A stretch of 64,000 bases of DNA from an uncultured Alphaproteobacteria bacterium (lineage in GTDB: Bacteria; Pseudomonadota; Alphaproteobacteria; Rs-D84). The notes below the pieces were generated by a model. The model saw only the letters and a list, made by a program, of their open reading frames with translations, did not search any database and was not told where the DNA came from. A program made the position numbers and the translations under genes. Below are positions 1 to 64,000 of this stretch, in pieces. Numbering within the stretch: the first letter of the stretch is position 1; each line of letters opens with the position of its first letter. The stretch is from assembly GCA_944389385.1 (NCBI GenBank), contig CALXMC010000003.1, positions 10,356-74,355 of the forward strand, in the 5' to 3' direction.

Positions 1-1126
1 GCTGACAATAGAACCACTGTGCGGATCTTTTTTACAGATTTTTTCTATGTACGGGACAACCGTATCGTCAAACAGTGTGATTGTCGCAGATATAACCCAA
101 TTTGCATCAGGAATATTTTCACAAAATTTTTCGGGTTTGCCAAATTCATCACACTGGGCCGCCAGATTTTTCCACAATTGCCACGATGCGCCCAATTCGT
201 GTTTTTTATCTGCGGGCGTATCGTTATCGCCGTATGTTGTGCTTTCTGTGATTGAACCGTTGGTTACAAACACCAAATCATCGGGCGATAATTTTATTTC
301 GCGCCGACGGCCTGATTTTATCATTTCTATTTTCTGGGCAACTTTTTTATTTTGTTTGCAATTTACGTCTATGTTCGTAATTGTCGTATCAAAGTGAAAT
401 TTTACCCCGTGTGATTCCAACCAACGCACCAATGGCGTTATCAAAGATTCGTACTGGTTATATTTTGTGAATTTTAATGCAGACATATCCGCCAATTTGC
501 CAACATGATGGATAAAGCGCAATAAATAACGACGCATCTCCATCGCGCTGGACCATTTTTCAAATGCAAACATGGTTGCCCAATACAGCCAAAAGTTCGA
601 TTCAAAAAATTCATCGCCAAATACTTGGTCGATTTGAACATCTTGTAATTTTTCTTCGGGCATAAGGGTTAAATCTATCATTTCGCGGATTGCGGTGGGG
701 GTCAGTGTTAATTTACCATCATCGCGCATACGATGCCCGCGACGTTCAATCGCACGACAATGCGAAAAACTGGGGTCTGATTTGTTCAGCCAATAAAATT
801 CGTCCAAAACAGAAATGTCTGGGTTTTCCAACGATGGAATCGAACGAAATAAATCCCACAGGGTTTCAAAGTGCGCCTCCATTTCACGGCCACCACGGAT
901 GATAAAGCCACGTTGGGGATTTTTTATGCCGTCCATACTGCCGCCGGCGATGGGTAATTCTTCAAAAATATGAATTTTATTGCCGCGCATTTTTCCATCG
1001 CGAATCATAAACACAGCCGCCGCCAAACCGGCCAAGCCGCCCCCCACTATGTATGCAGATTTTTTTGCTGAATCCGCCGGTGGCAATGGGGTGGCAAAGG
1101 CTTCGTAATTACCGTTACTGTAATAC
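1..1126 (-). CDS. ohyA: Oleate hydratase (FAD-dependent, MCRA family). Partial: the 3' end runs off the window start.
   Basis: Minus-strand translation from the ATG at 1124-1126 (RBS GGAGAAAG upstream) gives [50 protein letters not shown], the FAD-binding N-terminus typical of oleate hydratases. The reading frame stays open to position 1. Confidence 0.7.
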
Positions 1127-1224
1127 ATGTTCTTTCTCCTTTTTTTATTGTAACTGGTATTAAAACACGCAATAATCTTATTACGTTTTGGACATATAAA
1201 TAAACAGGACACTTTTCATCAACA

Positions 1225-1719
1225 ATGACCGCCAATAATACATTTACATCACAATACAATACCCCCATCGGGCGTGTCACCATGGCATCAGATGGCGTTG
1301 CGTTGATTGGACTGTGGATAAATGGGCAAAAACACTTTATGGCGGGCATGCCGTCAAATGCCACACACCGGGATGATTTACAGATTTTTGTTCGCGCGCG
1401 CAGGTGGTTGGATGAATATTTTTTGGGACACAATCCATCTGTTTCTGATTTGCCTTTGGCACCCGTTGGGACGAATTTTCAGCGCGCCGTTTGGAACGAA
1501 TTATATAAAATTCCATACGGGCAAACCATCACATACGGCGATATTGCGCGGCGCATTGGCGCGTTTCCACGTGCGGTCGGTTCTGCGGTGGGTTGTAATC
1601 GTATTTCTGTTATTATTCCGTGTCACCGTGTGGTTGGCGCAAACGGCGCAATAACCGGATATGCAGCCGGCATCAACACAAAAATAAAATTGTTACAACA
1701 CGAAGGTGTAAAACTGTGA
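1225..1719 (+). CDS. ogt: Methylated-DNA--protein-cysteine methyltransferase
   Basis: 164 aa with the active-site motif IPCHRVV and conserved C-terminal DNA-binding region. Confidence 0.85.
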   Translation: MTANNTFTSQYNTPIGRVTMASDGVALIGLWINGQKHFMAGMPSNATHRDDLQIFVRARRWLDEYFLGHNPSVSDLPLAPVGTNFQRAVWNELYKIPYGQTITYGDIARRIGAFPRAVGSAVGCNRISVIIPCHRVVGANGAITGYAAGINTKIKLLQHEGVKL

Positions 1720-2282
1720 TTCAAAAAAAATCTTGGTCTGACGGTCGCATGCGTTGTTATTGGGCAAATCCAAATAATGAAAAATACATCCGATATCACG
1801 ATATGGAATGGGGTGTGCCAACGCACGATGATGCAACGCTGTTTGAAATGTTGATGTTGGAAACATTTCAGGCCGGATTGTCATGGGAATGTATTTTGAA
1901 CAAGCGCGACAATTTTCGCCGCGCGTTTGATAATTTTGATTTACGCGCTGTATGCAATTATGACGATAAAAAAATATCAGAACTGATGCAGGACGACGGA
2001 ATAATTCGAAACAAACGTAAAATTGTCGCAACGGTTAATAATGCGCGCGTATTCGCAGAATTGGTCAAAGAATTCGGGACATTTGATAAATACCTGTGGC
2101 AATGGACGAATGGGAAAACCGTTTATGAATACGATAAAACACAATCTGAATTATCAGACAAAATATCAAACGATTTGCGCCGCCGCGGTATGCGTTTTGT
2201 CGGCACCACCACCATTTATGCGTTTTTACAGGCAACGGGCGTGATAAATTCTCATTTGCCGGGATGCTTTTTGCACAAATAA
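1716..2282 (+). CDS. tag: DNA-3-methyladenine glycosylase I
   Basis: GTG start at 1716 overlaps the ogt stop (CTGTGATT). Product begins VIQKKSWSD..YIRYHDMEWGVPTHDD..FEMLMLETFQAGLSWECIL, matching the Tag family. Confidence 0.8.
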   Translation: MIQKKSWSDGRMRCYWANPNNEKYIRYHDMEWGVPTHDDATLFEMLMLETFQAGLSWECILNKRDNFRRAFDNFDLRAVCNYDDKKISELMQDDGIIRNKRKIVATVNNARVFAELVKEFGTFDKYLWQWTNGKTVYEYDKTQSELSDKISNDLRRRGMRFVGTTTIYAFLQATGVINSHLPGCFLHK

Positions 2283-2312
2283 AAACGGGGCGTTTGCCCC
2301 GTTGTTATTTTA
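2283..2312. terminator. Bidirectional rho-independent terminator between tag (+) and the gene at 2310-2858 (-)
   Basis: Hairpin AACGGGGCGTTTGCCCCGTT flanked by an A-run upstream and a T-run downstream. Confidence 0.5.
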
Positions 2313-2858
2313 TGCCGCCATGCCACCATTTTGTTTTTGACGCATTTGCAGAATCATTAACATCTGCATCTTTTGCGCGGCGGCGCGGAAAGCATCCTGG
2401 GTGGCGGTTTTGTTTTTCGACGACGCATCTTTTTCAACCGCCTGATATTTTTTCACCATTGCCATCATGGATTCGCGTGCCGCGGTCATTTCCTGGGCGG
2501 TGCGCGCATTCCATTTGGCGCGTGTTTTTTCATCCACATCCAAAACAGATTCACGATTTGGATTTGTCATCATAACTTTTGACCATTCGGCACTGTGCGA
2601 TGCGAATATTTGACGCATGTACATTGCGGCCGGACTGGCCGTGCCATTGGATTGAATAAATTGTTTCATTTGTGATAATGTTTTATACCAAGCGTTCCCC
2701 AACGTTCCCCCGCGCAGCCAATTATTATACGTCAAATTCGCAAATAATTTCTGGTACGCCACCGCGATGGATTTTTTATCGTCCGCCGATAATTGCGGGG
2801 CTTGATTAACAGATTTCCCCATAATCATCTGGATATTTTTATCAAATTCGTCCGCCAT
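2310..2858 (-). CDS. Hypothetical cytoplasmic protein
   Basis: 182-aa ORF with RBS AAAGGGG upstream of the ATG. No recognisable motifs. Confidence 0.5.
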   Translation of the reverse strand: MADEFDKNIQMIMGKSVNQAPQLSADDKKSIAVAYQKLFANLTYNNWLRGGTLGNAWYKTLSQMKQFIQSNGTASPAAMYMRQIFASHSAEWSKVMMTNPNRESVLDVDEKTRAKWNARTAQEMTAARESMMAMVKKYQAVEKDASSKNKTATQDAFRAAAQKMQMLMILQMRQKQNGGMAA

Positions 2859-3098
2859 GGTTACACCCCTTTGTTACCCGTTCATCTTTATATAGTGTTC
2901 AAAATACACTTTTCAAGTTTTTGTCCATGCCTGAAAATAGCCTTTGACTTTATTCCCATAATATAGCACCCTGTACAACGGTTATGCCACAAACAACACA
3001 CTGTTGCCAATAATGGGCGGTGTGGGTATGACCCGCAGTCTTGCCAATAATGGGGGCTGTGTGATTCATTTCATCGACAACAACGAAGGAGTTACAAG

Positions 3099-4100
3099 AT
3101 GAAAAAAAGTTTGAAATTAGCGGTGGCAGCGTCTGTTTTGGCAACGCCTGCGATGGCTGCTAATTTGGAAAATCCGTTGTACATGCCGACATCAGGCGAA
3201 TTTTATTCAAAAACAACGGCTGGTTTAATGTTAAAGGTCGCAGACAGTTCCGATGCGCATATCGCCAAGGAACACGATGGCGCGACTGAATTTCCGATTT
3301 GGCGTGTCCAGGAAGATTTGGGCATCGGTATCACAGACCGTATTGCCATCCGTGGCGCATTCCAATACACATACGACGGCGATATTGACCGCCAGGGCAT
3401 GAATCATGGCCGCTTGGGCTTGATTTGGCGCGCAATTGAAACATCCGACGATATCGTTTTGGATATCTATGCAGATGCGCACTTGGGCGGCATAAATAAA
3501 ATGCGCGGTTCGTTTGATTTTACCAACAAGGTATTTAATTACGACAATTATTCCAACGGTCGTTGGGGCGTGGATGCCGGTGTTCGTTTCGGTAAAACTT
3601 GGAGCAAATTAACCACATCCGCATTCGTGGAAGTTCTGCAAACATTCGGCAGCAGCAATAATGTTATTGGTATAAGCAATCCATTATTGGCGGCGGCCGG
3701 TGTTCCAGAAGAAATTTCTGTTGATTTAAAATCCACGACCGAGGTTAATTTCGGCCTGAACGCGTTTTACCAATTGGATGACCGTTGGTCGTTTGGCGCG
3801 GGATTCAAATACAATCATCATGCCGACAATGGCGTAAAAGGCTTGGCAACGGATATCGATTGGATTACCCCTGCTTCTGATGGGGTTAAACCGCGGGTAG
3901 AGAGTCTGATTGCCAGTTTGGCGGATATGGACGATGGTTTTGATGAATATATCATCACATTGTCTGCTGCGAACCAGATTACCGACAATGTCCAGGTTGC
4001 GGTCTATGGCGAATACACGTTTGACGATGCGCATGCGCAGTCTCAAAACGGTACAGACGTCAAAGCCGAAGTTGGCGTTCGTTTGAATCTGCGTTTTTAA
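3099..4100 (+). CDS. Outer membrane beta-barrel protein of unknown function
   Basis: RBS GAAGGA, signal peptide MKKSLKLAVAASVLATPAMA, alternating amphipathic segments, C-terminal ..VGVRLNLRF ending in Phe. Confidence 0.6.
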   Translation: MKKSLKLAVAASVLATPAMAANLENPLYMPTSGEFYSKTTAGLMLKVADSSDAHIAKEHDGATEFPIWRVQEDLGIGITDRIAIRGAFQYTYDGDIDRQGMNHGRLGLIWRAIETSDDIVLDIYADAHLGGINKMRGSFDFTNKVFNYDNYSNGRWGVDAGVRFGKTWSKLTTSAFVEVLQTFGSSNNVIGISNPLLAAAGVPEEISVDLKSTTEVNFGLNAFYQLDDRWSFGAGFKYNHHADNGVKGLATDIDWITPASDGVKPRVESLIASLADMDDGFDEYIITLSAANQITDNVQVAVYGEYTFDDAHAQSQNGTDVKAEVGVRLNLRF

Positions 4101-4138
4101 TAAATAAAAACGATAAATTTAACTTATATTGGACAATT

Positions 4139-4164
4139 GCCCCGCCCCCGCGGGGCTTTTTATT
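4139..4164 (+). terminator. Rho-independent terminator
   Basis: GC hairpin GCCCCGCCCCCGCGGGGC followed by TTTTTATT. Confidence 0.5.
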
Positions 4165-4235
4165 CTTTTGTAAACTAAATACTTTTATCCCGTGTATTTT
4201 TATGATATAATGGTGGCAAAGGAATTTGGAAAGGG

Positions 4236-5324
4236 ATGAGAAAAGTCGGCTTTTTCGCGGCATTGACGGGTGTTTTATTCGGTGCGAACTTCGCGGCGGA
4301 TGCGGTTTATCCTGTTTACAGCGGGTATCAGGGCACAAATGCCAATGGCCAAGTGATTATGTTACCAACCACCAGCGGGACGGTTATGCCGACGAATAAT
4401 CCAAATGTTGCAACGCCCACACGCATAACGGGCACATTGCCACGTGTCGGTTCAAACACAACCCGGGTGTCCAGTACTGTTGCCGGGCGGCAGTATTATC
4501 AACCCGCCGACTTTGATCGTTTGGCGGACAGTGGTCTGTATGTCGGTTTGTCTGTTGGATATTCGGCCAGTATCAGTGGCGGCATGATTTCTGATTATAT
4601 GAATGAAGATGGCGGGCAATTCGTTCCCGGCGCTTTTCAAGAGGCTGCATTTAACACAGATACAGTTATCCCGTTGCAGTTATCGGTCGGCGCATCCATT
4701 AACAACGATTTACGTGTGGATTTTGGGTATTTGCGTTATTCTGGTTTGGCGTACCCCAGTGTTGTCCAATCGGCTGACGGTATTGGCGGCTATGTCGAAG
4801 CAACCGTCGATGGTGGCGCAATTACGTCAAACGCAACCATGCTGAATTTGTATTACAATATCGATTCTTATACTGGATATTTGGCCGGCGGTATGTTGCG
4901 ACCGTATGTCGGTGTTGGTGTTGGTATCGCATTAAATACGATTGCTGATTACGTAGTGTATGACAGCACATTTTATTCCGAAATGGAACCCAGTATGGCC
5001 GGTCCGGGTGACATTACTGGTATATCAGACGTATATGCGTATCACAATGGTGGAACGTCTGAACAACTGGCATTTATGTTCGAAGGCGGTTTAACCACTG
5101 AATTGGACGGCGGAATAAAAATAGATTTCTTTGTCAGATATACAAACCTGGGCAAGGTCAGAACATCGGGCAGTATTGTTTTATCACAAACACAATGGTT
5201 GGGTGACGGTGCAGGTGGCGAATACCCCAACCCATACGACAGTGTTTATCATTACACAAATTGGTACGAAAGTGGCCGGCTTAGCACCGTTGATCTGGGG
5301 TTACGTTTAAGATTACAATTCTGA
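4236..5324 (+). CDS. Outer membrane beta-barrel protein of unknown function
   Basis: Signal peptide MRKVGFFAALTGVLFGANFAA and C-terminal ..LGLRLRLQF. Confidence 0.55.
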   Translation: MRKVGFFAALTGVLFGANFAADAVYPVYSGYQGTNANGQVIMLPTTSGTVMPTNNPNVATPTRITGTLPRVGSNTTRVSSTVAGRQYYQPADFDRLADSGLYVGLSVGYSASISGGMISDYMNEDGGQFVPGAFQEAAFNTDTVIPLQLSVGASINNDLRVDFGYLRYSGLAYPSVVQSADGIGGYVEATVDGGAITSNATMLNLYYNIDSYTGYLAGGMLRPYVGVGVGIALNTIADYVVYDSTFYSEMEPSMAGPGDITGISDVYAYHNGGTSEQLAFMFEGGLTTELDGGIKIDFFVRYTNLGKVRTSGSIVLSQTQWLGDGAGGEYPNPYDSVYHYTNWYESGRLSTVDLGLRLRLQF

Positions 5325-5357
5325 TAATTTTTGTGTGTGCGGGGGGACACAGTTTTT

Positions 5358-7067
5358 ATGAAATCAAACCATTCGATTATTCATTATTCTGTGTTGGCTG
5401 CATTATTGGCGGTCGTCCCGGGCGTTGCAACATCGGCTGTACGTATCGGCAACCATTCGCGCGGGTATTCTTCATACAATAATCAAAATAATCCAACTGT
5501 ACGCAGTCAAATAAATAACCCGGGTAATGCCGTTATGGGTACAGTTGCGCCCGCCCCAACCCCAACAGTAAATGCAACAGAAAATGATTCTGCCGCCGCA
5601 ACAAATGAATCGGACGAACATCTGTCGGCAACTGCATCGCATGAATGCCCTCTGATTTATCCGAATGCAGAAATTGCGTGGGGAACCCCAACAATCGGCG
5701 CGGGCATTGGTGGCGCAGATACATGTGTTGCAACGGTCGAACTGGTTGGATACCAGGCCGCCGAAGACGGCAGTGATTTGGTGTTGGCACGTGCAAATTT
5801 GGCACTGGGGGACACATTCAAATGTAATATTTCTTCTTTCCCCGAAGCCACAATGTATATAGATGCGGTGGAAAGTTTTTATTTCCCAACCGATAATCCA
5901 CCAACCATAGACGACGTCATCGCGCAAATGAACCAAGAACAAAAGCAAAACGCAGGGTTAAAAATTGCTGCGGGGGCTTTGATTGGTGGCCTGGGCGGAA
6001 ACATGGCCGGAACCGGCGATGGGGACAGTTTATTGGGAACTAATAAAGAAAAAGTTCAAAGTACCGTTATTGGTGCTCTGTCGGGGGCTGCGTTAATGGC
6101 GGGCAATACTTACGCCGGTAAAGTGGCGGGGGATGTCATTTTATCAACCGGGGTAAATGCTGCGGCCGGCGGGGTTGTTGGCAATATGGCCCAGACGGGT
6201 GATTCTGTGTTGCGTATCGAAGATTGTACAATTACTGAAAATGGCGTTGAACGTAAAACAACTTGTTTGTGGGGCTCGGTTGCCACAACGGATGCAGGAT
6301 TACAGCCTGGCGAACGCGCATATTACAGAATTGACGACGGGTCGGGAACTACATACGTTTGTTCCGATACAACCGATGCGTCGGGGAATACAAGCACCAG
6401 ATGCAACCAAGAAAGATTGGTAAATATTCGATTGGCCGCTTATCCAAATACAGACATTACCCAAATAAAAGAAGAACAATTCGAAAAAATATATAATACC
6501 ACGTTGGGATTGCAGTATTATATGACAACTGACCTGAACGGAAATGTAGACTTTACGCAATCGGGTGCCAATTCTGATAACGGCATTTGGGCTGAAATCA
6601 GTTCCGCAAATCGTATTAAAAACGAAATTCCTGCGATGATTGAATTGCAAGATAAAGCGTTCGGTTTTTCGTCGGAAGATTGGGATAAGTGGAAAAGAAA
6701 TAATGGCGCGGGCGTTAAAATTTATGGTCGCAGTACCACGGGTAACGCATACGAATTATCTGGGGAAAATGTGGCCAGTATACAAAACTTCTATCCCATG
6801 AAAATCGATGCTGATGATGGTGCCGTGATAGATTTTGGTAACAAAGCCCGTTTGAAAAGTACTCTGATTGGCGCAGGCGTTGGCGGGGCGTTGGGTGGAT
6901 TTACCGCGTACCAAGGCGCACAGTTGGATGTCCAAAATCGTTGGACAACCGCAATGCGTGAATACGAAGATTCTTTAAGTAAGGTCTATTGTCGCAGTGG
7001 TTCAAGATGGCTTAGCCGATATAACGATACTGTGTTTGTACCGGCATCTTTGAACACAGCAGAATAA
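5358..7067 (+). CDS. Secreted hypothetical protein, Gly-rich and Cys-containing
   Basis: ATG at 5358 gives signal peptide MKSNHSIIHYSVLAALLAVVPGVATSA. Contains a Gly/Ala-rich stretch GGLGGNMAGTGDGD. No known domain recognised. Confidence 0.5.
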   Translation: MKSNHSIIHYSVLAALLAVVPGVATSAVRIGNHSRGYSSYNNQNNPTVRSQINNPGNAVMGTVAPAPTPTVNATENDSAAATNESDEHLSATASHECPLIYPNAEIAWGTPTIGAGIGGADTCVATVELVGYQAAEDGSDLVLARANLALGDTFKCNISSFPEATMYIDAVESFYFPTDNPPTIDDVIAQMNQEQKQNAGLKIAAGALIGGLGGNMAGTGDGDSLLGTNKEKVQSTVIGALSGAALMAGNTYAGKVAGDVILSTGVNAAAGGVVGNMAQTGDSVLRIEDCTITENGVERKTTCLWGSVATTDAGLQPGERAYYRIDDGSGTTYVCSDTTDASGNTSTRCNQERLVNIRLAAYPNTDITQIKEEQFEKIYNTTLGLQYYMTTDLNGNVDFTQSGANSDNGIWAEISSANRIKNEIPAMIELQDKAFGFSSEDWDKWKRNNGAGVKIYGRSTTGNAYELSGENVASIQNFYPMKIDADDGAVIDFGNKARLKSTLIGAGVGGALGGFTAYQGAQLDVQNRWTTAMREYEDSLSKVYCRSGSRWLSRYNDTVFVPASLNTAE

Positions 7068-7082
7068 TTTCCGACACTGCTT

Positions 7083-8324
7083 TTATTTATGCGCGTACGC
7101 CAACACATACGGCACCAGTGCATCCGGTGCACCATTAAACCATTCACGCGGAATAATTAAACTGTTACGCTGGCCCGCGGACATTTTTGGCAAACATTCG
7201 CCGTTTGCTGCGTTTATAATGCGTTCCAGTTTTACCGATATATTCGCGTCGCTGTGCGGAATGATAAAGTTTATTGTATCGCCACACTTTATTTCATTAC
7301 GCAATTCCAGTGTGATTTTTTCCGCATCCGTTGCGGTCACAACACCTGCCGCGTGATATTGCGATACAGAACGCCCTGTTTCATAATTATGTGCATCCGG
7401 CCCGGCCGGCCCATCAAAAAACGCAGTTGTATATCCGCGTGTTTCCAGCCGTTCCAATTCGGCCATGTATGGCGCGGGGTCAAATGCCGCGGGATTGCGC
7501 GCATACGCATCCAATGCGGCACGGTACGCATGCACAACCGCACCAACGTAATATTCGCTGCGATTGCGGCCTTCTATCTTTAATGAATCAGGGCGGGATT
7601 CAATAACCTCGCGCAGGCGCGGCATCAAACACAAATCGCGCGCGTTCATAATGTATGCACCACGGTCATCTTCTTCGATTGGCATTTCGATGCCCGATTC
7701 ATGTTCGCGCAAAATCACATCGTATTTCCACCGGCATAATTGCGCACATGCGCCACGATTGGCGGGTCGGCCCGTGATAAAATTCGATAACAAACAACGG
7801 CCCGAATAAGACATGCACATCGCGCCATGGACAAAGATTTCCAGACCAACGTCTGGGCATTTTTCACGAATCTGTCGAAATTCAGGGTGCGAAACCTCGC
7901 GCGCCAAAACACACAAACGCGCGCCGGCAGCCTGCCAAAATTTAACGGACGCGGCCGAACATATATTCGCCTGGGTCGATATGTGTATTGGCATATATGG
8001 AAAATTTTCGCGCACCCACATCATAACGCCTGGGTCGGATATAATCAGCGCATCGGGGTTCAGGTACTTAATCATGTCCGCCACGCGTGGCATATTTTCA
8101 AAATCACGCTCGTGCGCAAATAAATTAAACGCCAAATATACTTTGCGCCCCGCGGCGTGTGCCAGTTCGATGCCGGCGCGAACCTGGTCCGCGGTGATTT
8201 TTGCACGCGCCCGCATGGAAAACCCCGGCAATCCCGCATAAATTGCATCTGCACCATATAAAATGGCGGTTTTGAACGCGTCCAGCGTACCCGCCGGCGC
8301 CAATAATTCAGGTAATTTTGTCAT
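7083..8324 (-). CDS. Peptidase U32 family protein (collagenase-like; YhbU/RlhA-type)
   Basis: 413 aa starting MTKLPELLAPAGTLDAFKTAILYGADAIYAGLPGFSMRARA, then ..ISTQANI..FVHGAMCMSYSGRCLLS, characteristic of the U32 family. Confidence 0.75.
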   Translation of the reverse strand: MTKLPELLAPAGTLDAFKTAILYGADAIYAGLPGFSMRARAKITADQVRAGIELAHAAGRKVYLAFNLFAHERDFENMPRVADMIKYLNPDALIISDPGVMMWVRENFPYMPIHISTQANICSAASVKFWQAAGARLCVLAREVSHPEFRQIREKCPDVGLEIFVHGAMCMSYSGRCLLSNFITGRPANRGACAQLCRWKYDVILREHESGIEMPIEEDDRGAYIMNARDLCLMPRLREVIESRPDSLKIEGRNRSEYYVGAVVHAYRAALDAYARNPAAFDPAPYMAELERLETRGYTTAFFDGPAGPDAHNYETGRSVSQYHAAGVVTATDAEKITLELRNEIKCGDTINFIIPHSDANISVKLERIINAANGECLPKMSAGQRNSLIIPREWFNGAPDALVPYVLAYAHK

Positions 8325-8382
8325 AGTATTTATATTTTCCGCACAAAATTATACTTTGCAAGCAAATTATGAATTTTTTGGC

Positions 8383-8411
8383 TTGAAATTCATACGCGCA
8401 CCATGTATAGT
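8383..8411 (+). promoter_or_regulatory. Sigma70-like promoter for tRNA-Thr
   Basis: TTGAAA, 17-nt spacer, TATAGT, ending about 12 nt before the mature tRNA 5' end. Confidence 0.4.
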
Positions 8412-8422
8412 GTATGCACGTT

Positions 8423-8498
8423 GCCGGATTAGCTCAGCTGGTAGAGCGGCTGATTTGTAATCAGTAGGTCGTTGGTTCAAGTCCGACATCCGGCACCA
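8423..8498 (+). tRNA. tRNA-Thr (anticodon TGT)
   Basis: GCCGGATTAGCTCAGCTGGTAGAGC..anticodon loop TTTGTAA..GGTTCAAGTCCGACATCCGGCACCA. Cloverleaf with encoded CCA. Confidence 0.9.
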
Positions 8499-8502
8499 GA
8501 TT

Positions 8503-8530
8503 AACCCCGCATCCCGCGGGATTTTTTGTT
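8503..8530 (+). terminator. Rho-independent terminator after tRNA-Thr
   Basis: Hairpin CCCGCATCCCGCGGG followed by ATTTTTTGTTTT. Confidence 0.45.
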
Positions 8531-8538
8531 TTAAGATT

Positions 8539-10911
8539 CTATTTCCGTAAAAATCCGTATTCATATATTTTAGGTTCGATTTCGGTCGCCAGTTCGCGCA
8601 TCGCAGCGGTTAATTCAGATTCCAGACGATTGAATTCGGCATCATCAGATTTGTTATTCATTTTGCCGTTATCTTTACGGCCTTTGAAAAATTCCTTGAT
8701 ATCATACAGCGATGCATTTGGGTTCGCACCACGGGTATGATAATACCGCCATATTTCCAACCCTGCATTATACACCCCCAGCGCAGCAGGTGATAATGAT
8801 TCCGGTATATGGCGACCAGCCAAAAATTGTGACATAAAATTACTGTCGAACGAAGACGCGCAACCAACCATATCCTCGGTAAATGGAATCCAGTGATTTA
8901 CACCATCATTACTGCTGATACGATTTTGGGTATGGAACAGTGTATAAATCAAACAATTATTCTTAAATTCGTCATCGGATTCGTATAAAAATTCCTGGCG
9001 CGCTTCCAATAAATTATCGGTATCATTTACGGGACGTGATACAGGATACAAAAACTGATCACGGTCATTTAACCAAGTTGCCGGAATAGCATGACGAACA
9101 GCAAAATATATCGCCGCATTTATAACATTTGATTCTGATACGGTTGTTTCATGATGTCCCCGACCATTTGTTGATAAGAACACATAATTTTGGTTTTGAA
9201 AATCGTTTCCAACATAACCCATGACCGCAATTTTATTCTGTGAATTTCGCCATTCATTTTGCCAATCATTCAAAAAACGTGTTCCTGTATTATAAGCAAA
9301 GAACTTTTTACGGCCATTCATTTCGCCGTCATTTTCCAATACATTGCACGATATGTTTGTAATCGGTTGTTTATTGTCTAGATTCCACATTGTAAAGGCG
9401 ATTGGAAAATTGCCCTTTACATTATCAAATGTATTTGCACGAACAACAAATCCACCAATGTATTCCGCACGAAAAAACTCGCGAAATACCGTAAAATTCG
9501 GTGCTGACACTATTTTCAACTTTGAAAATAGTGTCAGCACCGAATGCGGAATTTGCAAATAAATGCGAGTAATAAACTGTGCAAAAACCTCCATGGCAGC
9601 CTTTCCAATCAACTCCATACTTTGATTATGAAATTTTGTTGCCGCTACACCGCTACGAATATTTCTATTTTTAGTATGAGTATCTCCTTCTGCGTACGGT
9701 GGATTGATATAAATTATCAATTTCTGTTGTTCTTCCGGATTCTGAATAATATCATACAAACGATCCGGCATTTTACCGCCATCACGTACGGGTTTAAAAT
9801 CATCATTCAAGAAATCAAACTGAAAAATCTGATTTTCAAACAAATTGCTGTTTTGCCGCATTATTTCAACATCTGGTTCCATCAGGGTGCTGGCAAATAT
9901 ATTACGTCTTTCCTGGGGCAGACCAACCAACATATTCCCCGTACCCGCCGCACAATCCCAAATATACATATCTTTAAAATTATCACCAAATGCGGTCGCC
10001 ATGTATTCTTGGGATTTTTCTACCCAAATTTGTGGTGTAAAAAATGCACCTGTTGTTTCACGAACTTTCTGTGGCACCAATAAATCGCGCCGTTCCTGGA
10101 TTATACGCCAATATTCCCGTTTGGGTGGGCGACGATATTTATTCCAAAATAAATTATGTTTATCTGGATTGATAATTGCATAATCTTTTGTAAATAATTC
10201 TCCGTTAATTTTGACATTTGATTTATACCCGTTGCCACTGCGCAAAATTTTTAATTTATCCAGTTCTGGGATGGATTCGTTATCTTCTGATAATAAATCC
10301 GCCAAATAAAAATCACCCGGTGTTATGCCGACTTTTTTATTATAATCGCTGTTTATGTCGCGAATGTTTCCCCCCAGTTCTTTTTGCCATTTCATAAACA
10401 CAGACACAAAATTATTGGCGTTTATCTTTTTTTGTAAAATTTGTCCCCGTAAACCGCGCCCAGCAATAATTTTAGACAATGCAGATTTTAATTCACGCGC
10501 ATCCGTTTCATATTGATATAAAGATACTTTGCCTTCGGCAAATTTACGTACCAAATCGACAGTTCTTATATCTACGGCACTGGGCGTTTGTAACCAATTC
10601 ATATCACTGGCTGTACTTAACGCTTGGTACAATGGATCAAATTCTATAAAACCGCATTTAACATTATCAAATCCGCCGATGTATTCCGGAAAATCTATTT
10701 TGTCAGAATCGCGGTGAATCGTTAATATTAATTGCGCCAACATACGATAAATATCGGTTTCTTCATGTTTGGCCTCGAAATAAATATACGGCAGTGATAA
10801 ATCAATAGCACCCAAACCGACATTTCCCAAATTAAAATAGTTTTGGAAAATATCTTTGACTTCTTCTTCGCGCCGTGCGGCACGCATTTGCTGAACCAAT
10901 GTGATTGCCAT
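8539..10911 (-). CDS. Single-chain Type IIG (MmeI-like) restriction endonuclease / N6-adenine DNA methyltransferase
   Basis: 790 aa. Start ATG at 10909-10911 with RBS AAGGGGAGA. N-terminal PD-(D/E)xK-like D..EAK (AIDLSLPYIYFEAK). Gamma-class MTase motifs in order: X (TGAFFTPQ), I (WDCAAGTGNMLVG), IV (IYINPPYA), plus about 300 aa of C-terminal target-recognition-like region. GC is markedly lower than flanking DNA (roughly 37% versus 46-48%). Confidence 0.6.
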   Translation of the reverse strand: MAITLVQQMRAARREEEVKDIFQNYFNLGNVGLGAIDLSLPYIYFEAKHEETDIYRMLAQLILTIHRDSDKIDFPEYIGGFDNVKCGFIEFDPLYQALSTASDMNWLQTPSAVDIRTVDLVRKFAEGKVSLYQYETDARELKSALSKIIAGRGLRGQILQKKINANNFVSVFMKWQKELGGNIRDINSDYNKKVGITPGDFYLADLLSEDNESIPELDKLKILRSGNGYKSNVKINGELFTKDYAIINPDKHNLFWNKYRRPPKREYWRIIQERRDLLVPQKVRETTGAFFTPQIWVEKSQEYMATAFGDNFKDMYIWDCAAGTGNMLVGLPQERRNIFASTLMEPDVEIMRQNSNLFENQIFQFDFLNDDFKPVRDGGKMPDRLYDIIQNPEEQQKLIIYINPPYAEGDTHTKNRNIRSGVAATKFHNQSMELIGKAAMEVFAQFITRIYLQIPHSVLTLFSKLKIVSAPNFTVFREFFRAEYIGGFVVRANTFDNVKGNFPIAFTMWNLDNKQPITNISCNVLENDGEMNGRKKFFAYNTGTRFLNDWQNEWRNSQNKIAVMGYVGNDFQNQNYVFLSTNGRGHHETTVSESNVINAAIYFAVRHAIPATWLNDRDQFLYPVSRPVNDTDNLLEARQEFLYESDDEFKNNCLIYTLFHTQNRISSNDGVNHWIPFTEDMVGCASSFDSNFMSQFLAGRHIPESLSPAALGVYNAGLEIWRYYHTRGANPNASLYDIKEFFKGRKDNGKMNNKSDDAEFNRLESELTAAMRELATEIEPKIYEYGFLRK

Positions 10912-11274
10912 TCTCCCCTTCTCCCATAACACAAAAACCGTCAAAGGGAATTGACGGTCGGGGAGTTGGTAAATCAATATATTAGTGATTCTGTTGCTTT
11001 CGGGTTACCCCTGTTATATGACAACAGCCCCCCGACATTAGTGCCAGGGATGATAACGGTGCAAAAAAGACACCGAAAACATCAGATTTAACGATGCTTT
11101 TGCACCGAATATATTGGGCTTACCACAGCCCGAGCCCGCAGGTCCCCCGTTGGGTTCAGTACAATTATATCACTTTTTTAGGTGCAAAACAAACCGCCGA
11201 TAAAATATTTATAAATTTTTCCCAACCAATTGGTAAAAATTGGTTGGGATTACGTGGCATTTAACGATAATTTT

Positions 11275-11787
11275 TTATTTTTTCCGCTTTTGGGTTTTGG
11301 ATTTTTTTGGTTGCGGATTTTCGTTTTCGTCATCATCCATTTCGTATTCATCGTATTCCACATCCCAATTGCCGTATTCGCCGGCGGTTATTTCATTCAG
11401 CATACGGCGCGCGCGGGGATTATGGGATGAATATTTCTTTAATCCGATAACCAATGCAGCCGTTATCATTTTTTCCATATCTGCACTGGATACCGATCTG
11501 GCCACGCGGTCACGAATGCCGCCCGCCATGTGTTTGACTGCATGTTTGGCTTTGTACAGCAATGAATGCCGACGGCGGACGCTTTCCACCAATTCCATAA
11601 TCCACATCGCAACCAGCAAAACCAACAACGGAATCGCCACGCACCAAACAAAGTACTTTAATACCGAATCCGCACAGAACGACATGCCAAACATTGCGTT
11701 GCAAGTATTCGGACAATGCAGCAATAATATCGCCACGATTTCATATAATGATAAAATTGTTAATGCAATTTTTGACTTCAAAAACAT
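11275..11787 (-). CDS. Hypothetical membrane protein with acidic/basic C-terminal tail
   Basis: 170 aa. RBS AGGAG. Two predicted transmembrane segments. C-terminus DDDENENPQPKKSKTQKRKK. Confidence 0.4.
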   Translation of the reverse strand: MFLKSKIALTILSLYEIVAILLLHCPNTCNAMFGMSFCADSVLKYFVWCVAIPLLVLLVAMWIMELVESVRRRHSLLYKAKHAVKHMAGGIRDRVARSVSSADMEKMITAALVIGLKKYSSHNPRARRMLNEITAGEYGNWDVEYDEYEMDDDENENPQPKKSKTQKRKK

Positions 11788-11816
11788 TTTTTACTCCTGT
11801 GATTTTTTATGAATTG

Positions 11817-12560
11817 TTAAAAGTTTATAAATCTGATGCCCATCATCACCATCCAATCATTACGATGCCAATTGCCGCCCAGACGATGGCCCGCACGAAT
11901 CCACGCGCCCGTTGTTTTGTTCAACATGGTTCCCAATTCGAATTCAGCGGAAAATTCTTGGTGGCCTGTTTCGTAATTTACCCAAACCTGGGGATCGGCC
12001 ATAAACCACCAGCCTTTGTTTGACGCATACCCCAATAATACGCGATATTGGCCTTGGTTTATGTCGGGCGCGATGTCTGGGTCGGTGTTATGCAATGATA
12101 TGAACTGCTTGGCGACCAAAGCGCCAAACACGTTGTGACCAAACGAATAAACGTATCCCAAAATTGGGTCGAATGTAAATTGCTGGGCACCCAGGGTATC
12201 TTCGGTTGCGGTCGGCAATAAAAACTCGGCCGCACCAATCAAAGTATGACGGCCCCATGTATGCTGGGCGCGGCCACGCACAGTCATATCACCAATGCCG
12301 TTGTCGGAACGACCGCGGCCACTGTAACGCAAAATTGGTAATTCTGCGTTAATGCCGAACACGCGCTTTATCGCATGGTCGTATTTGAATGTTAATGAAG
12401 TAATAGAAGAATCGCCAAACGCACGCAGTTGTGGCAAAAATTCCAACTTGGTTAAATTATCGGCTGGATTTACGCCACGCGCAGCATCCGAATCTTCGGC
12501 CGCCCAAACGTTTGGCGCAATCAACGCGACTGTTAAAATGGTAAGTAGTGTTTTTTTCAT
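11817..12560 (-). CDS. Outer membrane beta-barrel protein (unknown transporter-like family)
   Basis: Signal peptide MKKTLLTILTVALIAPNVWA. C-terminal ..MGIRFINF. Confidence 0.55.
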   Translation of the reverse strand: MKKTLLTILTVALIAPNVWAAEDSDAARGVNPADNLTKLEFLPQLRAFGDSSITSLTFKYDHAIKRVFGINAELPILRYSGRGRSDNGIGDMTVRGRAQHTWGRHTLIGAAEFLLPTATEDTLGAQQFTFDPILGYVYSFGHNVFGALVAKQFISLHNTDPDIAPDINQGQYRVLLGYASNKGWWFMADPQVWVNYETGHQEFSAEFELGTMLNKTTGAWIRAGHRLGGNWHRNDWMVMMGIRFINF

Positions 12561-12657
12561 CTGAAATCCCCCCTGTTACAAAATACATTGTGACAGGGTG
12601 GAATAAAAAAATCACCAGGAACAAAAACCCGTCGCACTTGCGACGGGATAAATTGTC

Positions 12658-13518
12658 TTAATCAGACGTAACCGGCGCGTCCGCCGTGCCATATTGCGGG
12701 CGGCCATCATCAACTTCGTCGGCCGAGTTTTCCATTTCCGCCGTTGTGGCCGCGGTTGCATCGGTTGCATCAGCGGCGGCAGATTCTGCAGCGGCAGCCT
12801 GGGCCGCAGCGGCACGTTCTTCTTCTGCGCGGGCGGCATTTTCAATTTGCAATAATTGCTTTTCCAACGCAGAACGTTCGGACGATTTATAACCCGTTTC
12901 TGTTTCTGCATCCGCGTCGGAATCTGTGCCATCTGATACAGCCGGGTTTATCAAATTTTTGAATATTTCCTGGGCCTCTTGGGAACCACGAACATCGCGC
13001 GCCAACAATTTACTGCCTGGGCCGGGGAAGAACCATTCATCCAACTTTACCGCAGTCAATTGCATAATCGGACGTGTACGCGCATTTTCAACCCATGGCG
13101 CAGGACGTGGGGCATCTGAATAATACCACAGCGTAACCCAATACACAACGCCCATTATAATAATTCCACGCAGAATGCCGAATATAATACCCAACGTACG
13201 ATCAGTTATATTCATTATACTGTTTTGGATTTTTTCGCGCAGACGCTGATTGAAAAAACCAACCAACATCAGTATTACGAAAAATACAACAAAGTACGAT
13301 GCAACCAATGTACCAACCGTTGACGCGGATAAATCAAACCAACTTTGTAATAATTTATCCAACAATGGCGAAATGAAACGCGCTGCAAACGCCGCAATAA
13401 CCCATGACAGCGTTGCAACGGTTTCAAAAATTCCGCCACGAATGGTTGCCCATATTGTGGATGCAACCAATACACCCACATAAACATAATCCAAAGTTGT
13501 TAAATCAAACATCGGCAA
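12658..13518 (-). CDS. cvpA: CvpA family membrane protein with Ala/Glu-rich C-terminal extension
   Basis: N-terminal four-TM region typical of colicin V production protein CvpA. C-terminal roughly 100 aa is low-complexity acidic/Ala-rich. Confidence 0.65.
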   Translation of the reverse strand: MPMFDLTTLDYVYVGVLVASTIWATIRGGIFETVATLSWVIAAFAARFISPLLDKLLQSWFDLSASTVGTLVASYFVVFFVILMLVGFFNQRLREKIQNSIMNITDRTLGIIFGILRGIIIMGVVYWVTLWYYSDAPRPAPWVENARTRPIMQLTAVKLDEWFFPGPGSKLLARDVRGSQEAQEIFKNLINPAVSDGTDSDADAETETGYKSSERSALEKQLLQIENAARAEEERAAAAQAAAAESAAADATDATAATTAEMENSADEVDDGRPQYGTADAPVTSD

Positions 13519-13554
13519 TTCCCCGTGTTGTATTCACAAATTTACCAGATTTTT

Positions 13555-14148
13555 TTATTTTTTCTTTCTGTCTTTGCGCACCAACACAAATGCCAACGCC
13601 GCCACCAGCACAATCAACAAAGCATAGAAATATACTGGTGATGCGGCGGCTGCCTCAGTTTTTTTTTGAGCCTCGTGTTCGGCCGCGGCCAATGCAGCCG
13701 CATTATATTCCGTCACCGCACCCGCGCGCGCAGGATGTTTGGAACGGAAATCGTCCGCATTTTCATCCAATGCACGTTTGTTTTCCGCAGCGGCCTTCTT
13801 TTGATCTTCGGTCATGTCAATTTCGACCGCGTCACGTAATTCTTGCTGCATAAAATCGGCATAGCCCTGGAAACATTTATCGCCAACGGTTATAACCGGC
13901 ACGCCACCACTGGTGTATTCACATTTTTTCAAAACTTCACTGAATTTTTCTTGGTTCGCTTGGTCCATAACATTAACCTGGACAATGCGCAAATCTGGGT
14001 ATTCATACACCACGCGATTTACAAAAAATTCACGCGCGTGATGACAATGCGGACACGTCGGTGAATAATACAATGTCACATCAGCCGCGGACGCCGTGCC
14101 AACAAAAAACAAGCCAAATATTGCAGATAATAATGTTATTTTTTTCAT
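13555..14148 (-). CDS. Thioredoxin-fold (CPHC) exported protein with C-terminal membrane anchor
   Basis: ATG at 14146-14148 with RBS AAGGAGA. Signal peptide MKKITLLSAIFGLFFVGTASA. Redox motif YYSPTCPHCHHA. C-terminal hydrophobic helix followed by RKDRKKK. Confidence 0.5.
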   Translation of the reverse strand: MKKITLLSAIFGLFFVGTASAADVTLYYSPTCPHCHHAREFFVNRVVYEYPDLRIVQVNVMDQANQEKFSEVLKKCEYTSGGVPVITVGDKCFQGYADFMQQELRDAVEIDMTEDQKKAAAENKRALDENADDFRSKHPARAGAVTEYNAAALAAAEHEAQKKTEAAAASPVYFYALLIVLVAALAFVLVRKDRKKK

Positions 14149-14237
14149 AAGTTCTCCTTTGTCTTGGTTGGTATTATAAAAAGAATCTGCGCACCAGTGC
14201 AAGGTATTTTTACCCCCCCCGGCAAAAAATGCGAATG

Positions 14238-15623
14238 TTAATGTCTGTCATAAATTACAGGCGTTTTGTTTATCGTATAAATACGATTATCTGTATCGCG
14301 ATTATACCAAACGTACAGAATATTTACTGTATCATTGCCATCGTACGGGTTGCTGTATCCAACCGCCTGACGTGCAACGTTTTGCGGAAACACCGTACGA
14401 AAAGTGTTATCAAACACCCGTGAATATTTGTCGCGGAAAGATTGACTGGCGATAACGTTGAATACCAATATCCCATCCGGCGCAATATGATTTTTTACAC
14501 GCTGCATAAATTCCGCAGTGATGAAACCTTCTGGGATTTGAAAAGAATTAGAATACAAATCAACCAATATCAAATCGTATTTTTTATCATTATTTTTCAA
14601 ATACTGACTTGCATCTTGGACAACAAATTTCTTGTTATCTGTTAATTTGTGATCCAGAAAATATTTTTCACTGATTTTCTTTAACGACGGTTCTATGTCA
14701 ACAAAGGTGTAATTATTTATATAATCATGTATGCCCGCCGTAAATCCACCCGCACCCAGTACCAATATTTCACGCGTACGATCGGCCGGCATATTATAAA
14801 TAAAACTATTATTAAAATAATTCATATATTCCCCAACCAGGCCACTTTTGGGGTTATAAATAGACATCGGCAATCCGTTCATATTTAATATGCGCGTATC
14901 GTCCGGCCATTGACTGACCGCGATGGTTGAATTTGCATTATTAACCAATATTCCAAAATAACCGCGTTGAACATAATCGCTGTTAACCAATACTGTTGGA
15001 ATTAAGATTAACGCACCCGATAACATAACCCACCATTTGGGACGCATCACAATCGCAGCAAATAACGCCAATACAACAATTAACATAACTGTGTAATTCA
15101 CACCAACAAACGGCATCAGTACCAATGTTGTTAATAACGAACCCAATACCGACCCAATCGTATCCCACGCCATGATGTTGCCTGTGTAATTAGTGTTATA
15201 TCTGTGCAGGCACCGCGACAATAATGTCGTATTAAACCCAAACAAAAATGGCCCAATCGACAAAAATATAAACGAAAATAAAAACGTTTGAATAATGCCG
15301 GACATAATCCCCCAAGAATACATCCGCACAAAATATTCCATAACCAATGGGAAACTGGACGCCAAAAACGCAAACAGTGATATAACGATAAAACTGCACG
15401 ACAAAATATTTTTGATATGCTTGGTTTTAATACGTTCTGATTCACCCAAGAAATATCCCAGTGACATAAATCCCAAAAATGTCCCCATGATAATACTGGT
15501 GATAACCGCACTGGAACCGACCCAGAACGACAGTTGGCGCAGAACAACCAATTCAAACGATAAACTTACATACCCATTCAAAAATATTAAAAATATTAAC
15601 CAAAAACGTAATTTCCCAGACAT
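14238..15623 (-). CDS. Fused polytopic membrane domain / spermidine synthase-like (polyamine aminopropyltransferase family) protein
   Basis: N-terminal roughly 200 aa with multiple TM helices. C-terminal region ILVLGAGGFTAG..VDIEP..DLILVDLYSN matches the spermidine synthase Rossmann fold. Confidence 0.6.
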   Translation of the reverse strand: MSGKLRFWLIFLIFLNGYVSLSFELVVLRQLSFWVGSSAVITSIIMGTFLGFMSLGYFLGESERIKTKHIKNILSCSFIVISLFAFLASSFPLVMEYFVRMYSWGIMSGIIQTFLFSFIFLSIGPFLFGFNTTLLSRCLHRYNTNYTGNIMAWDTIGSVLGSLLTTLVLMPFVGVNYTVMLIVVLALFAAIVMRPKWWVMLSGALILIPTVLVNSDYVQRGYFGILVNNANSTIAVSQWPDDTRILNMNGLPMSIYNPKSGLVGEYMNYFNNSFIYNMPADRTREILVLGAGGFTAGIHDYINNYTFVDIEPSLKKISEKYFLDHKLTDNKKFVVQDASQYLKNNDKKYDLILVDLYSNSFQIPEGFITAEFMQRVKNHIAPDGILVFNVIASQSFRDKYSRVFDNTFRTVFPQNVARQAVGYSNPYDGNDTVNILYVWYNRDTDNRIYTINKTPVIYDRH

Positions 15624-15686
15624 AAAATCCCCTTTCCTGAATGCGGGAATGTTAAGTCAAAAATAAAAACTGTTCAAGCAAGAAAT

Positions 15687-15989
15687 TTATCTGGCGCGCA
15701 AAAATCGCACATCATCAAATTCAGGATATTTACTGAACATGGCTGCCGCAAATGGGCACATCGTTATTACTTTGCGTTTTTGGTTTCGGGCAACATTTGC
15801 CACACATCGAACCAGATTCAACCCGATACTGGCATGACGATATTGTTCGGTGACAGCCGTATAGTCGATTATCATCTTGTCAGCACCCACACGAACAAAG
15901 GTTATTTCACCGACATGATGACCGTTATAATTCGCATAAAAACCCGCGCCGTTTGGAAAAATATCATAAGTAATTTTTTTATCTGCCAT
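15687..15989 (-). CDS. Small GNAT-like N-acetyltransferase domain protein
   Basis: About 100 aa (MADKKITYDIFPNG..). Resembles the short single-domain GNAT/YjdJ-like family. Start is uncertain; the ORF extends to 16010 through a non-ATG start. Confidence 0.45.
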   Translation of the reverse strand: MADKKITYDIFPNGAGFYANYNGHHVGEITFVRVGADKMIIDYTAVTEQYRHASIGLNLVRCVANVARNQKRKVITMCPFAAAMFSKYPEFDDVRFLRAR

Positions 15990-16079
15990 ATCACCCGCCC
16001 CCCCGTACAACCATTATAACACTTGGCAGTGGCGGTTTTAATCGGATTGAAATCGGATAATAATATGACCGGACAAGGA

Positions 16080-17009
16080 TTATATCGCGTCAAAATTTTT
16101 GCGAATTATTTTCGCACTGCGCCGTAATGCGGCCGCATCAGACGCAGGCAACTTCGGGCGCAAAGTCGCAATAACGCCATTTGCACCAACAACGCGCGGT
16201 AAAGACATCGCAACCATATCCGCGCCCGTGCCTGAAACTGCGCTGACCGTTAAAATTCTGTGTTCGTCGTTTATTATGCAACGCAACAAATCGGCCGCAG
16301 CCGCACCGATTCCATCCCATGTTGCGCCACGGCCACGAATAATCTCGTACGCGGCATTACGCACACGGTGCGCGATTGTGTTACGCGTGCTTTGCGGCAA
16401 AGATATTTTCATCTGTTTGCAAAAATCATCCAACTTGAACGCACCAACCGCGGAGGATGACCAATCTATGACACTGCTGTCGCCATGTTCGCCCAAAACA
16501 TAGGCGTTTATGGATTGTGTTGATACGCCCAATTGGCGCGATAATATCGTACGCAGGCGTGCTGAATCCAACATAGTCCCCGTACCAATCACACGCCCAG
16601 GGTTCAGGCGCGATAATTTTTGCGCCAACATAACCATCACGTCCAGCGGATTGGTCAGAATTATTATTTTCACGTTTTTTGAATCAACGTTCGCCATAAC
16701 GCGTGGAATAATATCTGATATAACAGCGGCGTTTTTGGTCAATAAATCAGTGCGTGTTTCGCCAGGTTTTTGATTTGCACCGGCGGCAACAATGACAATA
16801 TCACTGCCGCGGATGGCGCGATAATTACTGACCGCGGTGATTTTTACATCGAAACCAAAGCTGGCGGCGTGTCCCAAATCATCGGCCGCGGCACGTGCGC
16901 GAACACCATCGCGATCAAATAAAACTATTTCATGAACAAAACCTGTATTTTTTACCGCGGTCGCAACCGCAGATCCAACCGTGCCAACACCAATAATTGC
17001 TATCTTCAT
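16080..17009 (-). CDS. ldh: L-lactate dehydrogenase
   Basis: MKIAIIGVGTVGSAVA NAD-binding fold. GANQKPGETR has Gln rather than Arg at the substrate-specificity position. Catalytic GEHGDS is present. Confidence 0.8.
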   Translation of the reverse strand: MKIAIIGVGTVGSAVATAVKNTGFVHEIVLFDRDGVRARAAADDLGHAASFGFDVKITAVSNYRAIRGSDIVIVAAGANQKPGETRTDLLTKNAAVISDIIPRVMANVDSKNVKIIILTNPLDVMVMLAQKLSRLNPGRVIGTGTMLDSARLRTILSRQLGVSTQSINAYVLGEHGDSSVIDWSSSAVGAFKLDDFCKQMKISLPQSTRNTIAHRVRNAAYEIIRGRGATWDGIGAAAADLLRCIINDEHRILTVSAVSGTGADMVAMSLPRVVGANGVIATLRPKLPASDAAALRRSAKIIRKNFDAI

Positions 17010-17088
17010 TTTATGTTCTCTCCTGCCGCGGATATTATATCACAAATCGTTAATGGTTGCAAAAAAATCCCGCCAGACGGCGGGGTTT

Positions 17089-18531
17089 TTAATATGATTT
17101 TGCAACATATACGTATGTTGGGTCATTATCATCCAAACACCGGCGCGATATTTTGTATTTTTCCATCAACGCATCAAATTTTTCATTTGTCGTCAAATCG
17201 TATTTGATACGGAAAAATCCAATCGCACCATTTGATAACGCCGATTCCAGTGCGCTTAAATCCGCGACATTGTGAATCATTGTTTCATTACGACGAACAA
17301 CCGCGTCATACATATCGTGCTGGATTTGCGCCAACATATTTTTAACGTCCGCCACAAATGCGTCAATCGTCATTGTTTGCCGCGACGATTTGCCCAAATC
17401 ACGACGTGTTACCGTCACATTGTTTTCATCCATTTCACGCGCGCCAATTTCCACACGTAATGGCACGCCGCGCTTAATCCATTTCCACATTTTATCGGGC
17501 GCACGCATATCAGATGTATCAACCAATACACGCACGTCGATATTTTCCAATTGTTCGCCCAATTTTTGTGCGAATGCGTTTAATGTGTCGGCCGTGTCTT
17601 CGCGTGTGATTGGGATAATCACAACCTGATACGGTGCAATGGCGGGTGGCAAAACCAAACCATCGTCGTCGGAATGCGTCATAAACACACTGCCCATCAT
17701 GCGGGTGGTAACACCCCACGATGTTGTCCATGCGTGTTTTAATGCGCCATCTGGGCCCAAATATTGAATACCGAACGATTTTGCAAAATGCTGGCCCAGG
17801 TCATGCGATGTTCCGGCCTGTAAAGCGCGACCGTCCTGCATAATATGTTCCAGTGTATATGTGTGATCGGCACCGGCAAATCGTTCCTCGGGCGTTTTTT
17901 CGCCCATGATTGACGGGATTGCCAATATTTCGCGCATATAGTCACCATACACGCGGTGCATTTTGCGCGCGTCTGCGTTTGCCTCTTCGTGTGTGGCGAA
18001 TACATTGTGGCCTTCTTGCCAATAAATTTCCGCCGTGCGCAGGAACAAACGTGGCCGCATTTCCCAGCGCATAACATTTACCCACTGATTCAATTTCATT
18101 GGCAAATCGCGATACGATTGCACCCAACGGGACATTGCTTCGCCGATAATTGTCTCAGACGTCGGACGAATAACATACGGCTCGGTTAATTTTGCGTCCG
18201 GGTCGGGTTGTAACGTGCCGTCAATCATTTTCAATCTGTAATGCGTGACAACGGCGGTCTCTTTGGCAAAACCGGCGACATGTTCAGCCTCGCGATTAAA
18301 AAAGTTGATGGGTATCAACAACGGAAATTGTGCATTTTGCACGCCGCATTTTTTTATGCGTTTGTCCAACGCGTCGCGCATCAGTTCCCAAATTGCCCAA
18401 CCATACGGCTTTATCGTCATACACCCACGCACAGGTGCATTTTCCGCCAAATCCGCCGCGGCTATCAGATTTTGATACCATTCACTGTAATTTTCCGAAC
18501 GTGTCGGTGTGATTGCTGTTTTCATTTTCAA
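17089..18531 (-). CDS. proS: Proline--tRNA ligase (class II, archaeal/eukaryote-like short form, no INS editing domain)
   Basis: 480 aa with class II aaRS motifs and a C-terminal Zn-binding-type extension ending ..YVYVAKSY. Confidence 0.9.
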   Translation of the reverse strand: MKMKTAITPTRSENYSEWYQNLIAAADLAENAPVRGCMTIKPYGWAIWELMRDALDKRIKKCGVQNAQFPLLIPINFFNREAEHVAGFAKETAVVTHYRLKMIDGTLQPDPDAKLTEPYVIRPTSETIIGEAMSRWVQSYRDLPMKLNQWVNVMRWEMRPRLFLRTAEIYWQEGHNVFATHEEANADARKMHRVYGDYMREILAIPSIMGEKTPEERFAGADHTYTLEHIMQDGRALQAGTSHDLGQHFAKSFGIQYLGPDGALKHAWTTSWGVTTRMMGSVFMTHSDDDGLVLPPAIAPYQVVIIPITREDTADTLNAFAQKLGEQLENIDVRVLVDTSDMRAPDKMWKWIKRGVPLRVEIGAREMDENNVTVTRRDLGKSSRQTMTIDAFVADVKNMLAQIQHDMYDAVVRRNETMIHNVADLSALESALSNGAIGFFRIKYDLTTNEKFDALMEKYKISRRCLDDNDPTYVYVAKSY

Positions 18532-18537
18532 ATCTCT

Positions 18538-19365
18538 TTACTTTGCATGTTTATCTTTTAATTCCATATATTTATCGGAAACAATTTTATGCAGCGTTTC
18601 CGCAATCTGCTTTCTGTCCATACCCGCCAATGGCGGTGGCGGCAACACAGTTAATTCCACCATAAATCCACCCAACATCATGATGTGAAACACCTGGCCG
18701 AATGCGCTGCGTTCGCGCGAACATTTGGGGCCGGTATCCTGGTCTGAATTATTAAAGTATGCGAAATGTTCCGCCATGTCCGCGTCAGATATTGGCGCGC
18801 CATCACGAAAACGATAATTCATTACCAACGGTTGCACCGTCACATCTGAATTTTCAACAAAGTTAAACAGTGTGCTTTTGAACGGCTTTACATAGGCGCC
18901 GTTTGTTGTTGTGCCTTCGGGGAATAAAAACACTGGATACGACACAGAATTCAATGTATCGCGAACCTGGGCCAACGCGTCCAGCGCATGTGACGGACGA
19001 CGGTCGATAAACACCACGCCGAATTTACGCGACACCCATCCAACCAGTGGCCAATGTTCCATTTCTTTTTTGGCAATAAAACTGCCCCCCAAGGCAACTG
19101 GGAATGTCGCAATTTCAAAAATGGATATATGATTGGATATCACCAACAGCGGCCGTTTCGACGATATTTTTCCGTGCACACGGGTTTTTATCCCCGCCAA
19201 CCACAGCAATATTCGCATAAAAAAAGACATATATTTCACAGATGCCGCACTGCGTGGCAATATGAAAATTATCGGCAATTGAATCATAACCAAAATCCAG
19301 AAAGTTATGAACTTAATCGCCGCGCCGGTTGTGTTAAAAATGTTTTGTTTTCTGACGCCTGACAT
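18538..19365 (-). CDS. olsA: Lyso-ornithine lipid O-acyltransferase (PlsC family 1-acyl-glycerol-3-phosphate acyltransferase homologue)
   Basis: Acyltransferase motifs NHISIFE and FPEGT. Start overlaps the stop of the upstream olsB-like gene. Confidence 0.65.
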   Translation of the reverse strand: MSGVRKQNIFNTTGAAIKFITFWILVMIQLPIIFILPRSAASVKYMSFFMRILLWLAGIKTRVHGKISSKRPLLVISNHISIFEIATFPVALGGSFIAKKEMEHWPLVGWVSRKFGVVFIDRRPSHALDALAQVRDTLNSVSYPVFLFPEGTTTNGAYVKPFKSTLFNFVENSDVTVQPLVMNYRFRDGAPISDADMAEHFAYFNNSDQDTGPKCSRERSAFGQVFHIMMLGGFMVELTVLPPPPLAGMDRKQIAETLHKIVSDKYMELKDKHAK

Positions 19366-20324
19366 TATTTTTCATCCCCGTCTGAATCATTGTCATCTTC
19401 GATATATTCAGCGTCTGCGGCGTCTTCGCGCAGTAAAAATTCGACGAACGCACGCACCACACGGAAAGATCCCGTCACAGGCAACAACATTATTTTGCCA
19501 ACCGTTTTTAATGCGTTATCACGAACATCCAAATGTTCCAGCGCATTCGCACGACCCAAGAAATGCTTTTGATACGTTGCGTCAATTTTACGCGTCTGCA
19601 TCATTACAAACACATCATACGAATTAAAAGGCTTGTCAATAAACACACCACGGCCAAAAGTTGCCCCCAGACGCAAATATCCCTTAATCAGCGGTGTCAT
19701 TTGTTTGCGCGCATCTGATTCATCAACAAATTCACGCGGCAAAATATTCATACGCGACAGTTTTGGATTTACACCCGGCGCAAAATTTTCACTTAATACA
19801 GTCGCGCGCAATCCCAACGGCGACAAATGATTGTAATACAGGTATGAAATCGCCTGGGCGGAATCAGCGGGCTTTGTACCAACCCAAGACGCCACACCGA
19901 ATAAAATCGTGATTTTACGGCGCATTACATATTCGCCCAACCCCGCCCATAACAGGCGCATAACCAACGCATTATCGCGATATTCACGCGCAACGCACGC
20001 GCGGGACATTTCTGCAATATTGCCATTTGTATTTTTGATTTTTGAAATATTAAATTCGTTTTCTGTATAAAAACCACCCATTTTTTCGGCGTTATTGCGG
20101 TCGATTATACGATATGTGCCGACAACTTTGTCCCCATGAAACACCGCCAGGTATTCTGCATATCTGTCATATTCATCATATTCTTCGCGTAAAGATTTTT
20201 GTTCTTCGGTGGCGGTTGCGCCCTCTTCCATGACAAAAACCTCGTACCGTAATTGTCGCACTTGGCGACGTTCGTCTTTGTTTCGCGTCAATCGTACTTC
20301 GTAATCACGAACCTTGATAGCCAT
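19365..20324 (-). CDS. olsB: Ornithine lipid N-acyltransferase (GNAT-like, OlsB family)
   Basis: 319-aa GNAT-fold hemolysin-like acyltransferase immediately upstream of a PlsC paralogue. This is the classical olsB-olsA arrangement. Confidence 0.65.
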   Translation of the reverse strand: MAIKVRDYEVRLTRNKDERRQVRQLRYEVFVMEEGATATEEQKSLREEYDEYDRYAEYLAVFHGDKVVGTYRIIDRNNAEKMGGFYTENEFNISKIKNTNGNIAEMSRACVAREYRDNALVMRLLWAGLGEYVMRRKITILFGVASWVGTKPADSAQAISYLYYNHLSPLGLRATVLSENFAPGVNPKLSRMNILPREFVDESDARKQMTPLIKGYLRLGATFGRGVFIDKPFNSYDVFVMMQTRKIDATYQKHFLGRANALEHLDVRDNALKTVGKIMLLPVTGSFRVVRAFVEFLLREDAADAEYIEDDNDSDGDEK

Positions 20325-20396
20325 ATAAAAATTCCTTTTATAATCTGTTTATATCGGAAAGAATACCAAAGCAAACCGCCGTTTTCAATTATTTTA

Positions 20397-21473
20397 TTAT
20401 TTTAATTCGTCGGCCAATGTCGCAATTGCAATCGCATACCAATTTGAATTATTCCACTTTTTAATCCGATAAAAATTTGGATACGTTAAATAAGCATAAA
20501 TTACAGGTTGCGGGGCAACATCTGTGTCAATCGCATTCGGATCAGGCGTCACAGCCGCACTTGCAATCGCGTTGGCACGTTCTTCTTTTATTTTATCCAC
20601 GTCTGCAACCAAACCCGCCATCATGTCAACAACCGGTATCGGCGAACCATCTGTGTTCGTGACGCCCATCGCCGCCCATTGAGACAACTGATACTTCGTT
20701 TTTCCATCCAGTAACGATACATCAAAATCAGCCGGCAATGCAACACGGCGGACTATACGTTCGTTCGGATTCCACCCCAGTTTATGTAAATAATTTCCCG
20801 CACTGGCCATTGCATCACCCACACTGTGAATAATGTCCACATACCCGTCGCCATTGCCATCCATCCCATATTGTTGCAAAGTTGTCGGAATAAACTGGAA
20901 ATGCCCCATAGCACCCGCCCAACTGCCGCGAATGTCGTTTATGTCCAGATTATTTACATCTGCTATCTTCATCAGTGCCAATAACTGGTTACCAAAAAAC
21001 GTTTCACGCCGCCCGTCGTACATCAAAGTTAAAAACGCATCTGTTAATTTATGCGCTGCGCGATATTGGCCATAATTTGATTCCAAACCCCAAAAAGCCA
21101 AAATCACATGCGGTTGAACACCATAAGTTTGATAAACACGATTCAGCATTGTCGGATATGTATTGCGCATATCGCGGCCATTCTTTATGCGACGCGAATT
21201 AACCGTGCGCGCCAAATAATCATCCAGTGTTAATTTGAATTCAGCCTGATTTTTATCGCTTTTAACAATCGATGGAATAAATGCAGGATATTTCAATGTC
21301 GCGTCAATCGTTGCGTCAGATATGCCATTCGCAGATGCGCGTTCGCGCACATTATCCAAAATACTGTACCACCGCGTTACATCAAATGCACCACGATCCG
21401 CGTGCACCGCACATGGTAAAAACACCATCATCGCAGCGCCCATCAGGCGTGCGATACAGTTACGATAATTCAT
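20397..21473 (-). CDS. mltB: Lytic murein transglycosylase B
   Basis: ATG at 21471-21473 with RBS AAGGGG. Motifs WGLESNYG and AGAMGHFQFIP. Confidence 0.75.
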   Translation of the reverse strand: MNYRNCIARLMGAAMMVFLPCAVHADRGAFDVTRWYSILDNVRERASANGISDATIDATLKYPAFIPSIVKSDKNQAEFKLTLDDYLARTVNSRRIKNGRDMRNTYPTMLNRVYQTYGVQPHVILAFWGLESNYGQYRAAHKLTDAFLTLMYDGRRETFFGNQLLALMKIADVNNLDINDIRGSWAGAMGHFQFIPTTLQQYGMDGNGDGYVDIIHSVGDAMASAGNYLHKLGWNPNERIVRRVALPADFDVSLLDGKTKYQLSQWAAMGVTNTDGSPIPVVDMMAGLVADVDKIKEERANAIASAAVTPDPNAIDTDVAPQPVIYAYLTYPNFYRIKKWNNSNWYAIAIATLADELK

Positions 21474-21484
21474 AATCACACCCC

Positions 21485-22960
21485 TTAAAACGAGTATTTT
21501 AATCCGACATGCAATCCGAATGATTGCCAATTTGCATGATCCAATTGGTCACTGATATATTCAGTGCTGGCCGGGACAGTTTCCAATATTGGCAAACCAT
21601 TGTCGTCCAATATGTAATATCCGTTTTCATCCACCAACCATTGCGTATATTCAGCCAAATACAACTCGCCCCCGATTGCACCAACGTGGAAGAAATTTGT
21701 GTCGACCTTGATTGCAATCTGCATGCGGTCAGATATGCGATAATTATACTCCATTTCCGCCGCATACGAATATGCACCATTGTTGCCTTCGTCGATAAAA
21801 CTGGGGTTTTGTTGCCAATCAGTACGATTTGGCCATATACCTTCGGACGAATAATTTGGTAATCCAACTTGAACATAGAAACGCAAATTATCCTTTAACG
21901 TCATTTGCTTTTCTATTTCCAAACCGACGTAAAAACCAGACCATGTTGTGTTATAAATATGTGTTGTTCCTTCGACTATGATTGGGCCGTCGCCACCAAT
22001 AACAACACATTCACCAGAATCCACACCCCACGGAATATAGCCCATATTCGGGTCGTAATCGCCGGTTACCAGCGATTGCCCCAACCCCATAATTCCGCCG
22101 GCATTATTCGTCTGGACCAATTTAATATCTTCTGGCGACATACATACCTGATACCAATCTTCGGACGGTTCGACATTTATCGGAACAGAATAATAATTAC
22201 CCTCGACATCGCCAAAGACATAGTCGCCATTACTGGTCATTAACGGTAAAAATATTCCCTGGTTCGGATAGTAATGGTCGGACATTTCCAAGTTATGATT
22301 AAATATTTCATACCCAATCGAAGGCGATATTTTCCATCCACCAACATCCCATGCGTTATGCGCCCCAATTCCAACCTTGAAATGATTTGTACGACCGGTT
22401 TGCCCACCAACAGAAATTGTAAATATGCCATAATACGGATCCGAGGCATCATACGGTTCCAAATCATAATCCATAGACAGGCCGCCATGATTCATGAAAC
22501 CCATGCTGTATTCACCGTACGCAAACATATCAAAACTGCGAATACTGAAATTATGACGCAATCCGACGGTAAATTCGTCGTATATCATGTCATCCCATTC
22601 CAACACAGAATTAACACCTGTCTTGAATTCAAAATCAGCAAAACGACGTGCATACGTCGCATACAGCGTGGTTTTATCCTGGGGCGGCATGGCGATGCCA
22701 TTCGCGGTCATGGTACCTTCAAACTTTGGTAAAGTCGGACGCGGAACCTGGTACGAATAAGAATTTGTTCCAACGATTTGCTTGCTTCCAGATTGACCAA
22801 CGTATTGGGTATATCCCTGGTTCGCGTAATTGCCGTACGCCGCGCGATTTACCGTGGTTGTATCATTTTTTTGATAATATGATGGCACCCCCTCGTTCGA
22901 CGCAAAAGCCACGGTGGGTATCAACATTCCCAACAAAAAAGCAAAACTTCCTTTCTTCAT
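21485..22960 (-). CDS. Outer membrane beta-barrel protein of unknown function
   Basis: Signal peptide MKKGSFAFLLGMLIPTVAFA. 491 aa. C-terminal ..GLKYSF. Stop is 11 nt upstream of mltB, so probably co-transcribed. Confidence 0.55.
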   Translation of the reverse strand: MKKGSFAFLLGMLIPTVAFASNEGVPSYYQKNDTTTVNRAAYGNYANQGYTQYVGQSGSKQIVGTNSYSYQVPRPTLPKFEGTMTANGIAMPPQDKTTLYATYARRFADFEFKTGVNSVLEWDDMIYDEFTVGLRHNFSIRSFDMFAYGEYSMGFMNHGGLSMDYDLEPYDASDPYYGIFTISVGGQTGRTNHFKVGIGAHNAWDVGGWKISPSIGYEIFNHNLEMSDHYYPNQGIFLPLMTSNGDYVFGDVEGNYYSVPINVEPSEDWYQVCMSPEDIKLVQTNNAGGIMGLGQSLVTGDYDPNMGYIPWGVDSGECVVIGGDGPIIVEGTTHIYNTTWSGFYVGLEIEKQMTLKDNLRFYVQVGLPNYSSEGIWPNRTDWQQNPSFIDEGNNGAYSYAAEMEYNYRISDRMQIAIKVDTNFFHVGAIGGELYLAEYTQWLVDENGYYILDDNGLPILETVPASTEYISDQLDHANWQSFGLHVGLKYSF

Positions 22961-23070
22961 ACCTACATTGTTAAATTCATTCTATCATAAAAAATCGTTG
23001 TATGAAAAGCAATTTTTTATCTGATAAATCAAATACTGGATTTTACGTGTTTTTGTTATATCATAATCGC

Positions 23071-24147
23071 ATGGTTACGCCGCACAACATCTATATTCAT
23101 GTACCTTTTTGCGCGTCTAAGTGTAATTATTGCGCTTTTTTTTCACGTGCATGCGCCACACCCAACTGGGACGCGTATGCCGATGGGATTATTCGTGAAA
23201 TTCAATATTGGGCGGAAATATTGGGGCACATAAATGTGCCGACTGTATTTTTTGGTGGCGGAACGCCGTCTTTGATGCCGGTGGGGATTTTTCAAAAAAT
23301 CATGGACGCACTGCGCAGCGCGTTTAATCTGGATTCGCAGTGCGAGATTACCCTGGAATCAAACCCAGGCACAATCGACGCCACAAAATTAGACGAATTT
23401 ATTCAATCTGGCGTAACCAGAATTTCAATCGGCGTGCAATCATTTGATGATGAAAAATTAAAGTTCTTGGGGCGACGGCACGATGCAGCAACCGCACGGA
23501 AATTCTTGGATTTGGCAATGGCGCGTGGCGTGCGTGTGTCGGCTGATTTTATTTATGGTTTGCCGGGCGATAACGTGCGCGACATGGTGCAATTATGTCG
23601 CGATATAAATTCAATCGGCCTGCCACATTGTTCTTTGTATGAATTAAGTATCGAACCCGGCACCCCATTTGCAACCATGAATTTACAAATGCCGACAAAT
23701 GACGAAATGGCCAATATGTATAACGCGATTTCAGATAATTTGAACATCCCCCGGTACGAGGTTTCAAACTATGCCACGCCCGGTAACGAATGCCTGCATA
23801 ATCTTTATATTTGGGATGGCGCGCCATATATTGGAATTGGGCGCGGGGCGGCGGGGCGTGTACTGGTTGACGGCGCGTGGTATGAACAACTGGGGGCGGG
23901 CGCAGGATTAAAAAAAATATCAAACGAGGTACGCGCAATTGAACGCGTTATAACAGGTATGCGAACCATCCGCGGGGTTGCGCTTGACACAGATACGAAA
24001 AAAGTAATAAATATGGATTACGTAAATTCACACCCGGATTTACTGCGTTACACGTCGGACAACCGTATTTCGGCAACGCGGAACGGGATGTTAATTTTGG
24101 ACAATGTAATTTGTGACATGATTAAAGAGGCACCAAATGCAGCATAA
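23071..24147 (+). CDS. hemW: Radical SAM heme chaperone HemW (coproporphyrinogen III oxidase-like)
   Basis: MVTPHNIYIHVPFCASKCNYCAF. CxxxCxxC radical SAM cluster motif and typical HemW length. The upstream extension to 23002 lacks an RBS. Confidence 0.8.
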   Translation: MVTPHNIYIHVPFCASKCNYCAFFSRACATPNWDAYADGIIREIQYWAEILGHINVPTVFFGGGTPSLMPVGIFQKIMDALRSAFNLDSQCEITLESNPGTIDATKLDEFIQSGVTRISIGVQSFDDEKLKFLGRRHDAATARKFLDLAMARGVRVSADFIYGLPGDNVRDMVQLCRDINSIGLPHCSLYELSIEPGTPFATMNLQMPTNDEMANMYNAISDNLNIPRYEVSNYATPGNECLHNLYIWDGAPYIGIGRGAAGRVLVDGAWYEQLGAGAGLKKISNEVRAIERVITGMRTIRGVALDTDTKKVINMDYVNSHPDLLRYTSDNRISATRNGMLILDNVICDMIKEAPNAA

Positions 24148-26134
24148 ATTTTTGAACTTAATTGGTATCGTGGCGGTTGTAATCGCCGTCGTGGTGGCTT
24201 ATATAGATACAAAACCAAAGGGGGAAATTACTATGAACGCGGGGATAAAAGTTGAAAACATGGATTTGTCAGTTAAACCAGGCGATGATTTTTATGATTA
24301 CGCCACACGCGCATGGCAACACGCAAATCCAATCCCAGATGATTATGCGCGTTACGGTGCGTTCGAAGTTTTACACGACACAAATTTAACACGCGTTCGT
24401 GAAATTGCTGAAAAAGATAACGGCAAAATTGGTACTTTGTACAAAATCGCAATGGACGTGGATAAATTAAACGCCGATGGTGTAAATCCATTAAAACCAT
24501 ATCTGGATGAAATCGACAATATTAAATCAGTCGATGATTTGCCGACATACCTTGGAAAAATGCACAAGTTTTCATCTGCGTTTTGGGGCGACGGCGTTGC
24601 GTTGGATGAAAAAAACAGCGAATATTATCTGTATAATATTGGCCAGGGTGGAATTGGTATGTCGCGCGATTATTATTTCGATACAGATGAAAAATCCGTC
24701 CAGGTTCGTGAAAAATATCGCGAATACATCGCCAAACAATTAAAAAACTTTGGTGTTGATGCGGATGCCAATGCGATATATGCCGTCGAAGAACGCATGG
24801 CGCGGTCATTTTATCCAAAAGAAAAACTGCGTGACCCGGCCGCAAATTACCACAAAATGTCAATCCAGACAATTAAATCAGAATTTCCAAATTTTGATTG
24901 GGATAAATATCTGGTGGCGCGTGGCGCGGCGGCCGCAGGCGATATAAACATAAATCAGCCCCAGGCAATTGCTGAATCCATTGCGATTATGAACGACACC
25001 GATATAAAACTGATTCGTGATTATTTGAAATATCGCGTTATAAATTCAGGCACAGGCGTTTTGGATGACACGACATACGATATTGCGTTTGATTTTTACA
25101 ATCGCACTTTGGCCGGACAAATTGAAAAAAAGCCACGTTGGAAACGCGCAGTATCTATGCTGGACGGTGCACTGGGCGAAGAAATTGGCCGGCTGTATGT
25201 TGAAAAATATTTCCCGGCGTCTGCAAAAAAACGTATGCAGGAATTGGTGAAAAATCTGCAACGCGCGTTGGGAATGCGAATTGAAAATTTGGAATGGATG
25301 TCGGACGAAACCAAGTCCAGCGCAATGAAAAAATTAAATTCATTTACTGCAAAAATCGGATACCCAGACAAATGGCGCGATTATTCTGGATTGAACATAG
25401 ATGCAAATGCGTCGCTGTGGGAAAACATGATGAATGTTTCCAAATTCGAAGACGCGTTTTGGTTGGCAAAAATTGGCCAGAAAAAAGACCCAACCATTTG
25501 GTATATGAACGCGCACGAGGTTAATGCTTATTACGATCCATCAACAAATGAGGTTTGTTTTCCGGCCGGAATTCTGCAATATCCGTTTTTTGATATGGAT
25601 GCAGACGATGCGTTTAACTATGGCGCAATCGGCGCAGTTATCGGTCATGAAATGACACACGGTTTTGATGATTCAGGTCGTCAATTTGACGCAGACGGTA
25701 ACCTGCGCGATTGGTGGGGTGCGTCGGATGCAGACGGATTTACCGCGCGCGCCAATGTTATGCGTGATTATTTTAACAATATTGAAATTGCCCCCGGTGT
25801 TAAAGCCAATGGCGAATTTACGTTGGGTGAAAACTTGGCGGATTACGGCGGAATAACGGTTGCATACACGGCATATAAAAACTTTGGCACGCCCAGTCCT
25901 GAATTTAATGGATTGACCGCCAACATGCGTTTCTTTATCGCGTATGCAGGTGTATGGGCACAGAACATCCGCGAAGCCGAGGCACTGCGTTTAACCAAAA
26001 TGGACGAACATTCGTTGGCGCGTTGGCGCGTGAATGGAATATTACCGCATATCGACGCTTGGTACGATGCGTTTGGCGTACAGCCGGACGACAAACTGTA
26101 CCTGGCACCCGAAAAACGTGTAAAGTTGTGGTAG
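24137..26134 (+). CDS. pepO: M13 family zinc metallopeptidase (PepO/neprilysin-like) with N-terminal membrane anchor
   Basis: RBS AAAGAGG. HEMTHGFDD zincin motif. NAYY and downstream E motif. 665 aa. Confidence 0.8.
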   Translation: MQHKFLNLIGIVAVVIAVVVAYIDTKPKGEITMNAGIKVENMDLSVKPGDDFYDYATRAWQHANPIPDDYARYGAFEVLHDTNLTRVREIAEKDNGKIGTLYKIAMDVDKLNADGVNPLKPYLDEIDNIKSVDDLPTYLGKMHKFSSAFWGDGVALDEKNSEYYLYNIGQGGIGMSRDYYFDTDEKSVQVREKYREYIAKQLKNFGVDADANAIYAVEERMARSFYPKEKLRDPAANYHKMSIQTIKSEFPNFDWDKYLVARGAAAAGDININQPQAIAESIAIMNDTDIKLIRDYLKYRVINSGTGVLDDTTYDIAFDFYNRTLAGQIEKKPRWKRAVSMLDGALGEEIGRLYVEKYFPASAKKRMQELVKNLQRALGMRIENLEWMSDETKSSAMKKLNSFTAKIGYPDKWRDYSGLNIDANASLWENMMNVSKFEDAFWLAKIGQKKDPTIWYMNAHEVNAYYDPSTNEVCFPAGILQYPFFDMDADDAFNYGAIGAVIGHEMTHGFDDSGRQFDADGNLRDWWGASDADGFTARANVMRDYFNNIEIAPGVKANGEFTLGENLADYGGITVAYTAYKNFGTPSPEFNGLTANMRFFIAYAGVWAQNIREAEALRLTKMDEHSLARWRVNGILPHIDAWYDAFGVQPDDKLYLAPEKRVKLW

Positions 26135-26137
26135 GTA

Positions 26138-26150
26138 GTTACTCGTAACT
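26138..26150 (+). repeat. GTTACTC heptad repeat motif (GTTACTCGTAACT) immediately after the pepO stop
   Basis: TAG GTA GTTACTC GTAACTT. Same motif family as at 54916, 57265, 59824, 60514 and 61896. Confidence 0.7.
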
Positions 26151-26486
26151 TTAATGATGTGCGACGAAGTGTAAAATTAAACTGATAATAAATATTACCG
26201 TGATAACGGCGATGATTATTTTTTGAGTTCGATGGCTGTGGCCGTGGCCGTCGTGACAATGTTCGCATTCGCATTTACAATCGCGCAGTACCAAATACCA
26301 CGATACGCATAACATCAGGCCTGAAAACACAAACAACCACGGTTCAACCCAATGTGGCACAATTTCAGAATGCGCAAATTCAGGCGCAAACAAACCAACC
26401 ACAGACAAAACAATCGGCAACACGCAACAAAACAGATGCGGCAAAATACTGGCAATTATTCCGATTTTAACGGCTTTGTTTTTCAT
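26151..26486 (-). CDS. Small Cys/His-rich membrane protein, possible MerT/MerF-like metal ion transporter
   Basis: ATG at 26484-26486 (MKNKAVKIG..). TM helix with vicinal cysteines LPHLFCCVLPIVL. A second TM. C-terminal metal-binding-like CKCECEHCHDGHGHSH. Confidence 0.4.
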   Translation of the reverse strand: MKNKAVKIGIIASILPHLFCCVLPIVLSVVGLFAPEFAHSEIVPHWVEPWLFVFSGLMLCVSWYLVLRDCKCECEHCHDGHGHSHRTQKIIIAVITVIFIISLILHFVAHH

Positions 26487-26503
26487 AATATAAAATCCTT
26501 TCT

Positions 26504-26521
26504 GGTATCCCCAACAGGAAT
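26504..26521. repeat. 18-bp direct repeat identical to the 3' end of tRNA-Arg (att-like scar)
   Basis: GGTATCCCCAACAGGAAT at 26504-26521 is identical to 26621-26638 inside the tRNA. The two copies are separated by 99 bp. Confidence 0.7.
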
Positions 26522-26619
26522 GCTTCGCCACCTTGCAAAATTGCGCTTGGGCGCAACCGGCGTACTTCCGTCCGCTTTTTTGCTGCGGTTCGAACCTTTG
26601 CCACAGGTTCGCTTCCTGT

Positions 26620-26695
26620 TGGTATCCCCAACAGGAATCGAACCTGTATCAAGGGTTTAGGAAACCCTCGTTCTATCCAGTTGAACTATGGGGAC
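26620..26695 (-). tRNA. tRNA-Arg (anticodon CCT)
   Basis: Reverse complement GTCCCCATAGTTCAACTGGATAGAACGAGGGTTTCCTAAACCCTTGATACAGGTTCGATTCCTGTTGGGGATACCA. Cloverleaf with anticodon loop TTCCTAA. Confidence 0.85.
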
Positions 26696-26727
26696 AACGC
26701 ACTATATTTTATTCACAGATTTTAATA

Positions 26728-26756
26728 TTGCAAGTTGTAATCATGACGGTTATAAT
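26728..26756 (+). promoter_or_regulatory. Near-consensus sigma70 promoter upstream of fabH-ihfA
   Basis: TTGCAA, 17-nt spacer, TATAAT, about 35 nt upstream of the fabH start. Confidence 0.5.
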
Positions 26757-26789
26757 GCCGTGGCAAAAAAATAAAAAGGAAAGGGATAT

Positions 26790-27728
26790 ATGGGAAGCAG
26801 ACTGATTGGATATGGTTCTTATTTGCCCGAACGGGTCATGACCAATCAAGATTTTGAAAAAATTATGGATACAACCGACGAATGGATTACCCAGCGCACT
26901 GGTATGCGCGACCGGCATTTCGCACGCGATGATGAAACTGTTGTGGATATGGCTGTGGTTGCGGCCCGGCGTGCCTTGGATAATGCGGGTATCACAATTA
27001 ACGATATAGACATGGTGATTGTCGCAACAACAACGCCTGAATTGGATTTCCCGTCCGTCGGGGTCCAGGTTCTGGGGCGGCTGGGTGCGACAAATAACGC
27101 ACCGGCGTTTGATGTGCGTGGGGCATGCACAGGGTATATTTATGCCCTGCACTGCGCGCGCGCGTTTTTCACAGCCGGCATGCATCACAGAATTATGTTA
27201 ATCGGCGCGGAAAAAATGTCGCGGTTTATTGACTGGTCCGATCGCAGTACGGCTGTATTGTTTGGCGATGGGGCGGGCGCGTTGATATTCGAACATTCGT
27301 CGTCCAGTTATTCCGGCATCATTGACACAGTCGTGATGTCGGACGGGCGCGAATTCGATATGCTGCATGGGTCACCCGACCACAGAATCATAATGAACGG
27401 GCCCGAGACTTATAAAAAGGCTGTAACGTTGATGCCAGATGCGGCACAGTACATTATGGATCATGCGGGCATTACGGCGGATAATGTTGATTGGATTGTT
27501 CCGCATCAGGCAAATTTGCGCATTATTCAAAGCGGTGCACAACGGTTGGGATTTCCGCTGGAAAAAATTCTGGTAACGGTGGATAAACACGCAAATACCA
27601 GTGGCGCATCGGGCGTACTTGCATTATCGTACGCATTTGATAATAATATAATTAAACGTGGACAACTTGTTCTGTATCCTGCGTTCGGCAGTGGCCTGAC
27701 ATGGGGTGCGGCGTTAATCAGGGTGTAA
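26790..27728 (+). CDS. fabH: 3-oxoacyl-ACP synthase III
   Basis: 312 aa. MGSRLIGYGSYLPERVMTNQD. Active-site Cys context FDVRGACTGYIYAL. HQAN and GSG motifs. Confidence 0.9.
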   Translation: MGSRLIGYGSYLPERVMTNQDFEKIMDTTDEWITQRTGMRDRHFARDDETVVDMAVVAARRALDNAGITINDIDMVIVATTTPELDFPSVGVQVLGRLGATNNAPAFDVRGACTGYIYALHCARAFFTAGMHHRIMLIGAEKMSRFIDWSDRSTAVLFGDGAGALIFEHSSSSYSGIIDTVVMSDGREFDMLHGSPDHRIIMNGPETYKKAVTLMPDAAQYIMDHAGITADNVDWIVPHQANLRIIQSGAQRLGFPLEKILVTVDKHANTSGASGVLALSYAFDNNIIKRGQLVLYPAFGSGLTWGAALIRV

Positions 27729-27731
27729 AAA

Positions 27732-28019
27732 ATGGCAACTATTACCAGAAGTGATTTTGCAAATCGTTTGCGCGAACGCTTTGGCGTGACTTCGTCGGAT
27801 GCGTTCAAATTGGTGGATATCGTATTTAATGAAATTCGCGAATCTTTAATAAATGGGGAAGAGGTTAAATTCGCAGGATTTGGTACTTTCAAAATACTGG
27901 AAAAATCTCAACGTATGGGTCGCAACCCGAAAACTGGTGCGCCTGCGATAATTTCTGCGCGCCGCGTTGTATCTTTCCGCCCCAGCAACGAATTCAGAAA
28001 GCGTGTGGCGGGCAAATAA
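27732..28019 (+). CDS. ihfA: Integration host factor subunit alpha
   Basis: 95 aa. GFGTFKILEKSQRMGRNPKTGAPAIISARRVVSFRPS is the HU/IHF arm signature, closest to IHF-alpha. Confidence 0.75.
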   Translation: MATITRSDFANRLRERFGVTSSDAFKLVDIVFNEIRESLINGEEVKFAGFGTFKILEKSQRMGRNPKTGAPAIISARRVVSFRPSNEFRKRVAGK

Positions 28020-28047
28020 AAAACACCGGTTTTTCCGGTGTTTTTTT
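28020..28047 (+). terminator. Rho-independent terminator after ihfA
   Basis: CACCGGTTTTTCCGGTG hairpin followed by eight T residues. Confidence 0.6.
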
Positions 28048-28060
28048 TGTTGTATGGTAA

Positions 28061-28852
28061 TTATCTGACAAACGGATTGTATACATTTGTGTTACGTTGT
28101 AATTCTTCCAAATTCAGCGATATACACACGCGCAGCCTGTTAACACATTCCATCATTTCTTGTCTGTTATTTTTTTTCGATGCAGATGTGCATTTTTGGT
28201 GTGCTTCGCAATAAGGTGTGGAATATGTCGCAGTTTGTTCGTCGTATTCACATTCAACTTTTTCCAAACGGTCAAACATTCTTAACACGCCCATATCTGT
28301 TTCCAATTGGCGTTTTGCGGCACCAATATCGGCATCATTTATCGCGGTTGTAATTCTGTCCAGATTACGTGACAAACATTCCATAACGTCTTTGGTCAAT
28401 CCGGCATTTATGCAATTTTCTGCGCCAGTTACACCATTATTCCCCGTCAAAGACGATCCAGACGACGCGCGTTCAGACGATGATGCGCCCGCGGTTTCGA
28501 ATTTGGTGGTTAAAATTTCGCGTTCCAATTGCGTTTTTAATCGTTGAACAGTTGCTTCAAGATATTCGTACTGTTTATACATTTGTTGCATAATGACGGT
28601 GGATTTTAATGCAACCACATCGCGCATCAGTTGCCGATCAGATGCGTTTGTCGGATTTTCTGTAAGACCAAGATTGTACGCATGCGTGCTGCACAATGCC
28701 AACATCGGCACAATGCGGTTATTGTCATCTTTATCGCAACCGTTACTGACCGTTGCGGCCATGACGGGTGTGCCCACGCACATCACGCCCAACACAGCAC
28801 ATAACACGCACGAAATTTTTAACCTGTCAAAAATGCCACGTTTCAATTTCAT
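28061..28852 (-). CDS. Secreted cysteine-rich coiled-coil protein (P1), unknown function
   Basis: ATG at 28850-28852 (RBS AGGTGGA) overlaps the stop of the upstream gene (ATGA). Signal peptide MKLKRGIFDRLKISCVLCAVLGVMCVGTPVMA. Cys clusters flank a predicted coiled coil. Confidence 0.5.
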   Translation of the reverse strand: MKLKRGIFDRLKISCVLCAVLGVMCVGTPVMAATVSNGCDKDDNNRIVPMLALCSTHAYNLGLTENPTNASDRQLMRDVVALKSTVIMQQMYKQYEYLEATVQRLKTQLEREILTTKFETAGASSSERASSGSSLTGNNGVTGAENCINAGLTKDVMECLSRNLDRITTAINDADIGAAKRQLETDMGVLRMFDRLEKVECEYDEQTATYSTPYCEAHQKCTSASKKNNRQEMMECVNRLRVCISLNLEELQRNTNVYNPFVR

Positions 28853-38101: not shown

Positions 38102-38485
38102 TTCGGTCCTTGTCTTTTTATGGGCATCCGCCCGTTCCCCTTCCCGTGACTTCATCCGAAATCTAGCACGCCATTTTATGGTTGTCAATGACATTTTATA
38201 ATTATTTTATGGGATTTTATGGTTTTATAAGTAAATTTGCGTATATTAAAAATATTTTTCAAATATTTATATTTTATGCTTGACCTGCGATTCGTTTTTG
38301 TTCTAACATGTTTGTATAGACAAGGAGAAAAGACCAAAAAGCCCCAGAATTCCGCGAAAAATCCGGATTTCCGGCAAAAATAAAAATTTAACCGAAAATT
38401 CAAATATGATTTTTGTAAATACACGTTGTACATACAAAATCTTGTTGATTTTTCACAAAAAACACCCGAAAGGAGGGACCGCACA

Positions 38486-38821
38486 ATGGCAAAATCCATA
38501 AAAGAAATAATGATCGCCCTGAACCAAGTTTTAACAACAACCGTTTGGGTAAATGAAGACAGACAAATAATTTCGTTGGCCGACGAATTACAAATTGGAC
38601 ATAACAACGCCCCACGTTCAATCGAAGATTTACCACGCCCGTCGTTGGTTGGCGCGTATGTGTCACTGCAAATTCGCACAGATAATTTTGATGTTGCGGC
38701 CGAAACGTTGGACACTAAAAATTTAGCATTGCGCGTAAAAGAAATGGTGTTTACAGAAGCCAAGAAAATTATGGATGCCGCCGACGGCACAGATAAAGCA
38801 TCTGTTGCCCGCGCAGCATAA
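38486..38821 (+). CDS. Hypothetical small protein
   Basis: Strong RBS AAGGAGGG 8 nt upstream of the ATG. 111 aa. An AT-rich promoter-like region lies upstream. Confidence 0.4.
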   Translation: MAKSIKEIMIALNQVLTTTVWVNEDRQIISLADELQIGHNNAPRSIEDLPRPSLVGAYVSLQIRTDNFDVAAETLDTKNLALRVKEMVFTEAKKIMDAADGTDKASVARAA

Positions 38822-38891
38822 TCCCGACACGGCCCGCGGTCCGTTTTGGGCAAATAAAAGTTTCTGGTTAATCCAGAAGGAGGGGAGAAAT

Positions 38892-38919
38892 CACCGGCAA
38901 GTAATTGCCGGTGGTTTTT
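38892..38919 (+). terminator. Rho-independent terminator
   Basis: CACCGGCAAGTAATTGCCGGTG followed by GTTTTTA, abutting the stop of the convergent autotransporter gene. Confidence 0.5.
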
Positions 38920-38920
38920 A

Positions 38921-41605
38921 TCAGAAACGTAATCGCGCACGAATGCGGCCTGTGTAATTTATATAATCCTGGCGAAAGTGGGCGGAAATTCCGAAGTCGA
39001 TTTGCGTAAATTCATTGAATTGCGCGCCCAATTTTAATTCTGTATCAAATGCAAAACGCGGTAAAGTCGTGCCAATTATTACGTACGCTGCATCATTTAC
39101 ATTAACGTATAAATCGTCTGCTTTCGTGTGCATGTCATACGACGCGCCAATCGTAACAGATGGCGTAAGTTCCACACCCGCCAAATACCAATTGCCGCGC
39201 GTTACAGACATATTGGCGTATGCTGTTAAAAAATCCAAATCCGCAGCCACGATACTTTGCCCCGCATCATCAGCCGTATCGTCGCGATGAACAGCCATAT
39301 ATCGCACACCTGCGCGTGGCAACATGTGCCAAGACGCATGCGCAAAATCATATCCGACATCACCCCATGCACTGTATGTGATCATGTTCAGTGAACTGTC
39401 CAATTGCAATCCCGCAACATTTTTTGTTTCGCCCCAGTCTGAAAAAAACGCCGCGCCCGCCATGCGAATTACAAAATTATCAGGCGAGTATTTTGCATAT
39501 ACCCCACCACCATGGGTTGGCACGTGTATTGTGCGTGCCCAACTTTTTAATCTGTCGTATTGGTATGCGTATGCCGCGCCAAATGTCCAATTACCATCAG
39601 CATATTCTGCGCCGATGCCGCCACCGAATCCATACATATCAAAATCTGCGTACTGTTGCGATGCGCCCAGTTTTCCGCCGCCACCAAATCCAGTCGCCCA
39701 TACATTTAATCCACCAATATTGTACTTGGTTGCATCGTTAATCATCGCATCAAATCGCGAAACTTTCGTGTTTGACACTATATGCGTCAGTGGCGCAGAC
39801 GACGGCGCCAGCGCACTTAACGCACGGATATATCCAATCGCATCCGTTTGCAGCAAAGTATTCATTCGCAGATATAATGTGTGCGCCAGACTGCCGGGGG
39901 TATCTGGTTCCAATTGCCATGCGGCGGCTGTGCGGACATTATTTTGTGTACCACCATTATTGGTTATGACATCTGCGAAACTGTCGCCGGCGCTGATTTC
40001 GTACCACCCGTCCCCCAATTTCAAGAATTCATAAATATTATTATTTATGTTTGGCGAAAAATTATCAGCAATTTCATTTTCACTGCGTAATAACTGGACA
40101 CGAATATTATTTGCATCGCCCAATGCGTTTGGCGATAAAATAACACTAAGATTTGCCCCGTCTGATATGCTGAAATTGTTTGCGGTTACATTACCATACG
40201 CGGTTGCATCTGTCACAGATAATTGCAATGTGACACCCGATGCAAATGCTGCATTCGTCACAGAAAACGACGCCGCGCCCAAATCCAATATGCCGCCCAA
40301 AACATTCAAATCCGACGTTGTAAAAAATTGCCCGTTATCCGATAAAGTCACATTACCATTATAAATCGTAACATTTCCCGCAAATCCAGACATATCGGCG
40401 TTTAATATAACTGCCCCGCCTGTCGGCACATTTTGCGCATCGTATATATATGGACGATTTATGATTATTTCACCGCCGCCTGTGATTGCATCATTAAATG
40501 TGACACTGCGCGACGCGCCCGCGTTTATGTTAAGCATATCAGTACTGTGAATCGCGTTTGATTGCCCCGCCACCGTGTTGCCGTTAAAGTTTATGTCTGT
40601 GTTGTTGGCAATCAAGTATAACTGGGCCAAGTTAAATATTGCACCGCCATTGTCTGTGGCTGAATTATTTTCAAAACTGCTGTCGATAATGTACATATCG
40701 TCCCAGTTATAAACCGCGCCACCGTATGTTGCACTGTTGCCATTAAAGTAAGAATCAGACACCGCGGCATACAATGTATCCCCAATAATTCCATAATTAC
40801 CAATCGCGCCGCCTGTGTCACCGGTATTATTTTCAAACGTGCCGCCGGTTAAATTCATTGCCCCAGTCGAATAAATCGCACCGGCTGTATCGGTCGCGTT
40901 ATTGCCAACAAATCGCACATTGGTTAAATTCATGGTGTTTGAATTATATAACGCGCCACCGCCACCACTGGACGAGTTTGATGTAAATACACTGTTGGAA
41001 ATATTTAACGTGCCGTCGTTAAATGCCACACCACCATACCCGTTCGGCGCAGTATTATTTTGAAATGTTGCACCATCAAACGTGGCGATTGTTTCATATT
41101 CGTTGTATATCACACCGCCATCACCGCGCGTTACTTGGTTTGCGTCAAACGTAACATTTTGCGCGCTGAATGTGGCGTTATTGTTTTGATATATAACACT
41201 GCCGCCATAGTTGGATGTGTTATTTGCAAATACAGAATTACTTGTTGTTACATTTCCGCCCAGATTTGTGAACACACCGCCCTGGGGACGATTAAAGTTG
41301 TTAAAGGATGTATTCGATGCAGAAACGCCACCGTTTATCAGCGTGAAATTATAACCACTGGACACTGTAAATCCGTTAAATCCACCGCCATTAAAATCAA
41401 ATCCGCCGCCATCGATAACCGTTGTTTGCGCCCCAGGCGCAGTTACCAACCGCGTGGCCGTTATATCGGACGTGATTGTTATATCGTTTTGCGTGGCTGC
41501 TGTTTTATATAAACTGTAAAAAGTATCAAAATCAGGCGCGTCCGCTGCATACGCAGGTACAGCCATTATACCCAAAATTACAATCAAAGATGTTTTGCGT
41601 TTCAT
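38921..41605 (-). CDS. Type Va autotransporter with polymorphic-membrane-protein (Pmp)-like passenger repeats
   Basis: RBS AAGGGGA. Signal peptide MKRKTSLIVILGIMAVPAYA. Passenger domain with many GGA[IVL] and FxxN repeats (GGAIY, GGAVY, FENN, FNGN). C-terminal beta-barrel translocator ending RIRARLRF. Confidence 0.75.
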   Translation of the reverse strand: MKRKTSLIVILGIMAVPAYAADAPDFDTFYSLYKTAATQNDITITSDITATRLVTAPGAQTTVIDGGGFDFNGGGFNGFTVSSGYNFTLINGGVSASNTSFNNFNRPQGGVFTNLGGNVTTSNSVFANNTSNYGGSVIYQNNNATFSAQNVTFDANQVTRGDGGVIYNEYETIATFDGATFQNNTAPNGYGGVAFNDGTLNISNSVFTSNSSSGGGGALYNSNTMNLTNVRFVGNNATDTAGAIYSTGAMNLTGGTFENNTGDTGGAIGNYGIIGDTLYAAVSDSYFNGNSATYGGAVYNWDDMYIIDSSFENNSATDNGGAIFNLAQLYLIANNTDINFNGNTVAGQSNAIHSTDMLNINAGASRSVTFNDAITGGGEIIINRPYIYDAQNVPTGGAVILNADMSGFAGNVTIYNGNVTLSDNGQFFTTSDLNVLGGILDLGAASFSVTNAAFASGVTLQLSVTDATAYGNVTANNFSISDGANLSVILSPNALGDANNIRVQLLRSENEIADNFSPNINNNIYEFLKLGDGWYEISAGDSFADVITNNGGTQNNVRTAAAWQLEPDTPGSLAHTLYLRMNTLLQTDAIGYIRALSALAPSSAPLTHIVSNTKVSRFDAMINDATKYNIGGLNVWATGFGGGGKLGASQQYADFDMYGFGGGIGAEYADGNWTFGAAYAYQYDRLKSWARTIHVPTHGGGVYAKYSPDNFVIRMAGAAFFSDWGETKNVAGLQLDSSLNMITYSAWGDVGYDFAHASWHMLPRAGVRYMAVHRDDTADDAGQSIVAADLDFLTAYANMSVTRGNWYLAGVELTPSVTIGASYDMHTKADDLYVNVNDAAYVIIGTTLPRFAFDTELKLGAQFNEFTQIDFGISAHFRQDYINYTGRIRARLRF

Positions 41606-41691
41606 AAAAATCCCCTTTGGTTAATTCCAAGGGTCAAAAAAAACGCCCGTAATAGCAATACGGACGTTTTCCCATTTTTATTAACGAATAT

Positions 41692-42756
41692 TTATCTTTG
41701 CTTTACGATTTCATCACGAATTTTTGACACAGCCGCCGCACGCGCCGCAATAACATCATTCAAATTCGCACCCGTTAAATCAGCCGCATATTTGATTGAA
41801 TTCGCAAACGCCAAAGCATCACTGTTGCCGTGGGTTTTAACGGCAAATCCCTTTAACCCCAAAAACGTTGCGCCCGCATAGGAACGCGGATCGATTTTAT
41901 TTTTCAGTCGCTTGAATACATGCACCAAGAAAAACGCACCAATAATCGCCAATATGGATTTTTTCAAATTGTCCACAACAACGCGCTTAATCAAACGGGC
42001 GGTACCCTCGACCGTTTTCAGAACTATGTTTCCGGTAAAACCATCCGTCACCACGACCTGGACATTACCGCCACTGATGTCGTTTCCCTCGACAAAGCCG
42101 ATGTATTCATACGGCAATTCATCGCGATGTTCGGTTAAAACCTGATTTAACCTTTGCAGTGTTTCATTACCCTTGGTTTCTTCGGAACCAATGTTCAAAA
42201 CGCCAACCTTGGGGCGCGCCATGTGGCCAATAACCTCGGCATAAACACTGCCCAGGATAGAAAAATCAAACAAATCGCGTTCATCACAATGAACGTTTGC
42301 ACCCAAATCCAGTACAACCACACGTGAATCACCACCGCCAGACGGCAACATAGTCGTTATCGCAGGCCGCGAAATACCGTCAATGGTCTTTAACGCCAGT
42401 TTCGACAAAGACATTAAAATACCGGTATTACCAGCACTGACAACGGCGGCAGAATTTCCCTCGCGTACGTCTTTGATTGCCATGTACATAGAAGTATCTT
42501 GGGCGTGGCGGATGACATCGCGCACTTTATCCGTACCGCAAATAACCCCAGGCGCGTCAACGACAGTACAATTACGTGCAACACGCGGATATTTCGCCAA
42601 CAATGGATTTAATTGTTCGCTTTGCCCGAACAAACGAAAAAAGACTTTGTCTTCGCCATTTTGGTACAGGTACTGATTCATACCGCCCAATACGGCGTTT
42701 GGACCTTTGTCTCCGCCCATTGCATCGATTGCTATGATTTTTTTATTCGTGGTCAT
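41692..42756 (-). CDS. plsX: Phosphate acyltransferase PlsX
   Basis: MTTNKKIIAIDAMGGDKGPNAVLGG. Full-length PlsX family. Confidence 0.9.
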   Translation of the reverse strand: MTTNKKIIAIDAMGGDKGPNAVLGGMNQYLYQNGEDKVFFRLFGQSEQLNPLLAKYPRVARNCTVVDAPGVICGTDKVRDVIRHAQDTSMYMAIKDVREGNSAAVVSAGNTGILMSLSKLALKTIDGISRPAITTMLPSGGGDSRVVVLDLGANVHCDERDLFDFSILGSVYAEVIGHMARPKVGVLNIGSEETKGNETLQRLNQVLTEHRDELPYEYIGFVEGNDISGGNVQVVVTDGFTGNIVLKTVEGTARLIKRVVVDNLKKSILAIIGAFFLVHVFKRLKNKIDPRSYAGATFLGLKGFAVKTHGNSDALAFANSIKYAADLTGANLNDVIAARAAAVSKIRDEIVKQR

Positions 42757-42839
42757 AATATCTTATTAAAAAAGCAGAAACGGCACAATGTGAAACAACG
42801 CGCCAAATTCTGCCATTTTTTTATTATATCTGTTTTATA

Positions 42840-42989
42840 TTATTTTGCACCACATGCCGGACATACATGATGCGGGCGTTTTTTTTCACCGCAAACTTTG
42901 CACACTGTGCATGGCATCACGGACAGCGCATCATGCGAACGACGCTGGGCCGAACGTGCTTTACTGGTTTTACTTTTTGGCGTAGCCAT
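42840..42989 (-). CDS. rpmF: 50S ribosomal protein L32
   Basis: 49-aa ORF below the ORF-track cutoff: MATPKSKTSKARSAQRRSHDALSVMPCTVCKVCGEKKRPHHVCPACGAK. Classical rpmF-plsX adjacency. Confidence 0.8.
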   Translation of the reverse strand: MATPKSKTSKARSAQRRSHDALSVMPCTVCKVCGEKKRPHHVCPACGAK

Positions 42990-43078
42990 TTTATTATCCT
43001 TTTTTATTTACAGTTGTTCTATTCTATTAAAATCTGACGCATTTGCAAGAAAAACTTTATTCCGCATTCGCCAAAATT

Positions 43079-43108
43079 GCCCAGTTGTCATAACAATAAC
43101 AACTGGGC
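43079..43108 (-). terminator. Possible rpoC terminator hairpin
   Basis: 10-bp stem GCCCAGTTGT/ACAACTGGGC. On the minus strand it is followed by AATTTTGG. A weak U-tract, hence low confidence. Confidence 0.3.
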
Positions 43109-43127
43109 AAAGTTTAACGAATATGAA

Positions 43128-46100
43128 TTATATATCCAACAATTGCTGCTGGGCATTGCCTTCACGAGCCAATTTTTCGGCACGTTCTTCTTCGCGCGCA
43201 ATTTCACGAACGCGGCGAACATAGGCACCGGTACCGACCGGAATCAAACGACCAACAATCAAGTTTTCGTTGATACCAACCAATTTATCGGTCGAGCCGC
43301 TGATGGCTGCATCAACCAGAACTTTGGTTGTTTGTTGGAACGACGCATTCGATATAAACGAACGCGATGTCAATGACGCACGTGTCAAACCAACCAACAC
43401 CTGGGACGCAGTTGCCGGACGGCCGCCATCATGTGTGACACGGGCATTTTCTTCTTCGAAATCAACCCTGTCAACCACCGCGCCCATCAAGAATCCTGTA
43501 TCGCCCGGATTTGTGATTTCAACACGACGGGTCATTTCACGTATCAGAATTTCGATATGTTTGTCGTTGATGGACACGCCCTGTAAACGATAAACCTGTT
43601 GAATTTGTTCGACCATAAAGGTTGCCAATGCTTTTTGACCCAAGATGCGTAAAATATCCTGGGGCACCGGATCGCCATCGACCAATTTGTCGGCTTTTTT
43701 CACAACGTCGCCGCTGCGCACCAACAAATTCGTACCCTTTGGAACCGCATATTCAACCGGCGCAGTACCATCGGTTGGCATAATGCGGACAATGATTTTG
43801 GATTTTGCATCTTCCAATTCGATTGTACCGTCAATTTCTGCCAATAAAGCGGGGTTAGATGGACGACGAACTTCCAACAATTCATTAACACGTGGCAAAC
43901 CGCCGGTAATATCGCCTGTACGCTTGGTTTGTACAGGAATACGCGCCAACACGTCACCCGCCGCAACCCTATCATCATTCGACACATTCAAGATAGAATA
44001 CATCGGCAACAGGTATTCGGCAATTTTTTTGCCACCCAATGAAATAACCTGGCCATGTTCATCAACCAATGTAATCGCAGGATTTAATGCTTTTTTGGTA
44101 TTCGTCTTCCAGTTAATAACCTTGCGCGAGGTAATACCAGTTGTGGAATCAACCTCTTCCAGGTATGACACGTTTTCAATCAAATCCTGGAATTTAACGA
44201 TACCGTCTTTTTCCGCAATGATTGTGTTGGAATAAGGATCCCATTCTGCAACTTTGGCACCTTTTTCAACCACGTCACCGTCATTAACGATTAACATGGA
44301 TGCGTATGGCAATTTGGTTGTGAATAAATTCCCGCCATCTTTGCCAACAACCGTCAATTCACCGTTGCGCGACAGAACAACCACACGCCCCGCCGAATTT
44401 TTAATTGTATTAACATTCGACAGTTTGATTGTACCCGCAACTGGGACCTCGATATAATGGCTTTCGGCACCACCGGATGCAACACCACCAATGTGGAACG
44501 TACGCAAAGTCAACTGAGTTCCAGGTTCACCAATGGATTGACCCGCGATAACGCCAACGGCCTCGCCAACATGAACCAGTGCCTGGCGCGACAAATCCAT
44601 ACCATAGCATTTCGCACACAAACCATCACTGTGGCATGTCAAAACACTGCGCACATCGACGGACGGCAATCCAGATTCATTTATCTTGCGCGCGGCTGCC
44701 TTGGTAACCAATTCGCCAGCAGGAACAATTATTTCCTTGGTAATTGGGTGCACAATGTCATGCGCCGCGGTACGCCCCAGAACAACATCACCCAATGGCA
44801 CGGACAGTGTGCTGCCCTGGTACACTGGTTTTGCAGTGATGTATTCTTCGGTTCCGCAATCGTGTTCGGTAATAACCGTGTTTTGTGACAATTCAACCAA
44901 ACGACGTGTCAGGTAACCTGCGTCTGCGGTCTTTAACGCCGTGTCGGACATACCTTTGCGCGCACCGTGGGTGGACGTAAAGTATTCCGCCATGGTCAAG
45001 CCTTCCTTGAAGTTCGAAATAATCGGAACTTCGATAATCGAACCGTCGGGCTTCTGCATCATACCACGCATACCAGCAACCTGTTGAATCTGGCGTTTGG
45101 AACCACGGGCACCAGATAACGCCATCATTAACACAGAATTCCAGTTATCACCCGTTGTTTTACCCAATGCGGCATATGCCAAATCACCAATTTTATCGGT
45201 TGTATTCTGCCACAGGTCAATCAGTTTATTATGCTTTTCACCACCAGACAACAAACCGTTTTGATATTGCTGTTCAATTTCCTCGGCGGCCTGTTCCGTG
45301 TCTGCGATGATTTGTTTTTTCTCTTCTGGAATGACAATATCATCGTAACCGATTGAAATACCACTGCGCGCCGCCTGTTCAAAACCGGTATCTTTTAACG
45401 CGTCGGCCAACAGAATCATCGCTTTATCCCCGCAACGTTCGTATGTTGTTGCCAACAACGATTTGATTTCACCAACCGGCATAACTTTGTTCACCAAATC
45501 GAACGGCATATTATCAGATTTAGGCAGCAATTCACCCAAAATCATACGACCGGCCGTCGTTTTGTAAATTTTTCCGTTAATACGTGCAACAATTGGCGTA
45601 TGCAGTGTGATGGATTTGTTTTCCAAAGCCATTTTCACTTCGTCCATATTGGCAAAGCGCGGTGATTTATCCGTATGCTCGCCGTTAATTAACGAAATAT
45701 AGTACACTCCCAACACCATGTCCTGGGACGGCACAATCATAGGCTCGCCGTTTGCAGGCGACAACACATTGTTGGACGACAACATCAGTGTACGTGCCTC
45801 TAATTGCGCTTCCAATGAAATCGGAACGTGCACGGCCATCTGGTCACCGTCAAAGTCAGCATTGAATCCTTTGCACACCAATGGATGCAGGCGGATTGCC
45901 TTGCCTTCGATTAACACCGGTTCAAATGCCAACATAGACAAACGGTGCAAAGTCGGCTGACGGTTCAACAGAACAGGATGTTCATGGATAACACTTTCCA
46001 AAATTTCCCACACAACATCTTCGCCATTTTCAACCATTTTACGCGCTGTTTTAATGGTATTTGCATAATTACCCGCCATTAACCGAGAATACACAAACGG

Positions 46101-47237
46101 CTTGAACAATTCCAATGCCATAACCTTGGGCAAACCAACCTGGTGCAGTTTCAACGATGGCCCCGACACAATAACGCTGCGGCCTGAATAATCCACACGT
46201 TTACCCAACAAATTCATACGGAAACGTCCGGCTTTACCGCGCAATGAATCCGACAAAGATTTCAATGGGCGGCGATTTTGCGACACCATCGGGCGGGCTT
46301 TGTGACCGTTATCGAACAATGAATCGACCGCTTCCTGTAACATGCGCTTTTCATTACGCACGATAATTTCAGGCGCGTGCATTTCGATAAAGCGTTTCAA
46401 ACGGTTGTTACGAATAATTACACGACGATACAAATCGTTCAAATCAGACGCCGCAACATGCCCCGCATCCAACGTCACCAACGGACGCATTTCTGGTGGA
46501 ATAACCGGAATAACATCCGGCAACATCCATGCAGGTTCGGTCTTGGAATCCAAAAATGCTTCGACCAATTTTAATTGTTTAATTAAACCTTTGCGTTTCG
46601 CATCAGATTTTGTTTCCGCCAATTCATTACGCAAACGGGTACGTTCATCACCCATATCCAAATTGGCAATAATACTGCGAACGCCTTCGGCACCAATACC
46701 GACACGGAATGCGTCTGCGCCAAATTCATCGACCGCTTTGTTATACTCATCATCGCTGATGACATCATATTGTTTCAAACTGGTCAAACCTGGTTCGATA
46801 ACGATGTACGCATCATACGAGATAACTTGTTCCAATTTTTTCTGGGGCAAATTATTCAACAATGTTGCAATTTTGCCTTCGCGCAGGAACCAAGTATGCG
46901 CAACTGGCATTGCCAATTTAATATGTCCCATACGTTCGCGACGAACATTCGATGGTCCGACCTCGACCCCGCAACGTTCACAAACCACGCCGCGATATTT
47001 AATTCTTTTATATTTTCCGCATGCGCATTCGTAATCTTTAACCGGGCCAAAAATCTGTTGGCAGAACAATCCATCTGGCTCTGGTTTCAGCGAATGATAG
47101 TTAATTGTTTCGGGCTTTTTCACTTCGCCATGCGACCAAGACAGAATTTCTTCGGGCGATGCGATTGTGATACGCAACGCGTCAAATTGTTCCTTGGTTT
47201 CGATTTGTCCGAATATCTTTTGCAACATATTGGTCAT
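43128..47237 (-). CDS. rpoC: DNA-directed RNA polymerase subunit beta'
   Basis: 1369 aa with all conserved regions: zinc-binding CxxC..CxxC N-terminus and NADFDGD active site (FNADFDGDQMAVH). Confidence 0.97.
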   Translation of the reverse strand: MTNMLQKIFGQIETKEQFDALRITIASPEEILSWSHGEVKKPETINYHSLKPEPDGLFCQQIFGPVKDYECACGKYKRIKYRGVVCERCGVEVGPSNVRRERMGHIKLAMPVAHTWFLREGKIATLLNNLPQKKLEQVISYDAYIVIEPGLTSLKQYDVISDDEYNKAVDEFGADAFRVGIGAEGVRSIIANLDMGDERTRLRNELAETKSDAKRKGLIKQLKLVEAFLDSKTEPAWMLPDVIPVIPPEMRPLVTLDAGHVAASDLNDLYRRVIIRNNRLKRFIEMHAPEIIVRNEKRMLQEAVDSLFDNGHKARPMVSQNRRPLKSLSDSLRGKAGRFRMNLLGKRVDYSGRSVIVSGPSLKLHQVGLPKVMALELFKPFVYSRLMAGNYANTIKTARKMVENGEDVVWEILESVIHEHPVLLNRQPTLHRLSMLAFEPVLIEGKAIRLHPLVCKGFNADFDGDQMAVHVPISLEAQLEARTLMLSSNNVLSPANGEPMIVPSQDMVLGVYYISLINGEHTDKSPRFANMDEVKMALENKSITLHTPIVARINGKIYKTTAGRMILGELLPKSDNMPFDLVNKVMPVGEIKSLLATTYERCGDKAMILLADALKDTGFEQAARSGISIGYDDIVIPEEKKQIIADTEQAAEEIEQQYQNGLLSGGEKHNKLIDLWQNTTDKIGDLAYAALGKTTGDNWNSVLMMALSGARGSKRQIQQVAGMRGMMQKPDGSIIEVPIISNFKEGLTMAEYFTSTHGARKGMSDTALKTADAGYLTRRLVELSQNTVITEHDCGTEEYITAKPVYQGSTLSVPLGDVVLGRTAAHDIVHPITKEIIVPAGELVTKAAARKINESGLPSVDVRSVLTCHSDGLCAKCYGMDLSRQALVHVGEAVGVIAGQSIGEPGTQLTLRTFHIGGVASGGAESHYIEVPVAGTIKLSNVNTIKNSAGRVVVLSRNGELTVVGKDGGNLFTTKLPYASMLIVNDGDVVEKGAKVAEWDPYSNTIIAEKDGIVKFQDLIENVSYLEEVDSTTGITSRKVINWKTNTKKALNPAITLVDEHGQVISLGGKKIAEYLLPMYSILNVSNDDRVAAGDVLARIPVQTKRTGDITGGLPRVNELLEVRRPSNPALLAEIDGTIELEDAKSKIIVRIMPTDGTAPVEYAVPKGTNLLVRSGDVVKKADKLVDGDPVPQDILRILGQKALATFMVEQIQQVYRLQGVSINDKHIEILIREMTRRVEITNPGDTGFLMGAVVDRVDFEEENARVTHDGGRPATASQVLVGLTRASLTSRSFISNASFQQTTKVLVDAAISGSTDKLVGINENLIVGRLIPVGTGAYVRRVREIAREEERAEKLAREGNAQQQLLDI

Positions 47238-47303
47238 TATATTTTGCTCCTTTCAACCGAGTGTTAATGTCCCGCGCGGGCGCGCCACGCGGGCAACAAT
47301 CGC

Positions 47304-50300
47304 TTAATCTATTTTCTTTGGCGTCAGTGCCAACCCCAAACCGCGCAGTTCGCGCACGAATACATTAAATGCTTCGGGCGTGCCAGTTTGGAAATCATTA
47401 CTGCCGTTTATAATCGCTTCGTACATCTTGGTACGGCCGATAATATCATCCGATTTTACAGTTAACATTTCACGCAACAAATGTGCGGCACCGTGCGCTT
47501 CCAACGCCCAGACCTCCATTTCACCCAAACGCTGGCCACCCATGTGGGCTTTACCAGACAACGGTTGTTGTGTTACCAAAGAATAACTGCCAATCGAACG
47601 TGCATGAATCTTTTCATCAACCAAGTGATGCAGTTTCAGCATGTACATCACACCAACCGTCACGGGACGAGCAAATTTTTCACCCGTCATACCATCGTAC
47701 AGTGTGAACTGACCCGTTTCCGGCAATTTCGCCATTTTCAGCATGCGTGCAATATCTTCTGATGTTGCACCGTCAAATGTCGGTGTTGACATCGGCACAC
47801 CATCACGCAATAATGCCGCTTCGGCACGAACGTCTGTGTCCGTCATTTTTTCCAATTTTTCGGATACTTCTTTGCCGTAAATCTTGCCGATTGTGGTACG
47901 TAAATCATCGGTCACAGCACGTTTTTGTTTAACCTCGTCCAAAACAGCACCGATTTGCTGGCCCAATGTACGCGCCGCCATCCCCAGGTGAGTTTCCAAA
48001 ATCTGGCCCAGGTTCATACGTGACGGCACACCCAACGGATTTAACACCAAATCAACCGGTGTTCCGTCGGCCATATATGGCATGTCTTCGATTGGGACAA
48101 CCTTGGACACGATACCTTTGTTACCGTGACGACCGGCCATCTTGTCACCAGGTTGTAATTTCATTTTATGTGCGATGTAAACTTTCACAGTTTTCAACAC
48201 ACCCGCACCCAATGAATTCGTTTCGGTGGCTTTGGCAATTTCCGCATCAGCCTTTTCATTCATGGCCTTTAACGTAGCGATATGTTGTTCACGCAACTCG
48301 TCAATTTTTGATTGAATTTCTTTGTCGTGCACAACTATTTTCTTAACGTCCGATGGTTTGATGCCTTCAAAAACTTCCTGGGTCAGTTTTTTACCGATAA
48401 ATGGTTTCAAACTGCCGGTACCTGCATCTATAACCTGGCCTTCGGCCAATTGGAAAATCTGGTCTGCGAAACCACGTTCCATAATGGACGTTTCTTCGTT
48501 ACGATCACGGTTGATTTTGTCGATTTCCTGTAATTCAATCATCTGGGTACGTTCGTCTTTTTTAACACCGTGACGTGTCAAGACGTTTACACCGATAACT
48601 GTACCTTCTTCGTTCGGACCAACGCGTAATGATGTATCTTTGACATTCAAAGCCTTTTCACCAAAGATGTTACGCAACAGTGCTTCTTCTGGGGTCAACA
48701 ATGTTTCAGATTTCGGCGAAACACGACCAACCAAAATATCACCCTGCTTTACGCGTGCACCAACATAAATGATACCGGATTCGTCCAGATTCTTTAACGA
48801 TTCTTCGCTGACGTTCGGGATATCGCGCGTCAGGCTTTCTGGTCCCAACTGGGTATCACGAACCTTGAATTCTTTTTCCACAATCTTGATAGATGTGAAA
48901 ACATCGTCGCGTGAAATACGTTCAGAAATAACGATGGAATCTTCGTAATTATATCCACGCCATGGAACGAACGCCACCAAAACGTTGCGCCCCAACGCCA
49001 ATTCGCCGTAATTCATAGACGAACCGTCCGCAATAACGTCGCCCGCAGATACACGGTCGCCGGCCTTGACCAACGGTTTTTGATGAATCAAGGTTTCACT
49101 GTTGCTGCGTTCGAATTTTTCCAAGTTATAAATATCCACGCCGGTCACAACATTGCGGCTGTTCATACATTTAACCACAATACGATTTGCATCCGCAGAT
49201 TCCACAACACCACTGTGTTTCGCAACAATACCAGTGCGGGAATCGCGCGCGACTTCGCGTTCGATACCGGTTCCAACCAATGGCGCCTGGACACGCATTA
49301 ACGGAATCGCCTGGCGCTGCATGTTTGAACCCATCAAAGCACGGTTCGCGTCGTCGTTTTCAACGAACGGAATTAACCCGGTCGCAATGGACACCACTTG
49401 ACGTGGCTCGACGTCGATTAAATCAACCTCTTCCTTGGGTACCATGGTGAATTCGCCATCAACACGCGCGGTAACTGTATCTTCGGCCAAAACACCGGCC
49501 GCAGTTGTCGGGGTGTTACCCTGGGCAATTTTATGACCCAATTCTTCATCAGCCGTCAAATACACCATTTCGTCAGTTACTTTGCTGTTTTTCACAACAT
49601 AGTAAGGCGTTTCAATAAATCCGTACGGATTCACGCGCGCATACGTCGCCAAATGGTTAATCAGACCGATATTTGCACCTTCGGGTGTGTTAATCGGACA
49701 TAAACGACCATAGTGCGTCGGATGCACGTCGCGGACGTCAATACCCGCACGATCACGGTTCAAACCGCCTGGCCCCAATGCAGAAATACGACGTTTGTGT
49801 TCCAATTCAGACAATGGATTGTACGCATCCATAAACTGGGACAATTGGGAAGTGCCCAAAAATTCATTAACCAATGACATTAACGGTTTTACATTAACGA
49901 CATCTTGGGGTTGCATATTCGCGATGTTCGGCGAAGACAGACTTTCACGAACCAAGCGTTCAATACGAACCATACCTGTGCGGAAATTTTGTTCCAACAA
50001 TTCGCCAACTGTGCGCACACGACGATTTGACAAATTATCTATATCATCGATTGTATCTTTGTGATCGATAATATTAGTCAAAGTTTTCAACACAGCCAAG
50101 AAATCTGATTTCGTCAGCAACCGTTCGTCTTCGGGTCTTTTGCCAGAATCTATCTTTAACCGTTTGTTCATTTTGAAACGACCAACCGCAGATAAATCAT
50201 AGTAAGCCGCATCAAAACCCTGGCGCATGAACAGGTTTATCGCCGCTTCCAGGGTCGGACGTTCGCCCGGACGAATGATGTTATAAATTTCAATCAAAGC

Positions 50301-51443
50301 CTCTTCACGATTAACGGTTTTGTCGGCAATCAATGTCTTACACATGTGTGTAGACACCGTCGCATTGTCAATCGCGATTAAAGATATTTCTTTGACGTTT
50401 AATTTTTCTAAATCAGCCAAAACATCCGGCGTGATTTCAGTACCCGCACGATACAGAACATTGCCCGCGCCGTCCAAAATCGGGTCGAATAAATATTCAC
50501 CAACCAATGCATCGGCCGCAATACCAAATTCTTTTGACGCGGCTGTAACCTTGGCCAGGCGTTTTGCATTCATACGATCGCCTTTGGACGCCAAAGCCTT
50601 TTTATCGCGCGGATTTATTAAATCATAATTCAAACGGAATTTATCCAATCCATCGAACGCGGCTGTTTCGCCAATCCACATATTTCCGTCAAATTTTAAC
50701 GGGATACGATTGTAAAACACACTTAAAATTTCTGTATCGTCCATGCCGCGGATTGTTGGTTTGCGTGGGTCTGCTTGCCATTTTTTCTCGTCTTCGGCAC
50801 ATGGCAAGCAACGCAGTAAAACCGTGGCCGGAATTTTACGACGGCGGTCGATACGAACATAGATTACGCCTTTGGATTCTTCAAAATCTATCCAAGATCC
50901 GTGTTCTGGGATGATACGTGCAGTATATGTAATTGGGTTGCCCGCAACTTTGGCTTCTTTGGTGGTTGCGAACACAACACCCTGGGCGCGGTGCATTTGT
51001 GATACGATAACGCGTTCCACACCGGCGGCGATAAAACTGCCGCGGCCCGTCATCAGCGGCACGTCACCCATGAAGATTTCTTGTTCTTTTATATCACGCA
51101 AAGTTTTTTTGCCGTCTTCTGCGACATCCCACAAAATCAATCTCAGCTTCAATTTCAGTTTTCTGGAATATGTCAGATTGCGCAGCATACATTCTTTTAC
51201 ATTGTACACCGGTTTATCCAAACTGTATTCAACGAATTCCAAATCGGCAACACCCGCATAGTCATGAATTGGGAACATAGATGCAAATACGTTTTGCAGC
51301 CCCATATTTTTTCTGTCTTCGGGTTTTACATCAGCCTGCAAGAAATCTTTATAGGAATTATATTGAATTTCAACCAAATCAGGAAGCGGAGTTTGCAAAA
51401 AACTTTTTCCAAAAGATTTTCTGAATTTCTGGATAACTGCCAT
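47304..51443 (-). CDS. rpoB: DNA-directed RNA polymerase subunit beta
   Basis: Full-length RpoB. ATG at 51441-51443 (MAVIQKFRKSFGK..) is preferred over the upstream TTG at 51476 reported in the ORF track. Confidence 0.95.
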   Translation of the reverse strand: MAVIQKFRKSFGKSFLQTPLPDLVEIQYNSYKDFLQADVKPEDRKNMGLQNVFASMFPIHDYAGVADLEFVEYSLDKPVYNVKECMLRNLTYSRKLKLKLRLILWDVAEDGKKTLRDIKEQEIFMGDVPLMTGRGSFIAAGVERVIVSQMHRAQGVVFATTKEAKVAGNPITYTARIIPEHGSWIDFEESKGVIYVRIDRRRKIPATVLLRCLPCAEDEKKWQADPRKPTIRGMDDTEILSVFYNRIPLKFDGNMWIGETAAFDGLDKFRLNYDLINPRDKKALASKGDRMNAKRLAKVTAASKEFGIAADALVGEYLFDPILDGAGNVLYRAGTEITPDVLADLEKLNVKEISLIAIDNATVSTHMCKTLIADKTVNREEALIEIYNIIRPGERPTLEAAINLFMRQGFDAAYYDLSAVGRFKMNKRLKIDSGKRPEDERLLTKSDFLAVLKTLTNIIDHKDTIDDIDNLSNRRVRTVGELLEQNFRTGMVRIERLVRESLSSPNIANMQPQDVVNVKPLMSLVNEFLGTSQLSQFMDAYNPLSELEHKRRISALGPGGLNRDRAGIDVRDVHPTHYGRLCPINTPEGANIGLINHLATYARVNPYGFIETPYYVVKNSKVTDEMVYLTADEELGHKIAQGNTPTTAAGVLAEDTVTARVDGEFTMVPKEEVDLIDVEPRQVVSIATGLIPFVENDDANRALMGSNMQRQAIPLMRVQAPLVGTGIEREVARDSRTGIVAKHSGVVESADANRIVVKCMNSRNVVTGVDIYNLEKFERSNSETLIHQKPLVKAGDRVSAGDVIADGSSMNYGELALGRNVLVAFVPWRGYNYEDSIVISERISRDDVFTSIKIVEKEFKVRDTQLGPESLTRDIPNVSEESLKNLDESGIIYVGARVKQGDILVGRVSPKSETLLTPEEALLRNIFGEKALNVKDTSLRVGPNEEGTVIGVNVLTRHGVKKDERTQMIELQEIDKINRDRNEETSIMERGFADQIFQLAEGQVIDAGTGSLKPFIGKKLTQEVFEGIKPSDVKKIVVHDKEIQSKIDELREQHIATLKAMNEKADAEIAKATETNSLGAGVLKTVKVYIAHKMKLQPGDKMAGRHGNKGIVSKVVPIEDMPYMADGTPVDLVLNPLGVPSRMNLGQILETHLGMAARTLGQQIGAVLDEVKQKRAVTDDLRTTIGKIYGKEVSEKLEKMTDTDVRAEAALLRDGVPMSTPTFDGATSEDIARMLKMAKLPETGQFTLYDGMTGEKFARPVTVGVMYMLKLHHLVDEKIHARSIGSYSLVTQQPLSGKAHMGGQRLGEMEVWALEAHGAAHLLREMLTVKSDDIIGRTKMYEAIINGSNDFQTGTPEAFNVFVRELRGLGLALTPKKID

Positions 51444-51598
51444 TGGTATCAATCCTTTTTTTTGTGCGTTTTGCAAACAAAACTGTTCTTATATGTCTTA
51501 TACGCCCCAAACCCATCCGGGGAATTTTCCCACGGATGGGTGACGGACGGCGCGGAATTTTCCGCGACTTTTATTTTGCGCAATATGCGCAGGTTAAA

Positions 51599-51964
51599 TT
51601 ATTTCAATTCAACCTTGGCACCGGCGGCTTCTAATGTAGCCTTCATTTTTTCGGCTTCATCTTTGGCAACGCCTTCTTTCACAGCCTTTGGTGCGGATTC
51701 AACCAATGCTTTGGCTTCGCCCAGACCCAAACCTGTGATATCTTTAACGGCTTTGATAACCGCCAATTTGTTCGCGCCAACATCGGACAAAACAACATCG
51801 AATTCCGATTTTTCTTCGGCGGCTGCTGCGGCCGGGCCGGCTGCTACTGCAACTGCGGCGGCGGCGCTGACGCCCCATGTTTCTTCCAATGCTTTGGACA
51901 ATTCGACTGCTTCCATAACAGTCAATTTTGACAATTCTTCAACTAATTTTTGAATGTCTGCCAT
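51599..51964 (-). CDS. rplL: 50S ribosomal protein L7/L12
   Basis: [43 protein letters not shown]. Confidence 0.95.
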
Positions 51965-52008
51965 TTTTTTGCTCCTATTTAATCAGAACATTGCTGTTCT
52001 GGTTTGTT

Positions 52009-52485
52009 TTAATTCTTTTTTCCATACTCTGCTGAAACACGTGCCAGGCGCGATGCAGGTTCGACCAAAATACGCGCGATTTTGCCACGAATTTCCAACA
52101 GTGACGGCAGTTTGGATAATTGCAAAATATCATCCACACCCAGAACGTCTGCGTCCATTTTACCGCCGATGATTGTCAAATTCGGATGTTCATCCGCAAA
52201 TTTTGCCAATACTTTGGTAACCGCCAACGCATCAGTCGCAACCGCAACCGCCGTCGGACGTTTCAACATATCGGACACAGGTTCAAAATTGGTATCTTTT
52301 AATGCCAATTTCATCAAACGGTTTTTGACAACCTTGAACACAGAAACCAATGGACGTAATTCATTACGCAAGATTTCCATTTCACGCACAGTCAAACCAT
52401 GGTTTTCAACAACGAAAACACCGTTTGCGTCCTGCAAGGATGATTGCAACGCTGAAATCAAATCTGATTTTTCTTCGCGTCTCAT
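52009..52485 (-). CDS. rplJ: 50S ribosomal protein L10
   Basis: 158 aa. MRREEKSDLISALQSSL.. Position between rplA and rplL. Confidence 0.9.
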   Translation of the reverse strand: MRREEKSDLISALQSSLQDANGVFVVENHGLTVREMEILRNELRPLVSVFKVVKNRLMKLALKDTNFEPVSDMLKRPTAVAVATDALAVTKVLAKFADEHPNLTIIGGKMDADVLGVDDILQLSKLPSLLEIRGKIARILVEPASRLARVSAEYGKKN

Positions 52486-52698
52486 TTTTTTACCCTTGTC
52501 TGCAAGATTTTATGACAAATGCCACAAAATCCCTGTTTTTGTTAAACTTTCCATCCAACGTTGCCGTTGGGTGGGGCCACTTTTCTGCCCCAAAGAAACT
52601 TTCTTTGTCTATGATGGCAATTAAGTCCGGTTATCGGGCACCATCAGTCTTGGACAGAAATCCGTACGCAGGCGGGGAATATCATCCCCGCCGCGATT
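52486..52698 (-). promoter_or_regulatory. Probable L10 (rplJL) leader / autoregulatory mRNA region
   Basis: About 210-nt untranslated spacer between rplA and rplJ, where the L10(L12)4-binding leader is found in most bacteria. No structure was verified here. Confidence 0.35.
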
Positions 52699-53373
52699 TT
52701 ATTTTATATCAACCTTTAATCCAGGTCCCTGGGTTGTGGCAACAGCCGCGCCCAAGATATACTGACCTTTGACGGATGCAGGTTTAACTTTTTTCAATTG
52801 TTCGACCAACGCATTAACGTTTTCGACCAATTTGTCCGTCGCAAACGACATTTTACCAACGCCCGCGTGGATAATACCGTTCTTTTCAGCACGATATTCG
52901 ATCTGTCCCGCTTTGGCGGTTGCAACCGCGTCGGCAACATTGTTTGTAACTGTGCCCAGTTTCGGGTTCGGCATCAAGCCCTTTGGTCCCAAAACGCGTG
53001 CGATTTTCGACATTTTCGGCATCATATCCGGTGTTGCGATAACACGGTCGAAATTTATTTCACCGCCAGCAACACGTTCGATTAAATCTTCGCCACCAAC
53101 AACGTCGGCACCGGCCTTTTTGGCTTCATCCGCAGCATTGACAGTGAACACCGCAACGCGGACAGTTTTACCAGTACCATTTGGCAAAGACACCATGCCA
53201 CGGATGTTTTGATCCGCTTTGGTAATATCAACACCCAAACGCACCGCCAGTTCCAATGTTTCATCGAATTTTTTGGACGCATATTCACGCAAAGCATCGA
53301 TTGCATCGGCAACGGAATAAACTTTATTTTGGTCTAATTTAGCCCAAGTTTGCTGTCTTTTTGTCGTTTTCAT
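52699..53373 (-). CDS. rplA: 50S ribosomal protein L1
   Basis: 224 aa. MKTTKRQQTWAKLDQNKVYSVADAIDALREYASKKFDETLELAVRLGVD. Confidence 0.95.
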   Translation of the reverse strand: MKTTKRQQTWAKLDQNKVYSVADAIDALREYASKKFDETLELAVRLGVDITKADQNIRGMVSLPNGTGKTVRVAVFTVNAADEAKKAGADVVGGEDLIERVAGGEINFDRVIATPDMMPKMSKIARVLGPKGLMPNPKLGTVTNNVADAVATAKAGQIEYRAEKNGIIHAGVGKMSFATDKLVENVNALVEQLKKVKPASVKGQYILGAAVATTQGPGLKVDIK

Positions 53374-53376
53374 ATC

Positions 53377-53811
53377 TTATTCCTCCACCTTGACGCCCAT
53401 TGAACGGCACTGACCCGCAACGATATTCATTGCAGATTCAATGGTAGAGCAATTCAAATCCGGCATTTTATTTTCAGCAATTTCACGAATTTGCGCCTTG
53501 GTAATTGTACCAACAAAATCGCGACCCGGTTTGTGCGAACCGATTTTCAGTTTCAGTGCCTTTTTAATATAATAAGACACCGGCGGCAATTTCATGATAA
53601 ATTCGAAACTGCGGTCTGTATAAACTGTGATAATACATGGAATCGGCATACCCGGTTCTTTATCAGCGGTTTTGTCGTTAAATTGTTTGCAGAATTCTGC
53701 GATATTAACACCAGCCGCACCCAACGCCGGTCCAATCGGTGGCGCAGGATTCGCCTGTTTTGCGGGGACGACCAATTTTACAATCCCCTTGACTTCTTTT
53801 TTTGCTGCCAT
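53377..53811 (-). CDS. rplK: 50S ribosomal protein L11
   Basis: ATG at 53809-53811. MAAKKEVKGIVKLVVPAKQANPAPPIGPALG. Confidence 0.9.
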   Translation of the reverse strand: MAAKKEVKGIVKLVVPAKQANPAPPIGPALGAAGVNIAEFCKQFNDKTADKEPGMPIPCIITVYTDRSFEFIMKLPPVSYYIKKALKLKIGSHKPGRDFVGTITKAQIREIAENKMPDLNCSTIESAMNIVAGQCRSMGVKVEE

Positions 53812-53905
53812 TTTATTCACTCCATTTTTGGTTAGTGTTCGTGGTACGATGTGGCGCATCTACCACGTATTTTGCGCGCCTTGCACACGCCCGTCGGTTA
53901 CCCGA

Positions 53906-54439
53906 TTAAACCCTTTCAACTTGTTCGAAATCCAATTCGACACTGGTTTCACGACCGAACACCAAAATAGTGGCGGTCATTTTTTGTTTTACATTATCAA
54001 CCTCGGCCACGATGCCGTTAAAGCCCGAAAATGGCCCATCGATAACATGAACCTCTTGCCCAACTTCGTACATAACGTCTTCGGTGATAACGCTGCCCTC
54101 TTCCACTTGTTTCAGCAGACGACGAGCCTCTTCTTCGCTGACGGCGATTGGTTTATTCTTTGCACCCAAAAACATCACAACCTGGGGCATCAGTTTCACC
54201 AACGAAAAAGTTTCGTTATTCATAATCATCTGGACAACGATGTAACCCGGAAAGAATTTCTTTTCAGTTTTGACACGTTTGCCGGCCTTGACCTCGGTAA
54301 TTTCGCGGGTCGGCACCAAAATCTCGCCAAAATAGGCGTTCAAGCGACGTTTGTCGATTTGTTCACGCAGACCGCGCGCGACCTTGTCTTCGCACCCAGT
54401 ATGAACATTCACAACAAACCACTGCATTTTGTCTTCCAT
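53906..54439 (-). CDS. nusG: Transcription termination/antitermination factor NusG
   Basis: ATG at 54437-54439. MEDKMQWFVVNVHTGCEDKV.. with a KOW domain at the C-terminus. Confidence 0.9.
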   Translation of the reverse strand: MEDKMQWFVVNVHTGCEDKVARGLREQIDKRRLNAYFGEILVPTREITEVKAGKRVKTEKKFFPGYIVVQMIMNNETFSLVKLMPQVVMFLGAKNKPIAVSEEEARRLLKQVEEGSVITEDVMYEVGQEVHVIDGPFSGFNGIVAEVDNVKQKMTATILVFGRETSVELDFEQVERV

Positions 54440-54456
54440 CTGTAACCCCCGCCCGT

Positions 54457-54636
54457 TTAGAAAACCCAACCAACCAACGCGTTCAGAATACTGTCCACCA
54501 CAAAAAAGAACAACGCTGCCAATCCAGAAAATACCAGAATCATAATGGTTGCACGAATAACAGTGTCGCGCGACGGCCATACAATTTTGAACCATTCGCT
54601 GCGTACTGATTTGATATAGCCCAGTATTTTTTTCAT
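54457..54636 (-). CDS. secE: Preprotein translocase subunit SecE
   Basis: 59 aa. MKKILGYIKSVRSEWFKIVWPSRDTVIRATIMILVFSGLAALFFFVVDSILNALVGWVF. Single TM. Canonical position upstream of nusG. Confidence 0.8.
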   Translation of the reverse strand: MKKILGYIKSVRSEWFKIVWPSRDTVIRATIMILVFSGLAALFFFVVDSILNALVGWVF

Positions 54637-54713
54637 ATAAATGTATCCTAAAAGAATTTCTTTATACCTATTAAATTCCCCAAAATATGGCAAGCATATT
54701 TTGGTGAATTTTG

Positions 54714-54787
54714 TGGCAGGGGCAGAAGGAATCGAACCCTCATCCGCGGTTTTGGAGACCGATATTCTACCGTTGAACTATGCCCCT
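54714..54787 (-). tRNA. tRNA-Trp (anticodon CCA)
   Basis: Reverse complement AGGGGCATAGTTCAACGGTAGAATATCGGTCTCCAAAACCGCGGATGAGGGTTCGATTCCTTCTGCCCCTGCCA. Canonical position upstream of secE. Confidence 0.9.
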
Positions 54788-54901
54788 GTTGCCTGTAAAA
54801 TCACCCGTCTTGCGCGCCGTCTGACCCCGCAGTCGGGGTAAAGATAGCACAACAATACAGAAAATCAAGCGGAATTATTATACTTTTTTAATTTTATCAC
54901 T

Positions 54902-54958
54902 GCAAGCAAAAAATAGTAACCAGTAACGAGTTACAAGTAACTATTTTTTGCTTGCGCA
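54902..54958. repeat. 57-bp palindrome: 15-bp AT-rich stem enclosing four GTAAC/GTTAC pentamers
   Basis: GCAAGCAAAAAATAG-TAACCAGTAACGAGTTACAAGTAAC-TATTTTTTGCTTGC. Lies in the divergent region between tRNA-Trp and virB8. Confidence 0.7.
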
Positions 54959-55008
54959 GTTGTCTGCTTTTTTTCTACAATCTGGTTAATAGTAAGGAGA
55001 GGACCCAA

Positions 55009-55704
55009 GTGGCAACACGTATAGAACCGCCGATTTTACTGTCCAGATTGTTGATTTTTGTGTTCGCCGCAATGGTTGTTGTGTTGGGTGTATTGGGGGT
55101 TACATTATATAATATGTACCCGTTGGACAGACCCCAGATATTCTTTTTGATGACCGCGCCACAAAATAATCTGGATATTGTTGTGGCTGAGATGGTTCCC
55201 AATGAAGGCGAAATGTTTGATAATTTCAAGCGCACGTTTATTCGTGAATATATTCGGGCACGCAATGAAATCGTGCCAGATGCACGCATAATGCGCGAAA
55301 AATGGAGCAACGGTGCCGAAGGCGTCGTAAATTCTTGGTCAACATCGGAAATTTATAACGATTTTACAAAAACAAATATGTGGAACGCGTGGATGAGTGG
55401 CGTTCCAGATTTTGAATTTTCTTGTTCTGTTGAATTTGAAACTGGCGCAATCGAGCCACGCGATCGCGCAGGAACTGAATATTCGGTCAATTTCAGATAC
55501 TTTTGTTCAGATAGTGATAGACAGATGGATAAAAAAGATTATAAAATAAGGGTAAAGTTGGATATGGCGGACGGAACCCAAATAAAATGGGGGGAACGTC
55601 TGAATAATCCACTGGGGATACGTGTTTCTGAATATGTAATTGAATCGGGAAATGGCGACCCACTGGATACCGGGTATCTGGATACAACCGGCATAACCCA
55701 GTAG
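55009..55704 (+). CDS. virB8: Type IV secretion system protein VirB8
   Basis: GTG start at 55009 with RBS AAGGAGAGG 5 nt upstream. 231 aa. Short cytoplasmic N-terminus, one TM (LLIFVFAAMVVVLGVLGV), periplasmic NTF2-like domain with the VirB8 signature FKRTFIREYIRARNEIVPD. Confidence 0.65.
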   Translation: MATRIEPPILLSRLLIFVFAAMVVVLGVLGVTLYNMYPLDRPQIFFLMTAPQNNLDIVVAEMVPNEGEMFDNFKRTFIREYIRARNEIVPDARIMREKWSNGAEGVVNSWSTSEIYNDFTKTNMWNAWMSGVPDFEFSCSVEFETGAIEPRDRAGTEYSVNFRYFCSDSDRQMDKKDYKIRVKLDMADGTQIKWGERLNNPLGIRVSEYVIESGNGDPLDTGYLDTTGITQ

Positions 55705-55728
55705 CCACGAACAGGAAGGAAAACAGTC

Positions 55729-57264
55729 ATGACGTTTGCAAGTATGTTAAAATTAAATGTATCTGTGTTGTGCATTGCGATGCTGTGCGCGAATGCCTTG
55801 GCCGCGGAATATGGCATACAAAGTGCGTGGGATAACCCAACCGCCAATATGGCCGAAGGCAGTTTGAAGCCTGGATATGCACAATTGCCTTGGTCGCACG
55901 GCAGCGTTTTGCCCATCAAGTTGCGCAACGGAATGACCACTTTGGTCACATTGCCAAACGGCGAAAAAATTGCAGACGCAGTGGTGGGAAATGAAAATCT
56001 GTTTTCAATCGCTGCAACCCAGGGCGGCAGTACTATGTTTATTACACCCGCCGCATCAAATCAAGGATCTGATACAAACTTGATCGTCACGGGCGAGTCC
56101 GGCAATCAGTACATATTCTATCTGCGCAGTGAACCTTCTAATTCCAGCGAAATCACATATTCCCAGGTTGATATTACATTGGGCGATAATACGTTTTTGC
56201 CGAATGCCACAACGGCAACATCAACAAATGCGTCGGGGTCTATTTTCAAAAAGGTATCCAATGCCACAACGAATACAATCGGTGTTGATGGCGAGGATTA
56301 TGGTTGGATTAAATCCATGAAAATTGACCCGTCTGAATTCCGATTTGATTTGGATATTTTTGTTCCAAATCCAGACGATTATGTTATTGCACCTGAACGT
56401 GTGTGGCGCGACCAGATATTTACATACATAGATTTCGGGGACAAGGTTATTTCCATGACACAACGTCCGGTCGTATCACTGTTAATCGAGGGCGGCGAAT
56501 CCCCCGTCGGATTCCGCACCGATGGCGAAGATGGACGATTGCTGATTGTCGAGGCCGTTGGCGACATGGTTTTACGCAGTGGGCAACGTATCGTTTGTAT
56601 TAAAAAGCGTGCAAAGCCGTTCTTGATTGCAGATACAGCATCCGTTATGGCACTGGCCGAGGCGAATGTTGCACAATCCATCATGTCGGGACAATCGCTG
56701 AATAACATTGCATATACGTCCGATATGAATGCGATTAACGCGTCTGCGAATGGTTATGCAACCACACCGATGATGATGGGCAATATGCCGATGGGTGGCG
56801 CTACGTCTGGCTACTATGCGCCGGCGGGGTATGCAATGCCAACCCAGATGTATGGTGGCACCACTGGCGGCGGGACAAGCGGACTGAATATGATTCCAAC
56901 CGAAAGATTGACGGCGGGGTCATTCTTGCCCCAAACCAGTATCCCGCTGATTTCCAGTAATCAAACTGGGGTTGCGGTTGAATTAAAATCGGATACATCT
57001 GTCAAGGCATTGGATGATTATTGGGCAAACTTGTTGGCCAAGTTCAGTGGTGCTGATGGCCAAGGCATTTTGACCCCGTACAAGAACATGGTATATTTTG
57101 CCGTTGACGAACAAGGTGTTGGCGAATTGGGGGCTGAATCTTCGACTGCACGCTTGTATCGTTTACGCATTGGGCCTTTGTCCGATGTTGTAACAGCCCA
57201 AGAATTGTGCAATAAGTTATTGCAATTCAGCGGTACCAGTTGCAATGTCGTGCGGGTACAGTAA
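55729..57264 (+). CDS. virB9: Type IV secretion system protein VirB9/TrbG fused to a C-terminal SPOR (peptidoglycan-binding) domain
   Basis: Signal peptide MTFASMLKLNVSVLCIAMLCANALA. VirB9 N-domain TLVTLPNGEKI..ENLFSI..MFITPA and C-domain ..GRLLIVEAVGDMVLRSGQRIVCIKKR. Then about 130 aa of Gly/Met/Thr-rich linker. Then ..ARLYRLRIGPLSDVVTAQELCNKLLQFSGTSCNVVRVQ, which matches the SPOR consensus (yRvrvGpf..a..l..L). Confidence 0.7.
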   Translation: MTFASMLKLNVSVLCIAMLCANALAAEYGIQSAWDNPTANMAEGSLKPGYAQLPWSHGSVLPIKLRNGMTTLVTLPNGEKIADAVVGNENLFSIAATQGGSTMFITPAASNQGSDTNLIVTGESGNQYIFYLRSEPSNSSEITYSQVDITLGDNTFLPNATTATSTNASGSIFKKVSNATTNTIGVDGEDYGWIKSMKIDPSEFRFDLDIFVPNPDDYVIAPERVWRDQIFTYIDFGDKVISMTQRPVVSLLIEGGESPVGFRTDGEDGRLLIVEAVGDMVLRSGQRIVCIKKRAKPFLIADTASVMALAEANVAQSIMSGQSLNNIAYTSDMNAINASANGYATTPMMMGNMPMGGATSGYYAPAGYAMPTQMYGGTTGGGTSGLNMIPTERLTAGSFLPQTSIPLISSNQTGVAVELKSDTSVKALDDYWANLLAKFSGADGQGILTPYKNMVYFAVDEQGVGELGAESSTARLYRLRIGPLSDVVTAQELCNKLLQFSGTSCNVVRVQ

Positions 57265-57299
57265 GTTACTGGTTACTCGTAACTCGTTACTTGTGGGGG
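57265..57299 (+). repeat. GTTACTC heptad repeat array (4 units) immediately after the virB9 stop
   Basis: TAA GTTACTG GTTACTC GTAACTC GTTACTT GTGGGGG. Confidence 0.75.
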
Positions 57300-57315
57300 A
57301 AGATGGCGGTTAATT

Positions 57316-64000: not shown

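What the first reader, a model, noticed from the sequence alone, without database searches (positions are those of the whole stretch)
8423..10977. Low-GC MmeI-like Type IIG restriction-modification gene inserted directly 3' of tRNA-Thr
A single 790-aa ORF combines a PD-(D/E)xK-like N-terminus (D-x11-EAK), gamma-class N6-adenine MTase motifs (FFTP, DCAAGTG, NPPY) and a long C-terminal putative target-recognition region. This is the single-polypeptide Type IIG/IIL architecture. It lies 40 nt from the 3' end of tRNA-Thr. Its GC (roughly 37%) is about 10 points below its neighbours, consistent with horizontal acquisition into a tRNA-associated hotspot. No integrase or second repeat is visible. Related fused MTase architectures also occur in BREX (PglX) and other defence systems, but no partner genes are adjacent here.
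Basis: partly seen in the sequence, partly recalled or inferred. Interest (0 to 1): 0.55.

Follow-up and report, generated by a model that had tools for sequence, protein, structure and literature searches.

The report
Mobile one-gene restriction-modification enzyme, uncatalogued family
A recently acquired 2.7-kb cassette next to tRNA-Thr carries one gene for what is most likely a single-chain DNA-cutting and DNA-methylating defence enzyme of a very large family that no database recognises, with swappable specificity segments and an unexplained, evolutionarily maintained perfect 50-bp DNA palindrome inside the coding sequence.

Summary
There is a 790-aa ORF (8539..10911, minus strand) ending 40 nt from tRNA-Thr(TGT), it has the lowest GC in the window, and it has GAFFTP / DCAAGTGN / NPPY motifs plus an N-terminal D-x8-E-A-K.

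The predicted whole-protein fold best matches single-chain Type IIG/IIL/ISP restriction-modification enzymes (BpuSI, DrdV, LlaBIII, MmeI). By sequence the protein is not an MmeI-family member and matches no Pfam, NCBIfam, PADLOC or PDB entry above threshold. It belongs to an uncurated family of about 2,500 clusters at 50% identity, found in at least 560 species across many phyla and always annotated 'hypothetical'. The nuclease fold could not be confirmed; that call rests on nearly invariant motif residues.

Horizontal acquisition is well supported. A ~98%-identical relative has an empty site, and a diverged relative (flanks 79% and 91% identical) carries the same 2,740-bp cassette at 99.85% identity with identical junctions. 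The tRNA is a neighbour, not an integration target.

Two new points. Two short segments (V1, V2) are swapped as a coupled pair between otherwise near-identical alleles, as specificity cassettes would be. Between them lies a perfect 24+24-nt palindrome, kept in about a quarter of family copies by compensatory changes, with a centre that flips AG/CT (Lys/Thr).

The parts
8533..11272 (.). Inserted cassette of 2,740 bp (the gene plus 361 bp upstream). It replaces a 52-bp spacer found in the empty site of a close relative.
   Evidence: Homology between the window and L085 runs 11900..11273 and 8532..8200 at 97.6-98.2%, with 52 bp in L085 in place of the insert. In L006 the insert is 99.85% identical while the flanks are 79% and 91% identical, and the left step falls exactly at 11272/11273. 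Junctions are identical in the window, L006, L089 and L003. Its GC of 38.5% is the lowest in the window.
8539..10911 (-). ORF of 790 aa plus stop codon: the single-chain restriction-modification-like protein.
   Evidence: AlphaFold2 model with pLDDT 86.2. Best PDB fold matches are Type IIG/IIL/ISP enzymes.
10462..10911 (-). N-terminal module (aa 1-150), a putative PD-(D/E)xK nuclease. Conserved residues: E15, K19, D37, E46-x-K48, Q60.
   Evidence: These residues are conserved in 157-175 of 176 homologues (K19 in 157, the other five in 170-175). The secondary-structure order fits the canonical core: helix, strands around 33-47, helix 54-67, strand 77-81. The fold search of the isolated domain is not significant against PDB (best: DrdV, E=0.2). 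It does match the N-terminus of a 739-aa phage 'N-6 DNA methylase' (E=1.5e-4).
10063..10461 (-). Connector region (aa 151-283) with mixed helices and a small beta-sheet. Conserved motifs: DFYLAD and RPP.
   Evidence: Naturally truncated paralogues begin at aa 257-298, just after this region.
9382..10062 (-). Gamma-class N6-adenine DNA methyltransferase core (aa 284-510). Motif X GAFFTP is at 10033-10050, motif I DCAAGTGN at 9934-9957, motif IV NPPY at 9694-9705.
   Evidence: The motifs are invariant or nearly so. There are weak N6_Mtase and MTase_II HMM hits. Fold matches include M.BseCI, CamA, PacII and HsdM.
9592..9690 (-). V1 hypervariable cassette (aa 408-440), directly after NPPY-A-E. Low model confidence at aa 407-422.
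   Evidence: Nucleotide identity falls to 42-50% against L003 and L089, on a backbone that is 93-100% identical.
9496..9545 (.). Perfect palindrome: two 24-nt arms with a 2-nt centre (AG on the coding strand, which gives the AAG codon of Lys464). It encodes aa 456-472 and sits between V1 and V2.
   Evidence: DNA hairpin free energy -26.2 kcal/mol, z = -10.9. It is the only perfect long inverted repeat in the 64 kb. It is conserved in register in about 23 of 91 family copies. 14 of 25 pairs show compensatory changes. It exceeds a synonymous-recoding null.
9112..9291 (-). V2 hypervariable cassette (aa 541-600), which co-varies with V1.
   Evidence: V1 type 0 pairs with V2 type 5 in 27 of 32 sequences; type 11 with type 3 in 6 of 6.
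8542..9111 (-). Conserved C-terminal region (aa 601-790). Function is not assigned; it is probably the scaffold of the recognition domain.
   Evidence: Conservation profile. High pLDDT. Full-length alignments to DrdV and MmeI span about 790-810 columns.
10912..11272 (-). Non-coding 5' part of the cassette. It holds the Shine-Dalgarno sequence, a terminator-like hairpin at 10936-10959 just upstream of the start codon, and a replacement terminator hairpin (about 11221-11248) for the upstream 170-aa gene.
   Evidence: It is 87-100% identical (60-nt windows) in L003 and 100% identical in L006.
8423..8498 (+). tRNA-Thr(TGT), followed by its terminator hairpin at 8506-8520. It is a neighbour of the insert, not part of it.
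   Evidence: The tRNA is present and intact in both occupied and empty relatives.

Best explanation
What it is. Window 8533..11272 is a horizontally acquired, self-contained one-gene cassette. Its 790-aa product is most likely a single-chain restriction-modification enzyme of the Type IIG/IIL kind.

Domain layout:
- An N-terminal PD-(D/E)xK-type nuclease module (E15, D37, E46-x-K48).
- A connector.
- A gamma-class N6-adenine DNA methyltransferase (GAFFTP, DCAAGTGN, NPPY).
- A C-terminal recognition scaffold.

Inferred mechanism. The enzyme binds a short asymmetric DNA motif. With AdoMet it methylates an adenine in that motif on host DNA. On unmethylated incoming DNA it cuts at a distance through the N-terminal nuclease.

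Specificity (inferred). Two short cassettes appear to set the motif: V1 (aa 408-440, the loop after NPPY) and V2 (aa 541-600). They are exchanged together between alleles.

Family and mobility. The protein belongs to a very large, uncurated family unrelated in sequence to the MmeI, Eco57I or BpuSI families. The cassette sits in a variable intergenic spacer next to tRNA-Thr. It arrived there by a precise replacement of 52 bp, not by tRNA-directed integration.

What is shown: the ORF, the motifs, the fold similarity, the lack of partner genes, the mobility and the cassette swapping.
What is inferred: nuclease activity, DNA methylation, the role of V1/V2 in specificity and the defence function.
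For: Fold. The full-length model (pLDDT 86.2) has Type IIG BpuSI (E=5e-10), DrdV, Type ISP LlaBIII, Type IIL MmeI and BsaXI as top PDB matches, with alignments of 540-810 columns. Gamma-class adenine MTases follow.

Motifs. The MTase motifs and the putative nuclease residues are conserved to a similar degree: E15, D37, E46, K48 and Q60 in 170-175 of 176 sequences (K19 in 157), N403, P404, P405 and Y406 in 172-176 of 176.

Separable N-terminus. In five loci a truncated paralogue (MTase plus C-terminus only) begins at aa 257-298 next to a full-length copy. In L073 and L074 that copy shares V1/V2 at 88-100% identity with its partner, as a companion methylase of the same specificity would.

No partner gene. 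Across about 80 loci no neighbour is conserved. The gene is solitary cargo on 10-kb plasmids. Some copies lie beside GmrSD, Hachiman, Gabija or Septu-type genes and recombinases.

Cassette swapping. Alleles at this same locus (window, L003, L089) are 93-100% identical in nucleotide sequence except in V1 and V2, which fall to 42-59%. V1 and V2 types are coupled across 176 sequences.

Mobility. An empty site exists in L085, L086 and L088. The insert is 99.85% identical in L006 while the flanks are 79% and 91% identical. Junctions are identical in all occupied genomes. GC and GC3 are the lowest in the window.

Other. One JGI record independently labels a homologue as a nuclease of the restriction-endonuclease-like superfamily.
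Against: No curated model of any RM family reaches threshold. N6_Mtase scores E=0.059 against this protein, and there are no MmeI_*, Eco57I or PADLOC Type IIG hits.

A family profile finds no solved structure by sequence.

The isolated N-terminal model has no significant PDB fold match (best E=0.2), so the nuclease fold is unproven.

Whole-protein TM-scores are low (0.24-0.30), so the similarity concerns domain order and domain folds rather than a rigid superposition.

The C-terminal half is unusually conserved for a recognition domain.

Most neighbours are housekeeping genes rather than defence genes.

No methylome or activity data exist.
Confidence: 0.62

Rival explanations
1. It is a solitary (orphan) DNA adenine methyltransferase. 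On this view the N-terminal 280 aa is a non-catalytic or non-nuclease accessory domain, for example for DNA binding or regulation. The gene would then act in epigenetic regulation, as an anti-restriction methylase, or as a plasmid or phage self-protection methylase, and not as a restriction enzyme.
For: Only the MTase part has any HMM support, and that support is weak. The N-terminal fold is not confirmed as a nuclease. The best match for the N-terminal domain is the N-terminus of a phage-encoded 'N-6 DNA methylase'. Most genomic neighbours are housekeeping genes. Forms without the N-terminus exist on their own reading frames.
Against: E15, D37, E46-x-K48 and Q60 are conserved in 170-175 of 176 sequences, as strongly as NPPY. 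That degree of conservation is hard to explain for a non-catalytic domain. The domain order and the whole-chain fold hits are to restriction-modification fusions, which rank ahead of the plain methylases. Rapid cassette exchange between alleles and the presence/absence polymorphism are typical of restriction systems.
Confidence: 0.2
2. It is a single-protein defence or addiction module that uses the methyltransferase-like domain as a DNA-sequence or modification sensor and not for host protection. It would be a modification-dependent or otherwise non-classical nuclease with no self-methylation.
For: The family is invisible to RM models. The C-terminal half is unusually conserved. Some copies sit in defence islands.
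Against: All AdoMet-binding and catalytic MTase motifs are intact and nearly invariant. In L073 and L074 the copy lacking the N-terminus shares V1/V2 with its full-length partner, which fits a real protective methylase.
Confidence: 0.08
3. It is the methyltransferase component (PglX-like or similar) of a multi-gene system such as BREX or DISARM, with partner genes lying nearby.
For: It is a large fused adenine MTase with NPPY, and PglX-type proteins are of similar size.
Against: The empty-site comparison shows that only this one gene was inserted. The flanking genes are a U32 peptidase, tRNA-Thr, a 170-aa membrane protein, a 247-aa protein and CvpA, conserved in relatives that lack the gene. 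No PglX or BREX model is hit in PADLOC. No partner is conserved across about 80 loci.
Confidence: 0.02
4. It is a methyltransferase acting on RNA or protein (NPPY also occurs in PrmC/HemK and some rRNA methylases) and is unrelated to DNA defence.
For: There are weak sequence hits to PrmC (E=0.034) and to METTL6.
Against: Those hits are far below threshold. The GAFFTP motif X, the X-I-IV motif order and all significant fold matches point to DNA adenine methylases and RM enzymes. Mobility, allelic cassette exchange and carriage on plasmids do not fit a housekeeping RNA or protein methylase.
Confidence: 0.04

Closest known systems
BpuSI and DrdV (Type IIG single-chain restriction-modification enzymes; PDB 3s1s, 7lo5)
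   Same: These are the best whole-chain fold matches (E=5e-10). They share the domain order: an N-terminal PD-(D/E)xK nuclease, a connector, a gamma-class N6-adenine MTase and a C-terminal recognition region. They are also solitary genes.
   Different: No sequence similarity is detectable, even with a family profile. The protein is shorter (790 aa against 870-1,015). TM-scores are only 0.24-0.29. The isolated N-terminal domain does not match theirs significantly (E=0.2-0.9). The C-terminal half is conserved rather than variable.
MmeI family (Type IIL; PDB 5hr4; Pfam MmeI_N, MmeI_hel, MmeI_Mtase, MmeI_TRD and MmeI_C, names recalled from memory)
   Same: The architecture is the same, and a D-x(n)-E-x-K motif lies near the N-terminus. 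As in the MmeI family (established knowledge), a conserved recognition scaffold carries a few positions that determine specificity. Fold match E=3e-7.
   Different: None of 40 family members hits any MmeI_* model at E<=1. The protein is not a family member by sequence. The cleavage distance and one-strand methylation typical of MmeI are unknown here.
Eco57I-type organisation (a bifunctional RM protein plus a separate companion methylase)
   Same: In some loci (L062, L066, L071, L073, L074) a full-length copy is accompanied by an adjacent MTase-only paralogue that starts at aa 257-298 (L066 also has a second full-length copy). In L073 and L074 this paralogue carries the same V1/V2.
   Different: The window's gene has no companion. 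Only 1 of 40 members shows even a weak Eco57I Pfam hit (E=0.013). Here the companion is a truncated paralogue of the RM gene itself.
Recognition-domain replacement and movement in Type I S and Type IIG genes (Furuta et al. 2011, PMC3077401)
   Same: Alleles at one locus share a near-identical backbone but carry unrelated recognition segments. Recombination at conserved flanking sequence is inferred (for the paper).
   Different: Here two short, non-adjacent cassettes (33 and 60 aa) inside a single RM polypeptide are exchanged together. A conserved palindrome lies between them, and no palindrome or inverted repeat is mentioned in that paper.
Quasipalindrome template switching, and structure-initiated gene conversion such as the G4 element at Neisseria pilE (both from established knowledge, not tested here)
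   Same: Arms kept perfectly complementary by concerted change, together with a flipped centre, are what strand-switching at an inverted repeat produces. A DNA secondary structure next to variable cassettes recalls structure-initiated gene conversion.
   Different: No such element has, to my knowledge, been described inside a restriction-modification gene. A functional link to cassette exchange is hypothetical.

Membership tests
MmeI family (Type IIL) | Sequence membership in the Pfam MmeI_N / MmeI_hel / MmeI_Mtase / MmeI_TRD / MmeI_C models | tested here: not met
   No MmeI_* model is hit at E<=1, either for this protein or for any of 40 family members.
MmeI family (Type IIL) | Cleavage about 20/18 nt from an asymmetric site, with methylation of one strand only | not testable with these tools
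   This needs enzyme assays or a methylome.
Type IIG restriction-modification enzymes (general) | A gamma-class N6-adenine (or N4-cytosine) MTase domain with an AdoMet-binding motif I and a catalytic (N/D)PP(Y/F) motif in the same chain | tested here: met
   GAFFTP, DCAAGTGN and NPPY occur in X-I-IV order and are invariant or nearly so in 176 sequences. DNA adenine methylases are fold matches. HMM support is only sub-threshold.
Type IIG restriction-modification enzymes (general) | An endonuclease domain (usually PD-(D/E)xK) fused in the same polypeptide | tested here: inconclusive
   The D37-x8-E46-x-K48 motif, together with E15 and Q60, is conserved in 170-175 of 176 sequences, and the secondary-structure order is compatible. 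The fold search of the isolated N-terminal model is not significant against PDB.
Type IIG restriction-modification enzymes (general) | Overall fold and domain order like solved Type IIG/IIL enzymes | tested here: met
   BpuSI, DrdV, MmeI and BsaXI, plus Type ISP LlaBIII, are the top PDB matches, with 540-810 aligned columns, E from 5e-10 to 1e-6 and probability 1.00. TM-scores are low at 0.24-0.30.
Type IIG restriction-modification enzymes (general) | Self-sufficient, with no obligatory partner gene | tested here: met
   The insert contains one gene. No neighbour is conserved across about 80 loci. The gene is solitary on small plasmids.
Type IIG restriction-modification enzymes (general) | Demonstrated site-specific cleavage and methylation | not testable with these tools
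   No experimental data are available.
BREX PglX / multi-gene MTase-containing defence systems | Neighbouring pglZ, brxC, brxL or other system genes, and a match to PglX models | tested here: not met
   Neighbours are housekeeping genes that are conserved in relatives lacking the gene. No PglX or BREX model is hit in PADLOC.
tRNA-targeted integrative island | An integrase gene and a direct repeat of the tRNA 3' end at the far border | tested here: not met
   There is no integrase in the insert. The junctions show only AAAA microhomology, and the tRNA and its terminator lie outside the insert. Only 1 of 60 other family loci has a tRNA within 500 bp.
Orphan DNA adenine methyltransferase | An MTase without an associated nuclease function | tested here: inconclusive
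   A 280-aa N-terminal extension with a conserved D...ExK motif argues against this. Its nuclease fold is unconfirmed.

The most novel reading that the evidence does not exclude
The conserved intragenic palindrome is a functional DNA element. On this reading it forms a hairpin or cruciform, or acts as a strand-switch site, between the two specificity cassettes. That would provoke breaks or template switching and so drive coupled V1/V2 exchange, which changes specificity in this uncatalogued family of single-chain restriction-modification enzymes. The AG/CT (Lys/Thr) flip of the centre would be a visible trace of that activity. This would be a built-in way of generating diversity in a restriction-modification gene, different from invertase shufflons and from simple-repeat phase variation.
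Probability: 0.15. Interest if true: 0.8.

Novelty: new variant of a known kind. Interest (0 to 1): 0.6.

Why it matters
A family of about 2,500 clusters at 50% identity, present in at least 560 bacterial species across many phyla, is currently annotated only as 'hypothetical protein'. Pfam, NCBIfam and PADLOC do not recognise it. If these proteins are active Type IIG-like enzymes, then restriction-modification and defence-system censuses undercount them, especially in Bacteroidota and gut Alphaproteobacteria. The family would also add a new, compact (790 aa) scaffold whose specificity appears to be carried by two short exchangeable cassettes, which makes it attractive for engineering.

The locus is also an unusually clean natural example of a one-gene defence cassette moving between diverged genomes with identical junctions and no recombinase.

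The intragenic palindrome is kept perfect by compensatory changes at the cost of amino-acid changes, and its centre flips. It is a rare case of a DNA-level constraint visibly overriding a coding sequence, and it makes a possible link between DNA secondary structure and specificity switching directly testable.

Tried and rejected
1. MmeI-family membership. Rejected: there are no MmeI_* hits in 40 members.

2. PglX/BREX or any other multi-gene system. Rejected on the empty-site comparison, the neighbourhood statistics and the PADLOC results.

3. tRNA-directed integration. Rejected: there is no integrase and no tRNA-derived repeat, the insert lies beyond the tRNA terminator, and only 1 of 60 family loci is near a tRNA.

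4. Confirming the nuclease by fold. The isolated N-terminal model gave no significant PDB hit. The viral library returned only a phage methylase N-terminus and an unnamed protein.

5. Sequence or profile search against PDB. Nothing significant. The Rab hits are noise.

6. Rfam on the whole window. Only three tRNAs; nothing in the 361-bp leader of the cassette.

7. Truncated tandem copies as silent donor cassettes. Not supported as such: they are intact ORFs with their own starts. They are either identical in V1/V2 to their partner (L073, L074) or part of mixed arrays. The window has no second copy.

8. The palindrome arms as the enzyme's own recognition site. Rejected: the window, L003 and L089 have identical arms but different V1/V2.

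9. The palindrome as an assembly artefact or a chance event. Rejected: it is in frame, it is present in independent assemblies from several phyla, it shows compensatory changes, and it exceeds the synonymous-recoding null.

10. The palindrome as an RNA hairpin. Disfavoured: there are almost no G-U pairs, and the centre occurs as a reverse-complement pair, AG or CT.

11. A single crossover at the palindrome as the swapping route. Disfavoured, because V1 and V2 lie on opposite sides of it yet remain coupled.

12. I first assumed that L006 was the window itself. It is a diverged relative.


Full report
1. THE OBSERVATION

The ORF runs 8539..10977 on the minus strand (812 aa from a TTG); from the ATG at 10911 it is 790 aa. 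Homologues begin at the same MAITL sequence and a GGAG-rich ribosome-binding site precedes the ATG, so 10911 is the likely start. tRNA-Thr(TGT) lies at 8423..8498 on the plus strand. It converges on the ORF, with 40 nt between the tRNA 3' end and the stop codon. A G+C-rich terminator hairpin (8506-8520) occupies that gap.

The motifs GAFFTP (aa 288-293), DCAAGTGN (319-326) and NPPY (403-406) are present. The N-terminal motif is D37-x8-E46-A-K48, not D-x11-EAK.

The GC content is truly deviant. The ORF is 38.0% and the inserted segment 38.5%, against 45.1 +/- 1.5% (minimum 40.0%) for all other 2,740-bp windows of the 64 kb. GC3 is 33.4% against 45.9 +/- 3.5% for the other long ORFs.

2. WHAT THE PROTEIN IS

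No curated library recognises it. In Pfam the only hit is N6_Mtase at E=0.059, below the gathering threshold. NCBIfam and PADLOC give only noise-level methyltransferase hits, and phmmer against PDB sequences finds nothing. The same holds for the family as a whole: of 40 diverse members, none hits an MmeI_* model or a PADLOC Type IIG or PglX model, 7 hit N6_Mtase weakly, and 1 hits Eco57I at E=0.013. A family profile finds no solved structure by sequence.

The family is nevertheless very large. The word-indexed search saturated at 8,000 hits, all about 800 aa, all 'hypothetical' and all without Pfam domains. An exhaustive profile search found 2,487 clusters at 50% identity with E<=1e-3, of which 964 have E<=1e-30. 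At least 560 GTDB species genomes encode a relative. Bacteroidota dominate, with Planctomycetota, Spirochaetota, Alpha-, Beta- and Gammaproteobacteria, Cloacimonadota and Chloroflexota also represented. No record in the 50,697-genome phage collection encodes it. It is solitary cargo on about 10-kb plasmids of Fluviibacter and Acinetobacter. The closest named relative (76% identity) is from Candidatus Enterousia, a gut alphaproteobacterium.

An AlphaFold2 model built on a 40-sequence alignment is confident (mean pLDDT 86.2). Its best PDB matches are the single-chain restriction-modification enzymes BpuSI (Type IIG, E=5e-10), DrdV (Type IIG), LlaBIII (Type ISP), MmeI (Type IIL, E=3e-7) and BsaXI, with alignments of 540-810 columns. 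Gamma-class adenine methylases follow: M.BseCI, CamA, PacII and HsdM. TM-scores are low (0.24-0.30), as expected for flexible multi-domain chains. The match therefore concerns domain folds and their order, not a rigid superposition.

The methyltransferase assignment is solid. The motif order is X-I-IV, and D319, G323, N403 and P405 are invariant and P404 and Y406 nearly so in 176 sequences.

The nuclease assignment is not proven. The isolated N-terminal model (aa 1-282, pLDDT 90.6) gives no significant PDB match. The best are DrdV at E=0.21 and BpuSI at 0.89, with an HsdR and an archaeal Holliday-junction resolvase further down the list.

Four things favour a nuclease:
- E15, D37, E46, K48 and Q60 are conserved in 170-175 of 176 sequences, as strongly as the methylase catalytic residues.
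- The secondary-structure order fits the PD-(D/E)xK core.
- The domain is separable in nature. In five loci an adjacent paralogue begins at aa 257-298 and lacks the N-terminus. In L073 and L074 that truncated copy has V1/V2 cassettes 88-100% identical to its full-length partner, as a companion methylase of the same specificity would.
- A JGI annotation of one homologue reads 'nuclease of restriction endonuclease-like superfamily'.

The N-terminal domain also matches the N-terminus of a 739-aa phage 'N-6 DNA methylase' (E=1.5e-4). That shows the fusion is recurrent but does not settle its chemistry.

3. NO PARTNER GENES

I called ORFs around the family gene in about 80 loci and clustered them. 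No neighbour is conserved. The commonest 'neighbour', in 8 loci, is the family itself in tandem. The 128 immediate neighbours are heterogeneous and mostly housekeeping. A minority are defence genes: GajA, PtuA/AriA-type ATPases, SIR2 and HamA. A 72%-identical relative sits in an integrative island between GmrSD, a tyrosine recombinase and a resolvase on one side and Hachiman (HamA/HamB) on the other. Other close relatives lie next to an AAA_21+DUF4435 gene, a Fic gene or a large serine recombinase. The gene is thus a self-contained, mobile, single-gene unit. PglX/BREX is excluded.

4. HOW IT GOT HERE

Relatives of the flanking U32 peptidase gene supplied the comparison.

In L085 the flanks are 97.6-98.2% identical in nucleotide sequence, and the 170-aa gene and tRNA-Thr are separated by a 52-bp spacer. 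In the window those 52 bp are replaced by 2,740 bp, at 8533..11272. L086 and L088 are also empty. L087 has a resolvase and a glycosyltransferase inserted in the same spacer, so this spacer is a variable spot.

L006 is the GTDB representative of a different species. There the same 2,740 bp are 99.85% identical to the window, while the left and right flanks are 79% and 91% identical. On the left the identity steps from 0.65 to 1.00 exactly at 11272/11273. Junction sequences are identical in the window, L006, L089 and L003.

The cassette brings its own terminator for the upstream gene and 361 bp of leader. It has no recombinase and no target duplication beyond AAAA, and it leaves the tRNA and its terminator untouched. 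Only 1 of 60 other family loci has a tRNA within 500 bp. How the cassette moves is not shown. The options are homologous exchange between genomes that already carry it, or a precise but unknown insertion process.

5. SPECIFICITY CASSETTES

The C-terminal half is conserved, unlike a typical variable recognition domain. Variability is concentrated in V1 (aa 408-440, directly after NPPY-A-E, with low model confidence) and V2 (aa 541-600).

Across 176 full-length sequences the two segments are decoupled from the backbone and coupled to each other. Relatives with 90-96% backbone identity share only 17-36% identity in V1/V2. A relative at 74% backbone identity shares 50-65%. V1 type 0 pairs with V2 type 5 in 27 of 32 sequences, and type 11 with type 3 in 6 of 6.

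At the tRNA-Thr locus itself three alleles (window, L003, L089) are 93-100% identical in nucleotide sequence along the gene and its leader, except for two blocks at aa ~400-450 and ~545-605 that fall to 42-59%. Tandem arrays in other genomes have backbones up to 95% identical and unrelated cassettes across aa 408-600.

This is the pattern known for recognition-domain replacement in Type I S and Type IIG genes (PMC3077401). It is the best indirect evidence that the protein reads DNA sequence and is under diversifying selection. That V1/V2 set the recognised motif is an inference.

6. AN UNEXPECTED ELEMENT: THE INTRAGENIC PALINDROME

Between V1 and V2, at 9496-9545, lies a perfect inverted repeat with 24-nt arms and a 2-nt centre. 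On the coding strand it reads ATTCGGTGCTGACACTATTTTCAA-AG-TTGAAAATAGTGTCAGCACCGAAT, and it encodes aa 456-472. As single-stranded DNA it folds at -26.2 kcal/mol (z = -10.9). It is the only perfect long inverted repeat in the window.

It is not an artefact. About 23 of 91 family copies, from independent assemblies and several phyla, have uninterrupted arms of 13-25 nt in the same codon register, around a common core TTTTCAA-NN-TTGAAAA that encodes F-S-K/T-L-K. Arms differ between lineages but stay complementary. In a 25-sequence alignment, 14 of 25 pairs show changes on both sides, and 52 cells carry double-sided changes against 19.8 +/- 3.6 in shuffles (0 of 500 shuffles reach the observed value) and at most 22 in slid controls. 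That set was chosen for pairing, so the percentage paired is circular. The double-sided changes are not.

Recoding each peptide with synonymous codons gives 9.3 +/- 2.9 complementary pairs of 24, with a maximum of 19 in 27,300 trials. Nineteen real copies have 19 or more pairs, and 21 copies have z>3. The complementarity forces amino-acid co-variation on the two sides, for example LAEF...KILQ against LTLF...KIVS.

G-U pairs are almost absent. The centre of palindromic copies is AG (11) or its reverse complement CT (11), with AA in 2 and CC in 1. Non-palindromic copies use mostly AA and CA. At the protein level residue 464 is dimorphic across the family, Thr in 92 and Lys in 79 of 176 sequences. 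The window and L003 have identical arms but opposite centres.

These features point to a DNA-level, strand-symmetric process in which the centre flips. That is what strand-switching at an inverted repeat produces (established knowledge on quasipalindromes; not tested here). An RNA hairpin is a poorer fit.

The role of the palindrome is unexplained. The candidates are:
- A self-perpetuating by-product of template switching at a sequence that began as the naturally palindromic F-S-K-L-K codons.
- A hairpin or cruciform that provokes breaks or strand switches and so promotes the coupled conversion of the flanking V1 and V2 cassettes.
- An RNA-level control element, for example an RNase III site.

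The arms do not track V1/V2 type, so they are not the enzyme's own target. A single crossover at the palindrome is unlikely to be the exchange route, because V1 and V2 lie on opposite sides of it and stay coupled.

7. VERDICT

The finding is real, and the reading 'horizontally acquired single-chain RM gene' is the best explanation (confidence about 0.6 for an active Type IIG-like enzyme, and about 0.9 for a mobile DNA adenine-methylase-containing gene). It is not an MmeI-family member. It represents a very large uncurated family with the architecture of Type IIG/IIL enzymes. The nuclease function, the recognised motif and the cleavage geometry remain to be shown.

Three things raise the interest above a routine RM annotation: the size and invisibility of the family, the clean evidence for cassette mobility and for coupled exchange of the two specificity segments, and the conserved, covarying palindrome with a flipping centre inside the coding sequence.

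Noticed in passing
L087:4777-6799 (the same spacer as window 8533-11272): In a relative whose flanking peptidase is 85% identical, the spacer between the 170-aa gene and tRNA-Thr holds a different insert, a serine resolvase plus a group-1 glycosyltransferase. This intergenic spot is therefore a recurrent insertion site for unrelated cargo.
   Followed up: partly
L036:4858-12511; L066:5706-12271; L067, L062, L071, L073, L074, L047: The family occurs in tandem arrays. L036 has three full-length copies. Several loci pair a full-length copy with a paralogue that lacks the N-terminal ~275 aa. Backbones within an array are up to 95% identical while the aa 408-600 cassette is unrelated. The exception is L073/L074, where the truncated copy has the same cassettes as its partner. 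L073 (Hyphomicrobiales) and L074 (Ca. Kapaibacterium) carry almost the same pair, which implies transfer between phyla.
   Followed up: partly
window 10936-10959 (minus strand) and 11098-11189: A terminator-like hairpin (GACCGTCAATTCCCTTTGACGGTT followed by TTTGTG) lies only ~25 nt upstream of the start codon, inside the cassette's 361-bp leader. A second imperfect inverted repeat lies further upstream. The leader is 87-100% identical (60-nt windows) in L003 and 100% identical in L006, has no Rfam match and contains no convincing small ORF. It may be a regulatory leader.
   Followed up: partly
window 54902-54955: This is the only other long hairpin-type inverted repeat in the window: 26-nt arms, 88% complementary, 2-nt centre. 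It lies in the intergenic region next to tRNA-Trp (54714-54787). It is probably a terminator or operator.
   Followed up: no
window 14241-15623 (minus strand): This is a second low-GC patch (37.5% GC). The gene is the conserved spermidine-synthase-like gene present in all relatives (Pfam Spermine_synth in L003 and L085), and its GC3 is near normal at 40.8%. Low GC alone does not indicate foreign DNA in this genome.
   Followed up: partly
NZ_KM583817.1:3207-5968 (Helicobacter pylori plasmid, hit H1): A 39%-identical homologue on an 18.6-kb H. pylori plasmid is split into three reading-frame pieces and is unannotated. It is probably a frameshifted, and possibly phase-variable, copy of the family.
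   Followed up: no
L090:420-2816 against window 9486-9555: L090 is a relative in a different genomic context, with a backbone only ~80% identical in nucleotide sequence. Its 50-bp palindrome is identical to the window's, and the ~90 bp around it are 97% identical. The palindrome region is thus more conserved than the rest of the gene.
   Followed up: partly

Follow-up and report, generated by a model that had tools for sequence, protein, structure and literature searches.

A VirB9-family protein with a divergent SPOR-family domain at its C-terminus in uncultured gut Alphaproteobacteria

The window analysed in this study, a stretch of 64,000 nucleotides from an uncultured alphaproteobacterium of the order Rs-D84, harbors a cluster of virB8, virB9 and virB10 homologs. 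The virB9-SPOR fusion gene (55729..57264, + strand) consists of a single reading frame of 511 amino acids plus stop without internal stop codon and is sandwiched between virB8 on its 5′ side and virB10 on its 3′ side. The features of the cluster are the following.

55009..55704, + strand: virB8 homolog, immediately upstream of the fusion gene (Pfam VirB8, E 2.7e-7, 31.1 bits against a cut-off of 23.2)
55729..55806, + strand: probable Sec signal peptide, aa 1–26, MTFASMLKLNVSVLCIAMLCANALAA, read directly from the sequence
55882..56607, + strand: VirB9/CagX core, aa 52–293 (Pfam PF03524, TIGR02781, Foldseek)
56614..56751, + strand: conserved post-core segment, aa 296–341, KPFLIADTASVMALAEANVAQSIMSGQSLNNIAY..., predicted helical (85% mean identity, 28 homologs)
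56752..56889, + strand: low-complexity flexible linker, aa 342–387, rich in Gly, Thr, Met, Tyr, Ala and Pro (composition, 57% identity, length variation)
56890..56967, + strand: conserved lead-in to the SPOR-like domain, aa 388–413, MIPTERLTAGSFLPQTSIPLISSNQT (81% identity, 28 homologs)
56968..57261, + strand: divergent SPOR-family domain, aa 414–511 (AlphaFold2, Foldseek, hhalign)
56980..56982, + strand: Glu418, codon GAA, at the position of the canonical Gln (FtsN Q251, DamX Q351, RlpA Q270) according to the alignment register
57160..57162, + strand: Arg478, retained equivalent of FtsN R285 and RlpA R309 (Arg in 81/81 genomes and 17/18 fused tails)
57208..57243, + strand: from Cys494 in helix α2 to Cys505 at the start of strand β4, both invariant across the alignments and in 81/81 genomes
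57316..59817, + strand: virB10 homolog of 833 aa, immediately downstream (Pfam TrbI, 59 bits against a cut-off of 35; NF038091 T4SS_VirB10, E 2.5e-15)

The called virB8 gene encodes 231 aa (gene call by synteny in L083), while the mechanical open reading frame starts at 54952. In the virB10 product the TrbI/VirB10 domain occupies aa 396–607 and is flanked by long N- and C-terminal extensions. The gene order virB8-virB9-virB10 is kept in L083–L085 as well as in the distant homolog P0130, and the 511-aa protein was called in identical form on 19 independent metagenome contigs. The three genes are located between the rpoBC/ribosomal-protein operon and yidC, and the fusion gene, as part of this chromosomal virB8-virB9-virB10 cluster, encodes a VirB9 subunit located in the periplasm. 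A plasmid origin of the fusion was considered and rejected, given the rpoBC/yidC neighbourhood and the lack of any match of the extension among the 72,556 plasmids of PLSDB. Pfam scans of 27 further open reading frames revealed no other T4SS component (including VirB4, VirB6, VirB11 and VirD4) within the window, no small lipoprotein or VirB7-like gene is found within the trio itself, and an Rfam scan of the ORF-poor stretch 3′ of virB10 gave no match. The window also encodes a housekeeping SLT_2 lytic transglycosylase; since, in addition, RodA, MreB and MrdA have been reported for the order Rs-D84 (PMC12306168), the organism has a cell wall.

The VirB9 core is matched almost completely by the CagX/VirB9 model PF03524 (77 bits against a cut-off of 34.2, E 2e-21, model positions 5–197 of 198), which also matches 28 of 28 homologs. 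The equivalog model TIGR02781 aligns to aa 54–292 with 53.5 bits, far below the NCBIfam equivalog cut-off of 217.7, and by its sequence the protein is therefore a divergent member of the VirB9 family and not an equivalog of Agrobacterium-type VirB9. The core is subdivided into an N-terminal β-sandwich (approximately aa 50–145), a Thr/Ser/Asn-rich inter-domain linker (approximately aa 146–190) and a C-terminal domain. The model of the N-terminal domain superposes on the corresponding domains of TrwF/VirB9 (PDB entries 8rt6_v and 7o3t_B) with Foldseek E-values of 2–4e-9, TM scores of 0.75–0.78 and an rmsd of 2.5 Å; further matches are X. citri VirB9, DotH, TraK and CagX (6x6j_AX). In the full-length AlphaFold model, for which a shallow alignment led to a mean pLDDT of only 44, folded parts are restricted to the N-terminal domain (pLDDT about 70–80 in aa 60–140) and the tail. 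The region expected to form the C-terminal β-sandwich, in VirB9 the O-layer domain that binds VirB7 and VirB10, is modelled with pLDDT values of 20–30, although it lies inside both the Pfam and the TIGRFAM alignments.

A probable signal peptide, an N-terminal β-sandwich, an inter-domain linker, a C-terminal domain as assigned by profile alignment and flanking virB8 and virB10 genes are shared with other members of the VirB9/TrbG/CagX family such as TrwF of R388, TraO of pKM101 and X. citri VirB9. The signal peptide contains no lipobox, both of its cysteines being preceded by leucine. While canonical VirB9 proteins end around aa 250–300, the fusion protein continues for another 218 residues comprising a helix, a linker and a SPOR-like domain. 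CagX of Helicobacter pylori, a VirB9 homolog of 522 aa, is similar in its length of about 500 residues, but its extra mass is N-terminal and not a SPOR domain, whereas the extension described here is C-terminal.

The extension begins where the canonical VirB9 families stop, the Pfam and TIGRFAM models ending at aa 292–293. Helices 303–320 and 333–341 of the post-core segment are present in the full-length model with low confidence. The subsequent linker (12 Gly, 7 Thr, 7 Met, 5 Tyr, 5 Ala and 4 Pro among 46 residues) is conserved to 57% as compared to 83% in the flanking domains, varies in length between 28 and 50 aa among the 28 homologs and has pLDDT values below 30 in the full-length model. 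This Gly/Met/Thr/Tyr-rich stretch had been proposed in the original prediction, together with the length of 511 aa and the complete VirB9 core, and all of these are borne out. Its low-complexity composition, low conservation and length variation indicate a flexible tether, which matches the usual layout of SPOR proteins, where the domain is placed on a disordered low-complexity linker (PMC6895207). The lead-in carries the motif [LI]P..[IV]P[LV][IV], which recurs in most distant fused tails of the alignment. In the AlphaFold2 model the SPOR-family domain is built from β1 (414–422), α1 (425–440), β2 (455–461), β3 (475–484), α2 (487–501) and β4 (506–510), and with 83% identity among the 28 homologs it is as conserved as the VirB9 core. 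Judged by its conservation, the whole C-terminal extension is under purifying selection. In this protein, sequence and model thus show VirB9 followed by a conserved helix and a variable linker of some 45 residues, and at the end a domain of roughly 100 residues that is homologous to SPOR domains and is predicted to share their fold.

Against Pfam SPOR (PF05036) the full-length protein scores 16.3 bits and the tail alone 20.3–20.5 bits, just short of the gathering cut-off of 21, and the aligned part in the 511-aa protein comprises only model positions 37/38–76, i.e. the C-terminal half, to which the terminal segment cited in the original prediction corresponds. All 28 close homologs, by contrast, match the model at E≤0.1 (best 7e-8), as do 14 of 18 diverse fused-type tails at E≤1e-3; of these 18, a demonstrable VirB9 core is present on the same polypeptide in 13, while P0125 and P0135 begin with the end of a VirB9 core and P0144, P0151 and P0153, all of them fragments, were assigned to the set solely on the similarity of their tails. 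The Pfam match suggested as a check on the domain is hence found for the family, but for this individual sequence it stays below the threshold. A narrow tail profile of 18 Enterousia-type sequences retrieved no SPOR domain among the PDB sequences but chance matches, mostly antibody chains, because SPOR domains are too divergent; wider profiles and hhalign were used instead. The fused tails aligned by hhalign with 15 free SPOR domains, each of which passes Pfam SPOR over the full model, with 99.2% probability and an E-value of 1.1e-19 over 86 columns. Among PDB sequences, the mixed and free profiles matched best to the SPOR domains of CwlC and FtsN.

Owing to the poor full-length model the tail was modelled alone with a diverse alignment, resulting in an AlphaFold2 model with pLDDT 82.3 and pTM 0.72 and the predicted succession E-H-(H)-E-E-H-E, i.e. 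β-α-β-β-α-β. The top three PDB entries found by Foldseek are the SPOR domains of RlpA (6i09_A and 6i05, TM 0.69–0.72) and DedD (6ztg), with modest E-values of 1.5e-3 to 7e-3 for a query that is itself a predicted model. An OmpA-family match was not detected in Pfam scans of the protein and the tail. By sequence and predicted fold the C-terminal domain belongs to the SPOR family, as the original prediction had it, and the fold expected there is the one obtained.

The fold, the C-terminal placement on a disordered linker and the periplasmic location are common to the tail and the SPOR domains of FtsN, DamX, DedD and RlpA (PF05036; PDB codes 1UTA, 6I05/6I09 and 6ZTG), as is a β3 strand of the type YRLRxGP containing the equivalent of FtsN Arg285. 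Differences are the replacement of the canonical glutamine (251 in FtsN, 270 in RlpA) by glutamate, the loss of the aromatic from the QxG[AS][FY] motif, a polar residue at the position of I313, an additional acidic β2-β3 loop and a pI of about 5. Moreover, the cysteine pair is placed in α2 and β4 in the tail, compared to β1 and β4 in FtsN, and the protein carrying the domain belongs to a secretion system instead of to division or wall remodelling. A disulfide between Cys494 and Cys505 is likely. The same pair is common to free alphaproteobacterial SPOR domains, and the nearest sequence relatives of the tail are free multi-SPOR proteins of Alphaproteobacteria (P0142–P0163), which share the invariant cysteines, the YRLRxGP motif and the tryptophan of α1. 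These proteins lack a VirB9 part, contain two or three SPOR repeats, keep the motif WVQLG[ST][FY] and are mostly basic in their SPOR domains (pI above 8 in 11/15). This relationship and the common motifs suggest that the tail was acquired within the Alphaproteobacteria.

The fusion is conserved in 81/81 genomes of the Candidatus Enterousia type (this one and 80 others at species level) and in about a dozen clusters of less than 50% identity, all from uncultured Alphaproteobacteria, the full-length architecture being present in hundreds of homologs of 465–537 aa. Its hosts, uncultured Alphaproteobacteria that are abundant in the gut, have genomes smaller than 1 Mb (Candidatus Enterousia, order Rs-D84). 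The database search proposed for VirB9-SPOR fusions has thus produced a family spanning the genus-level Enterousia clade and more distant lineages, while neither such a fusion nor a SPOR domain associated with a type IV secretion system (T4SS) was found described in the searchable literature, in agreement with the view that the fusion had gone unreported; the word SPOR is absent from the ICEclc T4SS paper.

The glycan-binding face deviates from that of classical SPOR domains. In RlpA, Gln270, which corresponds to FtsN Gln251 and is the one residue highly conserved across SPOR domains, hydrogen-bonds the glycan, its amide nitrogen acting as donor towards the NAM lactyl carboxylate and the N-acetyl oxygen of NAG (PMC6895207). 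Arg309 of RlpA, equivalent to Arg285 of FtsN, is a basic β3 residue contacting the lactyl group of NAM, most of the glycan contacts in RlpA are made by backbone atoms, and the side chain of FtsN Ser254 is dispensable (PMC6895207). With the exchange Q251E, the SPOR domain of FtsN localises less well to septa, and its binding to denuded glycans is lowered but not abolished (bioRxiv 10.1101/2024.05.13.594014).

The position of this glutamine is taken by Glu418, and the residue is glutamate in 81/81 Enterousia-type genomes. In the comparison of fused and free domains, sets chosen after the fact from one profile search, it is Glu in 17 of 18 fused tails and Asp in the eighteenth, against Gln in 15/15 free SPOR domains. 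The register is gap-free, with a spacing of 14 residues between Glu or Gln and the tryptophan of α1 in both families, and on this register Glu418 would point into the cleft. The aromatic residue of QxG[AS][FY] is missing in 18/18 fused tails and present in 15/15 free domains; in Enterousia, Lys420 takes the place of the motif's glycine, and the I313-equivalent position (Asn506 here) is polar in 15/18 fused tails as opposed to Leu, Ile or Val in 14/15 free domains. Ser421, equivalent to Ser254, is variable in distant tails, and Leu476 in place of Trp283 is hydrophobic like Leu307 of RlpA. Like their counterparts in glycan-binding SPOR domains, Arg478 and Arg480 on β3 are invariant. The tail domain is acidic (pI about 5), though charge alone does not separate the classes, as 4/15 free SPOR domains are acidic or neutral too. 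The same Enterousia-type genomes keep a canonical SPOR domain with the glutamine (GVQFGAFSS...YRVRA, the VQFGAF type) on a DacA-like protein.

The glycan pocket thus naturally holds a substitution that weakens binding in FtsN, and because the binding face is systematically remodelled (Gln to Glu, the aromatic, the I313-equivalent, the Gly and the charge), the classical denuded glycan is probably not the ligand. Some glycan binding could nevertheless survive, since most contacts in RlpA are made by the backbone and Q251E merely reduces the affinity.

Canonical VirB9 ends in the O-layer just beneath the outer membrane and is present in about 14–16 copies per core complex, as seen in T4SS structures such as those of R388 and pKM101. 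From every machine a skirt of tethered SPOR-like domains would thus reach into the periplasm, roughly to the depth of the cell wall. We regard it as somewhat more probable than its negation that these domains form a built-in, SPOR-derived envelope anchor or positioning device with altered ligand specificity, comparable in its role to DotK of Legionella pneumophila. In such a device the fold and Arg478 would have been kept while the specificity changed, many weakly binding tethered copies could provide avidity, and the ligand may be a modified wall glycan or another envelope partner instead of the classical denuded glycan. A wall-anchoring function is what we infer from the anatomy of the protein only. 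More tentatively, and with the balance tilting against it, the VirB9 tails may represent an unrecognised Glu-type, acidic and ligand-switched SPOR subfamily, about 14 copies of which fix or position the chromosomal T4SS; its ligand could be a wall feature carrying positive charge (N-deacetylated glycan or glycan ends, for example) or else an envelope protein dedicated to this role, and its users would be gut Alphaproteobacteria with reduced genomes that are probably host- or cell-associated.

Other explanations have to be weighed against this anchor of altered specificity. A role of the SPOR fold as a recruited module for protein-protein contacts without any peptidoglycan binding, docking to the unusually long VirB10 (833 aa), to VirB8 or to neighbouring tails in an extra periplasmic ring, appears unlikely, yet it would account for the lost cleft residues and the inverted charge as well as for the strongly conserved elements peculiar to fused tails, namely the lead-in (aa 388–413) and the acidic β2-β3 loop VDEQGVGELG. 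Candidate partners are provided by the large lineage-specific extensions of the adjoining VirB10, and interactions of SPOR domains independent of glycans have been raised as a possibility for FtsN (bioRxiv 10.1101/2024.05.13.594014). On the other hand, a tether that is variable, of low complexity and some 45 residues long would suit a domain reaching for a distant, extended target like the sacculus better than a fixed structural contact, and the invariance of Arg478 and Arg480 is that of glycan-binding SPOR domains.

The original prediction, i.e. that a canonical SPOR domain binds denuded (stem-peptide-free) glycan strands and tethers the outer-membrane core of the T4SS to amidase-processed peptidoglycan, is not supported as stated, and we consider it distinctly improbable. 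On this reading the machine might in addition be directed to septa or new poles. The original prediction also named the domain as a possible stand-in for a missing VirB7 or VirB1; the virB8-virB9-virB10 trio contains no gene for a small lipoprotein, but the window does encode the SLT_2 lytic transglycosylase. Homology, fold and the retained equivalent of FtsN Arg285 and RlpA Arg309 agree with it, the mostly backbone-mediated contacts of RlpA would tolerate sequence changes (PMC6895207), and about 14 tethered copies could offset a weak affinity of the single domain. However, the carboxylate of Glu418 cannot donate the hydrogen bonds of the glutamine and would repel the lactyl carboxylate, and the equivalent FtsN mutant Q251E is reduced in binding and localisation (bioRxiv 10.1101/2024.05.13.594014). 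The acidic change is found in 81/81 genomes and all distant fused tails, whereas the DacA-like SPOR protein keeps its glutamine; besides, the aromatic and the I313-equivalent are altered and the domain is acidic. An artefact, be it the erroneous joining of two genes during sequencing or assembly or a chance resemblance to a generic α/β domain, is hardly credible. The sub-threshold Pfam score of the single sequence and the failure of the narrow family profile to find SPOR domains among PDB sequences would fit chance resemblance, but the hhalign probability of 99.2% and the three top-ranking SPOR folds argue against it. A frameshift that makes the tail a separate gene, named beforehand as what would overturn the fusion, is effectively refuted by the conserved full-length architecture, and so is a mis-assembly: the frame is continuous, the protein is identical on 19 contigs and the same architecture recurs in 80 other genomes and in clusters of less than 50% identity.

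Wall-binding extensions are known from other envelope-spanning machines, e.g. the OmpA-like domains of TssL/TagL in type VI secretion systems (T6SS), GspA in type II secretion systems (T2SS), the LysM domains of TsaP/FimV in type IV pili (T4P), and MotB. Their folds are OmpA-like, PG_binding_1 or LysM, they belong to different subunits of different machines, and to our knowledge none of them is a SPOR domain on VirB9. The principle would be the same in the fusion protein, namely a wall-binding module wired to an envelope-spanning machine, and T2SS, T6SS and T4P indeed depend on peptidoglycan-binding proteins (PMC10266036). In the type IVB Dot/Icm system of L. pneumophila, DotK is the peptidoglycan-binding subunit of the outer-membrane core complex, which it anchors and helps to confine to the poles; it is a lipoprotein of its own, has an OmpA-like fold and recognises the peptide moiety (meso-DAP), its binding depending on N-acetylation of the glycan (PMC10266036). 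Both cases would have a wall-binding module built into a T4SS core, a functional analogy only. In contrast to DotK, the tail is SPOR-derived, contains no lipobox, is covalently attached to VirB9 and belongs to a VirB/type IVA-like system. No core complex of a type IVA system is known to us to carry a wall-binding module, and DotK of type IVB is the clearest precedent.

The fusion links the fields of SPOR domains and T4SSs and suggests that some T4SSs anchor themselves by fusing a domain directly to VirB9. In the literature covered, all characterised SPOR domains bind denuded glycans and act in cell division or wall turnover. If the tails do form a ligand-switched subfamily, they would be the first SPOR folds put to use beyond cell division and wall remodelling, and also the first whose specificity is not for denuded glycans. 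The clade-wide replacement of Gln by Glu next to a canonical SPOR domain in the same genome is a natural experiment which can show whether the SPOR fold is able to evolve new ligands. For the organisms themselves, the conservation of a chromosomal T4SS whose envelope adaptations are lineage-specific hints at physical contact with other cells.

One open reading frame, 511 codons long before its stop, makes up the fusion gene at positions 55729-57264 (forward strand), and its product is identical on 19 independent metagenome contigs. CagX/VirB9 (PF03524) is matched by residues 52-293 in Pfam (77 bits against a cut-off of 34.2, E 2e-21), and the protein belongs to the VirB9/CagX family; NCBIfam TIGR02781 (VirB9) aligns to residues 54-292 with a score far below its equivalog cut-off. 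By eye, residues 1-26 resemble a Sec signal peptide and contain no lipobox. The gene lies within a trio:

55009-55704, VirB8 homolog (weak match), adjoining virB9
55729-57264, forward strand, VirB9 with the C-terminal extension
57316-59817, forward strand, TrbI/VirB10 homolog of 833 amino acids, adjoining virB9

The trio (54714-59817) is wedged between the secE-nusG-rplKAJL-rpoBC block, located with tRNA-Trp upstream on the opposite strand, and yidC and lspA downstream; flanked by housekeeping genes, it is therefore chromosomal and embedded among them. The same trio, also among housekeeping genes, is found at the locus of the distant fusion P0130 (rpsB-tsf-virB8-virB9-(733-aa ORF), locus L081). 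No virB4, virB6, virB11 or virD4 was found near the trio, no other T4SS gene among the 27 further window ORFs scanned, and no small lipoprotein gene within the trio; tblastn gave no match to the extension in 72,556 plasmids. This scattering of chromosomal T4SS genes resembles the rvh arrangement of Rickettsiales. A housekeeping SLT_2 (MltB-like) lytic transglycosylase is encoded at 20397-21530 on the reverse strand (E 7e-89). One or more wall enzymes able to cleave glycan are thus present in the organism, a point relevant to the VirB1 part of the original suggestion that the tail may stand in for VirB7 or VirB1. Downstream of virB10, about 1.2 kb (59850-61050) without a long ORF or an Rfam match contain two pairs of direct repeats, both spaced about 700 nt (71 nt at 59940/60650, 93% identical; 37 nt at 59865/60537, 89% identical), and an inverted repeat of 29 nt (60178-60206/60295-60323, 97% complementary).

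Both VirB9 profiles stop at residues 292-293, beyond which the protein continues in four parts:

Residues 296-341, conserved, probably helical segment (85% mean identity, 28 homologs)
Residues 342-387, linker of 46 residues (G12, T7, M7, Y5, A5, P4), 57% conserved
Residues 388-413 (window 56890-56967), conserved lead-in, 81%
Residues 414-511, C-terminal domain, 83% conserved, equal to the VirB9 core

The linker measures 28-50 residues among the homologs. A complete core followed by a flexible linker rich in Gly, Met, Thr and Tyr and a terminal folded segment, as originally described, is thus an accurate account of the protein.

Assignment of the C-terminal domain to the SPOR family was borne out by the family and by the fold, but not by the single sequence in Pfam. 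In the full protein, PF05036 matches residues 471-508 with 16.3 bits (cut-off 21) and with the C-terminal half of the model only, and the isolated tail reaches 20.3-20.5 bits, about half a bit under the cut-off. All 28 aligned close homologs match PF05036 at E<=0.1 (best 7e-8), and among the 120 top-ranking database homologs, 15 carry precomputed annotation with both PF05036 and PF03524. When a profile of the tail was run against 1.84 billion cluster representatives, only 44 proteins were retrieved; besides VirB9-linked tails, these were alphaproteobacterial proteins with two or three domains of the classic 'WVQLGSF...YRLRxGPF...C.VV' kind. Fifteen such free domains were extracted, all of which pass Pfam SPOR across the full model (best E 3.5e-16), and in hhalign they match 18 diverse VirB9-type tails (fused tails) with 99.2% probability (E 1.1e-19, 86 columns). 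The AlphaFold2 model of the tail with a diverse alignment (mean pLDDT 82.3, pTM 0.72) displays the order beta-alpha-beta-beta-alpha-beta. Its top three Foldseek matches in the PDB are all SPOR domains, namely P. aeruginosa RlpA (6i09_A and 6i05, structures with and without denuded glycan; TM 0.69-0.72 on target) and DedD (6ztg); the E-values, 1.5e-3 to 7e-3, are no better than modest, which is to be expected of an alpha/beta fold so small and so common. We accordingly place the tail in the SPOR superfamily, as a divergent member. Two elements, a [LI]P..[IV]P[LV][IV] motif in the lead-in and an acidic beta2-beta3 loop 'VDEQGVGELG' (residues 459-472), occur in VirB9-linked tails only and are absent from free SPOR domains.

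The fusions looked for in databases were found in quantity. The genome collection returned 198 relatives, the best 80 of which are full-length and 73-87% identical; they come from gut MAGs (human, chicken, horse, ruminant, mouse and rabbit) labelled Candidatus Enterousia, uncultured Alphaproteobacteria or 'Rickettsiales'. In a local hmmsearch, a profile of the VirB9 core revealed the fusion also in more distant representatives, mutually less than 50% identical, both full-length (P0123, P0130 with 463 residues, P0134 with 496, P0137 with 520, P0147 with 577 and P0160 with 547) and N-terminally truncated (P0131, P0132, P0138, P0140, P0155, P0164). Those named stem from Alphaproteobacteria or Rickettsiales MAGs, and source names, where given, go no further than 'TrbG/VirB9 family P-type conjugative transfer protein' or 'hypothetical protein'. 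Within the uncultured order Rs-D84, Enterousia has genomes below about 1 Mb and encodes RodA, MreB and MrdA (PMC12306168), and therefore has a wall. The window also encodes envelope proteins whose kinds are characteristic of host-associated bacteria:

38921-41605, reverse strand, Chlamydia polymorphic-membrane-protein repeats (E 9e-11)
21485-22960, reverse strand, Protochlamydia 'Pom' outer-membrane protein (E 2e-10)
3099-4100, forward strand, weak autotransporter beta-domain

Five large ORFs (362-812 aa) stay without a Pfam match when the threshold is relaxed to E 0.05 and, given a genome of about 1 Mb and a chromosomal T4SS, may encode surface proteins or effectors specific to the lineage:

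8539-10977, reverse strand
28849-31245, reverse strand
32378-34696, reverse strand
5331-7067, forward strand
4236-5324, forward strand

In the joint alignment, strand beta1 reads '[VI][AS][VIL]E[LIF]' in every VirB9-type tail versus 'WVQLG[ST][FY]' in every free SPOR domain. MAFFT joins both blocks gap-free; in hhalign the consensus 'IavEL' falls opposite 'ywVQL', and the alpha1 Trp follows at the same 14-residue spacing in each family; and the free-SPOR profile aligns its Gln to Q251 in 'WMVQCGSF' of E. coli FtsN (PDB 1UTA) and the first Arg of 'YRLR' to R285. From these three independent results, E418 corresponds to FtsN Q251 and RlpA Q270, and R478 to FtsN R285 and RlpA R309; E418 would, by homology, be placed in the cleft. 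The five positions of FtsN mutagenesis and motif neighbours were tabulated for both sets, which were assembled post hoc from one profile search, the free set being biased to alphaproteobacterial relatives of the tail. A VirB9 core is demonstrable on the same polypeptide for only 13 of the 18 fused-type tails, P0125 and P0135 beginning with the end of the core and P0144, P0151 and P0153 being short fragments grouped by tail similarity alone.

Table. Mutagenesis-mapped and motif positions (FtsN numbering) in 18 fused tails and 15 free SPOR domains.
Q251: fused E 17/18, D 1/18; free Q 15/15
F255 (motif aromatic): fused F/Y/W 0/18; free F/Y/W 15/15
I313: fused polar (S/N/H/R) 15/18; free L/I/V 14/15, A 1/15
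S254: fused S in window protein, variable elsewhere; free S/T/A
W283: fused hydrophobic; free mostly hydrophobic
R285: fused R 17/18; free R 15/15
Cys pair (alpha2/start of beta4): fused invariant; free invariant

The motif Gly is Lys (K420) in Enterousia, and the S254 side chain is reported dispensable (PMC6895207). The pI is 4.5-5.6 in 16 of the 18 fused domains and above 8 in 11 of the 15 free domains, charge alone failing to separate the classes as four free domains are not basic. In the window and the 80 related genomes alike, E418, R478, R480, C494 and C505 are invariant (81/81), and position 506 varies among S, N, H and T. Judged by its residues, the binding site of the tail is non-canonical.

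Seven related loci (L014, L003, L024, L005, L022, L001, L011) reach about 10 kb downstream of virB9 and provide an internal control. At their far end, on the reverse strand past window position 64000, they contain part of a D-Ala-D-Ala-carboxypeptidase-like gene, whose product has an SxxK motif ('SLTK') and a C-terminal canonical SPOR domain ('...GVQFGAFSS...GMYRVRANNLSE...GIDCYIFH') retaining Gln and aromatic, with 'YRVRA' present. The classical motif is therefore maintained in the same organism where classical function is expected, and the Glu that VirB9 carries has been selected throughout the lineage in the secretion-system copy and does not reflect drift of a decaying genome. Fusion of a PBP5-like enzyme to SPOR is uncommon in itself.

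An artefact is highly improbable: a frameshift or separate gene is excluded by the single ORF, the identical protein on many contigs and the family evidence, and chance resemblance to SPOR by the hhalign, AlphaFold2 and Foldseek results. Binding of denuded glycan in the classical manner, by which the original prediction had VirB9 tethered, appears improbable, with the key Gln exchanged for Glu or Asp in every fused tail and the motif aromatic missing. Among SPOR domains, high conservation of a side chain is seen at RlpA Q270 only, where the amide nitrogen donates hydrogen bonds to the NAM lactyl carboxylate and the NAG N-acetyl oxygen (PMC6895207), and FtsN SPOR Q251E, the state invariant in the 81 genomes, shows less septal localisation and less denuded-glycan binding and serves as a binding-defective allele (bioRxiv 10.1101/2024.05.13.594014). 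In favour of such binding, RlpA contacts glycan mostly via backbone atoms (PMC6895207), and Q251E lowers FtsN binding without abolishing it (bioRxiv 10.1101/2024.05.13.594014). A pure protein-protein role is possible, though we consider it rather unlikely; the extended VirB10 could be a partner. That protein is about twice the usual size, its TrbI/VirB10 domain spanning only residues 396-607, preceded by an N-terminal TM segment, a stretch rich in PEPEP and, at residues 59-130, a weak match to the Ig-like 'choice-of-anchor D' family, and followed by about 225 residues with a Cys-rich end (CEGGALPDANGCCPGETYTDMGEQGFNCCPDGGGDCFPPIL).

The secreted VirB9, encoded within a conserved virB8-9-10 cluster, carries on a tether a domain that derives from SPOR, is capable of forming a disulfide and is under strong purifying selection. 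In the structures from R388, pKM101 and X. citri, the VirB9 C-terminal domain sits in the O-layer beneath the outer membrane in about 14-16 copies. By analogy with these, and by the Foldseek fold matches, it would be placed in the O-layer here, and the helix, together with some 45 residues of linker, would be long enough for SPOR-like domains arranged in a ring to extend as far as the sacculus. We lean towards a built-in envelope anchor or positioning device, DotK-like in role, which would differ from classical SPOR domains in ligand specificity. In the Dot/Icm core complex of Legionella, the lipoprotein DotK, which is OmpA-like, binds peptidoglycan depending on glycan acetylation state and helps to confine the machine to the poles (PMC10266036). 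Although the tail belongs to the SPOR superfamily, it lacks the most characteristic functional residue, and its likeness to such a wall-binding accessory is therefore one of analogy.

As expected, the fusion appears undescribed: a literature search found no paper mentioning VirB9 together with a SPOR domain, and source annotations leave it unflagged, although for some members the two domains are listed in automated Pfam tables. Equipping trans-envelope machines with peptidoglycan-binding modules is a known theme, and the fusion itself is a tidy, unsurprising domain accretion. Unexpected, and testable, is the clade-wide natural 'Q251E' state beside a canonical SPOR domain in the same genome.
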